DNA of 64,000 bases from Planctomycetota bacterium (lineage in GTDB: Bacteria > Planctomycetota > Planctomycetia > Gemmatales > Gemmataceae), in contig JAKBCS010000002.1 of assembly GCA_021807595.1 (NCBI GenBank), positions 2,178-66,177 on the forward strand. Reading direction: 5' to 3'. Under the pieces are notes generated by a model. The model saw only the letters and a list, made by a program, of their open reading frames with translations, searched no databases and had not been told where the DNA came from. A program made the translations under genes and the position numbers. Positions 1 to 64,000 of the stretch are shown here, in pieces. Positions within the stretch are counted from its first letter, which is position 1, and each line of letters begins with the position of its first letter.

Positions 1-69
1 CACCCAGAGTGCGCGGTCGAAGATCCACGGCGAACTCCCTCGGTCCTGCCCCTTCCAAGCGAAAGGGGC

Positions 70-327
70 TTACGGCGCGATCTTACCACCCACAAGCCAA
101 CACAAAGCGAACAACAACAGCCAAGCGACGCTCAAGATAATCCCCGCAACGACCGCGGAGCTTCGGCGATTGGGGCGCTTCTCGCCGCTGCCGGCAAGCG
201 TTCTGAGACAGGCGTGACAATGGTTGATCCCGTCGATACGCGTGCAACACGAAGGACAAACCACCGCCCGGCAACGCATGCAGATGCCGACGCCCGGACG
301 ATCGGGATGGAATTGACACTTTCGCAT
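70..327 (-). CDS. small membrane-anchored B-box-like zinc-finger protein (hypothetical)
   Basis: 85-aa ORF starting at an ATG. Its N-terminus carries a Cys/His array (C-x2-H-x8-C-x2-C-x4-C-x2-CC-x7-HCH-x-C) followed by one hydrophobic helix (VVAGIILSVAWLLLFALCWLV). It starts 9 nt after the stop of the upstream ORF, so the two are probably co-transcribed. Confidence 0.55.
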   Translation of the reverse strand: MRKCQFHPDRPGVGICMRCRAVVCPSCCTRIDGINHCHACLRTLAGSGEKRPNRRSSAVVAGIILSVAWLLLFALCWLVGGKIAP

Positions 328-336
328 GGCCGACCA

Positions 337-1260
337 TCACCTCAAGATACGAAAGCTGTCCAAAGCAATCCTGAACTCGTCGCGGATTGCCTGGAAGCGG
401 TTCCGGGGCGCGTAGGCGCGAACGACGTAGATGTCTCCTTGTTTGCGCCGGTAAGTGCGGATGAGGAACATCCACTTTTTGCCTCCGCAACGTATCTCGA
501 CTTCCATTTCGCGCCCTTCCATGCCGTCCTTGATTTCCAACCTCCGACCGTCGATTCGTTTCGCGGTCAGAGGCGGAGCGAAATCGAGATCGTCCTCCTC
601 GCCGAAATGCCCCGCCTGAGGGGGCGCATTGATCTCGCCGAGCAATTCCAATTCGCATTGATCGAGCGTGGGAAATCGACCGGCTTTGAGCGTTCGCACA
701 TCAATGTAGGCGTGGCGACTGACCTGCATTAACAACAAGTCGAGATCGTTTTGGAGCGACGCCACGGCTTCGTCGTCGCTGCGATCGCCTTGGACGCGGC
801 CCCATTTCTCGTCGGGGCGAGTGAGGGCAAATCGCTTGCCTCCCTCGACAATTTCCATCGGTCCACTGGTATCGACCTTCGCCGTCATGGCGCGCTTGCG
901 CAACCATGTCTCCAGGCCGAACAGATCGTTGACGTTTAACACCACGAAGCTCAGCACGGCGAACAACAGTCCCAAACAAATGCCGATCACGGCGAAGCCC
1001 GATCCGGCAAGGGTTTGTCGATTGCGCGAGATAACGACCAAGGCAACGACGCCGGCAATGATCGCGGCGATAGGTCCGACCAACGTAAACGCGCCAATCA
1101 GCGCAAACAGAACGCTGGCCAACGCCCAGGCACTGGTGACTTGCGGCGGGCGATCGCTGGACGGCGCGCGCAACGGCTGCTGGCATTCCGGACAGAGAAC
1201 CTCTTGCCCGGCCAGCGAATCGTCCACTTCGAAGCGTGTTCCACAGGCACAAGTCAGCAT
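337..1260 (-). CDS. zinc-ribbon membrane protein with an uncharacterised C-terminal domain (hypothetical)
   Basis: 307-aa ORF. It has an N-terminal CxC...CPEC zinc ribbon, two hydrophobic helices (WALASVLFALIGAFTLVGPIAAIIAGVVALVVI and FAVIGICLGLLFAVLSFVVL), then about 190 aa of soluble sequence that I do not recognise. Confidence 0.6.
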   Translation of the reverse strand: MLTCACGTRFEVDDSLAGQEVLCPECQQPLRAPSSDRPPQVTSAWALASVLFALIGAFTLVGPIAAIIAGVVALVVISRNRQTLAGSGFAVIGICLGLLFAVLSFVVLNVNDLFGLETWLRKRAMTAKVDTSGPMEIVEGGKRFALTRPDEKWGRVQGDRSDDEAVASLQNDLDLLLMQVSRHAYIDVRTLKAGRFPTLDQCELELLGEINAPPQAGHFGEEDDLDFAPPLTAKRIDGRRLEIKDGMEGREMEVEIRCGGKKWMFLIRTYRRKQGDIYVVRAYAPRNRFQAIRDEFRIALDSFRILR

Positions 1261-1271
1261 GTTTTCTCTCG

Positions 1272-1305
1272 TCGGCTCTCTTCTCGGCTATCGGCTGTCG
1301 GCTGT
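1272..1305 (-). repeat. leader motif copy (3 x NNAGCCG heptamers + AGAAG + AGAGCCGA), 11 nt upstream of the ATG at 1260
   Basis: The minus-sense sequence reads ACAGCCG ACAGCCG ATAGCCG AGAAG AGAGCCGA. It matches the copy at 1425..1458 at 29 of 34 positions as an inverted repeat. Confidence 0.75.
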
Positions 1306-1424
1306 CGGTTGTCTTTTATCTAATGTAGAGCGGGTTTGCGTGTGAGAATGTCGTTTGACATCGAAGTTTATATTTTATGCAGCAGTACGATTTCGGCCAT
1401 CGGTCGGTACCCGCGTCTCAACAA

Positions 1425-1458
1425 CTAGCCGATAGCCGATGGCCGAGAAGATAGCCGA
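1425..1458 (+). repeat. leader motif copy (3 x NNAGCCG heptamers + AGAAG + ATAGCCGA), 12 nt upstream of the icd ATG
   Basis: The plus-sense sequence reads CTAGCCG ATAGCCG ATGGCCG AGAAG ATAGCCGA, followed by aAGGAAactctc and the ATG at 1471. Confidence 0.75.
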
Positions 1459-1470
1459 AAGGAAACTCTC

Positions 1471-2841
1471 ATGACGGTTCCCACCTACGAAAAGCTAACT
1501 CCACCTCGCCAGGGTACTCGCGTCACCGTGGACGCCAACGGCCGTTGGCATATTCCCGATGATCCCATCGTTTGCTTGCTGCGAGGCGACGGCATCGGCC
1601 GCGATGTCGGCGAGGTACCGGGCATCACGACTTGTGCCGCGCGCGTTCTCGATGCCGCCGTCGAGAAGGCCTACGGGGGCAAACGACGCATTCACTGGTT
1701 CGACATCCACGCCGGCGACGTGGCCCGCGAGATGTACTTCCCCAACGTGAAGGACGAGGAAGTCAACACGCTCAGCGAAGACCAACAGCGGCAACTTTAT
1801 CTGCCCGACGATACTCTGAAGGCTTTCGAGTATTACAGCATCGGCTTGAAAGGCCCCTTGACCACGCCCATCGGCGGCGGCTTCCGCAGTATCAACGTCT
1901 ATCTGCGCATCCGTTTCGACCTTTACGCCTGCGTGCGTCCGGTTCGCTATTTCAAGGGCGTGGAAGCGCCCAACAAACGGGCCAACAAGGTCAACATGGT
2001 TATCTTCCGCGAGAACACCGAAGACGTGTATTGCGGCATCGAGTTCAAGAGCGGCACCGAGAGGGCAAAACGCTTCATCGACCTGCTTAGGGAAATGGGC
2101 TATGCCAATGTTCTGCCCAGCTCCGGCATCGGCATCAAACCGATGAGTCCCGAAGGCAGCAAGCGACTCATCCGCATGGCTATTCGCTATGCCATCGACA
2201 AGAAATTGCCCAGCGTGACCATGATGCACAAGGGCAACATTATGAAGTTTACCGAGGGCGCATTCAAGGACTGGGGCTACGAATTGGCTCGACAAGAGTT
2301 TGCGGCCCAGACGATCAGCGAAGACGAGGTGTACAAGGGTGGCGATGCCAAGGGAAAAGTGATTGTGAAGGACCGCATCGCCGACAGCATGTTTCAGCAA
2401 GTCCAACTGCGCCCCGAGGAATACAGCGTGATTGCGACGCCGAACCTCAACGGCGATTATCTCTCCGACGCGGCGGCGGCGTTGGTCGGCGGGATCGGCT
2501 TGGCAGCGGGTGCCAATATCGGCGACCGCGCGGCCATGTTCGAAGCCACGCACGGCACCGCCCCCAAATACACCGGCAAAAACATGGCCAATCCCGGCGC
2601 GGTCCTCCTCTCCGGCGTCCTGTTATTCGAGCATCTGGGCTGGAGCGAAGCGGCGAATTTGGTGAATCACGCCGTCGAAGCCACGTTTGCCGAAAGCGAG
2701 GAGATCGCTCAGAAGGGACCGAGCGGCAAGTTGTTTGTCACCTACGACATCGCTCGACAGTTCCCCGGATACGGCGAGAAGGCCGGCGTCTCTAGCTCGG
2801 CCTTCAGCGAACGCATCATTCACCATCTGCGCGGCGGCTAA
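1471..2841 (+). CDS. icd: NADP-dependent isocitrate dehydrogenase (prokaryotic homodimeric type)
   Basis: 456-aa ORF that looks collinear with E. coli Icd as I recall it: LRGDGIGRDV, SINVYLRIRFDLYACVRPVRYF, ATPNLNGDYLSDAAAALVGGIG and EATHGTAPKYTGK. Confidence 0.95.
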   Translation: MTVPTYEKLTPPRQGTRVTVDANGRWHIPDDPIVCLLRGDGIGRDVGEVPGITTCAARVLDAAVEKAYGGKRRIHWFDIHAGDVAREMYFPNVKDEEVNTLSEDQQRQLYLPDDTLKAFEYYSIGLKGPLTTPIGGGFRSINVYLRIRFDLYACVRPVRYFKGVEAPNKRANKVNMVIFRENTEDVYCGIEFKSGTERAKRFIDLLREMGYANVLPSSGIGIKPMSPEGSKRLIRMAIRYAIDKKLPSVTMMHKGNIMKFTEGAFKDWGYELARQEFAAQTISEDEVYKGGDAKGKVIVKDRIADSMFQQVQLRPEEYSVIATPNLNGDYLSDAAAALVGGIGLAAGANIGDRAAMFEATHGTAPKYTGKNMANPGAVLLSGVLLFEHLGWSEAANLVNHAVEATFAESEEIAQKGPSGKLFVTYDIARQFPGYGEKAGVSSSAFSERIIHHLRGG

Positions 2842-2912
2842 ATCGAGAGTACGCAACGCGCGGCAAGGCGGGTCGCGCGAGGCGAGATCCACGCAGGCCA
2901 ATCCGATTGGAT

Positions 2913-5399
2913 CTACGGTCGAGGTTCGGGGGTGACGGCAGGCTCGAGTTCTTCGCGAAACTGCGGCTCGTCGCGGCGTCGATTGATGATGCGCGGCTGG
3001 TCGTCGATCCTCTCGCGCGATTTGTCCGGCTGCTGGGCCGCGACCAGTTTGAGCCAAGCCGTCCACTGCTGCCGTTCCGCCTCGGTCAAGCCCTCGGTCT
3101 TGGCCAACAATTGGCGAATCTCTTCCGCACGCTTCACCAATTGCTTGACATCCTCCATGGCGTAGTAGCAGCGGATCGAATCGCTCAACGCGCGCAGGGC
3201 AAGGATTCCCTCACCCTGTTTTTCGGCCAACGCCTCGTATTTGCGCAGTGCTTTTTCATACTCGCCGAGGTTGAAATAGCACTCGGCCACCCGGAAGGGC
3301 ACATCGACTTGCTGCTTAACGCTCAGCAGCGAGGCCTTGTCGGCGTCGGCGATCTGCGCCTCCACTTTGGCGAACTCCTCGGCGGCCCGACTCCACGAAG
3401 CTCGATTGACTTGAAGATAGTGGTCCTGGGCTTCGGGATTCATCTTCTCGGCGACCGTGCGATTGACTTGATTCTGGGCGGCGAGCAGGCGATGGGAGTC
3501 GGCCAGTTGGAAGCGTGCCCGCACCGTTTCCGGCGAGACAGCCAACTGGTCGAGGTGCCCCTCTAAATACTGGACGACGCGGCGATAATTGGGAGGAAAC
3601 GCCGCCGCGCTCTGGTAGAGCAACGCGCACAGGGCCAAGCGCGATTTCTCTTGGGCTTCGGCATCGGGCGTGCCGATCTCCAACAATAGGTTCTGCTCCA
3701 AGAGTTTGCCTGCGCCGTCGATGTCGCGGGCATCGATCGCCAGCATCGCCAATTCGTAGCGCGCCCGATAGGTATAAGCTCCACCCAGTTCGGCGCACGC
3801 TTTGTAGGCGGTCTCGGCGGATGGAACGTCATTCAGCTGGCGGCAGGTTTGGCCGAGAAGAAACCATGCTTCACTTTGACGGTCTACATTGTCCTTTACC
3901 CCCTCGACGATCGCCTTTAGTTTTGCGGCGGCGCGAGGATAGTCGTGCCCTTCGTGAGAGCAGACGGCGCTAAGCCATTCTTGATCGGCGCGCTTGTCCT
4001 TGTCGGCGAGCAGCTTGGCGGCTTCGGTATGTGCCTCGGCCGCATGGCGCATCAATTCTTCGGCGTTGGTTTCGTCCTTCTTCTTGGCCGACTCGTCCTT
4101 CAGGGTCGTCGCCCGCGCTCGGAGCGAACGCGCCCATTCGGCATTCAACTCGGCGCGGCGCAGCGGACCTTGAGGCGGCCGGGCGACGCGCTCGTACAAC
4201 TCGGCGGTCTGCACGGCCAAATCGAAGCGATGGAGCTTTTGATACGCCGCCATCGCCCGCTCGAACAATCCGCGCACATTGGCGATGTCCACGAGGGTAT
4301 TCTTCCAGTCGTCGGCTTTGCGGACGTTGGCGACCGATTCGGCAAGCAAAGCGACGCATTTTTCCGGATCGGTCTCCTTGAGGCGCAGTTCGGCCAGCGC
4401 CAATGCCGCCGCCTGTGCCTCCTCTCCGTGGGAACGGCGCAGACACTCGGTCCACGTCTCGTTGGCAGGTCCGGTTCGATCGAGGCGACTGTAGCAATAG
4501 CCGAGGTTATAGAGGACGCTACCGGCTTCGTTGAGAGGCGCGCGTTTCTCGTCGAGTACCGCGCGCCACAGTGTTGCCGCTTCCGCCCATTTATGCTCCT
4601 CTTGATAGAGACCTGCCAGGAGCATGTTCTTCTCGGCCAGGGTTACGGGCGGTGCCTGGTCGCGGATTTTCTCCAGTGTCTTGCGCGCTTCCTCGCGTTG
4701 ATTGAGTTGCAGCAACAGTTTCGCTCCGGCGAGCTTCGCGGGTCCGAGAACCTCCTCGCCCACTTGCGGAACTTCGCGCAGTTTTTTGTTCGTCTCCAAC
4801 GCTTTGATAAAATTGGGCGGATCGATGTGGAGATAGGCTTGCGTCAGCAACTTCAGCGCTTCGGCAGGATCGTCGGCGGCATCGAGATTGTCTTTCATTC
4901 GCTCCACGACCTGAGCCGGGTTGTCGCCCAGGTGATAGGCCACCTTGGCGAGACGATAGCGCTGCCGGTTCAGATCGTCGCCGGCCAAGCCGCGCTGCTC
5001 GGCTTCTTGCAATGCCTGTCGCGCCTCGCGCCAATGTTCGATAGCCACCGGCCCACCCTCTCGTTCGGCCATGCGAATGTGCGCCGAACCGAGAAGGAAG
5101 AACGCCTCCGGAGCGCGAACCGGATCGTACATGAGATTCTCGACGGCTTGCTGCGCGCGATGCAGCGTGTCTTCCGCATCGGAGTCGCGCTCGTTCAGCA
5201 AGCGCCGCGCTTCGGAGAGTTGGTGGTGCAGCTTTCGCACCGGATCGGGAGCAACCAACCCGCGCGTCAGGATAACGGTGACGACGGCCGCCACACCGAC
5301 GAAAAACACCGGCACTTGCCACATGGCACGCAGCGACAAGCCCGGCGAGCGATCGGCGCGAGCATTGGACGGTGCTGTGGGAGTGGGAATCGGCTCCAT
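2913..5399 (-). CDS. membrane-anchored TPR-repeat protein
   Basis: 828-aa ORF with one N-terminal TM helix (VPVFFVGVAAVVTVILT). The rest is helical repeat sequence with TPR-like periodic A/Y/L patterns throughout. Confidence 0.8.
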   Translation of the reverse strand: MEPIPTPTAPSNARADRSPGLSLRAMWQVPVFFVGVAAVVTVILTRGLVAPDPVRKLHHQLSEARRLLNERDSDAEDTLHRAQQAVENLMYDPVRAPEAFFLLGSAHIRMAEREGGPVAIEHWREARQALQEAEQRGLAGDDLNRQRYRLAKVAYHLGDNPAQVVERMKDNLDAADDPAEALKLLTQAYLHIDPPNFIKALETNKKLREVPQVGEEVLGPAKLAGAKLLLQLNQREEARKTLEKIRDQAPPVTLAEKNMLLAGLYQEEHKWAEAATLWRAVLDEKRAPLNEAGSVLYNLGYCYSRLDRTGPANETWTECLRRSHGEEAQAAALALAELRLKETDPEKCVALLAESVANVRKADDWKNTLVDIANVRGLFERAMAAYQKLHRFDLAVQTAELYERVARPPQGPLRRAELNAEWARSLRARATTLKDESAKKKDETNAEELMRHAAEAHTEAAKLLADKDKRADQEWLSAVCSHEGHDYPRAAAKLKAIVEGVKDNVDRQSEAWFLLGQTCRQLNDVPSAETAYKACAELGGAYTYRARYELAMLAIDARDIDGAGKLLEQNLLLEIGTPDAEAQEKSRLALCALLYQSAAAFPPNYRRVVQYLEGHLDQLAVSPETVRARFQLADSHRLLAAQNQVNRTVAEKMNPEAQDHYLQVNRASWSRAAEEFAKVEAQIADADKASLLSVKQQVDVPFRVAECYFNLGEYEKALRKYEALAEKQGEGILALRALSDSIRCYYAMEDVKQLVKRAEEIRQLLAKTEGLTEAERQQWTAWLKLVAAQQPDKSRERIDDQPRIINRRRDEPQFREELEPAVTPEPRP

Positions 5400-5646
5400 G
5401 CATTCACCAGGCTAAAGGCGACCATACTCCGCGATCGGTGCCCATACCAATCGCTGCCCGGCATCCTTGCCGCAGCGCGGGACTTGTCACAAATCCGCGT
5501 CGGCCTGTCAAGTGCAAGAGCCGACGCCGCTCGCCCGCGCACGTCTTCGCATTTCACAAGCCACCCGCCGCTTGCCGAGTCCCACCCAAGAGCGTAATCT
5601 ACCCATCGTTCTGAGACGCCTTGTCTTTCTGATTTTCGGATCGTTC

Positions 5647-6510
5647 ATGCGTATCGCCGTTCTATCCGCCGGTGCGGGCTGGCACGTCCGCGACTTACAG
5701 CGCGCTGCGGAGCGACGGCGTCTGGAAGCCCACCCCGTCGATTTTCGTCGCGCGTCCGCCGGCGTCGCCTGGGAACCGGATGCGTTGTCCGACTTCGACG
5801 CCGTCGTCGTTCGCACCATGCCGCCCGGTTCGTTGGAGCAAGTCGTTTTTCGCATGGATCTGTTGCATCGCGCGCAGGCGCGCGGCACGCTCGTCTTGAA
5901 TCCGCCTCACGCCGTCGAAACCTGCGTCGATAAATATCTGGCGACGGCGAAGCTCGACGCCGCCGGTCTAAAAGTCCCACCGACGATGGTATGCCAGCAC
6001 GCCGACGCTGCCTTGGAAGCGTTCGCGGCTCTGGGCGGCGATGTCGTGGTAAAGCCGCTGTTCGGCTCCGAGGGGCGCGGCATGGTCAGAATCTGCGATC
6101 CGGAGATGGCTTGGCGCGTCTTCCGCGCGCTGGAACGCACTCAGTGCATCTTATATTTGCAACGGTTTATCCATCATCCAGGTTGGGACGCGCGGGCGTT
6201 CGTGCTGGGAGGGCGCGTATTGACGGCGATGCGTCGCCACGGCAACGGCGATTGGCGAACCAACGTGGCTCAGGGAGGACGCGGCGAACCGATGCGATTG
6301 GGCGAGCGCGAGGAACATCTCGCCCTGCGCGCCGCCGCCGCGCTGGGGGCGGAAATCGCGGGAGTCGATCTCTTGCCCGGACCCGAGGGCGAATGGTACG
6401 TCCTCGAAGTGAACGCGGTCCCCGGCTGGCGCGCCCTCGCTCCGGTTACAGGAATCGATGTGGCCGACGCCGTACTCGAATATCTCCTCCACGAGGCGCG
6501 CGCGCGGTGA
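5647..6510 (+). CDS. ATP-grasp ligase, RimK family (H4MPT/F420-type alpha-L-glutamate ligase-like, 'orf5'-type)
   Basis: An internal ATG at 5647 gives MRIAVLSAG... The ATP-grasp core is present (VVKPLFGSEGRGM, WRTNVAQGG, AGVDLL...VLEVNAVPGW). The longer ORF from 5467 adds only Arg/Pro-rich sequence that looks non-coding. Confidence 0.8.
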   Translation: MRIAVLSAGAGWHVRDLQRAAERRRLEAHPVDFRRASAGVAWEPDALSDFDAVVVRTMPPGSLEQVVFRMDLLHRAQARGTLVLNPPHAVETCVDKYLATAKLDAAGLKVPPTMVCQHADAALEAFAALGGDVVVKPLFGSEGRGMVRICDPEMAWRVFRALERTQCILYLQRFIHHPGWDARAFVLGGRVLTAMRRHGNGDWRTNVAQGGRGEPMRLGEREEHLALRAAAALGAEIAGVDLLPGPEGEWYVLEVNAVPGWRALAPVTGIDVADAVLEYLLHEARAR

Positions 6511-6515
6511 CGGCG

Positions 6516-7346
6516 ATGCCCGATATCGGCCTGTGCGCTCAGATTGCCTGTATCTGGGAGGTGACGGCGCGAAAACCGGGCAACGTCCATCGTTTCCGCG
6601 ACTTCGACGATAGCTCTTATCTCGATTTTCTCCTCAGCGCTGCCGCCATCGCGCCGATTTTGGCAAAGGCGTCTCAACGGCGCGTTGGCCTCACCGTCCG
6701 CGATGCCGTGCGCGCAACGCGCCAAGTGACGAACGCGAATACGAATCTCGGCATCGTGCTGTTGCTGGCTCCCTTGGCAACTGTGCCCCAGCATGAACCC
6801 TTGCGAACGGGAGTCGAGAGCGTTCTCGCCGACTTGGATATCGAGGACTCCCGGCTCGTCTTCGAGGCGATCCGTCTGGCTTCACCCGGCGGATTGGGCC
6901 GCGCCGAGGAGCAAGATGTCCGCGACGAACCAACGTTAGACTTGCGACAAGTCATGTCCCTCGCCGCCGAGCGCGATCTCATCGCTCGACAATACGCCAA
7001 CGGATTCGTCGAGGTTTTCGACGATGGCGTGCCTGTCTTGAGGGAGATATTGCGACAAACAGGATCTCTTGAAGAGTCCATTGTCCGCGCCCAGTTGGAC
7101 TTGATGGGCAAGCATCTCGACACGCTCATCGCTCGCAAACGAGGCCGAGCGGAAGCGGAGGAGGCGGTACGACGAGCCAGGGCCGTACTCGAAGCGGGGA
7201 TGGATGCTCTGCCGGAATTTGATGCCTGGCTGCGGAGCGAGGGAAACGAACGCAATCCGGGTGCGACGGCGGATATCGTCGCGGCCAGTTTATTCGTGTG
7301 CCTCCGCGAGCAGTGGATCGATTTGCCCCTCGGACGCGCGTTTTAA
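6516..7346 (+). CDS. triphosphoribosyl-dephospho-CoA synthase (CitG/MdcB) family protein, 'orf7'-type
   Basis: The ATG at 6516 lies 5 nt after the ATP-grasp stop. The N-terminus (ACIWEVTARKPGNVHRF..DSSYLDFLLSA, NTNLGIVLLLAPLA) is typical of the CitG family. Confidence 0.75.
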   Translation: MPDIGLCAQIACIWEVTARKPGNVHRFRDFDDSSYLDFLLSAAAIAPILAKASQRRVGLTVRDAVRATRQVTNANTNLGIVLLLAPLATVPQHEPLRTGVESVLADLDIEDSRLVFEAIRLASPGGLGRAEEQDVRDEPTLDLRQVMSLAAERDLIARQYANGFVEVFDDGVPVLREILRQTGSLEESIVRAQLDLMGKHLDTLIARKRGRAEAEEAVRRARAVLEAGMDALPEFDAWLRSEGNERNPGATADIVAASLFVCLREQWIDLPLGRAF

Positions 7347-7351
7347 CCGGC

Positions 7352-7398
7352 TCGAAGCTCTAGCGAGGGTTTCCATTTCTCCCTCGCTGGAGCTTCGA
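7352..7398. terminator. bidirectional hairpin between convergent genes
   Basis: TCGAAGCTCTAGCGAGGG, an 11-nt loop, then CCCTCGCTGGAGCTTCGA. 17 of 18 positions pair. Confidence 0.5.
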
Positions 7399-7413
7399 TG
7401 TGGTTCGACTCGT

Positions 7414-7821
7414 TTATCCATGCACCCACACTTTACCGCCGTGTAGGAAGCGAATGACGACATCGCGTTGACACTTGTAATCGAAAACGATCTTGTGTCC
7501 GTTGTAGCGCACTCCGCGAATGCAGCCCGGCGGCAGCGTGAAGCACACCTTGACCGGACAACACGTCTTGGGATGCAGCAATAGCACCTCGTACTTTCCT
7601 GGCATCGGTTTGAACGAAGCGACGAATTCGTCCACCGTCAAGGGGCGGACGGGAATCGCAGTCGGCGGCGCAAGCGTTTGCGGCGGTAGCACGGGAACGG
7701 CCTGTGGCGGCAGCGGGCCATTGGGCGCGATCGGTGCAGGAGCAAACTGCGCCGAGGCGAACGAAGCCGCGCCGGTCAGGAAAACGATCGACAGGACACT
7801 GCGAAGTAAAGAAAGTGGCAC
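7414..7821 (-). CDS. secreted hypothetical protein (Cys-rich C-terminal domain)
   Basis: 135-aa ORF with a GTG start. It has a signal peptide (LSLLRSVLSIVFLTGAASFASAQ), a Pro-rich linker and a C-terminal domain with 5 Cys. Confidence 0.55.
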   Translation of the reverse strand: MPLSLLRSVLSIVFLTGAASFASAQFAPAPIAPNGPLPPQAVPVLPPQTLAPPTAIPVRPLTVDEFVASFKPMPGKYEVLLLHPKTCCPVKVCFTLPPGCIRGVRYNGHKIVFDYKCQRDVVIRFLHGGKVWVHG

Positions 7822-8206
7822 GTTCGTTCCTTTCGTTAAAGAACCTATCGCTGGAACTCGATTGCGGAAGGCGAAGGCAGCCGAGTCTCCTCAACCGCGC
7901 CGCATAACCCTCCCAATCCATTATGTCATACGAGTGGGCTTATCTCAAACCACTCTCGCGTCGAGATGCTCCAGCGCGTACAGGATCATTGTACGGAGCG
8001 AGCGCGGAAAGATCCGATTTCTCATCCTGTGCCGTTTGGGCGCGGGGCATTACAACGCGCGCGGGTCCATCGTCTTCGCACGGCCTCGCCAAGTTTCCAT
8101 TCATCGGGAAGAGTTGATGGTGCATAGAATGATGGAGAGGGGGATGGTGAACAGTGGAGTCCACCGTCGGCGAACGGTTTCCTCAAGCACAACGCGGAAG
8201 GCAATC

Positions 8207-10120
8207 ATGAGTACACTCACGCCAGCGGATCGGGAACAGCAGAGCTTTGCCGAAACGGCCCTGAAATTGGCCGGCAAGACCGAAGAGGAAGCGCGTCGAA
8301 CCGGTGCGGTGGACAAGGCCGACGAGCAAGTCGAGTCGTTGTTTAAGCCGCGCTATCAAACGTCCAACAGTCCGGTACACCAAGCCGTGTGGGACGGGCG
8401 AGCGCCGCTCGATCTGTTCGCGCCGCCGCCGTTGGCCGACTCCGCGCCGTGCGATCGCAGCATGGAAGCGTCCTACTCCGTGGTACGCCGTCGCCGCACC
8501 GAAGGCACGATCTACGACGAAAACGGCAAGGTTTCGGCCGAGACGCTGGGTGAGTTGGCTGGAGCCGGCTATTGGGGCATGTTAATCGACCCACGCTATG
8601 GCGGGCAAGGTGCGCCGTTCGCGCGCTTCGGCAACTTTCTTACGCGCATGGCCACGCAAGACGCCATGATCGCCGGTCTGGCCTCGATTCACGGTTGCAT
8701 CGGCGCGGTCGATCCCGTGCGCACCTTCGGCACGCCCGATCAGAAAGAGCGATTCTTGCCGCGCTTGGCCAACGGCGAGGCGCTGTCCGGCTTCGCCCTC
8801 ACCGAGCCGTGCGCCGGATCGGATCTCACCGCTTTGCGGACAACCGCGACTCTCGATGGAGACGATTACGTCGTCAACGGCGAGAAGCTGTTCATCACCA
8901 ACGTCGTTCAGGGACGGACCGCCGGCTTGGTCGTGCTGATCGACGGCAAACCCGCCGTCCTCGTCGTCGATCTACCCCAGCACGAGAACGAACACTTCCA
9001 AATCGTGCCCTACGGTCTCTATGCCCTGCGACACGCCTATAACAACGGCCTGCGCTTCCAGAATTTTCGGGTTCCCAAAGACAATCTGCTCAAACCCGGA
9101 GTCGGCGACGGCTTGACCATCGCCTACCACGGCTTGAACCTGGGCCGCGTGTCGCTGTGCGCCGGCGCGGCGGGAAGCATGCGCGTCATGTTGGCGAACA
9201 TGCTCCCTTGGGCCGAGTTCCGACACACCTACGGCGAGGCCATCGCCAAACGCGAACTGGTGAAGCGACGCATCGCGCGCTTGGCGGGGCTCATCGCCGG
9301 CGCGGACGCTCTGGTGGCCTGGACTTCGTGGCTGATCGACGAGGGGTATCGCGGCGAGATGGAGTGCATCATCGCCAAGATTTTCGGCAGCGAAGCCATG
9401 AAGGAAGCGGCCATCGAACTGTTTATGAAAACGCACGGCGGGCGCTCGTTCCTCAAGGGCCATCTGTTCGGCGACAACGTCTACGACTTTTTAGCACCGT
9501 GCATCTACGAGGGCGAAGGCGAGATGCTGGGCATGGCCTTTTTCAAATCGCTGGTCAAGGAACACGGCAAACGCTTCTTCGAGCCGATCGGCAAAGCGGC
9601 GCAGCGGCTGGGTCTGAAGAAGCCCAATCCGATGAACCCCATGCACGCCTGGAAGCTGCGCAAGGAATTAGCGCCTTATGCACGCTGGAAAGTAGGACAA
9701 ATTCTAACGCGGCCGGATCGCCAGCAAGTGCCGAACATGGACGCGCGCTTGAGCGGCCACGTCGATTTCGCTTTGGAAAACTTTGGGCGGATGCGCGGCG
9801 AAGTGGCCGGAGCGATGGAGAAGTATCAACTCAAACTGGCCGACCGTCAATGCCGTATGGCCGAACTGTCGCAACGGGTGCAGGACAACGTCATCGTTCT
9901 GGTGACGGCGCTCTGGGGGCATCGCCAAGGCAACGAGGCAGCCCTCGCCTCGGCGGACATTCTCTGTCAAGAAATGCGCCGCAGGCTGACGGGCAAACGA
10001 CCGAGCGATGCCTACTACCGGGATGCGAGCAAACTGGCCGATCTGATCCTGGCGGGCGGGTTCGAGACCATCGCCGGCGTGCCGCGCGAGGAAGTGCTAA
10101 TGAAATATGAAAACAAGTGA
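8207..10120 (+). CDS. long acyl-CoA dehydrogenase (FadE-like)
   Basis: The ATG at 8207 is preceded by GGAAGG. ACAD motifs are present (GFALTEPCAGSDL, GEKLFITN, YEGEGEML). The upstream extension of the ORF to 7520 is antisense to the 7414..7821 gene. Confidence 0.9.
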   Translation: MSTLTPADREQQSFAETALKLAGKTEEEARRTGAVDKADEQVESLFKPRYQTSNSPVHQAVWDGRAPLDLFAPPPLADSAPCDRSMEASYSVVRRRRTEGTIYDENGKVSAETLGELAGAGYWGMLIDPRYGGQGAPFARFGNFLTRMATQDAMIAGLASIHGCIGAVDPVRTFGTPDQKERFLPRLANGEALSGFALTEPCAGSDLTALRTTATLDGDDYVVNGEKLFITNVVQGRTAGLVVLIDGKPAVLVVDLPQHENEHFQIVPYGLYALRHAYNNGLRFQNFRVPKDNLLKPGVGDGLTIAYHGLNLGRVSLCAGAAGSMRVMLANMLPWAEFRHTYGEAIAKRELVKRRIARLAGLIAGADALVAWTSWLIDEGYRGEMECIIAKIFGSEAMKEAAIELFMKTHGGRSFLKGHLFGDNVYDFLAPCIYEGEGEMLGMAFFKSLVKEHGKRFFEPIGKAAQRLGLKKPNPMNPMHAWKLRKELAPYARWKVGQILTRPDRQQVPNMDARLSGHVDFALENFGRMRGEVAGAMEKYQLKLADRQCRMAELSQRVQDNVIVLVTALWGHRQGNEAALASADILCQEMRRRLTGKRPSDAYYRDASKLADLILAGGFETIAGVPREEVLMKYENK

Positions 10121-10156
10121 GCGGATCGTGGAACGGGGGAGGGTGACGATCGAACC

Positions 10157-10627
10157 TCACTCTCCCCGCTCCACGAGTCGTTCGTATGCCGAGCCGATAG
10201 CGGTAATCTCGGCCCGGCGCGAAGTTTCCCCTGCGATGTACAGGGCGATGCGCAGATGCTCGGCGGGCAGACAATCGGGTACGCGATCCGCCCACTCCAC
10301 GAGACAGACGCCGCCGCTCTCGAAGTATTCGTGTACCCCCAGGTCGGCGAACTCGGCTTGGGTGTGCAAGCGATAAGCATCGAAGTGATAGATGGGCAGG
10401 CGCGCGGCGTATTCCTGAACCAGTACGAAAGTCGGGCTGGTGACCGCTCGGCTATCGGCGATGCCAAGTCCCTCGGCAATGGCCCGCGCTAAATGCGTCT
10501 TTCCGGCTCCCAATTGGCCGACGAGAGCCACCACCGCTCCCGGCCAGAGACGGTCTCCCAGACGACGGCCAAACGCCACCGTCGACGCGAGATCGGTCAA
10601 CTCCACGGAACAAGATCGGCGGTGCAA
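10157..10627 (-). CDS. tsaE: tRNA t6A37 biosynthesis ATPase TsaE (YjeE)
   Basis: 156-aa ORF with a Walker A motif (GQLGAGKTHLARAI) and the SPTFVLVQEY...YHFDAYRL motifs typical of TsaE. Confidence 0.85.
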   Translation of the reverse strand: MHRRSCSVELTDLASTVAFGRRLGDRLWPGAVVALVGQLGAGKTHLARAIAEGLGIADSRAVTSPTFVLVQEYAARLPIYHFDAYRLHTQAEFADLGVHEYFESGGVCLVEWADRVPDCLPAEHLRIALYIAGETSRRAEITAIGSAYERLVERGE

Positions 10628-11028
10628 TGAGATACAGACTCCACTAGGGCACTCCTGTTATGGTATGGTCGGCGATCGTGCCAGGCTATTGGATGAGTCA
10701 ACGCTGCGGCGACACTTCCTCCCCGTTCGTAGGCCGGTCGCCGAAAGACTCGCCGCACCATGCCGTGGGGTCGAAGCGTATCCGTTCCTCTCCCGTATTT
10801 GCCTCAAGGAGGCTCGACCGAAAAAAATTGAATTCCTCTCTATCCACGGAGGCCGTTGTCTGGTACACTACGGTATTGTGGGCTTTATGGATCGGTCCAT
10901 GGTCGTGATGCTTGCCTCCGCACTGCCATCTCCCATTCTCCTGTCCGAAGTCCAGCGTTAACGTATTGCGGAGCAGGTCATCTTGCAGGATGACGGTGTG
11001 CCTCGCGAGTTCCTTTCCGGAGGCCCTC

Positions 11029-11409
<381 letters not shown>

Positions 11410-11438
11410 ATCGTCTAGGCCCGAATTGGGTCACAGGT

Positions 11439-11494
11439 AGAGCCGGAAGAGTGAGCGGCGGCAGTTTTCCACCGCCGCTTACGCTTCCGGCTCT
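11439..11494. terminator. nested bidirectional hairpin
   Basis: AGAGCCGGAAG pairs with CTTCCGGCTCT and encloses a second stem, GAGCGGCGG pairing with CCGCCGCT. It overlaps the stop codon of the minus-strand gene. Confidence 0.5.
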
Positions 11495-12156
11495 GTCGTT
11501 TCACGCACCAACTCCAACACGCTCCACAGACTCGGATCTTCCGAACACGGAAAGTCACTCCCCACGTTCAGCGATTGTTCCCCCAACTCGCGGTCGTGGA
11601 CGGCAAAGTGCAAGCCCAAACGCGGATTTTGCTCCGGATCGAACCCATGCAGCGCCGCTGCCGACAAAAACACGGCCAAACGATAGCCTCCGGTTCGCGG
11701 TACGCATTGATACATCACGTCGCTCGCCGAAACCGAAGGCGCATCGCCCTGGGCGCGGTTGATCTTGTTTTGTGCAAAGAAGGGTTCGTCTTTCTCGGGG
11801 CCTCCGCCTGCGGCGAGAAAGTGAAACTGATGGCAATAGCGGCTGGCGCGATGACTCGCGCGGGCATCGCGCGTATCGACCCAGACGGTAAAGCCATCCG
11901 AGTCGAGCGGTCGAGCGATCTCGCCGCGCGGCACCTCCACCTTGCCGCGCACCTCGACCTGGAACGCCAAACCGCCCTCGTTCCAAGCGATCCGCACCTC
12001 GGCGAACGAACGCCGTCCGTCCATGTCGGCAAAGCTGTCGATGCGGCAACCGTCCGGTAAATCGAGCAACTCGTCGCTTCCCTCGCGCGGTACATCCTCA
12101 ACGTAGCGACACGGATAGCACACGCGAAAGAGGAAACGATTGGGGATCAAAGACAT
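11479..12156 (-). CDS. hypothetical protein, possibly a CBM9/DOMON-like beta-sandwich
   Basis: The ATG at 12156 gives MSLIPNRF..., about 225 aa. The resemblance to carbohydrate-binding family 9 is weak (IAWNEGGLAFQVEV, FTVWVDTRD, YRLAVFL). Confidence 0.45.
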   Translation of the reverse strand: MSLIPNRFLFRVCYPCRYVEDVPREGSDELLDLPDGCRIDSFADMDGRRSFAEVRIAWNEGGLAFQVEVRGKVEVPRGEIARPLDSDGFTVWVDTRDARASHRASRYCHQFHFLAAGGGPEKDEPFFAQNKINRAQGDAPSVSASDVMYQCVPRTGGYRLAVFLSAAALHGFDPEQNPRLGLHFAVHDRELGEQSLNVGSDFPCSEDPSLWSVLELVRETTEPEA

Positions 12157-12214
12157 GGCAAAGATTCTCCGAGGCATGCGGTGGTTATCAGCCCTCTGGC
12201 ACCCCCGCACTCGC

Positions 12215-13141
12215 CTAGTTGAGCAGGCTGCGTTGCAAGACTTCGCGGGCGCGGTCGAACGTCGGTTGCCACACGATTTCCGGCGTTCCAAGGGCTAAAC
12301 AATCGCGGAGTTTTTCGAGTGTGTTTCTCGCCATGTGCGGGCATTTGTTGCAGGCGCAGGCAATGCCCGGCACCGGATGGTAGCGGTGTTGCGGAAACTT
12401 GCTCTGCATCTGCCACATCATGTTCGCCTCGGTGGCCACCAGAAAATCCCTCGGCTCGGAATATGTGGCCAGATGTTTCAACATCGCCTCCGTACCGCCG
12501 ATGAAGTCGCTGTGTTCGCGGATATTCGCCGGGCATTCGGGGTGCGCCAGCGCGATGGCTTGCGGCAACTTGCGTTTCATCGCCAACAGGTCGCCGACGC
12601 TGAAAATCTCGTGAACAATGCAGCTTCCGTCCCACAAGATCATCTTGCGCCCCGTCACTTCCTGGAGATATTGGCCGAGATGACGATCCGGCACGAAGAG
12701 GATTTCGCAATCGGATGGAACGCGGCGGACGATGGCCTCGGCATTGCCGGATGTGACGACCCAATCGGACAGCGCTTTGACGGCAGCCGTACTGTTAACG
12801 TAGGTCACCGTCTGAAAGCGCCGCCCGTTCTGACGCAAGATTTCTTGATAGCGGGCCAATTTGTCGGCGGGGCAGCTCTCGGCCAAACTGCAACCCGCTT
12901 GCAGGTCCGGCAAGAGAACGCGCTTGTTCGGGTTGAGAATCTTCGCCGTCTCGGCCATGAAATGCACGCCGCACAATACGATCGTCGAACGACTGACTTT
13001 CGTCGCCTCGCGCGCCAATTTCAAGCTGTCGCCGGTGATGTCGGCCAAATCTTGAATCTCGCCGTCTTGATAGTAATGAGCGAGGATGGCGGCATCCCGG
13101 CTTTTTTTGAGGTCGTTTATTTCTTCGATAAGATCGTTCAT
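12215..13141 (-). CDS. nadA: quinolinate synthase
   Basis: It starts [21 protein letters not shown]. Further motifs are VHFMAET, TYVNSTA, HPECP and the C-terminal CACNKCPHM Fe-S Cys motif. Confidence 0.9.
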
Positions 13142-13349
13142 GACAAGCAGTCCTTGTTTTTTCGCGTGGCGGAGGACGAACCCACATCCGTTTGTTCTTC
13201 TCTTATTGTACACAAGCTAGGCGAACCGGCAGCGTGGTTTGCCGGTTCGACTTACGCGGCCGGTTCGCCGAGCAGGCGACTCGGCGGCTGGACCCTACAA
13301 TAAGGAACGAGAAGAAAATCGAGGCGCGTTGACGAAGGATAAGCACCTT

Positions 13350-13580
13350 ATGACGGAATCGACGGACGGCGGGACATTGACGCTGCGAAGCGAATACATC
13401 ACGTTGGCTCACGCGGTCAAGGCCGTTGGCTTGGCCGGCACGGGCGGTCAAGCGAAATATCTCGTCCGCGAGGGGCAAGTGACGGTTAATGGCGAGCCGG
13501 CGTTGCAGCCGGGGCGCAAGTTGCGAGCCGGAGATCGGTTTGGCGCGGTGGGAGGGCCGGAGTGGACGATTCTCAGCTGA
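13350..13580 (+). CDS. S4-domain ribosome-associated RNA-binding protein (YbcJ-like)
   Basis: 76-aa product with ITLAHAVKAVGLAGTGGQAKYLVREGQVTVNGEP..RKLRAGD. Its 3' end overlaps the next gene by 19 nt. Confidence 0.7.
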   Translation: MTESTDGGTLTLRSEYITLAHAVKAVGLAGTGGQAKYLVREGQVTVNGEPALQPGRKLRAGDRFGAVGGPEWTILS

Positions 13581-15064
13581 CCGACGCCCTCTCCGGCGCG
13601 CCGCCTCAAGAACCCGATCTCGTGCTGGTGGCCGAAAAGGAAGAACCGGCGGTGGGGCCTCGCCTCGATTTGCATCAATCGACATGGCGATTGGTGCTGG
13701 TTTTGGCGGTTCCAGCCTTGGTTCAACAAATGCTGGTTTTGACCGTCAGCCTGTCGGATCGATGGTTGGCCGGTCACGCCCACGCGCCGGACCCCAACGA
13801 ACAGATCGCCCTGCAAGCGGCGCAGACGACGGCGAACTATCTCGCGTGGTTCATCAGCAGCTACACGGTGTTGGTCGCGGTCGGCAGCACGGCTCTGGTG
13901 GCGCGCGCCATCGGCGCGGGCGATCGGCGCGGCGCGATTCACATTACCAATCAATCGTTCGTGCTGGGCACGATTTTGGGTTTGGGCGGATCGCTGTTGG
14001 CATGGTTCACTTTACCGTCGCTGATCGAATTATTGCAGCTGCGCGGAGCCTCGGCGCGCTTCGCTCTCGCCTATTTGCAGCCGCTGTTCGTCTTACTCGT
14101 CTTTCAGGTAATCGAAGCGGCGGGAATAGCTTGCTTGGTCGGCGCGGGGGACACCTTCACGGGACTCTGGGTGCGCGTGGGAGTGGCCGTGTTCAATGTC
14201 CCCTTGGCTTGGGGGTTCTTCCATGGCTTCGGGCCGATTCCGCCGTTGGGCTTCGTCGGCATCGCGCTGGGCACGGCGGTCAGCAACGTCCTGGGCGCAA
14301 TGGCGGTGACAATCGTGTTGCTGCGCGGCCGGGCCGGACTGCGACTCGAATGGCGACAATGGCGACCCTATTTACTCACTATTCGCCGGCTCTTGCGCAT
14401 CAGCGTACCGGCCGGCGTGGATAGTCTTTCGGTGGCCGTGGGGCAATTGTGGTTTTTGAGCATCATCAATCATCTGGACGATGCGGCCAAGGCGGCGCAC
14501 GGCATCGCTTTGCAATGGGAGGCATTGGGCTATCTCTCCGGCGGTGCTTTCGGGACGGCGGCGATGACGCTGGTCGGTCAGAACCTCGGCGCGAACAATC
14601 CGCGCCGCGCGGCGGCCAGCGGATGGACCGCTTTCGCGCTGGGCGGCGCGATGATGTCGTTCATGGGAGCAGTCTTTTTCACTTTGGCCACTCCCATGTT
14701 TCGCCTGTTCTGCCCCGATGCTGGCCAGCAGCCCATCATCCACGAAGGCGAACGGGTACTGCGTCTCATCGCCTTCGCCATGCCGCCCTTGGCCTCGTGC
14801 ATCATCTTCACCAGTGCCTTGCGCGGAGCGGGCGACACGCGCGTGCCGGTCTTGTTCACCTGGTTTGGCTTCTTCGTTCTGCGCGTCCCGCTCGCCTATC
14901 TGTTGACGCAGCGGGAAATCGATCTGGGGATCTTCGGCGCGGTGCGGGGTTTCGATCTCGGTCTGCGCGGAGCGTGGTGGGCGATGTTCGCCGATTTGCT
15001 GGCGCGAGGCATCTTCTTCTTGGTTCGTTTCGCCGGCGGAAAATGGCGGGGCATGAAGGTTTAA
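13562..15064 (+). CDS. MATE-family efflux transporter
   Basis: 500-aa polytopic membrane protein with 12 hydrophobic segments. The N-terminal half is MATE-like (ALVARAIGAGDRRGA). Confidence 0.85.
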   Translation: MDDSQLTDALSGAPPQEPDLVLVAEKEEPAVGPRLDLHQSTWRLVLVLAVPALVQQMLVLTVSLSDRWLAGHAHAPDPNEQIALQAAQTTANYLAWFISSYTVLVAVGSTALVARAIGAGDRRGAIHITNQSFVLGTILGLGGSLLAWFTLPSLIELLQLRGASARFALAYLQPLFVLLVFQVIEAAGIACLVGAGDTFTGLWVRVGVAVFNVPLAWGFFHGFGPIPPLGFVGIALGTAVSNVLGAMAVTIVLLRGRAGLRLEWRQWRPYLLTIRRLLRISVPAGVDSLSVAVGQLWFLSIINHLDDAAKAAHGIALQWEALGYLSGGAFGTAAMTLVGQNLGANNPRRAAASGWTAFALGGAMMSFMGAVFFTLATPMFRLFCPDAGQQPIIHEGERVLRLIAFAMPPLASCIIFTSALRGAGDTRVPVLFTWFGFFVLRVPLAYLLTQREIDLGIFGAVRGFDLGLRGAWWAMFADLLARGIFFLVRFAGGKWRGMKV

Positions 15065-15085
15065 CAGCGAAGTAGGACGTATTCC

Positions 15086-16543
15086 ATGTCGCAAGTCGAT
15101 CGTACAGAAGACAAACCGGATCGCGGGAGTAGTCCGTTCGCAGCTTGGCTCGTTATCGCCGCGGCGGTTAGTTTTACTCTATGGCGATCCGCAAAAGGCG
15201 CGGTGGCCGACCCGGAGCAATTCGACCTGATGACGGCGACCATGCAAGGACGATTTCTCATCGGCTTCGAGGCTTTATGGCAGCGATCGGCGGGCAATAC
15301 AGTCGACAAGAAGTATCTCTTCCGCCAAGCCAAACAGTCGCTGGACCACAACACCTACGCCCAGAGGCTACGTTTCGTCGTGCTGGCCGGAGAGTTCATG
15401 GGTCCGGCCGAGGCGCTCGAACAACTGCGCATTCTGGACGATGAATACCGTCGCCGGCGCGGCGACCCCCCGCCCGAGGACCGAGAGACCGCCCAATTGC
15501 TCGAAAGACTTTTCATTCTGCGGCAGCGCGACCCGCCGGCACTCGACCAATTTGTCGAACGCGATCGGGATGAGCTGCGCCGCCGTCTGGACTGGTTCGG
15601 CGAATTGGCTCTCGTTCCAGAGGGTGCGAACGAGGGCGATGCGCGCGCGCGGTTCATGGCGTCGGCACTCCGAATTACCGTCGCCTTCGCGGTCGTTGCT
15701 CTCGTCATGTTCGGCTTGGCGCTTGGGGGGTTGATCTCGTTCATCGCGTTGGGAGTGTTGTGGTTCTTGGGAAGGTTGAAGGGCGGACTGGGCACCGGCT
15801 CCGCGCGGGGAGCCATCTATGCCGAGACGTTCGCTCTTTATATGGTGTCGTTTCTCGGATTGAGCAAAGCGGGGCGCTATCTCCTTGATGCGTTCGAGAT
15901 TCGGCAAGGGACACTCGCGCTCAGCGGGATCGTTGCCTCGGCCAGTCTGTTAGCGCTGCTTTGGCCGGTGTGTCGCGGCATCCCGTGGCATCTCGTCTGC
16001 CGGGATATTGGCTGGACGCGCGGACGCGGATGGGGGAAGGACGCGCTGGCGGGGATAGGCGGCTACGCCCTCGCGCTGTCGATGCTGCCGTTGTCGTTGA
16101 TCGCCATGACAATTCTTACCAAGCTGCGCGACGTGCTGGGCTTTGGTCCGGACGAGTTTGGACCGAGCAACGCGCCGGGGCATCCCATCGTATTCGCCGT
16201 GAAGGAATCGGCTTGGTGGGTGTGGCTGGAAGTGCTATTCGTCGCCTGTATCGTGGCTCCGGTGGTCGAGGAGACAATGTTTCGCGGCGTACTGTATCGA
16301 CATTTGCGCGAGGCCAGTTCGCATTGGAAGCCGGCGCTCAGCGTCGCCTTCAGCGCGGTTGCGGTTAGCTTCGTCTTTGCCATCATCCATCCTCAAGGTA
16401 TGCTCGCCGTGCCGGCGCTGATGGGCTTGGCATTTGCCTTCGCGCTGGTGCGCGAATGGCGCGTCTCGTTGTTCCCGGCCATGGTGTCTCACAGTCTAAA
16501 CAATGCAGTCACCACGTTGATGCTCTATCTGATGTTAAGTTGA
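15086..16543 (+). CDS. CPBP (CAAX) family intramembrane glutamic protease with an extended N-terminal domain
   Basis: The C-terminal half carries the three CPBP motifs: VVEETMFRG, FAIIHPQ and SHSLNN. Confidence 0.8.
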   Translation: MSQVDRTEDKPDRGSSPFAAWLVIAAAVSFTLWRSAKGAVADPEQFDLMTATMQGRFLIGFEALWQRSAGNTVDKKYLFRQAKQSLDHNTYAQRLRFVVLAGEFMGPAEALEQLRILDDEYRRRRGDPPPEDRETAQLLERLFILRQRDPPALDQFVERDRDELRRRLDWFGELALVPEGANEGDARARFMASALRITVAFAVVALVMFGLALGGLISFIALGVLWFLGRLKGGLGTGSARGAIYAETFALYMVSFLGLSKAGRYLLDAFEIRQGTLALSGIVASASLLALLWPVCRGIPWHLVCRDIGWTRGRGWGKDALAGIGGYALALSMLPLSLIAMTILTKLRDVLGFGPDEFGPSNAPGHPIVFAVKESAWWVWLEVLFVACIVAPVVEETMFRGVLYRHLREASSHWKPALSVAFSAVAVSFVFAIIHPQGMLAVPALMGLAFAFALVREWRVSLFPAMVSHSLNNAVTTLMLYLMLS

Positions 16544-16555
16544 TCGATTATCGCC

Positions 16556-17908
16556 TCATCCCTCGAACGGCGTGCCGGGAGCATAGTCTTCGTAGCGCAT
16601 GAATTGTTTGAGATAAGCGAGCGTGATTTCGCCGGTCGGCCCATTGCGTTGTTTGCCGATAATCACTTCGGTAATTCCCTCGTGCTGCCCCGGCTCATAG
16701 CGGTCGGGGCGATGCAGCAGCATGACGGTGTCCGCGTCTTGTTCGATGCTTCCCGACTCCCTTAAATCCGCTAAACGCGGTCGATGGTCTTGGCGATCCT
16801 CCGACGAACGATTGACCTGGGCCAGCGCGACCAACGGGATTTGCAACTCCTTCGCCAGCGCCTTGAGCCGCCGACTGATTTGCGCCACCTGCTCCTGACG
16901 CGGATCGCGGCGATTATCCGGCTCGATGAGTTGCAGATAATCGACGACGATAAGTTTGATGCCGTGTTGCAGTTTCAGACGGCGCGAGTTGGCGGCGATG
17001 CGCAACATACTCTGCACCGGCGAATCGTCGATGAACAGTTTGGCACTGCGCAACACGCCGCCGGCGTCGATGAGGCGGTCCATGTCGTCGGAACCGAGCG
17101 TCCCCTTGCGCAGTCGATGGCTGTCTACTTTTGCCTGCGAACAGAGGAGACGCTCGGCCAATTCGATGCGCGACTGTTCCAGGCTGACAAAGAAAACTGG
17201 CTCTCGCTCATCGACGATGACATTGCGGACAATTGCGAGAGAGAAAGCCGTTTTTCCTACCGACGGGCGCGCCGCGACGATGATGAGTTCGCCGTCGTGC
17301 AGTCCCGCCGTGATTTCGTTCAAATCGACGAAGCCAGTGGACAATCCTCCGGCCTTTTGTTTGCCGGTGGCACGGTCGTCGATGCGGCGATAGGTCTCGG
17401 CGATGGCTTGTTCGAGCGTGATCGTCTGGCCGGTGACGCCCATTTGGGCCACATCGAGAATCTTGCGCTCCGCGCCTTCGAGTAACTCCTCGGCGGGTTG
17501 GCTCTGTTCGTAGGCGTCCCGGAGAACCTCGGTGCTGGCGTGGATGAGGTTGCGAACGATGCTCTTGTCGCGAACGATCTTGGCGTAGTAGACCGCGTTG
17601 GCGGCGGTTGGGGCGGCGTCCCAAAGTTCGGCGAGATAGGCGGCGCGGCCCACGTCTTCGAGATGGCCTCGCCTTTGGAGTTCTTCGTGCAGGATGACCA
17701 AATCGACGGGTTGCCCGCCTCGATTGCGCAGGTCGGAAATGGCCTGAAAGATCTTGCGGTGGGCGTCGAGATAGAAGCTCTCGGCGCGTACGATTTGAAT
17801 TACGTCGTCTACGACGGAGTTGTCGCGCAACATGCTGCCCAAGACCGAGCGCTCGGCGTCGAGGTTTTGGGGTGGGAGGCGATCCGATCCGATGAGTTCC
17901 GGCGACAT
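16556..17908 (-). CDS. dnaB: replicative DNA helicase
   Basis: 450-aa ORF with PPQNLDAERSVLGSML at the N-terminus, Walker A (ARPSVGKTAF), LIVVDYLQL and the GSIEQDADTVMLLHR motifs. Confidence 0.95.
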   Translation of the reverse strand: MSPELIGSDRLPPQNLDAERSVLGSMLRDNSVVDDVIQIVRAESFYLDAHRKIFQAISDLRNRGGQPVDLVILHEELQRRGHLEDVGRAAYLAELWDAAPTAANAVYYAKIVRDKSIVRNLIHASTEVLRDAYEQSQPAEELLEGAERKILDVAQMGVTGQTITLEQAIAETYRRIDDRATGKQKAGGLSTGFVDLNEITAGLHDGELIIVAARPSVGKTAFSLAIVRNVIVDEREPVFFVSLEQSRIELAERLLCSQAKVDSHRLRKGTLGSDDMDRLIDAGGVLRSAKLFIDDSPVQSMLRIAANSRRLKLQHGIKLIVVDYLQLIEPDNRRDPRQEQVAQISRRLKALAKELQIPLVALAQVNRSSEDRQDHRPRLADLRESGSIEQDADTVMLLHRPDRYEPGQHEGITEVIIGKQRNGPTGEITLAYLKQFMRYEDYAPGTPFEG

Positions 17909-18006
17909 CGACGCGACCTCCCTGCTGTCGGTGCTTTACGGCATCCCTGCCAGCCCGCGGCGAGAGAACTCTTCCTTGCTTGCGCTGCGGGCTGGTTTGC
18001 ACCCGT

Positions 18007-18501
18007 TTATTTCTGCGACTTGATGACCGCGACCTTTACCTCGGTCTCGATCTCATAGCCCAGATTCAGCTTGATGGCGTACAAGCCGGTCTCCTTGATC
18101 GGTCCCTCCAGCTTAACCATGTCCAGATCGATGGGCATGCCCTTGGACTTAAGCCCTTTGGAGATTTCCGGCGCGGCGACGGAGCCGTAGAGATGGCCCT
18201 CGTCGTTGGCGTTGGCCTCAATCGTGATGCCCGCCATTTTGGCGATTTGTTCGGCCAGCGCTTTCAGGTCGGCAATGCGCGCCTCGCGAGCCTGCCGGAC
18301 GCGGATTTTATAGCGCTCCAACAAGCGGAGGTTGTGTTCGGTTGGAATGGTGGCCATGCCGCGCGGCAGCAAATAGTTGCGACCGTAGCCGGGCTTGACC
18401 TCGACCACATCGCCTTGTTTGCCGAGATAGAGAACATCCTCGGTCAACACCAGCTGCATTCCGCCGTGTTTGCCTTTAAGCATCTGATTGCGCTGTTTCA
18501 T
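18007..18501 (-). CDS. rplI: 50S ribosomal protein L9
   Basis: MQLVLTEDV..LGKQGDVVEVKPGYGRNYLLPRGMA is the L9 N-domain. The true start may be the internal ATG at 18459. Confidence 0.9.
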   Translation of the reverse strand: MKQRNQMLKGKHGGMQLVLTEDVLYLGKQGDVVEVKPGYGRNYLLPRGMATIPTEHNLRLLERYKIRVRQAREARIADLKALAEQIAKMAGITIEANANDEGHLYGSVAAPEISKGLKSKGMPIDLDMVKLEGPIKETGLYAIKLNLGYEIETEVKVAVIKSQK

Positions 18502-18549
18502 CGTGAAATTCCTACCTATCGGTTCTCGCCTAACCCTTGGGGTTCGGTG

Positions 18550-19050
18550 CTAAAACGGGATGTCATCGGGGTTTTCCCCAGACGCTCCCGGCGGCGGTTC
18601 ATCGTAGCCGCTGTTACTGGGATAACTGGGTTCGGGCTTGCGTGCGGGAGGAGGCGACGGTGCCCGTTGCGACCGCATTCCTCCATCTCCACCATCGGCG
18701 CGCGCTTCGAAGAATTGGAAGTCGTCGAGAACGATGGTCAGTTTGGTTCGTTTCGATCCGTCGTTCTTATCCTGCCACTGATCGAGACGTAGATGTCCTT
18801 CCAAGTAGAACTGCGACCCTCTTTTGAAGTATTGCTCCACTTGATCGGCAAGTTGCCGTCCCGTTTGACGATTAAATGCCTCAATGTCCAGAAAAACCGG
18901 CTCGTCTTCCCAATTTCCGGTCTGCTGGTTCTTCTTGCGGTTGTTGACGGCAAAGCCAAACTTGGCGACTTTGCCGCCGTTGGAGAACGTCCGGATCTCC
19001 GGATCGCGCGTCAAACGTCCGATCAGCATCACTTTGTTGAGGTTTGCCAT
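18550..19050 (-). CDS. ssb: single-stranded DNA-binding protein
   Basis: MANLNKVMLIGRLTRDPE is the OB fold. It also has a Gly/Pro-rich tail ending in the acidic tip DDIPF. Confidence 0.95.
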   Translation of the reverse strand: MANLNKVMLIGRLTRDPEIRTFSNGGKVAKFGFAVNNRKKNQQTGNWEDEPVFLDIEAFNRQTGRQLADQVEQYFKRGSQFYLEGHLRLDQWQDKNDGSKRTKLTIVLDDFQFFEARADGGDGGMRSQRAPSPPPARKPEPSYPSNSGYDEPPPGASGENPDDIPF

Positions 19051-19235
19051 GGGGGCATCTCCTGCACGAGAGAACCCGTCGCCCGGGTCTCACCATTCGA
19101 TCCACTAGAACGCCAACGAAGACTATACATCCGTTTGGTAAGCGAATACAAGCTCCGTAGCCGGAATCGGGACGTATCCATCACTCTGGAGGACCGTGCA
19201 AACCCCAAAGCTGGCTCAATTTCGCTCCAGCGAGT

Positions 19236-19700
19236 CTAATCCTTGCCACCATCGTCCCTTCGGCGTGGACCGCGTCGAGGCCCCCGATCCATGTCGCGCA
19301 GTTCGGGGACATCGCTGAGTCCATTTTCATCGGGAGGCGGCTCGGTGACGGTTTGCAAGGCCACCGCATGTTCGTCGCGGGCCAATTGCAGCATGATGTC
19401 CACATGCTTCGGATCGACCTTCAGAATCATCGCCCGCATAATCGTTTCGTTCAGCGCGCAATCGTGTTCGATGGGCGCGACGTTCTTACCTTCAGAGCGG
19501 AAGTAAGTCAAATAATACAGGCCCTTTTTGTGGTTCTTGACCGGATAAGCGAGCTTGCGCTCGTCCCACGGTCGGCTGGCCAACACCTCGGCGCTGTTGC
19601 GTTCGAGGATGGTATGCAATTGCTTGGCGGCGTTGGGAACATCGCCAGCAACCTTATTCGTATCCAGCAAAAACATGCACTCGTAAACATTAACTGGCAT
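19236..19700 (-). CDS. rpsF: 30S ribosomal protein S6
   Basis: The ATG at 19700 is preceded by GGGAG and gives MPVNVYECMFLLD...WDERKLAYPV..G.YYL. An acidic/basic tail follows. Confidence 0.9.
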   Translation of the reverse strand: MPVNVYECMFLLDTNKVAGDVPNAAKQLHTILERNSAEVLASRPWDERKLAYPVKNHKKGLYYLTYFRSEGKNVAPIEHDCALNETIMRAMILKVDPKHVDIMLQLARDEHAVALQTVTEPPPDENGLSDVPELRDMDRGPRRGPRRRDDGGKD

Positions 19701-19724
19701 TCGCAACTCACTCCCTAATATCAG

Positions 19725-19745
19725 TCGGCTATCTTGTCGACTATC
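19725..19745 (-). repeat. leader motif copy, 24 nt upstream of the rpsF ATG
   Basis: The minus-sense sequence reads G ATAGTCG ACAAG ATAGCCGA. It has the same core and orientation relative to the gene as the copies at 1272 and 1425. Confidence 0.65.
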
Positions 19746-19806
19746 CACGCCTAAGTTCAACGATCGAAAAGTTACTCTCCGCCCCATCCAACTCCCGACT
19801 GCTCGT

Positions 19807-19825
19807 GGCCGAGAAAATAGCCGAT
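19807..19825 (+). repeat. fourth copy of the leader motif core, inverted relative to 19725..19745
   Basis: GGCCG AGAAA ATAGCCGA T, located between the pth stop and the rpsF leader. Confidence 0.65.
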
Positions 19826-19828
19826 CAT

Positions 19829-20392
19829 TTACTCTTGCGTGCCATTATACTGATTCATGCACGCACCGACACCCCGACTGGCCCATACGGCCACCGCTTG
19901 TGCGGCCAACGAGACGGCATCGTCGATGATTCTGCGTTCGCCGGCGCTAAAGCGGCCGAGAACGTGATCGATGGCACCGGCGCGGGGGGCATCGACGCCC
20001 AAACGAAGGCGAGCGTATTCGGTCGTGCCCAAATGTTGTTGTATGTCGCGCAGACCATTGTGGCCTCCGTGACTTCCCTTCGCCCGCACCCGCAGTTTCC
20101 CCAACGGTAGATTCATGTCGTCGCAAACGACGAGCAAATCGGTTAGGGACAGCCGATAAAAGTCCATGGCCTCGCGGACACTGCGCCCGCTGAGATTCAT
20201 GAACGTCTCTGGCTTCACCAACAATATCTTCTCGTCATCTTCTATCAGTTCGCACACTTCAGCTTGGAAGCGCGACTGAGAGCGACCGGCTCGGGGACTT
20301 GCCGCCAAGCTATCGACGACGGCGAACCCGACATTGTGTCGCGTGCCGTCGTAGCGTTTGCCGGGATTGCCCAAACCGACGACGATTTTCAT
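19829..20392 (-). CDS. pth: peptidyl-tRNA hydrolase
   Basis: MKIVVGLGNPG..Y..TRHNVGF and GSHGGHNGLRDI. Confidence 0.95.
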   Translation of the reverse strand: MKIVVGLGNPGKRYDGTRHNVGFAVVDSLAASPRAGRSQSRFQAEVCELIEDDEKILLVKPETFMNLSGRSVREAMDFYRLSLTDLLVVCDDMNLPLGKLRVRAKGSHGGHNGLRDIQQHLGTTEYARLRLGVDAPRAGAIDHVLGRFSAGERRIIDDAVSLAAQAVAVWASRGVGACMNQYNGTQE

Positions 20393-20404
20393 GGCGCAAA
20401 CTTC

Positions 20405-20464
20405 GTTTAGCCGCGATCCGCAGGGAATGCGTGGCCCGCGCTCCCCTTCGGGTCGCGGCTAAAC
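20405..20464. repeat. REP-like palindromic element, family A (degenerate copy)
   Basis: GTTTAGCCGCGA...TCGCGGCTAAAC. I count roughly 77% identity by eye to the element at 27852..27913. It fills most of the 74-nt ctc-pth spacer. Confidence 0.7.
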
Positions 20465-20466
20465 AT

Positions 20467-21111
20467 TTACTTCTCCTCTTCGCCTTCCTCGACGGCGGCC
20501 TTGCGTCCGATGACTTCCGGCTCGGCCTGTTCGCCACCCGGAATCGCGCCCGCTTCCGGTTCGGCCTGCGGCGAGGTGACGTGAACGACGATGGCATCGG
20601 GATCGACCAATGCCGTCACATCCGGCGGCAGTTGCAAGTCGCGCACATGAATCGCAGAGCCAAGCTGCAATTCGTTGATGTTCACGCGGATCGAATCCGG
20701 TACGTTGACGGCGAGACACTCGATGGCCAAGGTATGGATGGGTTGATCGAGTACGCCTCCAGCCGACACGCCGGGCGCGATGCCTTTGATCTCGACGGGG
20801 ATAGTCACATGAATGCGTTCGTCGGCGGCGACGCGGCGAAAATCGACGTGCAACACTTCGATTCCCAGATGATCCCACTGCAATTCGGCAATTTGCGCCT
20901 TTTGCAAATCGTTCTCGGATTGCAGATCGACGACGCGCGCCCCGTGCCGCACTGCCGATAGCAGATCGTCCGCCCCCACCGAGACGGATACCGTTTCTTC
21001 CTTGTGACCATAGACAACGCCGGGCACTCGTCCCGCGGCGCGGAGTTTGCGCGCGGTGCGCGTCCCGCGAGTGTCGCGTTTCTCGGTCGTCAATACCACG
21101 GACTCGGCCAT
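20467..21111 (-). CDS. rplY: 50S ribosomal protein L25 / general stress protein Ctc
   Basis: The ATG at 21111 gives MAESVVLTTEKRDTRGTRTARKLRAAGRVPGVVYG. The C-terminal extension is acidic. Confidence 0.9.
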   Translation of the reverse strand: MAESVVLTTEKRDTRGTRTARKLRAAGRVPGVVYGHKEETVSVSVGADDLLSAVRHGARVVDLQSENDLQKAQIAELQWDHLGIEVLHVDFRRVAADERIHVTIPVEIKGIAPGVSAGGVLDQPIHTLAIECLAVNVPDSIRVNINELQLGSAIHVRDLQLPPDVTALVDPDAIVVHVTSPQAEPEAGAIPGGEQAEPEVIGRKAAVEEGEEEK

Positions 21112-21396
21112 TGTTCGCGTCTCACTGCAAAAGTCGAACAGCTCACCGCATCGGCACGGCGAGCGTAAATCTCTCAAACGAAGGGGTTATTATTTCAAGC
21201 GCGGCCTCAAGTTACAAGGGGTAGCGCGGATTTTTCTCGAAGAGGTTCGGTATCGGGCGGTAGGAAAACAGCGTCGCCAGAAACCTCGGAGATTACAGGA
21301 GATCGATCCGATAGATTCGTAAGTTCGGACAACCGCGCACCGTCGGCGTATACCATTCTTCACGAAGGCGACCTCGTCATTCCACAGGATCGAACC

Positions 21397-22668
21397 GTGA
21401 ACACGCCTGAACCGCGCATTTACATCATCGGTGTCGGCAGCGATGGCTTGGCTGGACTGACCAGCCGCCCCCGCGATCTCCTTTTGGCCGCCGATCTCGT
21501 TTTCGGCTCCGAGTCCACCCTCAAACTGTTGCCGGAATTGAAGGCCGAACGCCGCTCGTTCGGACCCGATTGGCACGAAGCCGTCCAGACGTTGACTTCG
21601 TTGTTGGGTCAAAAGCGGATGGCTCTCGTCGCCAGCGGCGATCCGCTCTTCTACGGCGTGGCGCGCTATCTGTGCGACCGGCTAGGCAAAGAGCATTTCG
21701 AAGTGTTGCCCCACGTCAGCAGCATGCAGCTGGCTTTTGCGCGCATTAAAGAGACGTGGGAAGAAGCCTATCTCACCAATCTACAAACCCATCCGCTTGA
21801 GAGCGTTCTCGATCGCATCCGCACCGCCGAGACGGTCGGCTTGTTTCCGAGCGAGAAGGAAGGGCCGTCGGAGATCGCACGGATGTTGCTGGCGCGGGGA
21901 CTCGATTATTTCCGCATGTATGTGTGTGAGAATCTGGGTGGGCCCGACGAGCGCGTCACGCAGGGGGATTTGCGCGACGTGCAAGATATGGAGTTTGCTC
22001 CTCTTAATGTAGTTATTTTGAAGCGCAAGGCTGGGCATCCGGATCGTCCGGCGTCGGCAACTCGCTTTCGTCGATTCGGCAATCCCGACGATGCGTTCGC
22101 GCAGAGCCGACCCAAGAGCGGCCTCATCACCCAAGCCGAGGTTCGCTGTCTCGCCTTGGCGGAGCTGGCGATCCAACCGGCCAGCGTCGTTTGGGATATT
22201 GGGGCGGGGTCCGGTTCGGTGGCCATTGAGGCGGCGCGGCTCAGCGATCCCGGCCCCGTGTACGCCATCGAGCAGGACGCTGCCGACTATCATTTGATTT
22301 TGGCTAACGCCGATACGTTCGCCGCGCGCAACTTATACGCCGTTCACGGCGTCGCGCCGGATGTGTTCGTCGATCTGCCAACGCCGGATGCGATCTTTGT
22401 CGGCGGCGCGGGGCACGAGGTCACGCGCTTGCTCGAATCGGCGTGGCAAGCATTGCGGGCCGGCGGGCGGATGGTGGTCAACGTGGCCACTTTGGAGAGC
22501 CTCTCGGCCGTACACGCGGTCTTAAAACGGCTGGCCGGCAGCGTGGGAGTGCTACTGGTCAATCTGGCGCGCGGGAACGAGCAGTTGGAGACTTTGCGAT
22601 TCGAGTCGGTCAATCCAACCTTTTTGCTGCACGTCGGCAAACCCTCCTCTCCCACTCGGCTACCGTAG
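21397..22668 (+). CDS. cobL: precorrin-6Y C5,15-methyltransferase (decarboxylating), CbiE-CbiT fusion
   Basis: GTG start. The N-terminal half is a tetrapyrrole methylase (IYIIGVGSDG, ALVASGDPLFYG). The C-terminal half is a SAM methyltransferase (VWDIGAGSGSVAIEAA). Confidence 0.85.
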   Translation: MNTPEPRIYIIGVGSDGLAGLTSRPRDLLLAADLVFGSESTLKLLPELKAERRSFGPDWHEAVQTLTSLLGQKRMALVASGDPLFYGVARYLCDRLGKEHFEVLPHVSSMQLAFARIKETWEEAYLTNLQTHPLESVLDRIRTAETVGLFPSEKEGPSEIARMLLARGLDYFRMYVCENLGGPDERVTQGDLRDVQDMEFAPLNVVILKRKAGHPDRPASATRFRRFGNPDDAFAQSRPKSGLITQAEVRCLALAELAIQPASVVWDIGAGSGSVAIEAARLSDPGPVYAIEQDAADYHLILANADTFAARNLYAVHGVAPDVFVDLPTPDAIFVGGAGHEVTRLLESAWQALRAGGRMVVNVATLESLSAVHAVLKRLAGSVGVLLVNLARGNEQLETLRFESVNPTFLLHVGKPSSPTRLP

Positions 22669-22954
22669 GAACACCGGCTCTTCGAGAGACGCGCTCGATC
22701 CGTCGGTGAGAAGCAGAAAATTGGTCTTCCCAAAACACAAGGGACAGGGTATACGCCCCCCTCGTTAGTGGAAATCAAACGCAGGCCATGAAAGGGATCG
22801 CAGAGAGAAGCAGCAGCCGAGTTTCGCTGTGTGCGGGTGTTTGCGGGAATACCAGCACTACCCACCCTCCTGGGTAGGAGCATCTAGTTCGCTGGAACCA
22901 GTGGTTTTGGGTCGGCCACTCCGGCGAGCGCTTCGCAGTGGAACTCATGTCGGA

Positions 22955-23072
22955 CCGGGAGCCGGACCATCGCGTCCGGCTCCCGGGGATACACTCGGCC
23001 GGCGCGGGACCAAGAGCAGACTCGCTCGCCTCTTCGGAGGCGAGCGAACGCACTTTTCTTCCGCGCCGGCCG
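22955..23072 (+). other. cluster of nested GC-rich hairpins; candidate 3' end of an unannotated RNA or a compound terminator
   Basis: H1 is 22955..22967 pairing with 22974..22986 (13 bp, perfect). H2 is 22996..23007 pairing with 23061..23072 (12 bp, perfect). H2 encloses H3, which is 23022..23032 pairing with 23037..23047 and is capped by a TTCG loop. On the plus strand H3 is followed by CACTTTTCTT. Confidence 0.3.
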
Positions 23073-23111
23073 ACTTCCAGGATACGATTTCCTCGGCGAG
23101 ACCGTACTTTC

Positions 23112-23513
23112 CTAATCCAAGAAGTCCACCAAGTCGCGCAGATTCTTTTTGCCGATGCGTCCGGCGATGTCCTTGATAGTGCGCAGATCCTTCCACGGCA
23201 CGGAGTCGTGAGACGTGACCGCGTGCGGCTTCGCGGCGACGGTGGCGGTGGCGGCGGCGGCCTCGACATCGCTCTTCCTGGGCCGACCGCGCTTCTTTCG
23301 TTTTCCGCCAAGGCCGGCTTTGCCCCGCAGGGTACTCTTGTAGGACGAAATCATGTTGGCCGTCATGTCGACGTCGAAATGTTCCTTGATGAACTTCTGA
23401 ATTTCCGACGGCGAACCATCGGGACCCAGATTGCTCATCGCCTGGCGAACGGCCTCCATCTTGTTCGTCCTTGGGTCGGAAACGGCGTCTCCCTTCGGTC
23501 TACCTCGTGGCAT
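23112..23513 (-). CDS. small basic DNA-binding protein with two AT-hooks and a linker-histone (GH1/H15)-like helical core
   Basis: 133-aa ORF. The AT-hooks are PRGRPKG (aa 2-8) and KRKKRGRPRK (aa 71-80). Residues 19-63 (MEAVRQAMSNLGPDGSPSEIQKFIKEHFDVDMTANMISSYKSTLR) align without gaps to the H1/H5 globular helices as I remember them. Confidence 0.6.
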   Translation of the reverse strand: MPRGRPKGDAVSDPRTNKMEAVRQAMSNLGPDGSPSEIQKFIKEHFDVDMTANMISSYKSTLRGKAGLGGKRKKRGRPRKSDVEAAAATATVAAKPHAVTSHDSVPWKDLRTIKDIAGRIGKKNLRDLVDFLD

Positions 23514-23814
23514 TTCGCATTCTCCCCTTTCAGGTGTCCGTTAAAAAATAGTATGTGCCGTCGGTTGACCGCTCTCGATCGCGTGTGTGTCCTGCCGCGT
23601 TGGGTTACATTCCGTCATACCTATGCAACCGCCGACTTGCACCTATCTTACATTCCTTGGCGTCCATTGCAATTCAATAATAGATATTTTTAGGACGACT
23701 GGCCAAGCGCGGCGCGCGATTTTTTTGTCCGATGACTCCTCGCTCCAAATCCAAGGTCGATCCTGTTCTTGAACGCGGCGCGTTCATCGGCCATAATCCA
23801 AGGATGGTCAACCA

Positions 23815-25107
23815 TTGAAGCGGGAGGGACAGAACGTGGCAAAGATATTGATATTATGCGGCGTCGCTTCATTGTGCGCGGCGAACGGTCCTCTGATTTT
23901 GGCCCAAACACCAAGCAAGAAAATCGAAGCTACCGGACGCGCGGATCCGCGTTTGATCGCCTTCGATCGAACGATGAAAACCTTCTTAAGAGAACACGAT
24001 TTGCCCGGCGCTCAATTGGCCGTGGCGAGGCGAGGCCGATTGATTCTCATACGCGGCTACGGTTATGCCGATGTCGCCGCCAAGGAACTGGTTCATCCCG
24101 ATGCCCTGTTTCGCATCGCCAGCATTTCCAAACCGATTTCCGCCGTGGCCGTGCTGCAATTGGTCGAACGAGGCAAGTTGAAATTAGATGCTCCCATCTT
24201 CGACGTGCTGGACCTCCAACAACCCAAAGAAGGCGAGGGGCGGTTCGATCCACGGTGGAAAAAAATCACGATCCGTCAGCTATTGCAACATCGCGGCGGA
24301 TGGGACCGCGACCGCTCCTTCGATCCGATGTTTCGTTCGCCGAAGATCGTCCGAGAATTGCACGTCGAACCGCCGGCTCGTCCCAATGACATCGTTCGCT
24401 ACATGCTGCGAATGCCCCTCGATTTCGATCCCGGAACCAAGGACGCCTACTCTAATTTCGGTTACTGTCTGCTGGGGCGCGTCGTTGAAAAAGCCAGTGG
24501 GCAGACGTATGAGTCATACGTTCGCAAAGAAGTGCTGGCACCCTTGGGCATTCGAAGCATGCGCTTGGGCGAGACGCTTCCGGAAGGGCGGGCGCGAGGT
24601 GAAGTGAAATATCACGTCCCCGAAAGCGAGATGGGGCGCGCGATAATGGGCGCGCATTTGGGAGAATTGGTTCCCTCGCCCTATGGTGCGTGGTGCTTGG
24701 AGTCCATGGATGCGCACGGCGGATGGTTGGCCTCCGCCGCCGATCTGGTACGATTCGTCACCGCCTTCGACGATCCCGCACACTGCAAAATTCTTAAAGC
24801 GAAAAGCATCGCCCTGATGTTGGCGCGTCCGCCGGGCGCAGCGGGTTCTAAGCCAAATGGAAAGCCGCGCGACGCTTATTATGCGTGCGGTTGGATGGTG
24901 CGTCCGGTCGGCGATGGCGGTGGTTGCAACATTTGGCATTCCGGTTCGCTGCCGGGAACTTCCACGTTATTGGTGCGCCGCCACGATGGCCTGGCCTGGG
25001 CGGTTTTATTCAATTCGCGCCACAGTTCGAAAAAGAAAGAGCCTGCCGCCGCCATCGATCCCCTAATGCACGAAGCCGCCGACGCCGTGACCTCCTGGCC
25101 GCGCTGA
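23815..25107 (+). CDS. serine hydrolase of the beta-lactamase / PBP (class C-like) family, secreted
   Basis: It has a signal peptide, the SxxK motif (ASISKP) and the YxN motif (YSNFGY). The start may be the GTG at 23836. Confidence 0.8.
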   Translation: MKREGQNVAKILILCGVASLCAANGPLILAQTPSKKIEATGRADPRLIAFDRTMKTFLREHDLPGAQLAVARRGRLILIRGYGYADVAAKELVHPDALFRIASISKPISAVAVLQLVERGKLKLDAPIFDVLDLQQPKEGEGRFDPRWKKITIRQLLQHRGGWDRDRSFDPMFRSPKIVRELHVEPPARPNDIVRYMLRMPLDFDPGTKDAYSNFGYCLLGRVVEKASGQTYESYVRKEVLAPLGIRSMRLGETLPEGRARGEVKYHVPESEMGRAIMGAHLGELVPSPYGAWCLESMDAHGGWLASAADLVRFVTAFDDPAHCKILKAKSIALMLARPPGAAGSKPNGKPRDAYYACGWMVRPVGDGGGCNIWHSGSLPGTSTLLVRRHDGLAWAVLFNSRHSSKKKEPAAAIDPLMHEAADAVTSWPR

Positions 25108-25163
25108 GCAATGTCTCATAAATTAGAGGTCCTATCCGCCTCTCCGGTGTCCTTTCAACCCAA

Positions 25164-25991
25164 ATGCGAGGTTCCATCATGTCGCTTCCCCTGGAAGGAC
25201 GCACCATCGCCCTGGCGGAGACGCGGCAACTCGAAGAGTTGGCGCGCCTGTTGGAAGTCGAGGGGGCCACGACCCTGCGCTGTCCGTTGGTGAGCATCCT
25301 CGACGCGCCCGATCCGTCGCCGGTGTTGGTTTGGTTGCGCGATTTGTGTGCGGATCGCCTCGACTACATCGTGATTATGACCGGCGAGGCACTGCGGCGT
25401 TTATTGCATTTCGCCGACATGGATGGTCGGCGCGACGCCGTCATCGCTGCTCTGGCGCGGACCAAGATCGTCGCGCGCGGTCCCAAACCGGGGCAAGCGC
25501 TGAAGGAAATCGGCCTGGCTCCCGCGCGCGTCGCCGCTGTTCCCACCACCGAGGGTGTCATCGCGTCGTTGCGGAATGAACCGCTAACGGGGCTGGTTGT
25601 AGGTGTCACACTGTATGGCGAACCGAATCCGGCGCTGGAACATTTTCTGGTATCCGTCGGAGCGTGTGTGCGAACGGTGATGCCTTACATTTATGCCCCC
25701 GCCAGCGACGATGACCGCGTGGTCGATTTGATCGCGAACTTGGAGCGCGGCGCAATTGACGTATTGCTCCTTACCAGTTCGTCGCAGGTGGACCGTCTGT
25801 ATGAGGCAGCCAAGCAACGCGGTGTCGAAGAAACGCTGCAAAAGGGGCTGTCGAGAACGCGCATTGCCGCCGTCGGCCCGATCTTGGCCGAACGCCTCCG
25901 GCGAGAGGGCGCGAAGGTGGACATCTGCCCCGAACAGGGGTTTGTAATGAAAAATCTCGTCCAACACATCAAACGCGCTCTGGCCGAGTGA
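25164..25991 (+). CDS. hemD: uroporphyrinogen-III synthase
   Basis: 275-aa ORF with the HemD-like two-lobed pattern (GRTIALAETR...CPLVSI, LLLTSSSQV, AAVGP). Confidence 0.7.
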   Translation: MRGSIMSLPLEGRTIALAETRQLEELARLLEVEGATTLRCPLVSILDAPDPSPVLVWLRDLCADRLDYIVIMTGEALRRLLHFADMDGRRDAVIAALARTKIVARGPKPGQALKEIGLAPARVAAVPTTEGVIASLRNEPLTGLVVGVTLYGEPNPALEHFLVSVGACVRTVMPYIYAPASDDDRVVDLIANLERGAIDVLLLTSSSQVDRLYEAAKQRGVEETLQKGLSRTRIAAVGPILAERLRREGAKVDICPEQGFVMKNLVQHIKRALAE

Positions 25992-26075
25992 CCCTCTTTT
26001 CCGATTCGCCTATCTCTCCCCACTCGCTCTTGGTACATTCCACGGCCGTCCGACCGCCCTTCGTTCTATTTCGTC

Positions 26076-27614
26076 GTGAGGTCGTGGATGTCCATTCTTA
26101 CCTCATTACCCTTTCGCTTGGCCCCTCATCCAGTCAAACCGGCGCATCGTTCCTCGCCTCCATACGGTCGCCGATTCGGCCCGACGGCTTGTTTGTTGGT
26201 GTTGTGCGGCGGCTTATTTTTCTTCGGTTTGAATGCCGGTGAGTTATATCAGACCGAAAGTCTGCGAGCGATGGTGGCGGCGGAAATGCTTCGCAGCGGC
26301 GATTGGATTGTGCCCACTCTGTACGGCGAACCATTATTGACGAAACCGCCCGGTATGTATGCGGCCATCGCGGCGGTGAGTTGGCCTTTCGGGCAGGTCA
26401 CGACCCTCAGCGCGCGCTTGCCCTCGGTCTTGGCCGCGTCTATCGTTGTCATTCTCTTTTATAGGGTATTCGCGCGCAGTCTGGGATGGAGGGCCGGACT
26501 TCTAGCCGCCCTGTTGTTGCCGGCCTCGATCTCCTGGCTTCAGCGCGCGCCGTCCGCCGAGATCGACATGGTGCAACTCGCTTGGGTAGCGGCATCGTTG
26601 TTCTGTTTCTTGCGCGCGCTGGAAATCGCCGAAACGCCGGAACGTCGCGGCTTTGGCCGCGAATGGCCGTGGTGGCAATTCGCCATGTTGTGTGTCGCCG
26701 GCGGCGTGCTGACGAAGTGGACCGCCGCGGCGTTTTTTTATCTCACGGTCGTTCCGCTGTTGTGGTATCGCGGTCAAATGCGTTTATTGTGGAGCCGCGC
26801 TCATCTTCTCAGTGCGATGCTAGGAACACTGCCGTGTCTGGGGTGGATCGCCGCCGTTGCGGCGCAAACTGGCTGGCCGTCGTTTTTCGATGCCGTGCGC
26901 GGCGAAGCGTTGCCGCGTCTCTCGCCGGCGCATCATACCCGGCCCTATCCGTGGCACGAATTAGCCACTTTCCCTCTCGCTTTTGTCGCCTCGAATCTGC
27001 CGTGGTCGGCGGCGGCGCTGTGGACGCTGTCGCCGCGCTTCGCAGAATTGTGGGACGAACGCGGCAAGCGCTTGCTTCAACTCTTTCATTGTTGGACCTG
27101 GCCGAATCTACTCTTTTGGACGATGGTACCCGGCCATCATTTTCGCCACGCCCTGCCCTTGCAACCTGGCCTCGCCGGGTTGGCGGCCCTGACATGGATC
27201 GCCTGGACCGATGGCCGGCTCCGCTGGCCCATTCCAAACGTGCGACCGCGACAAGTATTCCTTTCACTCCTCGTACTGTGGCTGACGGTCAAAATCGTCT
27301 TCGTGACGACGATTGTACCCTACCGCGACCGCAACCGAGCGCCCAAGAGCAAAGGCGAACAACTCGCCGCCCTCGTGCCGACTTCCGAGACACTGTATCT
27401 GTTTCGGCTTAAGGACGAAGGTATTTTATTCTATTACGGCCGACCGGCGCGGCGCTTGTCGTCGCCGATGTGCCTTCCGAAAGAGGAGCGCGGGGCATAT
27501 TGTTTGCTTACCGAGCTAGAATATCACCAATGGAGTCCCCTTTGTCTTTTGGAACCGCTCGAACGATTTAACGACGAACAGGGCCATCCGATTGTCCTCG
27601 TCAAACTACCTTGA
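26076..27614 (+). CDS. ArnT / PMT-like (GT39/GT83) membrane glycosyltransferase
   Basis: Polytopic protein. Its N-terminus matches the ArnT-family first loop (ELYQTESLRAMVAAEMLRSGDWIVPTLYGEPLLTKPPG). The start codon is uncertain. Confidence 0.75.
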   Translation: MRSWMSILTSLPFRLAPHPVKPAHRSSPPYGRRFGPTACLLVLCGGLFFFGLNAGELYQTESLRAMVAAEMLRSGDWIVPTLYGEPLLTKPPGMYAAIAAVSWPFGQVTTLSARLPSVLAASIVVILFYRVFARSLGWRAGLLAALLLPASISWLQRAPSAEIDMVQLAWVAASLFCFLRALEIAETPERRGFGREWPWWQFAMLCVAGGVLTKWTAAAFFYLTVVPLLWYRGQMRLLWSRAHLLSAMLGTLPCLGWIAAVAAQTGWPSFFDAVRGEALPRLSPAHHTRPYPWHELATFPLAFVASNLPWSAAALWTLSPRFAELWDERGKRLLQLFHCWTWPNLLFWTMVPGHHFRHALPLQPGLAGLAALTWIAWTDGRLRWPIPNVRPRQVFLSLLVLWLTVKIVFVTTIVPYRDRNRAPKSKGEQLAALVPTSETLYLFRLKDEGILFYYGRPARRLSSPMCLPKEERGAYCLLTELEYHQWSPLCLLEPLERFNDEQGHPIVLVKLP

Positions 27615-27626
27615 GTCTCCGCAGCC

Positions 27627-28219
27627 ATGAACGTAAACGCGGATCGAATTGCAGGTGTGTTGCTCGGAACGGCGGTAGGCGACGCGATCGAACTGCCGCG
27701 CGAAGGACTATCGCGTCGCCGCGCCGAACGCCTTTTTGGCCCACCCCCTTTGACACATCGTTTCATCTTCGGTCGAGGCATGGGAAGCGACGACACAGAA
27801 CACGCTTGCATGACGGCTTCCTTTCGGGTTGCCTACAACGAACAGGTTGTTGGTTAGCCGCGACGCGCAGCGGAGTGCGAGACCGCGCGCTCCGCTGCGC
27901 GTCGCGGCTAACCGAAACCCCATACGGTCGAGCAGCGGCGACCGGATTGGCCCAACGAATAGCCGACGCTTTCGAGCATACGGCCGTGCAAAAACCGACT
28001 CCTCTGAGGCGAGCCATTGTCGTTGCCGCAACGGACGGCTTCCTCTTTCTTGGTGTAATTGGATTAACTCTGGGACTACTCCTGGGATGGAGCGACCGCG
28101 GGGCCGAGCTGCTATTGCCGGTGCTGGCCGGTAGTGTTTTTTCGATCGGAGGCGCGACCTGTTTCGGTCTGTTGGCCTACTTCTTTAGTCGCGCAGCGGA
28201 CTCATTCGACGACGAATAG
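27627..28219 (+). pseudogene. ADP-ribosylglycohydrolase-like ORF disrupted by a 62-bp palindromic element
   Basis: The first 75 codons carry ARH N-terminal motifs ([20 protein letters not shown]). A stop follows at 27855, inside the palindrome. Deleting 27852..27913 joins this frame to the 27914..28219 frame, which encodes a tail with two hydrophobic helices. Confidence 0.5.
27852..27913. repeat. REP-like palindromic element, family A (perfect copy)
   Basis: GGTTAGCCGCGACGCGCAGCGGAG, a 14-nt loop, then CTCCGCTGCGCGTCGCGGCTAACC. This is a perfect 24-bp stem. Confidence 0.85.
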
Positions 28220-28229
28220 AACTTTCCGC

Positions 28230-28529
28230 CTATTCGGATAACAATTTTGCGATACGGTCTTCCAACTCGGCACGGGGCACTCCGCGAATCAGAAAGCGTT
28301 TGTCGCGGCCGGTCTGCCCGCCGATCAACTCCACTTGCGAACGCTTGATCCCCAGCGCATTCCTCAACTCCTCGATCAAGGCTTTGTTCGCGCGTCCGTC
28401 TTCCGGCGGAGCGGCGACAGCTACCCTGAGTGCGCCCGCTTGCTCGCCCTGCACGCCGGTTCGCCGCGCGCCTGGCTGTGCGCGTACCGGCAAAAGAATC
28501 CCCTCGGCATGATCCGTCAGCGCGATCAT
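28230..28529 (-). CDS. DUF167 (YggU) family protein
   Basis: LLPVRAQPGARR..V.G...ALRVAVAAPPEDGRANKALIEEL. Its ATG overlaps the yggS stop (ATGA at 28526..28529). Confidence 0.8.
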   Translation of the reverse strand: MIALTDHAEGILLPVRAQPGARRTGVQGEQAGALRVAVAAPPEDGRANKALIEELRNALGIKRSQVELIGGQTGRDKRFLIRGVPRAELEDRIAKLLSE

Positions 28530-29218
28530 CCTTCCAACCCCTCGAACAACACCGTGCCGAGTCGTACCATCGTCGCCCCTTCCTCGACGGCAATCTCGAA
28601 ATCGTTGCTCATGCCCATCGACAAATGCGGCAGCGCGCGTCCCCACTCGTTCGCCAACCGATCGCGCAGTTTTCGTAAGGCGGCAAACGTCGGCCTGGTC
28701 TTCTCGGGGTCTTCCGCATGCGCCGCCATCGTCATCAATCCGTCAATGCGGAGGTGCTGCAACTTCGCCACGATCTCCGCCAAGCTCCCCACTTCTTCCG
28801 GCGCGAAGCCGTTCTTGCTCGCCTCGCCGCTGGCGTTCACCTCCAACAGCGCCGGCAGAGTACGCGCTGCCCGCTTGCAAGCTTCCTCCAGCGCCTGTAA
28901 TAGCCGCGCGCTGTCCACCGAATGAATGCGTTCGATCAACGGCAAGGTGCGTTCGATCTTGTTGCGTTGCAGATGTCCGATGAGATGCCAGCGCGCGCCC
29001 TGGACGACGGCGGCTTTGTGCCATAGTTCTTGCGGCCTACTCTCGCCGAGATCGCACGCCCCCAAACCCGGCAAGAGTGCCGCCGTCTCGGCGGAAACGG
29101 TCTTGGTGACGGCGACGAGCGTTACCTCGTTCCGCGCCCTTCCCGCGCGCCGGCAAGCCGCCCGCAGTCGTTCTTCCACCTCGGCCAGTCGTTCGACAAG
29201 CATATTGCGGATCGACAC
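28526..29218 (-). CDS. yggS: YggS-family pyridoxal-phosphate homeostasis protein
   Basis: 230-aa ORF with LVAVTKT (PLP lysine), HLIGHLQRNK and LSMGMSNDFE. Confidence 0.9.
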   Translation of the reverse strand: MSIRNMLVERLAEVEERLRAACRRAGRARNEVTLVAVTKTVSAETAALLPGLGACDLGESRPQELWHKAAVVQGARWHLIGHLQRNKIERTLPLIERIHSVDSARLLQALEEACKRAARTLPALLEVNASGEASKNGFAPEEVGSLAEIVAKLQHLRIDGLMTMAAHAEDPEKTRPTFAALRKLRDRLANEWGRALPHLSMGMSNDFEIAVEEGATMVRLGTVLFEGLEG

Positions 29219-29320
29219 TTCGTGTCGGCGGAAAGAGGCGAGCGGGTATGTCAGCCCCTCAATGGGAAAGAATCGGGAGGCCGACGTCCCCCGCTCGCCA
29301 GAATTCTTTTTCGTTCGCTC

Positions 29321-31075
29321 TTACGTCTTGATCATGTCGTGCACGGTGCGACCGCTGGGGATCATCGGCAGAACGTGTTCTTGATGGGGAACCATGACTT
29401 CGAGGACGAAAGGGCCGTCGCTGTCGAGCATTTCCTTGAGCGCGTCGTCGAAATCTTCCTTCTTAGCGACGCGCGCAGCGCCGCAGCGGAACCCCTTGAC
29501 CATCGTCACGAAATCCGGATACGGCTCCTCTTCATGACCCGCGCCGAGGTAAGTGTGGGCGCGGTTGCCTTCGTGGAAGCGGTCTTCCCATTGCACCACC
29601 ATGCCCAGATGTTGATTGTTCAACAACAGCACTTTAATGGGCAATTTCTCGGTGTAGGCGCAGGCCAGTTCCTGAATGTTCATCAGGAAACTGCCGTCGC
29701 CGTCAATGTCGATGACGGTCGTGGCGGGGTGGGCGACCTGAGCGCCGATAGCGGCGGGTAGACCGAAACCCATCGAACCGAGTCCGCCGCTGGTCAGCCA
29801 TTTTCGCGGCGAATTGAAGTGGAAATACTGGGCCGCCCACATCTGATGTTGGCCGACGCCGGTGGCGACGATGGTATTCTCCAGTTCGCCGCGCTCCTTC
29901 AGAATCTGCCACATGCGCTCGATGGCGTACTGCGGTAGAATGGCGTCCTCGCGGTCGGCGTAGCGGAGCGGCTCCGTCTCGCGCCAGTGTTCGATTTGCC
30001 GAATCCACTCGGCGCAGCGGCCGCTTCGCGTGGGGGCTTTCGTCCCCTGTTCGTCCATCAACTGCAACAGATCTTGCAACGCCTGCTTCACGTCGCCGAC
30101 GATGGGCAAGTGAGCCACCTTGTTTTTGTTGATCTCCGACGGATCGATGTCGATATGCACGATCTTGCCGTGCTTGGCGAACTCGCTCACCTTGCCCGTG
30201 ACGCGGTCGTCGAAGCGAACGCCGAGGGCGAGGAGCAAATCGGCGTCGTTGATGGCATAGTTGGCGTAGATGGTTCCGTGCATGCCAAGCATCTGCAAGC
30301 ACAAGAAATGCTCGCTGGGAAAGCCGCCCAGGCCGAGAAGCGTTTGCGCCACGGGGATGCCGGCGCGCTCGGCGAACGCTTTCAAATAAGGAGCGGCGTC
30401 GCTGCTGACGATGCCTCCTCCGGCATAGACGATCGGCTTCTCGCTGGAGCGGATCATCTCCAATACTTTTTCCAATTCGGAGCGCGTGGCTCGGCGATAG
30501 GGACGGTAGCCGGGCAAGTTCATGGGCGGATCCCAATCGGCGACGACGATCTCTCGCTGCTGCACGTCCTTGGGCACATCGACGAGAACGGGACCGGGAC
30601 GGCCAGAGCTTGCGATATGAAACGCCTCTTTGAAGACGCGCGGCAAATCTTCGGTGCGCGTCACCAAGTAATGGTGCTTGGTGACGGCGCGACAGACTTC
30701 GACGATCGGCGTTTCCTGAAAGGCGTCGGAACCGATGACGGCCGTGCCGACCTGGCCGGTGATGGCGACGAGTGGGACGGAATCCATCTTGGCGTCGGCA
30801 AGGGTGGTGACGAAGTTGGTAGCGCCAGGCCCGCTGGTGGCCACGCATACGCCGACCTTGCCGGTGCTGCGAGCGTATCCCTCGGCGGCGAAACCTCCCC
30901 CCTGTTCGTGGCGCGGAAGAATGGTCCGCAAGCGCGAGCGTACATGGGTCAACGCCTGATGAATCGGCATGCTTGCGCCGCCGGGATAGGCGAAGACGAC
31001 CTCGACACCGTGATTCAGCAAGCACTGAACCAGGATCGACGCTCCCGAAAGCGGTGTCGTATCTGTCGCGGCCAT
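29321..31075 (-). CDS. ilvB: acetolactate synthase, large (catalytic) subunit
   Basis: ThDP enzyme motifs are present ([36 protein letters not shown]). The ATG at 31075 is preceded by GGAGG 9 nt upstream. The ORF is open up to 31117. Confidence 0.9.
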
Positions 31076-31188
31076 TGTCGCAAAACCTCCAGCTGCATGG
31101 TACGTTGGATAACTCACAACAGTTTAGTATACAGCCGATGGGAAGGACGGCCAAGTTCGCTGGTTGGGGCGTGGGGAGGGCGAGACGA

Positions 31189-31803
31189 CTAGTCCTCGCC
31201 CATCTCTTGCCGCAGAGCCGTGAGGGCGCGCATTTGCAACATGCGCACCGCGCCGGCCGTGCGGCCCATGCGCTCCGCCACCTCATCCGCCGGTAGTTCC
31301 TCGAAAACGCGCAGAAGGAGGACGGTTTGATAGTCCTCCGGTAGGCACGCGAGGGCATCGGCGATGCGCGAGGCAGATTCGTGTTCTTGGGCAATCTCGC
31401 TGGGACTGGGGCCGCCGTCCGCCAAACCGCGTTGGAGTATCCACGACGAATCTTCGACGCCAGCCCGCACATGCTCCAGTGAGACTTCGCGGTCGGCGGC
31501 GCGTTGCAGCGCGGCGTAGCGGCGTGCTTCGTTGAACAAGTTGTGCGCCAAGATGCGCCGCAGCCAAGCCAGCAATTCCCTCTCGTGTTCGCCCTGAAAG
31601 GCGGCGAAATCGCGATGGGCTTCCATCAGAGTTTGTTGAACCAAATCGGAGGGCGCGCACTTGACGCGCAGCCGTTTACCGAGTTGGGCCTGCGCCAAAA
31701 CGTGGAGGTAGGTCTGATAGCGCGCGAACAACTCGTCGCGCGCTTCGGCCTCGCCGTCGCGGCAGCGGCGAATCAAATCGGAAACGGTGGACGAAATAGT
31801 CAT
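31189..31803 (-). CDS. ECF-type RNA polymerase sigma-70 factor
   Basis: Region 2 (DLVQQTLMEAHRDFAAF) and region 4 (YQTVLLLRVFEELPADEVAERMGRTAGAVRMLQMRAL) are both present. Confidence 0.85.
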   Translation of the reverse strand: MTISSTVSDLIRRCRDGEAEARDELFARYQTYLHVLAQAQLGKRLRVKCAPSDLVQQTLMEAHRDFAAFQGEHERELLAWLRRILAHNLFNEARRYAALQRAADREVSLEHVRAGVEDSSWILQRGLADGGPSPSEIAQEHESASRIADALACLPEDYQTVLLLRVFEELPADEVAERMGRTAGAVRMLQMRALTALRQEMGED

Positions 31804-31978
31804 GGTCGAGGATTCCTCCGGGGATTCTTCGAGTGTAATCGATGGAAGCAATGAAGGCAACGGTGAGGCGGCGGCATCTCGGTCGCCGAGTCCCTCTTGC
31901 CAAGCCGCGCATCATCCCCTTAACTGACAGAAAGGATCGAAACTCACGCCTCGGTTACGCACATTGGGAGGAAATCGA

Positions 31979-32560
31979 ATGCGACGACTACTCGGCTTCG
32001 CGGTGTTGGGCTTTGTGGCCGCTGCTTGCAGCCTCTCCGCCGGAGAATCGAACGCGGCCGACGGCGACAAGGACAAGCCCAAGGGAGTTGTCGTGGACCT
32101 CGATGGTCTTAAATCGGTCGCCCCAGGCGATTGGAAGGAAGAAACGCCGTCCAATCGGATGCGCTTCATGCAGTTCCGCTTGCCCAAAAAGGACGGCGAC
32201 AAAGACGACGCGGAGTTGATCGTGTTCAAAGGTTTGGGTGGCGGGAGCAAGGCAAACGTCGAGCGATGGAAGGGCCAGTTCGTGCCGCCCAAGGACAAGA
32301 AAATCGACGACGTTGCCAAAGTGATGGAGATCAAACTCGGCGAGCAGAAGGCGGTATTCCTCGACATCACGGGGACATATCAGTTTAGTTCGCAACCGTT
32401 CAACCCGCGCGCCAAAAAGGAAGAAAAGCCAAACTACCGGATGCTCGCCATCTACTTCGATGGTCCCAAGGATGTCTACCAGATCAAGTTGACTGGACCT
32501 GCCAAGACGGTCGAAGCCTATAAAAAGGGCTTCGATGTATGGGTCAAGAACTTCAAGTAA
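31979..32560 (+). CDS. secreted hypothetical protein (Lys/Asp-rich)
   Basis: The ATG is preceded by GGAGG. It has a signal peptide (MRRLLGFAVLGFVAAACSLSAGES). I recognise no domain. Confidence 0.65.
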   Translation: MRRLLGFAVLGFVAAACSLSAGESNAADGDKDKPKGVVVDLDGLKSVAPGDWKEETPSNRMRFMQFRLPKKDGDKDDAELIVFKGLGGGSKANVERWKGQFVPPKDKKIDDVAKVMEIKLGEQKAVFLDITGTYQFSSQPFNPRAKKEEKPNYRMLAIYFDGPKDVYQIKLTGPAKTVEAYKKGFDVWVKNFK

Positions 32561-32692
32561 GAGACTGTCTCATCAGCTCCCTTCTCGCCTGTACTCAGAG
32601 GAGAGGGGTAGGGGTGAGGGGCAAGAAATCTCGGAAAACTCACCCTTTCTCCCCCTGAGTACAGGGGGAGAGAGGGCTTTTGGGACAGACTC
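32561..32692. repeat. inverted pair of REP-like elements, family B
   Basis: Copy 1 is 32561..32608, in reverse orientation. Copy 2 is 32648..32692 (CCCCCTGAGTACAGGGGGAGAGAGGGC...GGGACAGACTC). A third copy lies at 45776..45822. Confidence 0.7.
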
Positions 32693-32754
32693 CAAGCGAC
32701 GGAGAGCCGGCTCGCGGTATCGATCTTCGGGACACTCCACGAGGATGCCGCGAG

Positions 32755-33834
32755 TTGGCCGGAAACGGAGATTCCGCCATTCGCATCGACGAATTCGATT
32801 ACGATTTGCCGCCGGGGCTGATCGCGCAGACACCTTGCTCCCAACGCGACCAAGCGAGGTTGATGGTACTCCGCCGCTCCGGTGAAGCGCTGGAACATCG
32901 GCACTTCCACGAGTTGCCGACGTTGCTTGATCCCGGCGATCTGCTGGTGTTGAACGATACCCGCGTTCTTCCCGCTCGCGTGATCGGTCGCCGCGCGCGC
33001 ACCGAGGGCAAGTGGGAAGGGCTGATTCTTGGCGCAGCACCAGAAGGGAACTGGGAATTACTCTGTCAGACGCGCGGTCGTTTGATCGTCGGCGAGACTT
33101 TACTCGTCGATCCCACGAACGGCGATGCCTCCACGCCGCCCTTGCGTTTGTGCCTGATCGGCAAGACGCCCGGCGGCCACTGGTTGGCACAGCCGAGCGA
33201 ACCCGGAACCATGGCCGAATTGCTCGGACGGTATGGCCGCGTGCCGCTCCCTCCGTACATCCGCAAGGGCCGTGCCAACGAGGGCGACCGCGAACGCTAT
33301 CAGACGGTCTACGCCCAACGCGAAGGGGCGGTGGCTGCTCCGACGGCGGGACTGCACTTCACCCCGGCCGTTTTTGAAGCGTTGAAGCAGCGCGATATCG
33401 AATGTTCCTTCGTCACGTTGCACGTTGGGCCGGGGACGTTTCAGTCGGTGCAAGTCGAAGAAGTCGCCGAGCATCGGATGCAGAGCGAATGGTGCGAGTT
33501 GTCGGCCACGACCGTCGATGCCATCGAGGCATGTAAGAAGCGAGGCCGTCGCGTCGTCGCCGTAGGTACGACTTCCGTGCGGGTCTTGGAGACCGTGGGT
33601 CAAAAGGGAATGCCCCTGACGGCGTGGTCGGGAAACACGGACTTAACCGTTTGTCCTCCGTTCGAGTTTCGCGTCGTCGATGCGCTGGTGACGAATTTTC
33701 ACCTGCCGCGCTCCAGTTTATTGCTCCTCGTCGCCGCCTTCGCCGGACTGGAACCGATGCGGCAAGCGTATCGAGTCGCCATCGAACAACTGTATCGCTT
33801 CTACAGCTACGGCGATGCCATGCTGATTCTGTAA
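32755..33834 (+). CDS. queA: S-adenosylmethionine:tRNA ribosyltransferase-isomerase
   Basis: IDEFDYDLPPGLIAQTP, GHW and LPPYI motifs, with the C-terminus YRFYSYGDAMLI. There is no in-frame ATG. The TTG at 32755 is preceded by GAGGA 9 nt upstream. The ORF-track start at 32680 is also a TTG and lies inside a repeat. Confidence 0.85.
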   Translation: MAGNGDSAIRIDEFDYDLPPGLIAQTPCSQRDQARLMVLRRSGEALEHRHFHELPTLLDPGDLLVLNDTRVLPARVIGRRARTEGKWEGLILGAAPEGNWELLCQTRGRLIVGETLLVDPTNGDASTPPLRLCLIGKTPGGHWLAQPSEPGTMAELLGRYGRVPLPPYIRKGRANEGDRERYQTVYAQREGAVAAPTAGLHFTPAVFEALKQRDIECSFVTLHVGPGTFQSVQVEEVAEHRMQSEWCELSATTVDAIEACKKRGRRVVAVGTTSVRVLETVGQKGMPLTAWSGNTDLTVCPPFEFRVVDALVTNFHLPRSSLLLLVAAFAGLEPMRQAYRVAIEQLYRFYSYGDAMLIL

Positions 33835-33893
33835 CGGACAATCCTGACGTGGACAATCGCATTCTCCATCTCGACGTTCGCAACGGCTCCCTG

Positions 33894-34676
33894 ATGCCCG
33901 CTCAGTCGGAAGTGTGGATTCGCGTGGTCCCAGAATGGCAATCGCCCACGACCGAACTGCGCGGCCGGCTCATGGGACCGCGCTGTCCTTATGCGAGTAC
34001 CGTGGAGGTGGCGTATCCACTGCGTCCGATGCCGCAACGAGAAAGCTCCGACCGTTTGACGGCGCGCGTCGTCATCCCAGAAGCCAGCTTATGGGATACG
34101 GAGAGCCCGTTTCTCTATCGAGGACCGATCGAACTGTGGCAAGACGGTAGATGCTGCGAACGAATCGTACTCTGCCACGGATTGCGATCGGTTCTCTTGG
34201 GCGAGCGCGGTCTCTCGCTCAACGGCAAGCCGATGAGTCTCCGGGGGCAAACGGTCGCCTCCTGTACCGAAGCGGAGGCTCTGAAACTCCGCGAGAATGG
34301 GTGCAACTTACTGATCGTCCCGGTCGAAGAGAGTACCCTTTCGCTCTGGGAACGTGCCGACCGTCTGGGCTTCCACGTTTTGGGGCAATTGAAGGATGGG
34401 AGCGAGAAAACACTTAAATACCTGAATCGGCTCCATTCGCAGCCGAGCTGTTTGGGTTGGCTCGTGGAGAAAGGGATACATCCACCTCTCGACCTCCTGC
34501 CGCCGAGATGCCTAGTCGGTCTGGTGTGCGATGAAACCGCCCCGTCGCTTCCCCTGTGGACCGGCCATTTTTTATTTGGCCCGGCGGAGTTGGCGAATCT
34601 CGGCAAGGCGTTGCTCGTGAAGGGGGAAACGTCTCTACCACTTGTAAGCGGCTCAATTCTGGGACACGCCTCGTGA
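33894..34676 (+). CDS. short glycoside-hydrolase-family-2-like protein (truncated or degenerate)
   Basis: 260-aa ORF. ASLWDTESPFLYRG..., GLRSVLLGERGLSLNGKPMSLRG and LRENGCNLLIV...ADRLGFHVLGQL resemble the GH2 junction into the TIM barrel. The protein is much shorter than GH2 enzymes and I see no SHYP-type segment. Confidence 0.4.
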   Translation: MPAQSEVWIRVVPEWQSPTTELRGRLMGPRCPYASTVEVAYPLRPMPQRESSDRLTARVVIPEASLWDTESPFLYRGPIELWQDGRCCERIVLCHGLRSVLLGERGLSLNGKPMSLRGQTVASCTEAEALKLRENGCNLLIVPVEESTLSLWERADRLGFHVLGQLKDGSEKTLKYLNRLHSQPSCLGWLVEKGIHPPLDLLPPRCLVGLVCDETAPSLPLWTGHFLFGPAELANLGKALLVKGETSLPLVSGSILGHAS

Positions 34677-34886
34677 GCCGTTCCCTCGGCCACACCCACG
34701 GTAGAAAAGTTGCTACAATCCCTAAAGGTTGCACATTCCTCAATCTGTAGATGCTCCCCTTTCCGATCGCAAAGTTTTCCTTGCGGGAAAAGTTCCCCCA
34801 ATCTGTTAGAATGGTAGATTGAGACACGTCGATTTTACGGATGGTAGCGAACGCCGTCGGGTCTCGAGAGGCAGGAGGAGGCATCC

Positions 34887-37800
34887 ATGTTATCCTCGCT
34901 CGGCAGGTATCTCATTTTGCTCCTTCTGGGCGCGACGATCGCCTTGTCGTCGCATGCACAAGAGAAACCCGCGAAGTCCGCGCCCTCTACAAAGAGCGGC
35001 GGCAAGGACAAGAAGACTCCACCCGATGTCGAATCGAAAAAGGCCGCCGATCTGAAAAAGCTGGACCTGGCTTCGCTTCCCGCCGAGGCCGTTCTCATTT
35101 TGTGCGAGCGAGTCAATGAAGCGCTCGAACTGTTTCCCAAACTGGTCGTTTTGAGACCCGAAAAATATCAGGAGATGCGCGACGAGATCGAACGCCTCAA
35201 GGAACAGCTTCAGTCCGAGAAACTGACAACCACGCCGACGCGGTGCGTTCTGCGCGGCAAGGTCGAAGTCAATGCCGTTCGGTTCGAGGCGGAGTTCACC
35301 GGGACGACGGATCGCGCCGCCACTTGGGTGGCGCTGGCTTGCCAGCAGGCCGGCGCGTCGGTAGCCGAGACCGATGGAAACAAAGCACACATTCGCCGCA
35401 ACGAATCGAGCGGATTCGCAGTGCGAATCGAGAAAGCGGGCGACTATCGCGTCAAGCTCGATTTGATTCTGCCGTTGGCATCGCGGGACGGCAGTACACG
35501 CGGTTTCGAGTTGTCGCTGCCGCGCCCCGTCATAACCACTCTCGAACTCGAATTGCCCGCCAACGTGAAGGATGTGCGCGTCGGCGGACGCCTCCTCAAA
35601 GATGCGCGCCTCTCGGGTCTGACGCTGAAAAATAATCGCCAGCTCCAAGGTAATCCCAGTCTCGAACCCGTCGAAAAACTCGACGTATCGTGGAAAGATA
35701 ATCGGCGGCCGGTGGGCGAGCCGATGCGCACGGCCTTGGGAACGATTCAGGTGCGTTTGGACGAGACTGGACTGACGACCGAAGCCGATCTGCTGCTCGC
35801 GGTCGAAGGCGCACCGACCAACGAATGGCGTTTGCTGGTTCCGCACAAGGCCGAAGTCAAAGTCGATCCACCGGACGACGTTCGCATTCAAGAGATTCGC
35901 ATGGTCCCCGATACCCCCTTCTCTTCGCAGTGCATCCTTCGCTTGAAAGAAGCGAGCGGCGATCCGTTCCACGTTCGCATTCGCGTGCCGTCGCAGTTGC
36001 ATCCCAAATCGCCCATGCCGGTGGGGCCGTTCTGCGTCCTCGACGCCGTACGGCAAAGGGGAACTGTTGTGGTTCGCAATCGAGTGCGCAACGTGCAATT
36101 GGATTATCGCGGACACGGCGACATGCAGCTGCGCCGCCAACAAACGGCCGAGATCGGGGAGACGCCGGGAACGGTCGCGACCCTGGAATACATCGATATA
36201 CCCAGAGTGAGCAAGCCGAGTCAGGCGACGGGTCCGCACTCGTTGTCGTGGCTGGATCTGGTCGCGGAGACATCGCTCCCGCAAGTGCGGACGCGCGTTT
36301 CCCATACGCTTAGGCTTCGTCCCAGCAACAACGAGGGGGCGATGAGCTGGGTTATTGAAACGACGATCGTGCCGGAGTCGAAATGGAGCGACGGCGAACC
36401 GTTGAGAGTCTTCGTGCCCGCCGACTGGCAATCCAGCGATGAAAACGTCTCCGTCAACGGAAAGGCCGAGGCCCGTTATGTCTTGCTACCGATCCCACGC
36501 AATGCGTCTTCTTCGCCCTTGCGTTTGGACGGCAGCTATTCGACCGTCCACGAGGCCGACGGGCGCGTCGCTTTCAAACTGCCGCGACCTCAAGGAGCCG
36601 TCGAATCGTGCGATGTCTCGTTCGTTGCGCCGGCCGACATCGAATTAGTCGTCAACAACCGCGAAGCACTCAATATGGAGCCGGGAAAGTCGAATCGCCC
36701 CAACGAACAGACCTGGCGCTGCCTCAACGGCGCGCCGGACGGAGTCGGCATCGACGTGAACTGGAGGCCGTATCGCCCCGAACTGCGCGTCGCGTCGGTC
36801 ATCGATCTGACGTTAAACGGCAACCACGGCGATCTGCGCCACGAATTGCGTCTCCAGTTACCACCGATCCCGCCGGCTTCGTTGAACCTCCGCGTGCCGG
36901 ACAGCATCGATGACGTGCGGGTGGAAAGCGGAGAATGGAGAGCGGAGAAAAGAAACGGTAGATTCGTCCTCGTCCCCACTGCAACTCTCCACGCTTCACC
37001 CACGAAGCCTTTGCTGCTACACTATACGGCTCCGTTGACGGGAAAAACCTCCGAGACGGGCGCGAGGAACACGCCGCTCCTCGTGCCGTTGGTATCCGTG
37101 GAACAGGCGACGGCGAACGATGTCAAAGTTCGCATCTGGAGCGAACCGGGCGTTCTGCCACGATTGGCGGCAAGCCGAGCCTGGGAAGAACTCGGCATCG
37201 AAGAAGTCGAGGGACGCCGCGATCTGCCGGTGTTGGTGTTGCGCGCCGCGCGGCGCGACGTGCCATTGCGGTTGATTGTGGCCGAGTACTCGGCGAGCTA
37301 CACTGTTCTCGTCGAGCGTTCGCAGTTGCGTGTAAGTCTGGGCGAGAACGGCGTGCAATCTTGGCGCGCGCGCTTCCAAATCCGCCAACTCGCTCAGCGC
37401 GATCTCGACATCTCGTTTCCGGTTCCCGTGGCCACTCTTCACGCTCGCTTTTTCCTCAACGGCAAACAAGTGACCCCGGCTTTGCTAGACGACAAGGGCG
37501 AGCCTACCGACGGGGGCGAAGTGGCGCGGCTGCGCTTGTCGCCCGAACTGATTCGGCAGACCTCTCTGCTGGAAGTGTCCTTTCAGTCGCTGCCAACACG
37601 AAGCGAACGCAGCCCGTTGCATACTCTCTTGCAGCCGCCGCTGCTGCGGGGAGCGCCTACCGTTCCAGCGCGCTGGCTGGTGAGCGTGCCCGGCAATCGC
37701 GTGTTGCTTTCACCCGAATGCGAAGCGGGAGCGGAGCGCTCCTGGACTCGCCACGGTTGGCTTTTGGCCGCTCGCTTGCAACAGAGCAGCGCCGACCTCG

Positions 37801-38327
37801 AACGCGAATTCGACAACGCGCTGCCGGAAAAACTGCGCCGAGAGCTGGAATCGCGGCCAGCTTCCTCCGGCGACGACCAAGCTCCTGCCTTAATGTTCTG
37901 GCAAGATCAGACCGCGCCGATTGTCTTAACGCAAGCGCCTCAGCAGGCTTGGTTATTGGCTTGTTCGTTAGGGCTACTCCTGCTCGGTCTGGGTGTCTAC
38001 GCGTCTGCCCGACCGCGGGAGAATGGACACTGGGCCAGTTGGTTTTGGCCGCTGTTGGCGGTACTGGCGTTGGCCGTCTCCGTGGCCGCCTTGTTCTGGC
38101 CGGCAGCATTTTGGGCCATCGTCTATGGGTGCGAACCGGGCGCGCTCGTTTTGCTCGGCGTGGTGGCGATGCAATGGATGATGCACCAGCGCTATCGACG
38201 ACAGATCGTTTTTTTGCCCAGCTTTAGCCGAGGTCGAGCCGGCTCCTCCCTCGTGCGCAAACCGCCCGTGCCGCGCGTTCCCAGCGGCGAACCATCCACC
38301 GTCGATGCTCCGCCCCCCGTGGGATAG
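34887..38327 (+). CDS. giant secreted/membrane protein, unit 1 of a paralogous trio (unknown function)
   Basis: 1146-aa ORF preceded by an AGGAGGAGG RBS. It has a signal peptide (LILLLLGATIALSSHAQE), a short coiled coil and about 950 aa that appear beta-rich. Three C-terminal TM helices are followed by a basic stretch (RYRRQ). Confidence 0.8.
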   Translation: MLSSLGRYLILLLLGATIALSSHAQEKPAKSAPSTKSGGKDKKTPPDVESKKAADLKKLDLASLPAEAVLILCERVNEALELFPKLVVLRPEKYQEMRDEIERLKEQLQSEKLTTTPTRCVLRGKVEVNAVRFEAEFTGTTDRAATWVALACQQAGASVAETDGNKAHIRRNESSGFAVRIEKAGDYRVKLDLILPLASRDGSTRGFELSLPRPVITTLELELPANVKDVRVGGRLLKDARLSGLTLKNNRQLQGNPSLEPVEKLDVSWKDNRRPVGEPMRTALGTIQVRLDETGLTTEADLLLAVEGAPTNEWRLLVPHKAEVKVDPPDDVRIQEIRMVPDTPFSSQCILRLKEASGDPFHVRIRVPSQLHPKSPMPVGPFCVLDAVRQRGTVVVRNRVRNVQLDYRGHGDMQLRRQQTAEIGETPGTVATLEYIDIPRVSKPSQATGPHSLSWLDLVAETSLPQVRTRVSHTLRLRPSNNEGAMSWVIETTIVPESKWSDGEPLRVFVPADWQSSDENVSVNGKAEARYVLLPIPRNASSSPLRLDGSYSTVHEADGRVAFKLPRPQGAVESCDVSFVAPADIELVVNNREALNMEPGKSNRPNEQTWRCLNGAPDGVGIDVNWRPYRPELRVASVIDLTLNGNHGDLRHELRLQLPPIPPASLNLRVPDSIDDVRVESGEWRAEKRNGRFVLVPTATLHASPTKPLLLHYTAPLTGKTSETGARNTPLLVPLVSVEQATANDVKVRIWSEPGVLPRLAASRAWEELGIEEVEGRRDLPVLVLRAARRDVPLRLIVAEYSASYTVLVERSQLRVSLGENGVQSWRARFQIRQLAQRDLDISFPVPVATLHARFFLNGKQVTPALLDDKGEPTDGGEVARLRLSPELIRQTSLLEVSFQSLPTRSERSPLHTLLQPPLLRGAPTVPARWLVSVPGNRVLLSPECEAGAERSWTRHGWLLAARLQQSSADLEREFDNALPEKLRRELESRPASSGDDQAPALMFWQDQTAPIVLTQAPQQAWLLACSLGLLLLGLGVYASARPRENGHWASWFWPLLAVLALAVSVAALFWPAAFWAIVYGCEPGALVLLGVVAMQWMMHQRYRRQIVFLPSFSRGRAGSSLVRKPPVPRVPSGEPSTVDAPPPVG

Positions 38328-38375
38328 CGGCCAACCTTCGGGCGACGAGGCGATAACGAGACAGGGAGACGTTCG

Positions 38376-41300
38376 ATGGCGAGAGCGCAGATCGCATGGG
38401 GGCAAGCGAAAACCCACCGCCCGGTGAACCTGTTCCGCTATGTCCCTCTTTGCACACTACCGTTTCTCGCCGGTGTTCTCGTCGCGTTATCCCCGTTTCA
38501 GATCTTGAACTTGTCGCCGAATGTCTCGCAGTCGGCGGAGCCAAGGGAATCGATACCTAGCTTTCGACGCCTGTTGCTTTCAGCGGAACAATTGCCGGAG
38601 GAAATGAATCGCGTTCGGGATGGTGTGCTAGTGCGTCTGCCGCGCGCCGAGTTTGAAGCCTTGGTGGACAGAGCGACCCAGGCCACCGCGAAAAAAGTCC
38701 CACCGCTCCTGTTGGAAGCCCACTATCACGCCAAGCTGAAAGACGACGCACTGTTCGGCGAGGGCCAGTGGAAGCTGACGCACAAAGGACCGGGGCCGGG
38801 ACTATTGAGCCTCGATCCGTTCAATCTCGCCGTGCGACAGGCGCGATTCGAAAACGACGACGCCATCCTCGCCGCCTTCGACGGGAAGACCCCGGCCCTA
38901 TTGGTCGAGACGCCCGGCGAGCGGACCGTGTCGCTCGATTGGTCGGCGCGCGGCGAACCGGGACCGAATGGATTGCAGTTCCATCTGGAGATGCCCTCAA
39001 GCCCCGTCGCGCTTATGGAATTGGACGTGCCCGTTGGCTGCGGCGTAACGATGCTGAAAGACGGGGCATTGCTTTCCGGCCCCCACGAGGCGGAAAAGGC
39101 AGAGTTGCGTCGGTGGAAAATCGTTTGTGGTGGGACTCCCAGCATCGATGTCCTCATCCTCCCTATCGACCGCGCCGATGCGGTCTCTCCTCCCTTAGTA
39201 CGTCAACGAACCGCGCAAAAACTCAATCCGGAAGGACTCGAAGCGACATTCGAGCTAACGCTGGACGGCCCGACGCGCGGTGTGCGCGAGTTGGTGTGCG
39301 AATGCGATCCAGAACTAAGACTGGGCGAAGTCGTTGGCCCCAATGTGGGGGATTGCTCGTTCCAACGCGGCGATGAGAAAAAGCCCTCGCGGTTGACGAT
39401 TCGATTGCGCGAGCCGACGCGCGCGGGAACGTGGCAAATTCGATGCTTGGCTCCGCTCAATCGTACCTCGTCGCCGGGGGGAGCGCGGCAGATCGCCTGG
39501 CACAGTCCCGGACTACGCCTGCTCAACGGCGCGTCGCGCGGCGAAACATTGACGCTGTGGCTGCATCCCGAGTTGCGCGTCGAAGATTGGGATTCCGGAC
39601 ATTATCGACTCATTTCTTCTGAAATCGAACGCGCCTCGGGCGGACAGATCCTGACCCTGCAAGGCGGCGGATTGGGTCCGCTCCGCCGCCCTTCTTGCCG
39701 CGCGCGCGTCAATGGCGTCGATTATCGCGTCCAACAACTGACGTGGTTGCACGGCGACGCCTCTGGCATGGGAATGACGGTCCAACTTGCATGGGACGTC
39801 GACCAGGGGCAACTCTTTCAGCTGCCGATACGATTGCCCCCTCAATGGAAAGTCGATAAGGTCGAATTGAACCCCGCCACCCTTTTGCGCGATTGGCGCG
39901 TGCGCGGTCCCGCCGATAAAGCGACACTCGTCGTCGATCTTGCCGAGCCTATCGGCGTGCGAAAATCGACCGAGGGGGAGCGCGAGACGGAACCGGCGCG
40001 CGCAAGCGCCGCGCCGCGCTCGCGCCCGCCGATGCTCACCCTCCACCTGAAACACGAGGTCCCGAATGGGTCGGTGGGTAAATGGTTGCCGTTTCCCGAT
40101 GTCGCGGCTCAAGGCGCGCGCTTCCGCGAGGGGGCGCTGGCACTCGATTGCGACGAGCGACTGTTTCATCTTGAGGTGGAGGCGCGAGCGGAGCGTTCCG
40201 AAGTAGATGGCGAAGGACCGTGGGGGCAGCGTTTACCGGAGTATTATTATCGTTTTAAGGGCCAACTGCCTCCGGGGCGTCTGCGCGTATTGCCGCGCGC
40301 TCCTCGCATTCGCGCCAGGTGCGAAACGGAGGTATTGCTCGCCTCCGCTCGCGCCGATGTCGAGCTGCGCTTGTTGTTCGAATTGGAGTCCGGCACCTCG
40401 AACACCGTCGAATTGTCGCTGTCGAGCGGCGACGGCGAGCCGTGGTCGTGGCGCAACGAGGCCGCTCCGCGAGGCGAGGAGTCGTCGCACAATCGCGTGG
40501 TCCGCATGGATCGACTATACGGAGAGGAAATATCTTCCGCGCTTCACCTGATCGGCCAGGTGTCGCCGCCGTCGATCGCCGCCGTCGCCGCCGCATGGCC
40601 GAGCGACGAACGCTGGCGTTTGACGCTGGCTCGACCGCTGCGATTGCGCGAGCCGCTCCGCTTGCACGCGCGCCGCTCCCTGCAGCCGCTCGACGGCCGC
40701 TGGCACGTCCCGCTGCCGATCGTTCGCGGCACCGAGCGCATGGAGGGAGAGGTGAGGCTGCATTTGGAGCGAAGCGATCTCGTGCATCCGCACTCCCAAG
40801 GTCTGCGCGAGGCGGCGGCCCTACCCGGATCGGGCACTCCGCCGTGGCGCACCTATCGCTACGGGCAAAGCGCGGTCGGACTGGCACTAACCGGCGCGGC
40901 TCAGGTCTCAAGTCGGGCGTCGACCGCCGTCATCGACCGCGCAGTCCTGCTGACCCATGCCGGAGGGGATGGGGGCTTACACCATCGCTTTTCCTTTCAG
41001 GTCGCCAACTGGAACGAACCGATCCTGCCGTTGCGTCTGCCTCCCGGTTCGCGCCCAGCAGCCGTTCGGATCGATGGACGTTGGTTGCCGCGACTGCTGC
41101 CGAAGCTGGAGGAAGACGCCGTCGCTCCTGCCGACGATCCGATCGAATTAAACCTACCCGTGCCGATTCGAGAAGGAAAGGCCGTCAAAAACATCCATCG
41201 GATTGAGGTCGTCTACACACGCGCTATGAAGCCGTGGACCGGGTGGCAACAACTCGAAGCGCCCGCTCCGAGTCTGCCGGTTGGTCCGCTTTCGTTCCGT

Positions 41301-44300
41301 CGGATCTGGCGATTGGCACCCCAGCTGACGCCCTTGCACTCCGAGCGCTATCAACGCGTTCCCGCCACCGGCGGCACTGCGGAATGGCCCTTGCTTCCGC
41401 GACGCTTCGCCGACTTGTTCCATTTGCCGGGAGCGTGGCGAACCTTCGATCCAATGGTGGAGGACCGCGCCGCGTCGACGCGCGAAATCCTCGATCGAGC
41501 CGGGCGAGAGTTGCGCGTTCGTCGCGCCGAGAAGACCATCTCGATGCGCGAGATGGTGGACGAATTGGCTTTCGACCACTTAAAGGATCGCTCGATACTT
41601 CTTCTGGATGCAGTGGCGTTGAGGGAAGCGGGAATTGGACCGGAGACTACCGTTCGCATCGATCGACTCTCTGCCGACGATGTGTCGCCTCCCTGGACGG
41701 TCCTCGGTCTCGTCGCCGTCCCAGTCCGATCCGCGATATTATTGACGACCTCCGGCGCGTCGAGGGAGATGCTTCGTTACCCATTGCTGGAAGAGATGGA
41801 GAAAACGCTGGCCGATGCGGCGGCGCGCGGCCAAGATCCGTCCGGACGATTCTGTTCCGCTCTGAATTGGCTCGATCCCGACGGCGCGGCGCTCGACATC
41901 GAATGGTCGCCGCCGGATTCCGAGACCCAACGCGCAGATTGGAGCGAGTGGGAACCGATTGCCGGCGTCTTCGAAGACGGTCCCTTGGTAGTACGGCGCG
42001 AGGGGGTGACGGCGGCTGCTTTGGTTTTAGTCTTCGCGGTAGGAGTCTTCTTCTGGTTGCGGGGCCTTTGGCCGGCTCGCCCTCGCTTGCTACCCCTTTT
42101 GTCCCTGTTGGCCCTATTGGGCCTGTGCGTGGTTTGGCTGCCGGGAGCGCTACGCGGCGCGGTTTGGTGGGCTTTGTTGGCCGCGTGCGCTGGGGCGGTG
42201 GCGCATTATCTGCGCTGCGTCGTTGTCTTGCGCATTCGGAGGCGAGCGCAGTCCACACTTCTCCGTCCGCGAAGAGCCGGGTCCGCCGCCGCGGTGGGCT
42301 TGCTCCTGTCGGCAGGTCTCATTGGTTGGTCGGGCCGCGCCGACGCACCTACACCCTTCACGGTCTACCTGGTTCCTACCGGCGACGAAAAATCGGACAA
42401 GCAAATGGTGTTGGCTCCCGCCGATCTCCTCGACCGCCTCAAGGATCTGACTCGAATGTCCGGGTCGGCAGCAGTCGGTCTGCGGGCGGTTTTGCTGGAC
42501 GCCTCCTACGAAGGGCAAGTGGTTGAGGGGCAGGCCGAGTTCGCCGCCGTCTTCTCGGCCTATAGCACGACCGATGCGGCGACGCGGCTCACGCTGCCTT
42601 GGTCCGATGTGCAGTTGATCGGCGACGTTTTACTCGACGGGGCGCGCGCTTGGCCGTCGACGCTGCCCGCGCCGCAGGGCGGTTGTTCTCTCAAGCTGCA
42701 AGGGCGCGGTCGACATAAGATCGAGTTGCGATTCCGCGCTCCCATCCTCGGCACGCGGGAAGATCGCAACGTGATGTTCGCCGTGCCTCCGCTGCCGCAC
42801 AGCCGTCTGTCGTGGCGTTTGCCGCCGGGCGCGCTCGAACCGCAAATGTTGGTGAAATACGGCGCTCAATGGAAAACGCGCGCCGCCGACGGCGAGCGAA
42901 TGGAGGCGGACCTCGGCGCGGTGCCTCGTCCCGTCCATCTGCATTGGTATCAGCCGTCGGGCACCCCTCTCGTCACTTATCGGGCCGCCTATTTGTGGGA
43001 ATTGGGCGTCGAATCGAATCGCCTGACCGCTTGGTTGCGGTATCGGGTGCGGCAAGGCTCGGTGAATACCTTGGAAGTCGATCTGCCCGAAGATTTAGAG
43101 GTAAGCTCGGCGACGGCTCAGCGGACGGCGTCCGTCGAGCCGGCTCCCTGGTCGGCGCGCGTCGCGCTGCGCGATTGGCGCGTGGGCCGAGCCGACGGTC
43201 AACACCGTCTTTATCTGGAGTTTCCCTATCCGGTTCAGGGCGATTTTCAAGTGACGCTGAAGCTGTTGCCGCGCGAACCGTTACCGGCGCGGGCCTCGCT
43301 GCCGATTCCCTCGCCGCGCGGCGTTCGCGCCTCCGGTGCCTCCGATCTGGCCTATCGCACCGATGCAGGATTGAGCGCCCAGCGCGACACCTCGAATTAT
43401 CTCACCCGCATCGCCTCCGAGCAATTCGCTGCCGATTGGCCCGACGCGACGCGCCTGGAAGAGAATTTCTCCGGCACCGCCTACCGCATCACCCCCGACC
43501 ATGTGCCGCAATTGGTTTTGCGATTGGTGCAGACGCCACCGGCCATCCAGTCCGAGGTCGATGTCACCGTTCAGGCCGGTGGACATTCCGCCCAATTTCG
43601 CGCCCTCGCCGATCTGAAATCGGCCAATAAGGATTTGGCGTATCTCGAATGGGAACTTCCTACCGCCGAGTGTACCATCGTGTCGGCGACGGGCGACGAT
43701 GTGCGTGCATGGAAGCAACACGGCGCACGCTTGCTCGTGTGGTTGAACCGAACGACGACTGCGACGCGCCTGCAACTGTCCGGTTGGCTGCCGTTCAAAC
43801 CGTCCGGCGCGACCTCGCATCTCGAGTGGAGCGGGCCTCGTTTGCACTCGGCCTCGCGCCAGCACACGCGCCTTCACGTTACGGCCGTCGGCGACCAGAT
43901 CCTCTCCGAGGTTGTCGCGCGCAATCTTCAGCCCATTGCCGTGCCCGGCGGCGTTCGCCGGACGGGAGAGCGTGAGGCGAGCTTTGAGTCGTCGGATTTG
44001 CTGTACCATCTGCGCTGCCGAGTACGGCCCGCCTCGAACGCCGTCGCCCAGGTGTTGACCTTGGCCGAGGCGAACGAACGGGAGTTCCGATTTACGACCG
44101 CGGTACATTATCGGGTCACACGCGGCGAGTTGCAGCGCATTCACCTGCGCCTGCGCAACTGGGATCGAGAAAAGGTTGAACTGAGGGCGGAAGGCATCGC
44201 CGAGACTCCGAGTCCGCGTCGAATGGCGGGGGAACGATCGTGGCTGTTGACTTTACCGGCGGGTATCACCGGCGTCTTCCGCGCAACGCTGAGCGGAGTC

Positions 44301-45758
44301 ATGCCGCTCGAGGATGCCGAGTTGGGCATACACATGCCAGAGGTCGTCGTTGGAGGCGTCGAGAGCGTTCAGTCATTTGTCGCCGTCACCGGGGATTTAA
44401 GCGCCCAAGCGAGTGGCACATTGCAAGCGTTGTCCCCATCCAACAAGGAGCTGGCCTCTTCATGGCCGGGCGAGACGCAACGGCTGGAGCGTGCGGCGGG
44501 ACAAGCCTGGCGGGTAACGGGTTCCGAATGGCATGTGCGCTTGCTGCCGCGCGCGCGGACGGAGGACGCGACCCCCTCGCTTGTGTTCCTGACGGAGCAG
44601 GGGGCAGTCGCTCTCGATGGCCGACGTTGGCTCCACGAGGGGTACTGGTGGCTGCGGCACGAAGCGTATGCGGATCTGAACCTCGACTTTCCCGCGCCGG
44701 CCCGAGTTCTGGCTGCCTCCGTGGACGGCGTGGAGGTCACAACGCTGCAATCCGCTCCGGCGCGCGCGTGGCTGCCGATGCCGGGTCGGTCTGGAGTGCG
44801 CTGCCTTCGTCTACGATGGATTTACGACCCCTCGGAACCGTTGGATCGACCGAATCTAATCCCTCCGCGAGTGGCCGACGCCGTCCAAGGGCCAACTCTT
44901 TGGTCGGTGCGAGTCCCCGCGGGTTGGGATGCCGGCAGCGCCGCGCCGGCGGCTCGTCTGGGCAGCGGCGCGCCGTGCAAGGCTGCTCTCTCGTTGTACC
45001 GCGCCGACGCACAGCTTCGCATTGCCCAAGCCCTCGCCAAGCAAGCGCGCGCGCCCGACTCGGAGACCGTTGCATCCGTTCGACGCCGATTCGAGTTGTA
45101 CTGCCTTCAGGCTCAAAATGCTTTCGCGCAGGGAGGCAGGAACGAGAACCTGAAGGGACCGAGCGGCCAAAGCCCGATCGAGTGGATGGCCGATTTACAA
45201 GCCGCCGGCCGAGCCCTTGGGAAAGATGAACGAGTCAAAAAGGGGGAAGCGGAGAAGGGGACAAAGAAGAACGAAGATACGAAAAGTAGCGGAGAAAGAG
45301 AGAAAGAAACGAACGACCGTCGCTTTTCTCTTCTTATTCCCGATTCGTCTTCTCCGCCACTCTCCGAATCCATACCAGAAAGCGGCGGCATCGTGGTCTC
45401 TTGGTACGGTCGTCCCGGTTCGGAGCCGCCGCGTTTGCGACTGACCTCGCAAGTCAATCGGTACAAACGTCAAGCCCTGGCCGCGTCCGGCGAATGGATC
45501 GGCGGATTGGTTGTCGTTTGGATTCTCTCGCTCATGCCGTTCGTGAGAGCCAGACTGCCTCTTTTTTGGCCGGAGCAGATCGCATTGCTCGGCCTCCTCG
45601 GTTTGCATCTGGCGGGAACGACTTCGATTGTTCTGGGCTTATTCGTACTCGCGATCGGCGGTCGTTTGTTTTTGATGGCGCGGGGAGTGCATGGTTGGTT
45701 GCGAGGTCCTCGACACCAACCGAGTACGATGAACGCCGTCGGTAGCGGCGGAGGATAA
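38376..45758 (+). CDS. giant membrane protein made of two further units (units 2 and 3) of the same architecture (unknown function)
   Basis: 2460-aa ORF starting 48 nt after the previous stop. It has an N-terminal hydrophobic segment and an internal 3-TM bundle plus a signal-peptide-like segment at about aa 1210-1322 (nt 42004..42345). A second 3-TM bundle sits at the C-terminus. Confidence 0.8.
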   Translation: MARAQIAWGQAKTHRPVNLFRYVPLCTLPFLAGVLVALSPFQILNLSPNVSQSAEPRESIPSFRRLLLSAEQLPEEMNRVRDGVLVRLPRAEFEALVDRATQATAKKVPPLLLEAHYHAKLKDDALFGEGQWKLTHKGPGPGLLSLDPFNLAVRQARFENDDAILAAFDGKTPALLVETPGERTVSLDWSARGEPGPNGLQFHLEMPSSPVALMELDVPVGCGVTMLKDGALLSGPHEAEKAELRRWKIVCGGTPSIDVLILPIDRADAVSPPLVRQRTAQKLNPEGLEATFELTLDGPTRGVRELVCECDPELRLGEVVGPNVGDCSFQRGDEKKPSRLTIRLREPTRAGTWQIRCLAPLNRTSSPGGARQIAWHSPGLRLLNGASRGETLTLWLHPELRVEDWDSGHYRLISSEIERASGGQILTLQGGGLGPLRRPSCRARVNGVDYRVQQLTWLHGDASGMGMTVQLAWDVDQGQLFQLPIRLPPQWKVDKVELNPATLLRDWRVRGPADKATLVVDLAEPIGVRKSTEGERETEPARASAAPRSRPPMLTLHLKHEVPNGSVGKWLPFPDVAAQGARFREGALALDCDERLFHLEVEARAERSEVDGEGPWGQRLPEYYYRFKGQLPPGRLRVLPRAPRIRARCETEVLLASARADVELRLLFELESGTSNTVELSLSSGDGEPWSWRNEAAPRGEESSHNRVVRMDRLYGEEISSALHLIGQVSPPSIAAVAAAWPSDERWRLTLARPLRLREPLRLHARRSLQPLDGRWHVPLPIVRGTERMEGEVRLHLERSDLVHPHSQGLREAAALPGSGTPPWRTYRYGQSAVGLALTGAAQVSSRASTAVIDRAVLLTHAGGDGGLHHRFSFQVANWNEPILPLRLPPGSRPAAVRIDGRWLPRLLPKLEEDAVAPADDPIELNLPVPIREGKAVKNIHRIEVVYTRAMKPWTGWQQLEAPAPSLPVGPLSFRRIWRLAPQLTPLHSERYQRVPATGGTAEWPLLPRRFADLFHLPGAWRTFDPMVEDRAASTREILDRAGRELRVRRAEKTISMREMVDELAFDHLKDRSILLLDAVALREAGIGPETTVRIDRLSADDVSPPWTVLGLVAVPVRSAILLTTSGASREMLRYPLLEEMEKTLADAAARGQDPSGRFCSALNWLDPDGAALDIEWSPPDSETQRADWSEWEPIAGVFEDGPLVVRREGVTAAALVLVFAVGVFFWLRGLWPARPRLLPLLSLLALLGLCVVWLPGALRGAVWWALLAACAGAVAHYLRCVVVLRIRRRAQSTLLRPRRAGSAAAVGLLLSAGLIGWSGRADAPTPFTVYLVPTGDEKSDKQMVLAPADLLDRLKDLTRMSGSAAVGLRAVLLDASYEGQVVEGQAEFAAVFSAYSTTDAATRLTLPWSDVQLIGDVLLDGARAWPSTLPAPQGGCSLKLQGRGRHKIELRFRAPILGTREDRNVMFAVPPLPHSRLSWRLPPGALEPQMLVKYGAQWKTRAADGERMEADLGAVPRPVHLHWYQPSGTPLVTYRAAYLWELGVESNRLTAWLRYRVRQGSVNTLEVDLPEDLEVSSATAQRTASVEPAPWSARVALRDWRVGRADGQHRLYLEFPYPVQGDFQVTLKLLPREPLPARASLPIPSPRGVRASGASDLAYRTDAGLSAQRDTSNYLTRIASEQFAADWPDATRLEENFSGTAYRITPDHVPQLVLRLVQTPPAIQSEVDVTVQAGGHSAQFRALADLKSANKDLAYLEWELPTAECTIVSATGDDVRAWKQHGARLLVWLNRTTTATRLQLSGWLPFKPSGATSHLEWSGPRLHSASRQHTRLHVTAVGDQILSEVVARNLQPIAVPGGVRRTGEREASFESSDLLYHLRCRVRPASNAVAQVLTLAEANEREFRFTTAVHYRVTRGELQRIHLRLRNWDREKVELRAEGIAETPSPRRMAGERSWLLTLPAGITGVFRATLSGVMPLEDAELGIHMPEVVVGGVESVQSFVAVTGDLSAQASGTLQALSPSNKELASSWPGETQRLERAAGQAWRVTGSEWHVRLLPRARTEDATPSLVFLTEQGAVALDGRRWLHEGYWWLRHEAYADLNLDFPAPARVLAASVDGVEVTTLQSAPARAWLPMPGRSGVRCLRLRWIYDPSEPLDRPNLIPPRVADAVQGPTLWSVRVPAGWDAGSAAPAARLGSGAPCKAALSLYRADAQLRIAQALAKQARAPDSETVASVRRRFELYCLQAQNAFAQGGRNENLKGPSGQSPIEWMADLQAAGRALGKDERVKKGEAEKGTKKNEDTKSSGEREKETNDRRFSLLIPDSSSPPLSESIPESGGIVVSWYGRPGSEPPRLRLTSQVNRYKRQALAASGEWIGGLVVVWILSLMPFVRARLPLFWPEQIALLGLLGLHLAGTTSIVLGLFVLAIGGRLFLMARGVHGWLRGPRHQPSTMNAVGSGGG

Positions 45759-45775
45759 AGAGGCGATCCAAGATG

Positions 45776-45822
45776 CCCCTTCCCCTGAGTACAGAGAGGG
45801 AGTTTCTGAGACAGTTTCTCAG
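45776..45822. repeat. REP-like element, family B (third copy)
   Basis: CCCCTTCCCCTGAGTACAGAGAGGGAGTTTCTGAGACAGTTTCTCAG, located between convergent genes. Confidence 0.7.
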
Positions 45823-45848
45823 CGCCACGCTTTAGGCTCGACACGATC

Positions 45849-46538
45849 TTAGCGAGGTTGCTCGATCTGCGCCAGCACCGCGCGAATGGCCGACAGTGGA
45901 TCGGGAAAAGTTTGCGTGGTCCCGTAGGTGCGGTTGGTGTTCGGATTGCTCGGTACGGGGATCGAGCAACTATACTTCCATGTGCCATCGTCTTCCATGT
46001 CGAGTCTCTGCCAGGCAACGTGTTGCCGTTTGAGGAATTGTTGGGCTTCCTCGAAAGTTCGCACGGAGGCCGCCGTTCCGGTGAAGGCGGGGGGCGGCGG
46101 AGTCCCACTCGATGTCGTTACCATTCTCGCGGTCGTCCCCGGCGATACAGGCTCCGGCGTGCCTACCGAAACATTGGGGGCTACGCCGCGCGCGGCACCT
46201 CCGGTCAAACGCACATCGCGCACGGGTTCCGGCGCTCCCATCTCGCCACTGGCCAGCGAGGCCGTGCCCGCGCCAGAAATGGAGGAAGGCAACGGCGGAA
46301 CGGGACCTATCGACGCCGTCTGGGGCGAAGTTTGTCCCGGCGTCACGCCTGGCCCGGCCACCGGCGTCGGATTCGGCGGGGCGTGAGAACCCATAAACGG
46401 ATCGTTCGAGGCGTATTTCTTGCCGTACAATCCTTCGCAACCGGCCAAGGTCATCAGGGCGAGTGCCACGATCCAAAGACCCGTGCGCCCGTCGCTCTGC
46501 CGGACTCCCTTCCGCCTGGACTGGCCCACTGGGTGCAT
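45849..46538 (-). CDS. lipoprotein (hypothetical)
   Basis: The ATG at 46538 gives ...GLWIVALALMTLAGC, which contains a lipobox. A Pro/Gly/Thr-rich linker follows, then a roughly 70-aa C-terminal domain. Confidence 0.6.
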   Translation of the reverse strand: MHPVGQSRRKGVRQSDGRTGLWIVALALMTLAGCEGLYGKKYASNDPFMGSHAPPNPTPVAGPGVTPGQTSPQTASIGPVPPLPSSISGAGTASLASGEMGAPEPVRDVRLTGGAARGVAPNVSVGTPEPVSPGTTARMVTTSSGTPPPPAFTGTAASVRTFEEAQQFLKRQHVAWQRLDMEDDGTWKYSCSIPVPSNPNTNRTYGTTQTFPDPLSAIRAVLAQIEQPR

Positions 46539-46662
46539 ATGCCTTCCCGCCTTTTGCCGCGCTTGCCGCTTTTGTCCATAGTCCGTAGTCGTAGGGTGAG
46601 TCGAATACGGATGACCCACCGAAAACAGACGACTGACATACCGAAGCGAAAGGGTTCAGACA

Positions 46663-47727
46663 ATGGCAGCTTTTCGAATCGCCGTCATCGGCGGAGACGG
46701 CATCGGCCCCGAAGTCATCGATCGAGCCATCCAAGTCGCCGATGCCGCGCGCCGCCACGACAATGCCGTTCTCGACTGGAATCCGCTGCCGTGGAGTTCC
46801 ATTCACTATCAGAAGACGGGGCAGATGATGCCGCCCGATGGCTGGGACATTCTGCGCCGCCACGACGCCATTCTGCTGGGTGCCATCGGCCATCCCGACG
46901 TGCCCGACCACATCACCTTGCACGGACTGCTCCTGCCCATGCGCCGCAAGTTCGATCAGTACGTCAACCTTCGTCCCGCGTATCTGTACGATGGCGTGCA
47001 GTCGCCTTTGCGCGACAAGGCTCCCGGCTCGATCGACATGATGGTCTACCGCGAAAATACCGAAGGCGAGTACGCCCCTATCGGCGGTCGGCTCTATCAG
47101 GGAACGCCGCACGAAATCGCCATTCAGACCAATACCTTTACGCGCCGCGGTTGCGAGCGAATCATGAGGGCCGCTTTCGAGGGTGCTCGCAAACGCCGAA
47201 AGAAAGTTACTTCCATCACGAAATCGAACGCGCAGACTTTCGGAATGGTATTGTGGGATGAGGTTTTCAAGGACGTGTGCCGCGACTATCCTGATGTTGA
47301 GTCGGGATCGTTGCTGGTCGATGCGGCGGCGATGGATTTTGTGCGCAAGCCGGAAGTGTTCGACGTGGTGGTGGCCAGTAATCTCTTCGGCGACATCTTG
47401 ACCGACTTGAGCGCCATCGTCACCGGCAGCATGGGCTTGGCGGCCAGCGCCAACATCAATCCGGAACGGACGTTTCCCAGCATGTTCGAGCCGGTTCACG
47501 GCTCCGCTCCCGACATTGCCGGCAAGGGGATCTCCAATCCGTTGGCGGCCATTCTGTCGGCGGGACTCCTGCTCGACCATCTCGGCCTGGACAAGAGTGC
47601 GAACGCGCTGCGCCAAGCCGTGGCGAAGGTGTTGAAAGACGGCGCGGTGCGAACTCCCGACCTCGGCGGCAAGTCCAGCACAACCGAAGTGGCCGACGCC
47701 GTTCTTGCCGCGCTGCCCCGCGCGTAG
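46663..47727 (+). CDS. isopropylmalate/isocitrate dehydrogenase-family enzyme, closest to tartrate dehydrogenase/decarboxylase (D-malate dehydrogenase)
   Basis: IGGDGIGPEV, GHPDVPDHITLHGLLLPMRRKFDQYVNLRP, TKSNAQ and PSMFEPVHGSAPDIAGKGISNP. These match my recollection of TtuC-type sequences better than LeuB. Confidence 0.8.
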   Translation: MAAFRIAVIGGDGIGPEVIDRAIQVADAARRHDNAVLDWNPLPWSSIHYQKTGQMMPPDGWDILRRHDAILLGAIGHPDVPDHITLHGLLLPMRRKFDQYVNLRPAYLYDGVQSPLRDKAPGSIDMMVYRENTEGEYAPIGGRLYQGTPHEIAIQTNTFTRRGCERIMRAAFEGARKRRKKVTSITKSNAQTFGMVLWDEVFKDVCRDYPDVESGSLLVDAAAMDFVRKPEVFDVVVASNLFGDILTDLSAIVTGSMGLAASANINPERTFPSMFEPVHGSAPDIAGKGISNPLAAILSAGLLLDHLGLDKSANALRQAVAKVLKDGAVRTPDLGGKSSTTEVADAVLAALPRA

Positions 47728-47738
47728 CAACGCCGCAT

Positions 47739-47777
47739 CCTTCCCCTCTCCCGCGTAATCGCGGGAGAGGGGGAAGG
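47739..47777. terminator. bidirectional hairpin
   Basis: CCTTCCCCTCTCCCGCG, loop TAAT, then CGCGGGAGAGGGGGAAGG, with a one-base bulge. It lies between convergent genes. Confidence 0.5.
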
Positions 47778-47789
47778 AACACCAACCAA

Positions 47790-48044
47790 CTAGGGCGCTC
47801 CCGCGGGAGGCAATGCCGGAGGCAACGGCACGGCACCAGCCGCCGCAGCGTTGGCCGCGGCCGCCGTCGCTTCCTGACCCGCCAATTCACGCGGAAGCGG
47901 GAAGGGCGGCGAAGGCGGAATATATTGAGGAGGATGCAGCAAATAGTGCGGCGTCGGGATCGTCATGCCGGCCATTTGCGTTTGACAGCCCGTCAATGCC
48001 AGCACCGCCAAACCCAAGCCGCTCCAACCGAATATCCGTTTCAT
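47790..48044 (-). CDS. small Pro/Ala-rich lipoprotein (hypothetical)
   Basis: MKRIFGWSGLGLAVLALTGC contains a lipobox. About 65 aa of Pro/Ala-rich sequence follow. Confidence 0.5.
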   Translation of the reverse strand: MKRIFGWSGLGLAVLALTGCQTQMAGMTIPTPHYLLHPPQYIPPSPPFPLPRELAGQEATAAAANAAAAGAVPLPPALPPAGAP

Positions 48045-48252
48045 GGGGATCGCACTCCCTCTCGCGGGCCTCGGCCCGATGGATTCCGTCACAGAGTATC
48101 GTGACGATTGTATCGGTTGTCAACGAAGGCGGAATTTACTGGATCTAGCGAAAAATCCGAGTCATAGTGGGTAGGATTTTCCTCTTGCACTTGCCGGTGG
48201 ACTTCGCCCTGGGTGTTGCGAAATCCGGTGGTCGGTAGAAAGGAGTGAAGGC

Positions 48253-49047
48253 GTGGCTCGGATACCTCCCCCTCTGAACGAGGCGGCGCTGCCCTTCGTG
48301 ATGCGCTGGAGCGCGGCAGACAATCCCCTACCGATGCGCACAGTGCGAGTGCCGAGAAAAGCTCGGCGTCCGTCGTTCGGTCTGGAGGCACCGCCTTGGC
48401 TTCCGACTGGACCCACCGACCGACCGTTCGACTTTTCCACGCGCATACGCGCGCTCTGCGCCGACATCGTGCGCCACTGCCCCGAATTGCGGCACGTCGA
48501 TGTTTCGCGTCTCCTTTTCGGCATGACGCAAGCGCGCAGCGGACGCACGCACGGACTGCAAGCGCGCGTCACGCCGATGCGTTTCCGTCGCGGCCAACTG
48601 ACGCGGCAGCGGCGCGGCGGACTCTATCACGTCCAGCGCTACTTCGTCGAAGGGCGCGAGATGCTCTACCTCGTGACCTTTTGTCTGCCGCGCTTTCTCG
48701 ACCGCGATTTCGACGACAAGTTTGTCACGCTGTTTCACGAGTTGTATCACATCGGCCCGCAATTCGACGGCGACCTGCGCCGCCACGAGGGCCGCTGCGC
48801 CTTCCACACCCACAGCAAACGCCAGTACGACGACCACATGGGCCAGATGGCCCGCGCCTATCTTTCCAACGGCGCGGAGCGCTCGCTTCATGCGTTTCTA
48901 CGGCTCAATTTCGCGCAATTGCAGCATCGGCACGGCAGCGTCGTCGGCGCAATGGTGCCGCGCCCGCGCCTTCTGGCCATCCCATCTTCCACCATCGACC
49001 CCAGACGAATCGGCTGCTCGCGCGCCGAGAACAATAGCGAAATTTAA
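48253..49047 (+). CDS. HExxH metallopeptidase-like protein (SprT/DUF45-like)
   Basis: GTG start 7 nt after AAGGAG. It has a single HELYH motif inside LFHELYHIGPQFDGDLRRHEGRCAFHTH. Confidence 0.55.
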   Translation: MARIPPPLNEAALPFVMRWSAADNPLPMRTVRVPRKARRPSFGLEAPPWLPTGPTDRPFDFSTRIRALCADIVRHCPELRHVDVSRLLFGMTQARSGRTHGLQARVTPMRFRRGQLTRQRRGGLYHVQRYFVEGREMLYLVTFCLPRFLDRDFDDKFVTLFHELYHIGPQFDGDLRRHEGRCAFHTHSKRQYDDHMGQMARAYLSNGAERSLHAFLRLNFAQLQHRHGSVVGAMVPRPRLLAIPSSTIDPRRIGCSRAENNSEI

Positions 49048-49206
49048 TATCCCTATAAGGTTTAATCGCGTTCCAATCTTCTCTTGACCTCCCGATGAAT
49101 GTCGCTATAGTCCCGCCCTTCACTCGAGAGGTAATTCATCCTCCCGATCTCGGGAGGGGTTGTGTAAATGGGGGATTCGATCGTCCGCCCAGGGGGAGGT
49201 GCGTAG

Positions 49207-51234
49207 ATGAATCGTTGGATAGCCATCGTGGGGATGGCATTAATCTCGGCTTGTGGCATTAGCTGGGCCGCTTTCGCCTGGGCACAGCCAAACATGGGCA
49301 AACTACCCACCGGCAGCGAACTGTCGGCGGAATTAACCGGCGCGGAATCGGCATCGAATGCCGCGCGTCCGTCCGAAACACCCATTCGTCCACGCGCGGA
49401 TGTCTCGGCTAACCCATCACCCATATCGCCTGTGCCCGCGGGGCAAGTGTATACCGGGCCGTCGATGGCATTTCCGGGTATCGTGCCCTCGGCATCGAAC
49501 GTGCCGCCCGTCAAGGGGCCTGCCGTTACGCCGGTCGGTCCCATGCCGTCGCAGCCGTTGGGCGGCAACATGCCCGTTGGACAGCAATTGCCCGGCGGGG
49601 CGAGCGGAATGCCTACGCTGCCAACTCGTTCGTCACTGCCGATCGAACCGGGGATTACGCCGGTCGCCACGCCTCAAAGTCCGCTGAGCGCCATATCGCA
49701 ACCGTCGAACGCCCCTCAACCGGGTAATGTGCTACCGCCTCTGGGCAGCACGGCGGAGCCGGGCAGCGTGCCGGGGAGCGTCGGTGGAGTGTCGGCCGTC
49801 AACGACGAACACTACGGCGATTCTCCCACTGGTTCGGAGAATGGGGGCAATCGTCAGGAGCCGTCGGTGAGTTTGGAATGGGTGGGGCCATCCACAGCCA
49901 AAGTGGGTCAATCGACCGGCTACAGCCTGGTCGTCCGCAACACCAGCAATGCTCCGGTTCAACAAGTAGTCGTCCGCGCGCGCATCCCCAGCGGCATGAC
50001 CTGTGGCGAGACCGAACCGAAGGCGATAACCGAGGGCAACCTCATGGTCTGGGAATTGGGAGCGCTGCAACCCAGACAGGATAAAAATCTGCAAATGAAA
50101 CTCCTGGCCGAACAGAAGGGCGACGTATCGCCGCAAGCCTGGGTCACGTTTACCGGCTCGGCGCTGACGCACATCAAGGTGCGCGAGCCGAAATTGTCTC
50201 TGAAGGTGCAGGGACCGGAAAAGATTCTGTTGGGCGAGACGGCGGCCTTTACCTTCGCCGTCTCGAATCCGGGCGACGGCTCCGCGGATCGGGTCAAGAT
50301 TCATGCGACCTTGGCGGAGGGGTTGGAGTGTCCTCGCGGCAATAAGATCGATTTCGATATTGGAAATGTTGCCGCTGGAGAAACCCGCAACGTCACCGTC
50401 ATTTGCATGACCAAGTTGGGCGGAGCGCAAAAGTGCAATGTGGCCGTCGAGGCCGATGGCGGTCTGCAGGCCAAGGATACCGCTTCCGTCACCGTCACCT
50501 CGCCGCGCTTAGAGGTGCAGTTGGTCGGGCCGGGTTTGCGATATCTGGGACGCAAGGCGCTCTACTCGCTCAAGGTCAGCAATCCCGGCGACGCGGCGGC
50601 GACGAACGTGACCGTCAGCGATGTGGTGCCGGAGGGATTTAAGATCCTCGCCGCCAGCGACGGCGGACGCCACGACTTCGCGGCGCATACCGTGTCGTGG
50701 TTTCTCGGCGAGATCAAGCCGGGCGAATCGCACGAGGTCAAGGTGGAGGTGCAGGCCGTCAATCCGGGCGAGTTCAAGCACAAGGCCGCCGCCGTCGGGG
50801 CGCACAACCTGAACGCCGAATCCGAGTTGACCACGCGCGTCGAAGGTCTCTCCGCCCTGATGTTGGAAATGGTGGACACCGATGATCCCATCGAAGTGAA
50901 CAGCGAAACCTCGTATGAGGTGCGCATCACCAACACCGGCTCGAAGATGGAGACCGACATAAAACTGATTGCCACCATACCGGATAAAATGGAGTTTAAG
51001 AATGCCACGGGTCCGGTGCGCTACCATCCCGAAGGCAAGACGATCGTGTTCGAGCCGCTCGAAAAGTTGGCTCCCAAGGCCGACGCCGTTTTTCACATCA
51101 ACGTCAAGGCGCTCGACCAGGGCGCGGTTCGCTTCAAGATCCAGATGACCAGTGCCAGTCTGACGGACCCGGTCATCAAGATGGAAGCGACGCGCATCTA
51201 CTCGGACGCCCCCGATACGAAGTCGTCGAAATAG
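49207..51234 (+). CDS. secreted DUF11 (conserved repeat domain) protein
   Basis: It has a signal peptide and a roughly 190-aa Pro/Ser-rich region. Four units of about 110 aa follow, each of the type G....Y.L.V.N.G...A..V.V...P.G. Confidence 0.8.
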   Translation: MNRWIAIVGMALISACGISWAAFAWAQPNMGKLPTGSELSAELTGAESASNAARPSETPIRPRADVSANPSPISPVPAGQVYTGPSMAFPGIVPSASNVPPVKGPAVTPVGPMPSQPLGGNMPVGQQLPGGASGMPTLPTRSSLPIEPGITPVATPQSPLSAISQPSNAPQPGNVLPPLGSTAEPGSVPGSVGGVSAVNDEHYGDSPTGSENGGNRQEPSVSLEWVGPSTAKVGQSTGYSLVVRNTSNAPVQQVVVRARIPSGMTCGETEPKAITEGNLMVWELGALQPRQDKNLQMKLLAEQKGDVSPQAWVTFTGSALTHIKVREPKLSLKVQGPEKILLGETAAFTFAVSNPGDGSADRVKIHATLAEGLECPRGNKIDFDIGNVAAGETRNVTVICMTKLGGAQKCNVAVEADGGLQAKDTASVTVTSPRLEVQLVGPGLRYLGRKALYSLKVSNPGDAAATNVTVSDVVPEGFKILAASDGGRHDFAAHTVSWFLGEIKPGESHEVKVEVQAVNPGEFKHKAAAVGAHNLNAESELTTRVEGLSALMLEMVDTDDPIEVNSETSYEVRITNTGSKMETDIKLIATIPDKMEFKNATGPVRYHPEGKTIVFEPLEKLAPKADAVFHINVKALDQGAVRFKIQMTSASLTDPVIKMEATRIYSDAPDTKSSK

Positions 51235-51259
51235 AGAAAGTGGTCTAGCCCAGAAACGT

Positions 51260-51290
51260 AAGAGAGCGCGGAAGCCATCCGCGCTCTCTT
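51260..51290 (+). terminator. intrinsic terminator after the DUF11 gene
   Basis: AAGAGAGCGCGGA, loop AGCCA, then TCCGCGCTCTCTT. This is a perfect 13-bp stem followed by CGTTCGTT. Confidence 0.6.
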
Positions 51291-51453
51291 CGTTCGTTAG
51301 CCCCGCCGCGAAAGCCAGTTCCATTCGCATCGAGAATCTGCTTCGGCAAATCGACGCTTGGACTTGATTCTTCTTACGGCTCATTTATACTCCGCCGCTC
51401 GCATGTGATGCCGTGTCCAAGATCGCGCATCCCGTTGTGTTGGCCGTTTCTCG

Positions 51454-54400
51454 GTGACGACGCTGCAATGCGGCGACGAAGAGACAGCGACCCTCTCAGG
51501 AGACGCCGTGGTGAGGTATCCCTCGTTCCGCTGGCTGGCAAGCCTGCTCGCGTTGATGCTGGCGGTCGGCAACTGTGCCGTCCCAACGCTGCGCGCACAG
51601 GACCGCTCCGCCGCAGTGCCGCCGCCTCGCGCTTGGTGGAACGTCCCGCCCCAGCCGCCGCCGCCGCAGCCGCCCTCGCCAGTGCCCAGTGGCGGGAACG
51701 GAGTTCAACCGGCCGCGCCCAATTCTCCGATCTATCGTTTGCAACGAGACCAACGCGGCGAAGCCAAACCGCTCATTCTCGATGCCGACGAAATCGCGAG
51801 CTGGAATGAGAAAGTCGGCACCACCGAGTATTGCGTCTTTTTGTTTCGCGGTTTAGTGTTCGCGCAACAAGGCATCGTGCAAGCGCGCTTCGAGCAAGGG
51901 GTAGCCTGGATCGATCTCGCCCACTATCGCTTCACCAACAAAATGCGCACCGTGATCTATGCCGAGGGGAAAGTACGCATCGACGACGGCTCGACGGTGC
52001 GCGACTACCCGCGCGTCGTTCTCGATCTGACCACGCGCGGCGAGTTCCGCGTGAACGCCTATAAGAACCCTTTGATTCGCCGGGCGTTACGAGACGATCC
52101 GCTCGTCGAACGCGCCCGCGCCGCGGGGGTGGGGCTGCGGATTCCCTCGACAGCGACACCGGCTCCGCCGGCGATGCAACAAACCTCGTTCGAGCGGGAA
52201 CGCCAATTGCGCCTTCCCCCCACGATACAGCCCTCGCCGACACCCCAACCGAGCGTTTCGCCGAACATGCAGCCGTTGCCTCCTCTGCCCAGTTCGCCAG
52301 CGCCCTCCAGCGCCGCGCCGCCCTCTGGACCCATCCAGCGCATCGCTCATTATGGCCCGGTGGACGACGAGAGGAATACATCGCCACCGATGGGATCGAC
52401 TCCGGCGACCACGATTCCACCGCCGGGACAAGCGGGGCCGCCGGCCGCAAGCCCCACGGCTCTTCCGGGCGCGGGACCACAACCCGTGCAAACCGATGGT
52501 TTGGCCAACGGCTCGCCGCCGGCTCCCGAAAGCGCAGTGCCGCCGTCCGGCCCTCTGCGCGTGCCACCCGACACGGCTCCCCTGCCGCCGCCCTCTCAGG
52601 CCACGCCGCCGCCCTCTGGCAAGGCCGTGCGCGTCACCCCCAATTTCCTGGTCGCGCCGCGCCAGGGAGGCAAGGATCTCCAGTTTCGCAAGTATCCCGG
52701 TCCGAATGGCGAGTCGATCTTTATCATCACCGGCGGCGTCCTTCTACAAGTGCGTAACGCCAACCGCGTCGGCATGATCGACATGGCGGCGGATCGCATC
52801 GTCATTTGGACCAACAACGACGCGACGAACCTGGAAACCAACATTCAGCAACAAGCGGGACATTCCAGCAATGATATGGAAGTTTACCTATCCGGAAACG
52901 TCGTTATCTATCAGCAGCCGACCGTGAATCCCAAAGGCGATCAACGCACCATCAATGCCGACGAAGTGTACTACGACGTCAATCGCAGCGTCGCCATCGC
53001 CAAGAATGGCCGCCTCGAACTCAAGCAGCCGATGATGAACGATCCCATCATCGCCACGGGGCAGGAAATCAGACAAACCTCGATTAACACGTTCGAGGTT
53101 TCCGAAAGCGAAGTGTTTTCGAGCCGGTTGCCTTCGGACCCCGGCCTCAAAGTGTATTTGCAAAACGGAACCATTGAGGATCGCACGATCCCCCTGCGCA
53201 ACATTTTCGGCCTGCCCGTCCTCGACCGCGCCACCGGTCAGCCGGTGATGTCGCGGCAATCGATTTTGACCGGCGACAACACGTTCTTCACCATGGAGAA
53301 GTTCCCGTTCTATTGGCTGCCCCACGTCTGCAACAATTTGCAAGAACCGCTCGGCCCAGTGCAGAACTTTAATTTCGGGTTCAATCAATTATTCGGTGCG
53401 CAATTCGGCGTGTCGTTGAATCTTTACGAAGTCCTCGGCTTGCAACCTCGACCGTCCACGCAATGGTTGCTCAACCTCGATTACATGAGCTATCGCGGCC
53501 CCGGAGTGGGCACTCTCTATAGCACGTCGAGCAGCGAGGTCTTCGGCGTGCCGGGCAACTATAGCAACACGTTGCGCGCCTACGGCATGTACGATCGCGG
53601 CTACGACATCCTCGGCGGCCCGCGTCCGGTGAACAATTTCCGTCCGCCGAACTTTCGCGGCTGGGCGCTCGACCGCATCGTCGACGAGAACATGCCGTAT
53701 GGATTTACGGTCTTGTCGCAGATCTCGCCGGTCAGCGACCGCAACTTCATCGAGCAGTACTATCAACGGGCCTGGGATCTCGATCCGAATTTCGACACGT
53801 TTTTGTTCGTGAAACAACAAGAGGACAATTGGGCTTGGTCGGGGATGGCCATGCCGCGCTTGCGTCCGTGGGTGACGATGACACAAGACTTGCCGCGCTT
53901 GGACGGCTGGCTCATCGGCCACGATTTTTTTAATTGGATTACCTATACCACCCACGCCAACGCCGAATACGCCGTGCTCTCGACATCCAACGATCCTCTG
54001 CCTCAAGTCAGCGCGACGGATCAAAATATCTCGACCGGACGCCTCGACTGGATGCAGGAGGCCGAAGTTCCGTTTTCGTTGGGGCCGATGAAGCTGGCAC
54101 CGTATGCTCGATGGGAGTTGACGGGCTACTCGCGCGATTTGCTGGGCAATCCTATCGGGCGCTCGTGGGAGGCCGGCGGAGTCCGCGCCAGCATTCCGTT
54201 CACCCACCTTTACTCCGATGTCGCCAGCGAATTGTGGAACCTCAACGGACTCAATCATAAAATTAGCTTTAATGCGAATTACGTCAGCGCGTACAGCAAC
54301 GTGTCGTATACCCTCTTGCCGCAATTGGATCGCCTCAACACCGACGCCGCCAATCAGGCGCTGCGCGACATTCGACCCTATCAACTCCTGTTCAATCCCA

Positions 54401-55125
54401 ATGCCGTTTTTGGGAACAATGGCTTGAGTTTGATCTTCTCGCCTTATTTTAATACGCCGCAGACCTATGCCATTCGCCGATTGTTGTTCGATCGCTACAT
54501 CGACACGTTGGACACGATCCAAGAGTTGCAGTTGCAAGTGAGCCAGCGTTTGCAGACGAAGCGAGGCTTTCCCGGCTCGCAGCACATCGTCGATTGGATG
54601 ATGCTCGATCTGAGCGCTTCGTTCTTCCCGGCGGCCAACCGCGATAACTTCGGCCATGAATGGTCGTTCTTGCAATACAACTGGTTGTGGAACGTCGGCG
54701 ACCGTACGGCGTTGACTAGCACCGGCTGGACCGATCCGTTTCCCGGCGGTGTGCGCGTATGGACCATCGGCGGCTATTTCAATCGTCCCGACCGGACCAA
54801 TTACTATCTCGGTTTCCGCTACATCGATCCGCTGATGGTCCGGGCGGCCACCGTGTCGATGAGTTATATCTTCAGTCCCAAGTATGCGGCGACCGTGAGC
54901 AGCACTTACGACTTCGGCACCGGCGAAGCCTTCGCCAACTCGCTGATGTTCACGCGCATGGGATCGGATTTGCAAGTGAGTCTCGGCGTCTCGTACAACG
55001 CCTTGCAGAACAACTTCAACCTGTTGTTCAACATCGTGCCCAATCTGTTGCCGGCCAACAAGGCCTTCGGTCCCATGGGAGCGGGCGGCGCAGGCTCGCA
55101 GGGCGTACTCAACTCGAACTTCTGA
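51454..55125 (+). CDS. LptD/OstA-like outer-membrane protein with a long Pro-rich insert
   Basis: OstA-like strands are present (DMAADRIVIWTNND..., LSGNVVIYQQP...INADEVYYDVN). A large C-terminal region follows that is rich in aromatic/Gly beta-strand patterns. The protein ends in ...NSNF, a terminal Phe. The likelier start is the GTG at 51508 or 51511, just after AGGAGA, which gives a signal peptide. Confidence 0.6.
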   Translation: MTTLQCGDEETATLSGDAVVRYPSFRWLASLLALMLAVGNCAVPTLRAQDRSAAVPPPRAWWNVPPQPPPPQPPSPVPSGGNGVQPAAPNSPIYRLQRDQRGEAKPLILDADEIASWNEKVGTTEYCVFLFRGLVFAQQGIVQARFEQGVAWIDLAHYRFTNKMRTVIYAEGKVRIDDGSTVRDYPRVVLDLTTRGEFRVNAYKNPLIRRALRDDPLVERARAAGVGLRIPSTATPAPPAMQQTSFERERQLRLPPTIQPSPTPQPSVSPNMQPLPPLPSSPAPSSAAPPSGPIQRIAHYGPVDDERNTSPPMGSTPATTIPPPGQAGPPAASPTALPGAGPQPVQTDGLANGSPPAPESAVPPSGPLRVPPDTAPLPPPSQATPPPSGKAVRVTPNFLVAPRQGGKDLQFRKYPGPNGESIFIITGGVLLQVRNANRVGMIDMAADRIVIWTNNDATNLETNIQQQAGHSSNDMEVYLSGNVVIYQQPTVNPKGDQRTINADEVYYDVNRSVAIAKNGRLELKQPMMNDPIIATGQEIRQTSINTFEVSESEVFSSRLPSDPGLKVYLQNGTIEDRTIPLRNIFGLPVLDRATGQPVMSRQSILTGDNTFFTMEKFPFYWLPHVCNNLQEPLGPVQNFNFGFNQLFGAQFGVSLNLYEVLGLQPRPSTQWLLNLDYMSYRGPGVGTLYSTSSSEVFGVPGNYSNTLRAYGMYDRGYDILGGPRPVNNFRPPNFRGWALDRIVDENMPYGFTVLSQISPVSDRNFIEQYYQRAWDLDPNFDTFLFVKQQEDNWAWSGMAMPRLRPWVTMTQDLPRLDGWLIGHDFFNWITYTTHANAEYAVLSTSNDPLPQVSATDQNISTGRLDWMQEAEVPFSLGPMKLAPYARWELTGYSRDLLGNPIGRSWEAGGVRASIPFTHLYSDVASELWNLNGLNHKISFNANYVSAYSNVSYTLLPQLDRLNTDAANQALRDIRPYQLLFNPNAVFGNNGLSLIFSPYFNTPQTYAIRRLLFDRYIDTLDTIQELQLQVSQRLQTKRGFPGSQHIVDWMMLDLSASFFPAANRDNFGHEWSFLQYNWLWNVGDRTALTSTGWTDPFPGGVRVWTIGGYFNRPDRTNYYLGFRYIDPLMVRAATVSMSYIFSPKYAATVSSTYDFGTGEAFANSLMFTRMGSDLQVSLGVSYNALQNNFNLLFNIVPNLLPANKAFGPMGAGGAGSQGVLNSNF

Positions 55126-55217
55126 GATGGCGCGGCTGGACTGGACGCTCCGGCACGGGATGAGTACCCTACCGTCCGTTCGATGTCCTCATTGGCGCGA
55201 AGAGGCATAAGAGAATC

Positions 55218-55664
55218 GTGACGATCGCAAACTCCTCGCCCCGTTTGTCCGCTTTCGACGAAGGCCCCTCCCCCGTGCCCTCGCGGCGTTCGTGGAACGA
55301 ACGGCTGCGACCGGCCTGTCGCGGCGTCAAGCTCGGCGTGCGCGGTCATTCGCGCTTCTTCGTCCATTTTTTCTGCACCGCTCTGGTGGTTGCCGCCGCC
55401 ATCGTGTTGCGATGCGATCTCGCTCAGTGGTGCATCCTCCTCGGTTGTATCGGCATGCTTTTGTGCGTCGAACTTCTCAACAGCGCCCTCGTCGCCTTGT
55501 TTCGCGGCCTCGACGATGAGAGTCGGCTGCGGGCCGCGCCCTGTTTGGACATCGCTTCCGGAGCGGTCTTGTTGGCGATCGTCACCACCGTTCTCCTCGG
55601 CGCTTTGATTTTTCTCTCGCGCCTGATCGAAATGTTCGCGCCGCTCTTTTCAAGTAGACAGTAA
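55218..55664 (+). CDS. dgkA: diacylglycerol kinase (DgkA) family membrane protein
   Basis: 148-aa ORF with a GTG start, three TM helices, VELLNSAL and DIASGAVLLA motifs. Confidence 0.6.
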   Translation: MTIANSSPRLSAFDEGPSPVPSRRSWNERLRPACRGVKLGVRGHSRFFVHFFCTALVVAAAIVLRCDLAQWCILLGCIGMLLCVELLNSALVALFRGLDDESRLRAAPCLDIASGAVLLAIVTTVLLGALIFLSRLIEMFAPLFSSRQ

Positions 55665-55741
55665 CGGCTCTCGTCGTAGTAAAATCCTCATGCGGCCGCT
55701 TGCGCGGTTCCGCAGCCGATATCCTTCAACGTGGAGCCATT

Positions 55742-57151
55742 ATGAGCGCCGACACCTCCATTCTCAACTGGTTGGACAGCCACCACGATCAATTTGTGGA
55801 AGACCTATCCGCTTTGGTCGCCATTCAAAGCATCAGCACCGACGGTAAACATCAAAAGGAAGTCGAACGATCCGCCGATCTCACCTGCGCGCAGATGCGC
55901 GCCGCCGGTCTGCACGAGGTTGATATTCTCCGCACCGGCGACTCCAATCCCTACGCCTACGGCGAATGGCTCGGCGCGCCCGGCAGGCCAACCGTTTTCC
56001 TCTATGCCCATCACGACGTTCAACCGACCAATTTTCTCGCGCAATGGCAATCGCCGCCTTGGGAGTTGACGCGGCGCGACGGCCGCTTGTTTGGACGCGG
56101 CTCCGCGGACGATAAAGGGGCCATCACGGCCCAACTCGCCGCCGTCTCCGCCTGGCTCAAGACGAAAGGCCAATTACCCGTCAACGTCAAAATGGTCGTC
56201 GAGGGCGAGGAAGAGATCGGCTCCTCGAATCTGCTCGATTTTTTCCGCGAACACCAACGGCGTCTGCACTCGGATGTCATCGTCGTCTGCGACACCGAGA
56301 ATCTCGACACGGGGCTGCCGAGCATCACCTATGCCTTGCGCGGCATCGTCGCCGTCTCGGTCGAAGTCGAGAGCGGTCACTTGCCGGTTCACAGCGGCAT
56401 GGCCGGCGGAGCGCTTGCCGACGCGGCCCTGGCTTTGAACGTCGTTCTGGCGCGCCTCTATTGGGGCAACGGCCCGCTGCCCATTCCGCACTTTTACGAC
56501 CGCGTTCGTCCCTTGACACCGGCCGAACGGCAAACACTCTCCGCCCTACCCGGCGACGAAGCGAAGTTCCGCGACGACCTCGGCATCTTGCCCGGCGTCC
56601 GCTTTGCCCTCGAATCCCATCGCACGGTGTACGAGCAAACCTGGCGCAAACCGGCGGTCACGGTCATCGCGCAGGAAGCCAGTTCCATTGAAGGCGCGTC
56701 CAATCAGGTCTTGCCCCGCGCGAAAGCCATCGTCAGTTGCCGAATCGTGCCGGATCAAGAGCCGCAAGAAGTGTACGAACAACTCAAGGCGGTGTTGACG
56801 AAGGATCCGCCGTGGGGCGTGAACGTCAAAGTCGAACAACTCGGCAAGCCGGTGAAGTGGTGGATGACCGATCCCACTGGCCCTGCGTTCGAGTCGGCGG
56901 TGGCGGCGATGCGCGAGGGGTTCGGCAGGGATCCCATCTCCATCGGCTGCGGCGGCACCATCGGCTTCGTCGGCCCGTTAGCGGAACTATTCGGCGGCGC
57001 TCCGGCCCTGTTGCTCGGCATTGAGGATCCCAAGAGCAATGCCCATGCTCCCAACGAGAGTTTGCACGAAGGCGATTGGAAAAAACTGATGCGCTCCCTA
57101 TCGCACCTCTTCGCCAACCTCGGCCGTCTCACTAGCGACAAGGTGAAGTAA
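55742..57151 (+). CDS. M20-family metallopeptidase (dipeptidase / ArgE-DapE-CPG2-like)
   Basis: YAHHDVQP, GRGSADDKG, VEGEEEIGS and a C-terminal HAPNE. Confidence 0.85.
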   Translation: MSADTSILNWLDSHHDQFVEDLSALVAIQSISTDGKHQKEVERSADLTCAQMRAAGLHEVDILRTGDSNPYAYGEWLGAPGRPTVFLYAHHDVQPTNFLAQWQSPPWELTRRDGRLFGRGSADDKGAITAQLAAVSAWLKTKGQLPVNVKMVVEGEEEIGSSNLLDFFREHQRRLHSDVIVVCDTENLDTGLPSITYALRGIVAVSVEVESGHLPVHSGMAGGALADAALALNVVLARLYWGNGPLPIPHFYDRVRPLTPAERQTLSALPGDEAKFRDDLGILPGVRFALESHRTVYEQTWRKPAVTVIAQEASSIEGASNQVLPRAKAIVSCRIVPDQEPQEVYEQLKAVLTKDPPWGVNVKVEQLGKPVKWWMTDPTGPAFESAVAAMREGFGRDPISIGCGGTIGFVGPLAELFGGAPALLLGIEDPKSNAHAPNESLHEGDWKKLMRSLSHLFANLGRLTSDKVK

Positions 57152-57161
57152 CATTCCAGTC

Positions 57162-57300
57162 CCCGCATCGCGGGCGGATCGTTCCTCGTTCCCACGCTCC
57201 GCGTGGGAACGCACGTCCCGCCGCTCTGCGGCGAGAGAAACACGACGCAGTGCGTCTGCTCGGGCGTACTTACGCAAGAGCGTGGGAACGAGCGGGAACT
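57162..57300. repeat. cluster of short GC-rich palindromes (REP-like, family C)
   Basis: GTTCCCACGC TCC GCGTGGGAAC at 57188..57210, plus GACGCAGTGCGTC and a second CGTGGGAACGAGCGGGAAC. It lies between convergent genes. Confidence 0.6.
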
Positions 57301-57304
57301 TCGG

Positions 57305-58093
57305 TCACAAGGGCGTCTTGGGGAAGGGGGGCTTTTCGTTGTAGGTGTGCATCATGCGGTCGAGGAGCCAATCGGGTGCCCAGCGGGACAGCTTCATCAT
57401 GAATGCCAACTGCCAGGGGAAATTGTAAACTTTGCGTTTGCGTTCGAGAGCGGCGACGATTCGCTCCGCTGCTCGCTCGGCGCTCATCAGGAACGGCATT
57501 TTGAACTCGTTTACCTCGGTCATCGGCGTCTTTACGAATCCGGGGCAGATCGTCGTCACGGCGACGCCCTTGTTCCGCAGTTGCACGCGCAAGCCGTCCA
57601 TGAAGACGTTCACCGCTGCCTTGCTCGCCGTGTATCCCGATTCGCCCGGCAACCCCTTGTAGGCCGCCAAGCTGGATACGGCCGCCAGGTGTCCGCTTCG
57701 GCGTTCCAACATTTGCGGAAGAACGGCTTCCAGCGAATAGACGACGCCGAGGACGTTGACGCGGAACATCTTCTCCACATCGCCGACGTTCAACGGTTCG
57801 ACCGTGGTAGGCGCGCCCACGCCGGCATTGGCCACGAGCAGATCGACCGGCCCCAAGCGCCCGGCGACTTCGTGAATGGCGTCGAGCGCCTGCTGTCGTT
57901 CGGACACATCTCCCACCGCATGCGCGGCGATACCACCAAATTGTTCGATCTCGGCGGCAAGCGCCGCAAGTTGCTCGCGCCGCCGGGCCACGAGGCCGAC
58001 CTTGCACCCCTGAGCGGCGAGCGCGCGCGCCAAGGCCCAGCCAATGCCGCTGGATGCTCCGGTTATGACGGCGATTCGACCGGCAAACGACAT
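57305..58093 (-). CDS. short-chain dehydrogenase/reductase (SDR)
   Basis: TGASSGIG, NAG and YTASKAA motifs. A C-terminal hydrophobic segment follows. Confidence 0.9.
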   Translation of the reverse strand: MSFAGRIAVITGASSGIGWALARALAAQGCKVGLVARRREQLAALAAEIEQFGGIAAHAVGDVSERQQALDAIHEVAGRLGPVDLLVANAGVGAPTTVEPLNVGDVEKMFRVNVLGVVYSLEAVLPQMLERRSGHLAAVSSLAAYKGLPGESGYTASKAAVNVFMDGLRVQLRNKGVAVTTICPGFVKTPMTEVNEFKMPFLMSAERAAERIVAALERKRKVYNFPWQLAFMMKLSRWAPDWLLDRMMHTYNEKPPFPKTPL

Positions 58094-58296
58094 GATCTAC
58101 TCCGCAAAATCTTGCGTGCTTTCGTGGTTTCCCTCATCGGCGCGACAGGCACGGCCCGCGCCGCGAGCGCGCGAATGTCACTTTCGCGTCTGGATCGTTT
58201 CCATGCAAGCCCGATGTGTTCGCCGAACGTGTTACAATCTCCATGGGGCATCGCGCCTCTTTGGCGTCCGCCGCGAAACACGAAGGACAAGCAGCC

Positions 58297-60972
58297 ATGA
58301 AACCTCTCGGCGTCGGTTTGGGAACGCTTTGCCTACTCCTCGCTCCTCTCGCATCCCCAAGTCGAGGCGAGGCCGAGGCGGCACCCGAAACGCTCGACGT
58401 GCAAATCTCCTATCGCATCGGCGGATCGCGCAATCAGCATGTGTTGCTGTACTACGACATGATGCGTTACCTGAAAAAGCTCGGTTTCGCGCGCGATCCC
58501 GAAGAAGTGGTGCCGGAAACCGAACCGGAAGATCCGGATCGCACCCGGATTCGAGGTACCGTTCCCGCTCGCAACGCCGCCGCTTTGCTCCACGAGCGAC
58601 ACATTCGTTCCATCCAACTGATTTCCCACGGCGCGAAGCTGCCGGAGGATATGTCTAAGCGCTTACGCGTGGAAATCGCGCTGCATTCCGGCCTCTCACC
58701 CGAACAGCAGTACCAACTCAGCCGGCAGACGTTTGAAGTGTTGGCCGGTCTGTCGTTCTTTGAAGCGGCGGGGTACGACCATCGGGGTTACACTCGCTTG
58801 GTCGGATCTCTGCCGTTGGCGCGCGTGGATACCTTGCTGACCGACCTCCGCGTACAACCGGCGGCAAAGAATCTCGGGGCTCCGTTCCGCAACGTCTGGG
58901 CGGTGCGCATGTCGCGCCTATATCCCGATGCGCCCATCCCCGCTCCGCGACCGAGAGTCCCGCGCGTACCGAAGGAGCAAGAGAAACTCTCGCCCGAACT
59001 GCGCGAGGCACTCGGCGATGCGGCCGTCGCGGCGAAACCGACTCGTATGGAGGTTGTCCTCGCTCACACTCCGGATGCCGAGGATACCCGATTCATGGAG
59101 CGACTGCGCCACGCCGCCGCCGATGTTGTCGTGGAGGGGCGCCTCGGACCACTCGTAACGCTGGTTGCCCCACCGTCTCGGGCCGCTGCCTTAGCCGCGC
59201 TGCCGGAGACGAGCTACGTCCGTCTGCCGCGCTTGCCCCAGCCGACTCGGATGCTGCCGGAGACGGACCCCACGGAGTGGAAGCCTCTGTTGGACGCCAG
59301 CGGCGCGGCTCGTCTTCATGCGATGGGGCGAACGGGGCGTGGGACGCGCTTGGCTCTCGTGGACAGCGATTTTCGCGGCTGGGAAAAGCTCGTTGGAAAG
59401 GGATTGCCCCCCGAGACTCGCTTGCTCGATCTGACGGCCGAGCGCAATTCCGATTTGCTACCCGATCCATTCCCCGTCGGCGACACAACCGGAAATGGAA
59501 CGCGCCGCGCCCTCACGATCGCGCGCCTCGCGCCGGACATCGGCCTTACGCTTCTCCGCGTCGATCCCGCTTCCCCCTACATGGTCGAAGCGGTCGCTCG
59601 GGCCATCGAGGGAGATCCGAATCGATCGATCAATTTGCAGGCGCGATTGAGCGAGATCCAAGAAGATCAATTTGTCTTGGAAAAACGCCGCGACGATTTG
59701 GAGGAGGAACGCAAGATCGTTCTCGGTCTGTTCCCCACGCTTGGCGAATCGCACCTCAAGTTGTTGCAACAAGCGGAGGAGCAGAAATTGACACCCGAAC
59801 AGGTCGAAAAACTCCCCGCCGTCGCTCGATTGCCCGAACGAGAACGAGCCGCCATCCTCTATCGCGTCCGCCAACGCATCCACGAACGCGACATGCGCGC
59901 GTTCCACCAACGCCTCGAACGTTACTTAAAGTACAAGAAGGATCTGCAAGGCTTGCGCGGCATTCGCGTTGCCGCGTCGTCGCTGACGTGGAACGATGGT
60001 TTTCCAGTGGACGGCACGAGTGCCCTCAGCCGCTATTTCGACGACCGCCCCTTCCGCGGTGCCCTCTGGTTTCAGGCGGCCGGCGACACGCGCGGGCAAA
60101 GCTGGACGGGCCTGCTCCGCGACGCCGACGACAACGGCATCATGGAGTTTGACGATCTGCAAAAGAAGTTGCCCGCCCAGCGCTGGACGCCGGAGTTGAA
60201 CTTCCTCTCGTGGCAAGTGCCCAATGGAAAGACGACGGCCGAACTCCCCGCCGGAGCGCGACTCCATATTACCTTGCAATGGCGCGAGGCGCACGATCCG
60301 CTCTACGCTCAAACCGGAGAGGATCCCTACCGTCAGCCGCTCGCCCGCAATGTGCGCATCCTTCTCCTACGGCAACTCGATCCCACCGGCGCGCACCAGC
60401 CGATCGACGACATGGAAATCGTCGCTCAATCGGTAGATGCCGGCATGAGACTCAGCGCCGCGCCGAACGCGGCTTCTTATGAAATTACTTTGGACGTTCG
60501 CATTGCGCAGGCGGGGCGCTATGCCTTGCAGGTCGGCGGACGCGCGCCCGCGTCGATCTATCCGGCCGGCGATGCAACTCTACCGGCCATGCGGAAACGA
60601 AGCGATACTTGGATGCGTTTGTTCGTGTCGCCGATGGATGCGTCGGGGCGAGCGGTGTTTCGCGATTACACGACCGTCGCCGGCAGCATCGGCATGCCCG
60701 CCGACGCGCGGACCCCCGTTGCCGTGGGCGCAGCCGACGCACGCGATCGGGCGCAGCGGTACAGTGCTGGCGGAGCGCCGCTGGGCATGGAACTGCTTTC
60801 TAAACCGGACGTTTTGTCGTACGACCGGGGCCAAGGAACGGCGGAGGCCGCCGCCTTTGCAGCGGGGTTGACGGCGCTGGTCCCCGAGTCCGGACACACG
60901 CCGAACACCTGTTTACAGAACCTTCGCATACCCAGGGGAGGTCTCTTACGCTTGGGAAGCGATCCAAAGTAA
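58297..60972 (+). CDS. secreted subtilase (S8)-like protein with a degenerate catalytic triad and a coiled-coil insert
   Basis: It has a signal peptide. LALVDSDF retains the Asp. GNGTRRAL sits in place of GHGTHVAG. AAGD sits in place of AAGN. GQGTAEAAAFAAGLTAL sits in place of GTSMAxPxxAG. A charged helical insert of about 150 aa lies between the His and Asn regions. Confidence 0.55.
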   Translation: MKPLGVGLGTLCLLLAPLASPSRGEAEAAPETLDVQISYRIGGSRNQHVLLYYDMMRYLKKLGFARDPEEVVPETEPEDPDRTRIRGTVPARNAAALLHERHIRSIQLISHGAKLPEDMSKRLRVEIALHSGLSPEQQYQLSRQTFEVLAGLSFFEAAGYDHRGYTRLVGSLPLARVDTLLTDLRVQPAAKNLGAPFRNVWAVRMSRLYPDAPIPAPRPRVPRVPKEQEKLSPELREALGDAAVAAKPTRMEVVLAHTPDAEDTRFMERLRHAAADVVVEGRLGPLVTLVAPPSRAAALAALPETSYVRLPRLPQPTRMLPETDPTEWKPLLDASGAARLHAMGRTGRGTRLALVDSDFRGWEKLVGKGLPPETRLLDLTAERNSDLLPDPFPVGDTTGNGTRRALTIARLAPDIGLTLLRVDPASPYMVEAVARAIEGDPNRSINLQARLSEIQEDQFVLEKRRDDLEEERKIVLGLFPTLGESHLKLLQQAEEQKLTPEQVEKLPAVARLPERERAAILYRVRQRIHERDMRAFHQRLERYLKYKKDLQGLRGIRVAASSLTWNDGFPVDGTSALSRYFDDRPFRGALWFQAAGDTRGQSWTGLLRDADDNGIMEFDDLQKKLPAQRWTPELNFLSWQVPNGKTTAELPAGARLHITLQWREAHDPLYAQTGEDPYRQPLARNVRILLLRQLDPTGAHQPIDDMEIVAQSVDAGMRLSAAPNAASYEITLDVRIAQAGRYALQVGGRAPASIYPAGDATLPAMRKRSDTWMRLFVSPMDASGRAVFRDYTTVAGSIGMPADARTPVAVGAADARDRAQRYSAGGAPLGMELLSKPDVLSYDRGQGTAEAAAFAAGLTALVPESGHTPNTCLQNLRIPRGGLLRLGSDPK

Positions 60973-61035
60973 CCCCCTTCGGTTGGGTGGCATCGGAAGA
61001 ATGAAACGGCGTCGAAGCCATTCCGAGGAGAGTGC

Positions 61036-62529
61036 ATGAAAAGGATGCCGGAGGCGCTCGCGGAAGGAGTCTTCGATCTGCTTGTGATCGGCGGCGGCAT
61101 CACCGGGGCGGGCGTGGCTCTCGACGCCGTGACGCGCGGTTTGCGGGTGGCCTTGATCGACAAAGGCGACTTTGCAGGTGGTACAAGTAGTCTTTCGTCG
61201 AAGCTGGTTCACGGCGGGCTGCGCTATCTGGAACACGGCGATTTCCGGCTGGTCTACGAAGCGCTCCACGAGCGCGGCCGACTGTTGCGCAACGCCCCTC
61301 ATCTCGTCCGCCCCCTCCGCTTTGTTCTGCCCTTCTACGAAAAGGCTCGCGTTCCGGCGTGGAAGTTTCGGCTCGGCCTTGTCCTCTACGACATACTCGC
61401 CGGCGCGGGCAATCTCCAGCGCAGCCGCGCTTCGACGCCATCTCGACTGCGCCAGGAGTTCCCCCACCTTTCCCGGAAGCATTTACGCGCCGGAGCCGAA
61501 TACTACGATGCCCAGATGGACGATGCCCGGCTGTGTTTGGAGGTGCTGCGAACGGCAGCGCTGCGCGGGGCCGTCGTCGCCAATTACGTCGAAGCCACGA
61601 CAGTCGAGAAAAACGGCGTGCAAGCGTGCGATCGTGTCGGAGGCGGCGCGCTTTTCGTGACCGCCAAACAGATACTCAACGCCACCGGACCGTGGAGCGA
61701 CGCGGTGCGCCGTTTGGCCGGAGACGACGGCGAACCGCTGTTGCGTCCGACCAAGGGCGTCCATCTTCTCGCGGCGCATCGAGGTCTTTCCGCCGCCTTC
61801 TTGCTGCTCCATCCCGCCGATGGCCGCGTTTTCTTCGTCATCCCCTGGCTCAACAAAACGCTGCTCGGCACCACCGACACCCTTTGCGACGATTCGCCCG
61901 ACGACTTGCGGGTTCTGCCGAGCGACATTGAATACCTTCTTTCTGGATACAATAAATATTTCGATCCTCCTTTGTCCGAATCGGACGTGTTGGGAGCATT
62001 CGCCGGTCTGCGTCCGCTGATTCGCGCGCGTCCGGGCGATCCCTCGGCATTGTCGCGCGAGTTTCAATTGCACGCCTCACCATCGGGCCTGTTGACCGTT
62101 GCCGGAGGGAAGTACACCACCTATCGGCACATGGCCGAGATCATCGTCGATCGCGTCGTCCAGAATCTGGGACTCGCGCGCCGCTGTCGAACGCGCGCAT
62201 TTCCCCTCGACGGTGCGCCGCGCCAACCGTGGAGTTCGTTTTTCCCAGCGATGAAAAACGACCTGACGCGCCGTTGCCGGTTGGACGAAGAAACGGCAAG
62301 CCATCTGGTATCGCGCTACGGCCGCCGCGCCGTCGAGGTGGCCGATTATCTCGACCGCGACCCCGCGCTCGGCCATCGCGTCGTGGCCGAGGAGCCAGAC
62401 ATCTTCGCCGAATTCGCCTATCAACGCGATCGCGAAATGGCCCTGAGACCCGATGATTTTCTCCTACGCCGGACGCGCCTGGGCCTGTTTCATCCAGAGT
62501 TATTGACGAAAAAACTCGCGTGGAGCTAG
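61036..62529 (+). CDS. glpD: FAD-dependent glycerol-3-phosphate dehydrogenase
   Basis: DLLVIGGGITGAGVALDA and GGTSSLSSKLVHGGLRYLE, with collinear GlpD motifs to the C-terminus. Confidence 0.9.
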   Translation: MKRMPEALAEGVFDLLVIGGGITGAGVALDAVTRGLRVALIDKGDFAGGTSSLSSKLVHGGLRYLEHGDFRLVYEALHERGRLLRNAPHLVRPLRFVLPFYEKARVPAWKFRLGLVLYDILAGAGNLQRSRASTPSRLRQEFPHLSRKHLRAGAEYYDAQMDDARLCLEVLRTAALRGAVVANYVEATTVEKNGVQACDRVGGGALFVTAKQILNATGPWSDAVRRLAGDDGEPLLRPTKGVHLLAAHRGLSAAFLLLHPADGRVFFVIPWLNKTLLGTTDTLCDDSPDDLRVLPSDIEYLLSGYNKYFDPPLSESDVLGAFAGLRPLIRARPGDPSALSREFQLHASPSGLLTVAGGKYTTYRHMAEIIVDRVVQNLGLARRCRTRAFPLDGAPRQPWSSFFPAMKNDLTRRCRLDEETASHLVSRYGRRAVEVADYLDRDPALGHRVVAEEPDIFAEFAYQRDREMALRPDDFLLRRTRLGLFHPELLTKKLAWS

Positions 62530-62725
62530 TCGTCGAGGCACGTCGAATTTCTGGTCGAGGGACCGTCCACCGAAGGCGCGCTTCGCAACCTTGTCCCGCG
62601 CATCCTCGGCCCGGCAACAACCGTCCATGTAAGTTGTCGGATCGCATCGACCACGACTGGCATTCCTCGCGTCGTCGAATAGAGTAGGCGACGGACGATT
62701 CGCCTACTTTTCGGGAGACATATTT

Positions 62726-63619
62726 ATGCTTCGCCGACAATTCCTCAGTACCGGAACTTCTGTCGTAGGGTTGGCAGCCGCTTCTACCCAGATCGCTGCC
62801 GGGGCCGCCAAGGACGACGGTAAACCGAGATTTCAACTCGGCTTGGTGACGTACAATCTCGCCGAATCGTGGGATCTCGCCACGCTGCTGCGCGTGTGCA
62901 AGAGCGTGGGCATCTCGCCGGTCGAACTGCGAACGACGCACAAACACGGCGTGGAACCGTCGTTGAGCAAAGAGAAACGACGAGAAGTGCGCAAACGATT
63001 CGCCGATGCTGGGGTGGCGATTTGGGGCTGTGGAACGACGTGCGAGTTTCAGTCGCCAGACGCTGCCGTCGTGAAGAAGAACATCGAAACCTGCAAGCAA
63101 TTCGTCGATCTCGTTGCCGACTTGGGAGGGCGCGGAGTCAAAGTGAGGCCCAATGGACTGCCCAAGGAAGTGGCGGTCGAGAAGACGTTGGAGCAAATCG
63201 GCAAGGCGTTGATTCCGTGCGGACAAGCCGCCGCCGCCGCCGGCGTCGAGATTTGGCTCGAAGTCCACGGCGGGGGCACGGCGCATCCGCCGCGCATTAA
63301 AACCATCGTGGAACACTGCGCCCATCGCAGTGTCGGACTCACCTGGAACTGCAACTCCGGCGATGTGAAAAATGGATCCGTAGCGGAGTATTTCAATCTC
63401 TTGTGGCCGTGGATTCGTTCTTGTCACATTAACGAGCTATACAAGGACGCGGCCGGCGTTTATCCGTATCGAGAACTCTTCCGCCTGTTCCGCCAACGCG
63501 GCTACGATCGAGCGACCTTGTGCGAAGTAGGCCGAAGCGTGCCAAACGACAAGGCGGGCGAGGAAATGCTGCGCTATTACAAAGCCCTATGGACGGAATT
63601 GAATCGCGGCGAGGGGTAA
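62726..63619 (+). CDS. Tat-exported sugar-phosphate isomerase/epimerase (xylose-isomerase-like TIM barrel)
   Basis: It has a twin-arginine signal (MLRRQFLSTG...AAGAA) and AP-endonuclease-2/TIM-barrel-like strands (VELR, IWLEVHG). Confidence 0.75.
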   Translation: MLRRQFLSTGTSVVGLAAASTQIAAGAAKDDGKPRFQLGLVTYNLAESWDLATLLRVCKSVGISPVELRTTHKHGVEPSLSKEKRREVRKRFADAGVAIWGCGTTCEFQSPDAAVVKKNIETCKQFVDLVADLGGRGVKVRPNGLPKEVAVEKTLEQIGKALIPCGQAAAAAGVEIWLEVHGGGTAHPPRIKTIVEHCAHRSVGLTWNCNSGDVKNGSVAEYFNLLWPWIRSCHINELYKDAAGVYPYRELFRLFRQRGYDRATLCEVGRSVPNDKAGEEMLRYYKALWTELNRGEG

Positions 63620-63732
63620 GGCGCGGCGAGGCCTCCGGTGGTTTTCGCTTCACTCTGTCTTCACAATGCGTATCTTGATGGAGAGGAGCCGTGTGTCGCG
63701 GCCGGGCGGAACAACCGAAACTCTGCGAATTC

Positions 63733-64000
63733 ATGTACCAAAACAATCGACTCAAAGTGTTCAGCGGCCGGGCCAACGTCGCCCTGGCGGAGAAGATCGC
63801 GCGCCACCTCGGAGACTCGCTTGGCCGCATCACGCTGTCTAATTTTCCCGACGGCGAGGTGCTGGTGCGCATCGACGAGGATGTGCGCGGGCGCGACATC
63901 TTTCTCGTCCAGCCGACGTGCCCGCCGGTCAACGAGAATCTGATGGAGCTGTTGATTATGATCGACAGCTTCAAACGGGCCAGCGCCGCGCGCATCACCG
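63733..64000 (+). CDS. prs: ribose-phosphate pyrophosphokinase (5' fragment, runs off the window)
   Basis: This gene is not in the ORF track because it has no stop in the window. My translation is MYQNNRLKVFSGRANVALAEKIARHLGDSLGRITLSNFPDGEVLVRIDEDVRGRDIFLVQPTCPPVNENLMELLIMIDSFKRASAARIT, which is collinear with the E. coli Prs N-terminus. Confidence 0.85.
   Translation, partial: MYQNNRLKVFSGRANVALAEKIARHLGDSLGRITLSNFPDGEVLVRIDEDVRGRDIFLVQPTCPPVNENLMELLIMIDSFKRASAARIT

Follow-up and report, generated by a model that had tools for sequence, protein, structure and literature searches.

Two adjacent genes of a planctomycete from the family Gemmataceae encode three paralogous units, anciently duplicated as judged from sequence profiles, and each unit is predicted to hold a large all-beta body in the periplasm between membrane segments. 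Computation gave the paralogy, the gene order, the predicted topology, the all-beta fold, a structural match to ribophorin I/Ost1 and the absence of catalytic motifs. A role of the pair in an envelope system is a prediction. Tentatively, and with clearly less than even confidence, we propose that the two proteins form a non-catalytic, pseudo-trimeric platform in the inner membrane that would support the assembly of glycans or glycoproteins in the periplasm.

Throughout a major planctomycete order of soils and fresh waters the pair is conserved yet unannotated, and it takes up ~11 kb of core chromosome. The envelope of Gemmataceae has an enlarged periplasm and membrane invaginations, and these bacteria divide by budding without FtsZ; to our knowledge, the protein components of this envelope are largely unknown. 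A stoichiometric inner-membrane complex of three paralogues would be a concrete candidate for one of them.

Three units in two genes

The window analysed here is a 64,000-nucleotide stretch of a Gemmataceae contig; coordinates refer to the window, and all features with coordinates lie on its forward strand. Gene 1 (34887..38327) is an ORF of 1146 aa and constitutes unit U1, and gene 2 (38376..45758) is an ORF of 2460 aa in which units U2 and U3 are fused. An initial annotation, made by eye, had described two co-directional ORFs of these sizes with a gap of 48 nt, and its coordinates and sizes are exact.

The units are too diverged for pairwise searching: BLASTP and phmmer of unit against unit gave nothing significant (best E-value ~0.006-0.09), so profiles were needed. 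With hhalign, run on family alignments of 59 and 71 sequences, U1 and U3 give a long, collinear alignment (P = 5.5e-18, residues 96-1082 against 55-1133). The U1-U2 alignment is also collinear (P = 3.6e-15) and places the U2 body against U1 residues 160-918, as is that of U2 and U3 (P = 1e-14 to 3e-14). Controls with reversed profiles did no better than P = 0.014; their scores stayed at or below 35, whereas the true comparisons scored 143-168. In searches of the 135 window ORFs, the U3 HMM matches gene 1 with E = 1.8e-7, the U1 HMM matches gene 2 with E = 7.9e-4 and the U2 HMM matches gene 1 with E = 2.4e-3. Among the matches listed, the remaining window ORFs have E >= 0.06, and no additional paralogue of the units was found among the 135. 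The similarity between units that the initial annotation had made decisive for its reading is therefore missing by BLAST but present by profile-profile comparison, and it is at this level that we call the units paralogues.

The motifs singled out in the initial annotation sit in aligned columns of the units. The short helix EMRDEIERLKEQ is aligned with DLLDRLKDL, and GKVEVNAVRFEAEF and GQVVEGQAEFAAVF occupy matching alignment columns; further along, LDISFPVPV...LNGKQVTP is aligned with LNLDFPAPA...VDGVEVTT, and RWLVSVPGN with LWSVRVPAGW. These aligned motifs, the hhalign comparisons and their reversed-profile controls bear out three paralogous units with one layout. The paralogues of U1 also contain weak internal repeats of ~185 aa (P = 4e-6 for those of U3).

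Relatives of U1 include 64 word-indexed homologues, every one of them unnamed and without Pfam domains, and an exhaustive search with gene 1 returned 2701 clusters at 50% identity with E<=1e-3. The stricter threshold of E<=1e-30 leaves 776 such clusters, a family that merits a database entry since it has no Pfam or NCBIfam model. Gene 2 has 94 homologues, almost all of ~2400 aa. The order U1, U2-U3 is invariant in every informative locus among ~80, down to 22-24% identity; the loci compared are all from Gemmatales-type metagenome-assembled genomes (MAGs), and all named homologues come from MAGs too. The pair, whose synteny had been raised as a check in the initial annotation, is thus syntenic across Gemmatales-type genomes. 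U2 and U3 form a single ORF in 29 of 39 loci, and a fused U1 occurs in none. In the other 10 of 39 the U2-U3 ORF is interrupted at odd positions. Most of these cases are assemblies of uncultured MAGs whose isolate names contain ‘MFD’, and we read the interruptions as frameshift errors. Obligate co-occurrence, fixed order and the U2-U3 fusion argue for a hetero-oligomer of fixed stoichiometry.

Searches for a known family were empty. Pfam and NCBIfam models gave no match to genes 1 and 2, nor did Pfam to the 34 members of the family alignment A1 (E<=1) or to five distant relatives (E<=0.1). PADLOC-DB models did not match gene 1, gene 2 or the upstream ORF. The A1 profile, searched against PDB sequences, likewise had no match. 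The catalytic motifs CxEQ (thioester), HExxH and GxSxG are absent from both proteins, and W, P, G and L make up most of the conserved residues of the units. The initial annotation had recognised neither a catalytic motif nor a named domain, and this holds across the motif scan and all of these databases. An Rfam scan of positions 33500-47000 detected no riboswitch or other RNA, and counts from a scan for sigma-70 promoters and terminators were at or under shuffled expectation. No description of the family was found in literature on giant Gemmataceae genes, on ribophorin in Planctomycetes or on crateriform structures and cryo-ET.

Unit layout, membrane topology and predicted fold

Each unit opens with an N-terminal hydrophobic segment and a short helix. 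Then come ~850-900 aa of beta domains, and after these juxtamembrane helices, three TM helices and a basic cytoplasmic segment. A hydropathy scan located the hydrophobic segments where they had first been placed by eye: in gene 1 at aa 2-20 and at three sites within 1019-1101, and in gene 2 at aa 19-47, at three sites within 1204-1285, at 1300-1322 and in a cluster at 2367-2438. The basic patch reported after the last TM helix is present in each unit, and the distribution of K/R is consistent with its lying on the cytoplasmic side. That the units are membrane-anchored and have a large extracytoplasmic body is supported alike by hydropathy, by the positive-inside pattern and by the all-beta AlphaFold model.

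U1 begins with a predicted signal peptide (aa 1-24, ...ALSSHA|QE, 34887..34958), recognised by hydropathy and an AxA-like site with Gln at +1; a hydrophobic segment occurs at the N-terminus in 52 of 59 members of the family. Helices at aa 76-112 (35112..35222; H76-85 and H91-112 in the AlphaFold model) contain the ‘L..L..R’ stretch and are aligned with the equivalent helix of U3. The periplasmic body (aa 117-945, 35235..37721) is all-beta by DSSP on the AlphaFold model, which has a mean pLDDT of 73.7 and shows ~5-6 beta-sandwich domains. A separate model of the membrane-proximal half (aa 615-1146, 36729..38324; pLDDT 79.8, pTM 0.60), likewise all-beta in its body, contains two beta-sandwich domains, juxtamembrane helices, a hairpin and the TM helices. 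The three-helix TM bundle (aa 1019-1101, 37941..38189), placed by hydropathy, alignment and model, carries conserved FWP and YGCEPG motifs, and has two K/R residues in the loop between helices a and b and none in that between b and c.

In gene 2, hydropathy gives an N-terminal TM anchor or signal segment for U2 (aa 19-47, 38430..38516). The U2 periplasmic beta body (~aa 105-985, 38688..41330) was identified by hhalign to U1, and three TM helices (aa 1204-1285, 41985..42230; hydropathy, K/R) are followed by a basic RIRRR loop. U3 starts with an internal hydrophobic segment (aa 1300-1322, ...GWSGRADA|P, 42273..42341) that ends in a conserved GRA[AD]AP, with Pro at +1 of the AxA site. Because Pro at +1 blocks signal peptidase I, this segment is more likely an uncleaved TM anchor than a signal peptide, and U2-U3 is predicted to stay one polypeptide. 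Of the signal-peptide-like segment first assigned to every unit, the hydrophobic segments are therefore present, but that of U3 probably serves as an anchor. The N-terminal helix and periplasmic beta body of U3 (~aa 1350-2190, 42423..44945) were again identified by hhalign to U1. Its TM bundle (aa 2367-2438, 45474..45689), placed by hydropathy and alignment, has a conserved FWPEQ motif; the putative third helix is weakly hydrophobic and was assigned mainly from the alignment to U1. A basic cytoplasmic tail (45690..45755), in which PST is weakly conserved, completes the unit.

The predicted topology of each unit (TM1, a large periplasmic domain, TM2-4) is that of FtsX/MacB-type (type VII ABC) permeases, of which duplicated or fused forms exist. 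The pair might thus be a permease-like transporter or mechanotransmission device, or its TM bundles might form an export channel for an envelope component. The 1+3 arrangement with its large loop between TM1 and TM2, predicted from hydropathy and K/R, fits such a device, as do conserved charged or polar residues at the predicted TM boundaries (CEPG, WLP.ALRD, FWPEQ). However, there is no Pfam match to FtsX (PF02687), MacB_PCD (PF12704) or any transporter family even at E<=1, Foldseek matches include no transporter fold, and an ABC ATPase adjoins the pair in no locus examined. No ABC_tran gene was called in loci L002, L004, L005 and L050 or among the window ORFs scanned; in L001 there is one ~5 kb upstream, on the opposite strand and with five genes between. 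In contrast to the FtsX domain, the three TM helices lie compactly within ~80 residues with minimal loops, and the all-beta periplasmic domain is far larger than that of FtsX/MacB. We consider transport or mechanotransmission very unlikely.

The U1 cytoplasmic tail (aa 1102-1146, 38190..38324), marked out by its invariant columns, is a near-invariant bipartite linear motif, YRRQ[IV]VFLPSF.R..GSSL.R ... EPSTVDAP; the tail peptide reads YRRQIVFLPSFSRGR...EPSTVDAPPP. The tail is predicted to be disordered (pLDDT below 50). Relatives with as little as ~27% overall identity still have its motif, which only the clade at 24% has lost. These features could also belong to a sensor or signalling platform in which the ectodomains bind an envelope or environmental ligand, the TM bundles signal to the cytoplasmic loops and the U1 tail, and the tail recruits an effector (a Ser/Thr kinase, FHA or phosphatase protein) that acts on the invariant S-T. 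The Ser/Thr residues of the disordered tail (GSSL, EPSTVD) do lie on the cytoplasmic side, the FWP/FWPEQ motifs are conserved at the predicted cytoplasmic face, and some loci have a Ser/Thr kinase or FHA-GAF-PP2C gene nearby. But these neighbours vary between loci and some of the kinase and phosphatase genes run on the opposite strand, no output domain is recognisable, and the most distant clade lacks the tail motif while keeping the whole architecture. A signalling function therefore seems rather improbable.

In Foldseek searches, the C-terminal-half model of U1 matched ribophorin I/Ost1 best (8b6l_O, 7e-12; 6s7o_E, 1.4e-10; 6ezn_A, 1.9e-9). Matches to this protein range from E = 7e-12 to 1.5e-8 with probability 1.0 over ~500-600 aligned columns, and it is also the top match of the full-length model (E = 2e-8). 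For these matches, with a predicted model as the query, TM-scores are low (0.22-0.34) and rmsd is ~19-26 A, so that only domain order and type match and the arrangement differs. The second fold class for the C-terminal half, five to six orders of magnitude weaker, is PIGT (E = 3e-6 to 1e-4), followed by N-domains of M1 aminopeptidases. By predicted fold only, the membrane-proximal half thus resembles non-catalytic scaffold subunits of eukaryotic glycosylation machines.

Sequence-level homology to ribophorin I was also considered and was rejected. PF04597 (Ribophorin_I) has no match at E<=1 in genes 1 and 2 and the 34 A1 members, or at E<=0.1 in the five distant relatives. A 30-sequence fungal ribophorin I alignment compared by hhalign with A1 gave a probability of 1.3%; against the U1, U2 and U3 profiles the probability was at most 1.4%, as it was for yeast Ost1 alone (a query identical to PDB 6c26_1). 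Asked whether a characterised family explains the architecture, the searches thus return no HMM match, while ribophorin I/Ost1 resembles the units in predicted fold without sequence homology.

Matches of the full-length U1 model are to beta-sandwich arrays only. Such arrays are generic interaction modules, and integrin legs, mu-homology domains and cohesins score too. Weak matches to complement C5 and A2ML1 (probability 0.15-0.2), together with the cohesin and integrin beta-sandwiches, would be expected of an alpha-2-macroglobulin-like protease trap or a cell-surface adhesin of Ig-like repeats. Both are largely refuted, because the CxEQ thioester motif is missing from either protein and inner-membrane anchoring at both ends is incompatible with the surface exposure of an adhesin; A2M, MG and adhesin Pfam domains are absent as well. 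We give them almost no credence.

Neighbouring genes and the proposed role of the pair

The pair lies in a housekeeping chromosomal context and on no island. A truncated GH2-like ORF of 260 aa (33894..34676), with a weak Pfam PF00703 match, no signal peptide and similarity to LacZ residues 286-354 only, stands directly upstream. This ORF, proposed at first as a possible syntenic companion, holds this position in the loci nearest to the window, roughly half of the total, but not in the rest. A PMT_2-family GT-C glycosyltransferase gene (26076..27614; Pfam PF13231) lies 7.3 kb upstream of the pair, among housekeeping genes. Its orthologue in locus L031 (55.6% identical) is directly upstream of U1, and the most distant clade has a second PMT_2 gene 1.5-3.4 kb upstream of the pair, with an opposite-strand gene between the GT-C gene and U1. 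A GT-C gene is absent within 10 kb upstream in ~30 other loci, and GT-C queries gave no further tblastn matches in 88 sequences (1.35 Mb of loci). No STT3-like gene was found in the neighbourhood. In L047 a GT4 and an epimerase gene are further carbohydrate-related neighbours, as is the gene of a beta-helix protein in the distant clade. The beta-helix protein, like the GH2-like ORF, has no signal peptide, so both would act on the other side of the membrane. Clustering the neighbours of ~50 loci gave clade-restricted genes only and no universal partner, and tblastn with GT-C and GH2-like queries in the 88 sequences gave a similarly clade-restricted picture. A PMT_2 GT-C enzyme is a possible partner of the pair.

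How might these proteins work? In the platform that we tentatively favour, the three ancient paralogues would form one complex, most likely with one copy per gene product, making a pseudo-trimer. Each unit would cross the membrane once at its N-terminus (with a cleavable signal peptide in U1), hold ~850-900 residues of tandem beta-sandwich domains in the periplasm and come back across the membrane in three TM helices, ending in a basic cytoplasmic segment. On the outer side of the cytoplasmic membrane the periplasmic arms would hold a substrate or serve as a scaffold, as ribophorin I/Ost1 does in oligosaccharyltransferase and PIGT in GPI transamidase. The substrate assembled there may be an envelope glycan or glycoprotein, with a polyprenol-dependent GT-C glycosyltransferase as a plausible partner, and the invariant disordered tail of U1 may recruit a conserved cytoplasmic partner.

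Alternatively, the three arms could act as an envelope tether or spacer, reaching from the inner membrane to the peptidoglycan or outer membrane to set their spacing or organise the invaginated periplasm, with no substrate. A long non-catalytic beta-sandwich array in each unit (~5-6 domains in the U1 model), integrin-leg-like Foldseek matches, strict stoichiometry, confinement of the family to Gemmatales-type genomes and the housekeeping setting would all suit a structural element. However, the beta arrays of U2 and U3 are anchored in the membrane at both ends, which favours a membrane-near arch over a rod, and Pfam detected no peptidoglycan-binding or outer-membrane-targeting domain. A tether also leaves the invariant cytoplasmic tail and the recurrent carbohydrate-related neighbours unexplained. 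We regard it as unlikely.

A more specific version of the platform, which we think quite doubtful, has the three ribophorin-I-like paralogues docking on a polyprenol-dependent, PMT_2-type GT-C enzyme in a multi-subunit periplasmic complex for protein or polymer glycosylation, regulated through the U1 tail, with Ost1 either a deep homologue or a case of convergence. If true, the way in which accessory subunits are arranged in eukaryotic ER glycosylation machines would have a bacterial counterpart in Gemmatales. Should the Ost1/PIGT-like fold reflect function, no earlier bacterial case of multi-subunit scaffolding around a GT-C-type enzyme would be known to us, and the finding would bear on the origin of the accessory subunits of OST and GPI transamidase in eukaryotes.

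Comparison with known systems

One structural relative is the N-terminal beta domain of M1 aminopeptidases (LTA4H, ERAP2, IRAP, aminopeptidase A), a single-domain match with probability 1.0 over ~190-270 columns. This type of domain probably defines the sandwich repeated in each unit. In contrast to the aminopeptidases, the units have no peptidase domain and no HExxH, and the domain recurs as a structural module.

PIGT shares with the units an extracytoplasmic beta-sandwich ectodomain and a C-terminal TM anchor (PDB 7wld_T, 8imx_T), and it serves GPI transamidase, a membrane enzyme complex, as a scaffold subunit without catalytic activity. Its match to the units is much weaker than that of ribophorin I/Ost1 and comes without sequence similarity. 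PIGT differs further in having a single TM helix and being single-copy, and the units have no transamidase-like partner.

The closest likeness is to ribophorin I/Ost1, the non-catalytic oligosaccharyltransferase subunit, whose tandem pair of extracytoplasmic beta-sandwich domains likewise leads directly into a membrane helix and then more helices. The collinear fold alignment is nearly full-length, and both proteins are non-catalytic. The units differ in having 5-6 beta domains rather than 2, three TM helices rather than one and an extra N-terminal anchor; they are also triplicated and bacterial, with no STT3/PglB gene nearby.

The g1/g2 pair and its three units

Two adjacent, co-directional giant genes, g1 (34887-38327, + strand, 1146 aa) and g2 (38376-45758, + strand, 2460 aa), are separated by 48 nt. 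A hydropathy scan of g1 finds an N-terminal hydrophobic segment (aa 2-20) and three more within aa 1019-1101; in g2, segments lie at aa 19-47, at three places within aa 1204-1285, at aa 1300-1322 and in a cluster at aa 2367-2438. These are the same places as in the initial annotation, a reading that proposed three paralogous membrane-anchored units, and because of them g1 is treated as unit U1 and g2 is split into U2 (residues 1-1295) and U3 (residues 1296-2460). Judged by its residues, the U1 N-terminus resembles a cleavable signal peptide of the Sec type (ALSSHA before the putative site, QE after it). The hydrophobic segment that opens U3 follows a basic loop (RIRRR...RPRR), and its conserved end, GRA[AD]A-P, places Pro at +1. 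Proline at this position blocks signal peptidase I; therefore, U2-U3 should remain a single uncleaved polypeptide with eight TM helices. The distribution of Lys and Arg agrees with a scheme of N-in, TM, periplasmic body, three TM helices and cytoplasmic tail (in g1, two such residues in the loop between TM helices a and b, none between b and c, and seven in the first 25 residues of the tail). An FtsX/MacB-like device for mechanotransmission or transport would also be compatible with this topology, but no domain matches, no ATPase gene adjoins the pair, and we consider such a device quite improbable.

The initial annotation made paralogy depend on significant pairwise similarity, and BLASTP and phmmer find none among U1, U2 and U3 (best E about 0.006-0.09). 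The claim thus falls at the level of pairwise searches but stands in profile-profile comparison with hhalign, run on alignments of 59 and 71 family members. The profile matches are long and collinear: U1 residues 96-1082 with U3 residues 55-1133 (P = 5.5e-18), U1 residues 160-918 with U2 residues 156-963 (P = 3.6e-15), and U2 with U3 (P = 1e-14 to 3e-14). Three further results support these values. Control profiles with reversed column order and unchanged composition give a best P of 0.014 and raw scores of <=35, versus 143-168 in the real comparisons. When the 135 ORFs of the window are searched with unit HMMs, that of U3 matches g1 (E = 1.8e-7), that of U1 matches g2 (E = 7.9e-4) and that of U2 matches g1 (E = 2.4e-3), with all other ORFs at E = 0.06 or worse. 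Finally, the shared motifs picked out by eye (the N-terminal helix, GKVE..A.F.A.F, L...FP.P...V.G..VT and W.V.VP.G) occupy aligned columns of the unit profiles. Since identity between units is only about 16-17%, the triplication is, on sequence grounds, ancient. Weak off-diagonal matches, displaced by ~185 residues, point to a body composed of serially repeated beta domains in each unit.

Family distribution, conservation and the U1 tail

The homologue sets comprise 64 proteins for g1 and 94 for g2. They lack names or are called 'hypothetical' throughout and carry no precomputed Pfam domains; those with a named source come from Gemmataceae metagenome-assembled genomes (MAGs). With clustering at 50% identity, an exhaustive profile search returns 2701 clusters with E<=1e-3, of which 776 reach E<=1e-30; the best 150 all represent full-length proteins, ~1100 aa long. 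In genome and metagenome collections, 81 loci were recovered, with no named isolate among them; nearly all are labeled Gemmataceae, Gemmatales or Planctomycetota, and the few with other taxon labels are probably binning errors. Pfam, NCBIfam and PADLOC hold no model for the family, which bears out the initial impression of no named domain; no solved relative was found by sequence, and a literature search returned no description. The family is undescribed. Its fold type is known and its architecture is new: the unit is triplicated, the genes are arranged 1+2, the TM bundles have three helices each and the tail is invariant.

The order U1, U2, U3 is kept in every locus with enough sequence, down to 22-24% identity, and a U1-U2 fusion was never seen among informative loci. 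U2 and U3 share a single ORF in 29 of 39 loci. In the other 10 (L009, L018, L023, L025, L027, L028, L031, L035, L043 and L047), g1 and g2 are spread over several ORFs, with U2-U3 interrupted at odd positions that do not coincide with unit boundaries; nine of these carry 'MFD' isolate names (uncultured-MAG assemblies). We read the breaks as assembly frameshift errors, although some may reflect pseudogenisation. Because the arrangement is fixed at 1+2 with perfect co-occurrence, we infer that U1 and U2-U3 form an obligate hetero-oligomer of fixed stoichiometry.

Residues conserved family-wide are overwhelmingly W, P, G and L, and include no catalytic signature (HExxH and thioester among those sought), as had been noted by eye. 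An alpha-2-macroglobulin-like trap or adhesin is hardly credible, given the absence of the thioester motif and the wrong anchoring. The most conserved stretch of g1 lies outside the body, in the cytoplasmic tail (38190-38324, + strand, g1 aa 1102-1146), which is predicted to be disordered and reads QRYRRQIVFLPSFSRGR.GSSL.RK...GEPSTVDAPPP. No folded part of the protein is as well conserved as its near-invariant form, YRRQ[IV]VFLPSF.R..GSSL.R...EPSTVDAP, and this bipartite motif is retained to ~27% overall identity, with loss only in the 24% clade. Short linear motifs typically show this pattern, which suggests binding to a conserved partner; the tail motif matched no known motif class. A sensor or signaling platform working through the tail is an unlikely reading. 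PST is also present in the g2 tail, where it is weaker.

Neighboring genes

The pair is surrounded by core-chromosomal genes (dnaB, hemD, an ilvB-like TPP enzyme, queA and leuB). No universal partner gene exists among the loci whose neighbors were compared, and several clade-restricted neighbors are carbohydrate-related. A truncated GH2-like ORF (33894-34676, + strand, 260 aa) matches LacZ over residues 286-354 alone, a stretch that runs from the last part of the beta-sandwich into the beginning of the TIM barrel, and it has no visible signal peptide. Its suggested synteny with the pair holds in about half of the loci, those nearest the window, where it is directly 5' of g1 (43-87% identity), and fails in the others. 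It seems to be maintained yet probably lacks a catalytic barrel.

A gene for a PMT_2-family GT-C glycosyltransferase (26076-27614, + strand) is located 7.3 kb upstream of the pair. In locus L031, its orthologue (8215-9687, 55.6% identical) adjoins U1, and nothing else there is syntenic with the window. Members of the most distant clade all have a second PMT_2 gene (L029 4883-6643) 1.5-3.4 kb upstream. With these three GT-C genes as queries, no further matches appeared in 1.35 Mb of collected loci, and ~30 loci for which 10 kb of upstream sequence is available lack such a gene there. We regard the link as a lead rather than a finding. A multi-subunit bacterial complex for glycosylation, pairing a GT-C enzyme with ribophorin-like accessory subunits, seems doubtful. 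Locus L047 has a GT4 transferase and an NAD-dependent epimerase directly upstream. In the distant clade, a pectate-lyase-like right-handed beta-helix gene (L029 6646-8001, - strand, with equivalents in L033-L045) sits between the GT-C gene and U1; its domain begins at the sequence start, with no evident signal peptide. A gene for a FadB-like enoyl-CoA hydratase/dehydrogenase follows U3 in this clade.

Downstream in the window, convergent with g2, is a lipoprotein-like ORF (45849-46619, - strand) with a LAGC lipobox, a Pro/Thr/Gly-rich linker and no Pfam match; it recurs downstream of the pair in ~10 closely related loci, and its C-terminal segment looks alike in the two copies read. An ORF at 48253-49047 (+ strand) matches PhageMetallopep (PF18894, E = 4e-6) among chromosomal housekeeping genes. 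Next come a DUF11/CARDB-repeat protein (49207-51234, + strand, 675 aa) and an ORF of 1223 aa (51454-55125, + strand) with no Pfam match; by HMM search, neither is a paralogue of U1-U3.

Predicted fold and comparison with ribophorin I

Two AlphaFold2 models were computed, of full-length g1 from a 34-sequence family alignment (pLDDT 73.7, pTM 0.37) and of residues 615-1146 (pLDDT 79.8, pTM 0.60). The full-length model consists of N-terminal helices, an all-beta region (~aa 117-945), two short helices, a hairpin and three long helices. For both models, the top PDB match in Foldseek is ribophorin I/Ost1 (probability 1.0, ~500-600 aligned columns; E = 2e-8 full-length, 7e-12 half), followed for the half model by PIGT (3e-6) and then a cohesin dyad, mu-homology domains and integrin legs. 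The N-terminal domains of M1 aminopeptidases also match with probability 1.0, over ~190-270 columns. TM-scores are low (0.22-0.34; rmsd ~19-26 A), and the likeness is one of predicted domain type and order (sandwich, sandwich, membrane helix, more helices), without matching relative orientation.

Membership in the ribophorin I family was rejected. Pfam PF04597 has no match in g1, g2 or the 34 aligned members, and an alignment of 30 diverse ribophorin I sequences, collected with yeast Ost1 (identical to PDB 6c26_1), gives hhalign probabilities of 1.3% against the g1 family alignment and <=1.4% against the U1, U2 and U3 profiles; thus, g1 and g2 are not detectable members. They may nevertheless function like ribophorin I.

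The family is a solid, widespread and very large putative component of the planctomycete envelope. Computation establishes its paralogy and conservation and predicts its topology and fold class; its function is a matter of inference. The best supported of the readings, still tentative, is that the pair encodes a non-catalytic, probably pseudo-trimeric inner-membrane platform for envelope glycan or glycoprotein assembly. A purely structural role, as a tether or spacer between membrane and wall in the unusual periplasm of Gemmataceae, is possible but rather unlikely. In the platform, the periplasmic beta-sandwich arms would act as a scaffold or substrate holder, and the U1 tail would serve to recruit a factor from the cytoplasm. 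Such a role would parallel the way Ost1 and PIGT serve their catalytic partners: ribophorin I/Ost1, with which g1 shares predicted domain type and order, is a non-catalytic subunit of oligosaccharyltransferase, and PIGT, the second fold match of the half model, is a subunit of the GPI transamidase.
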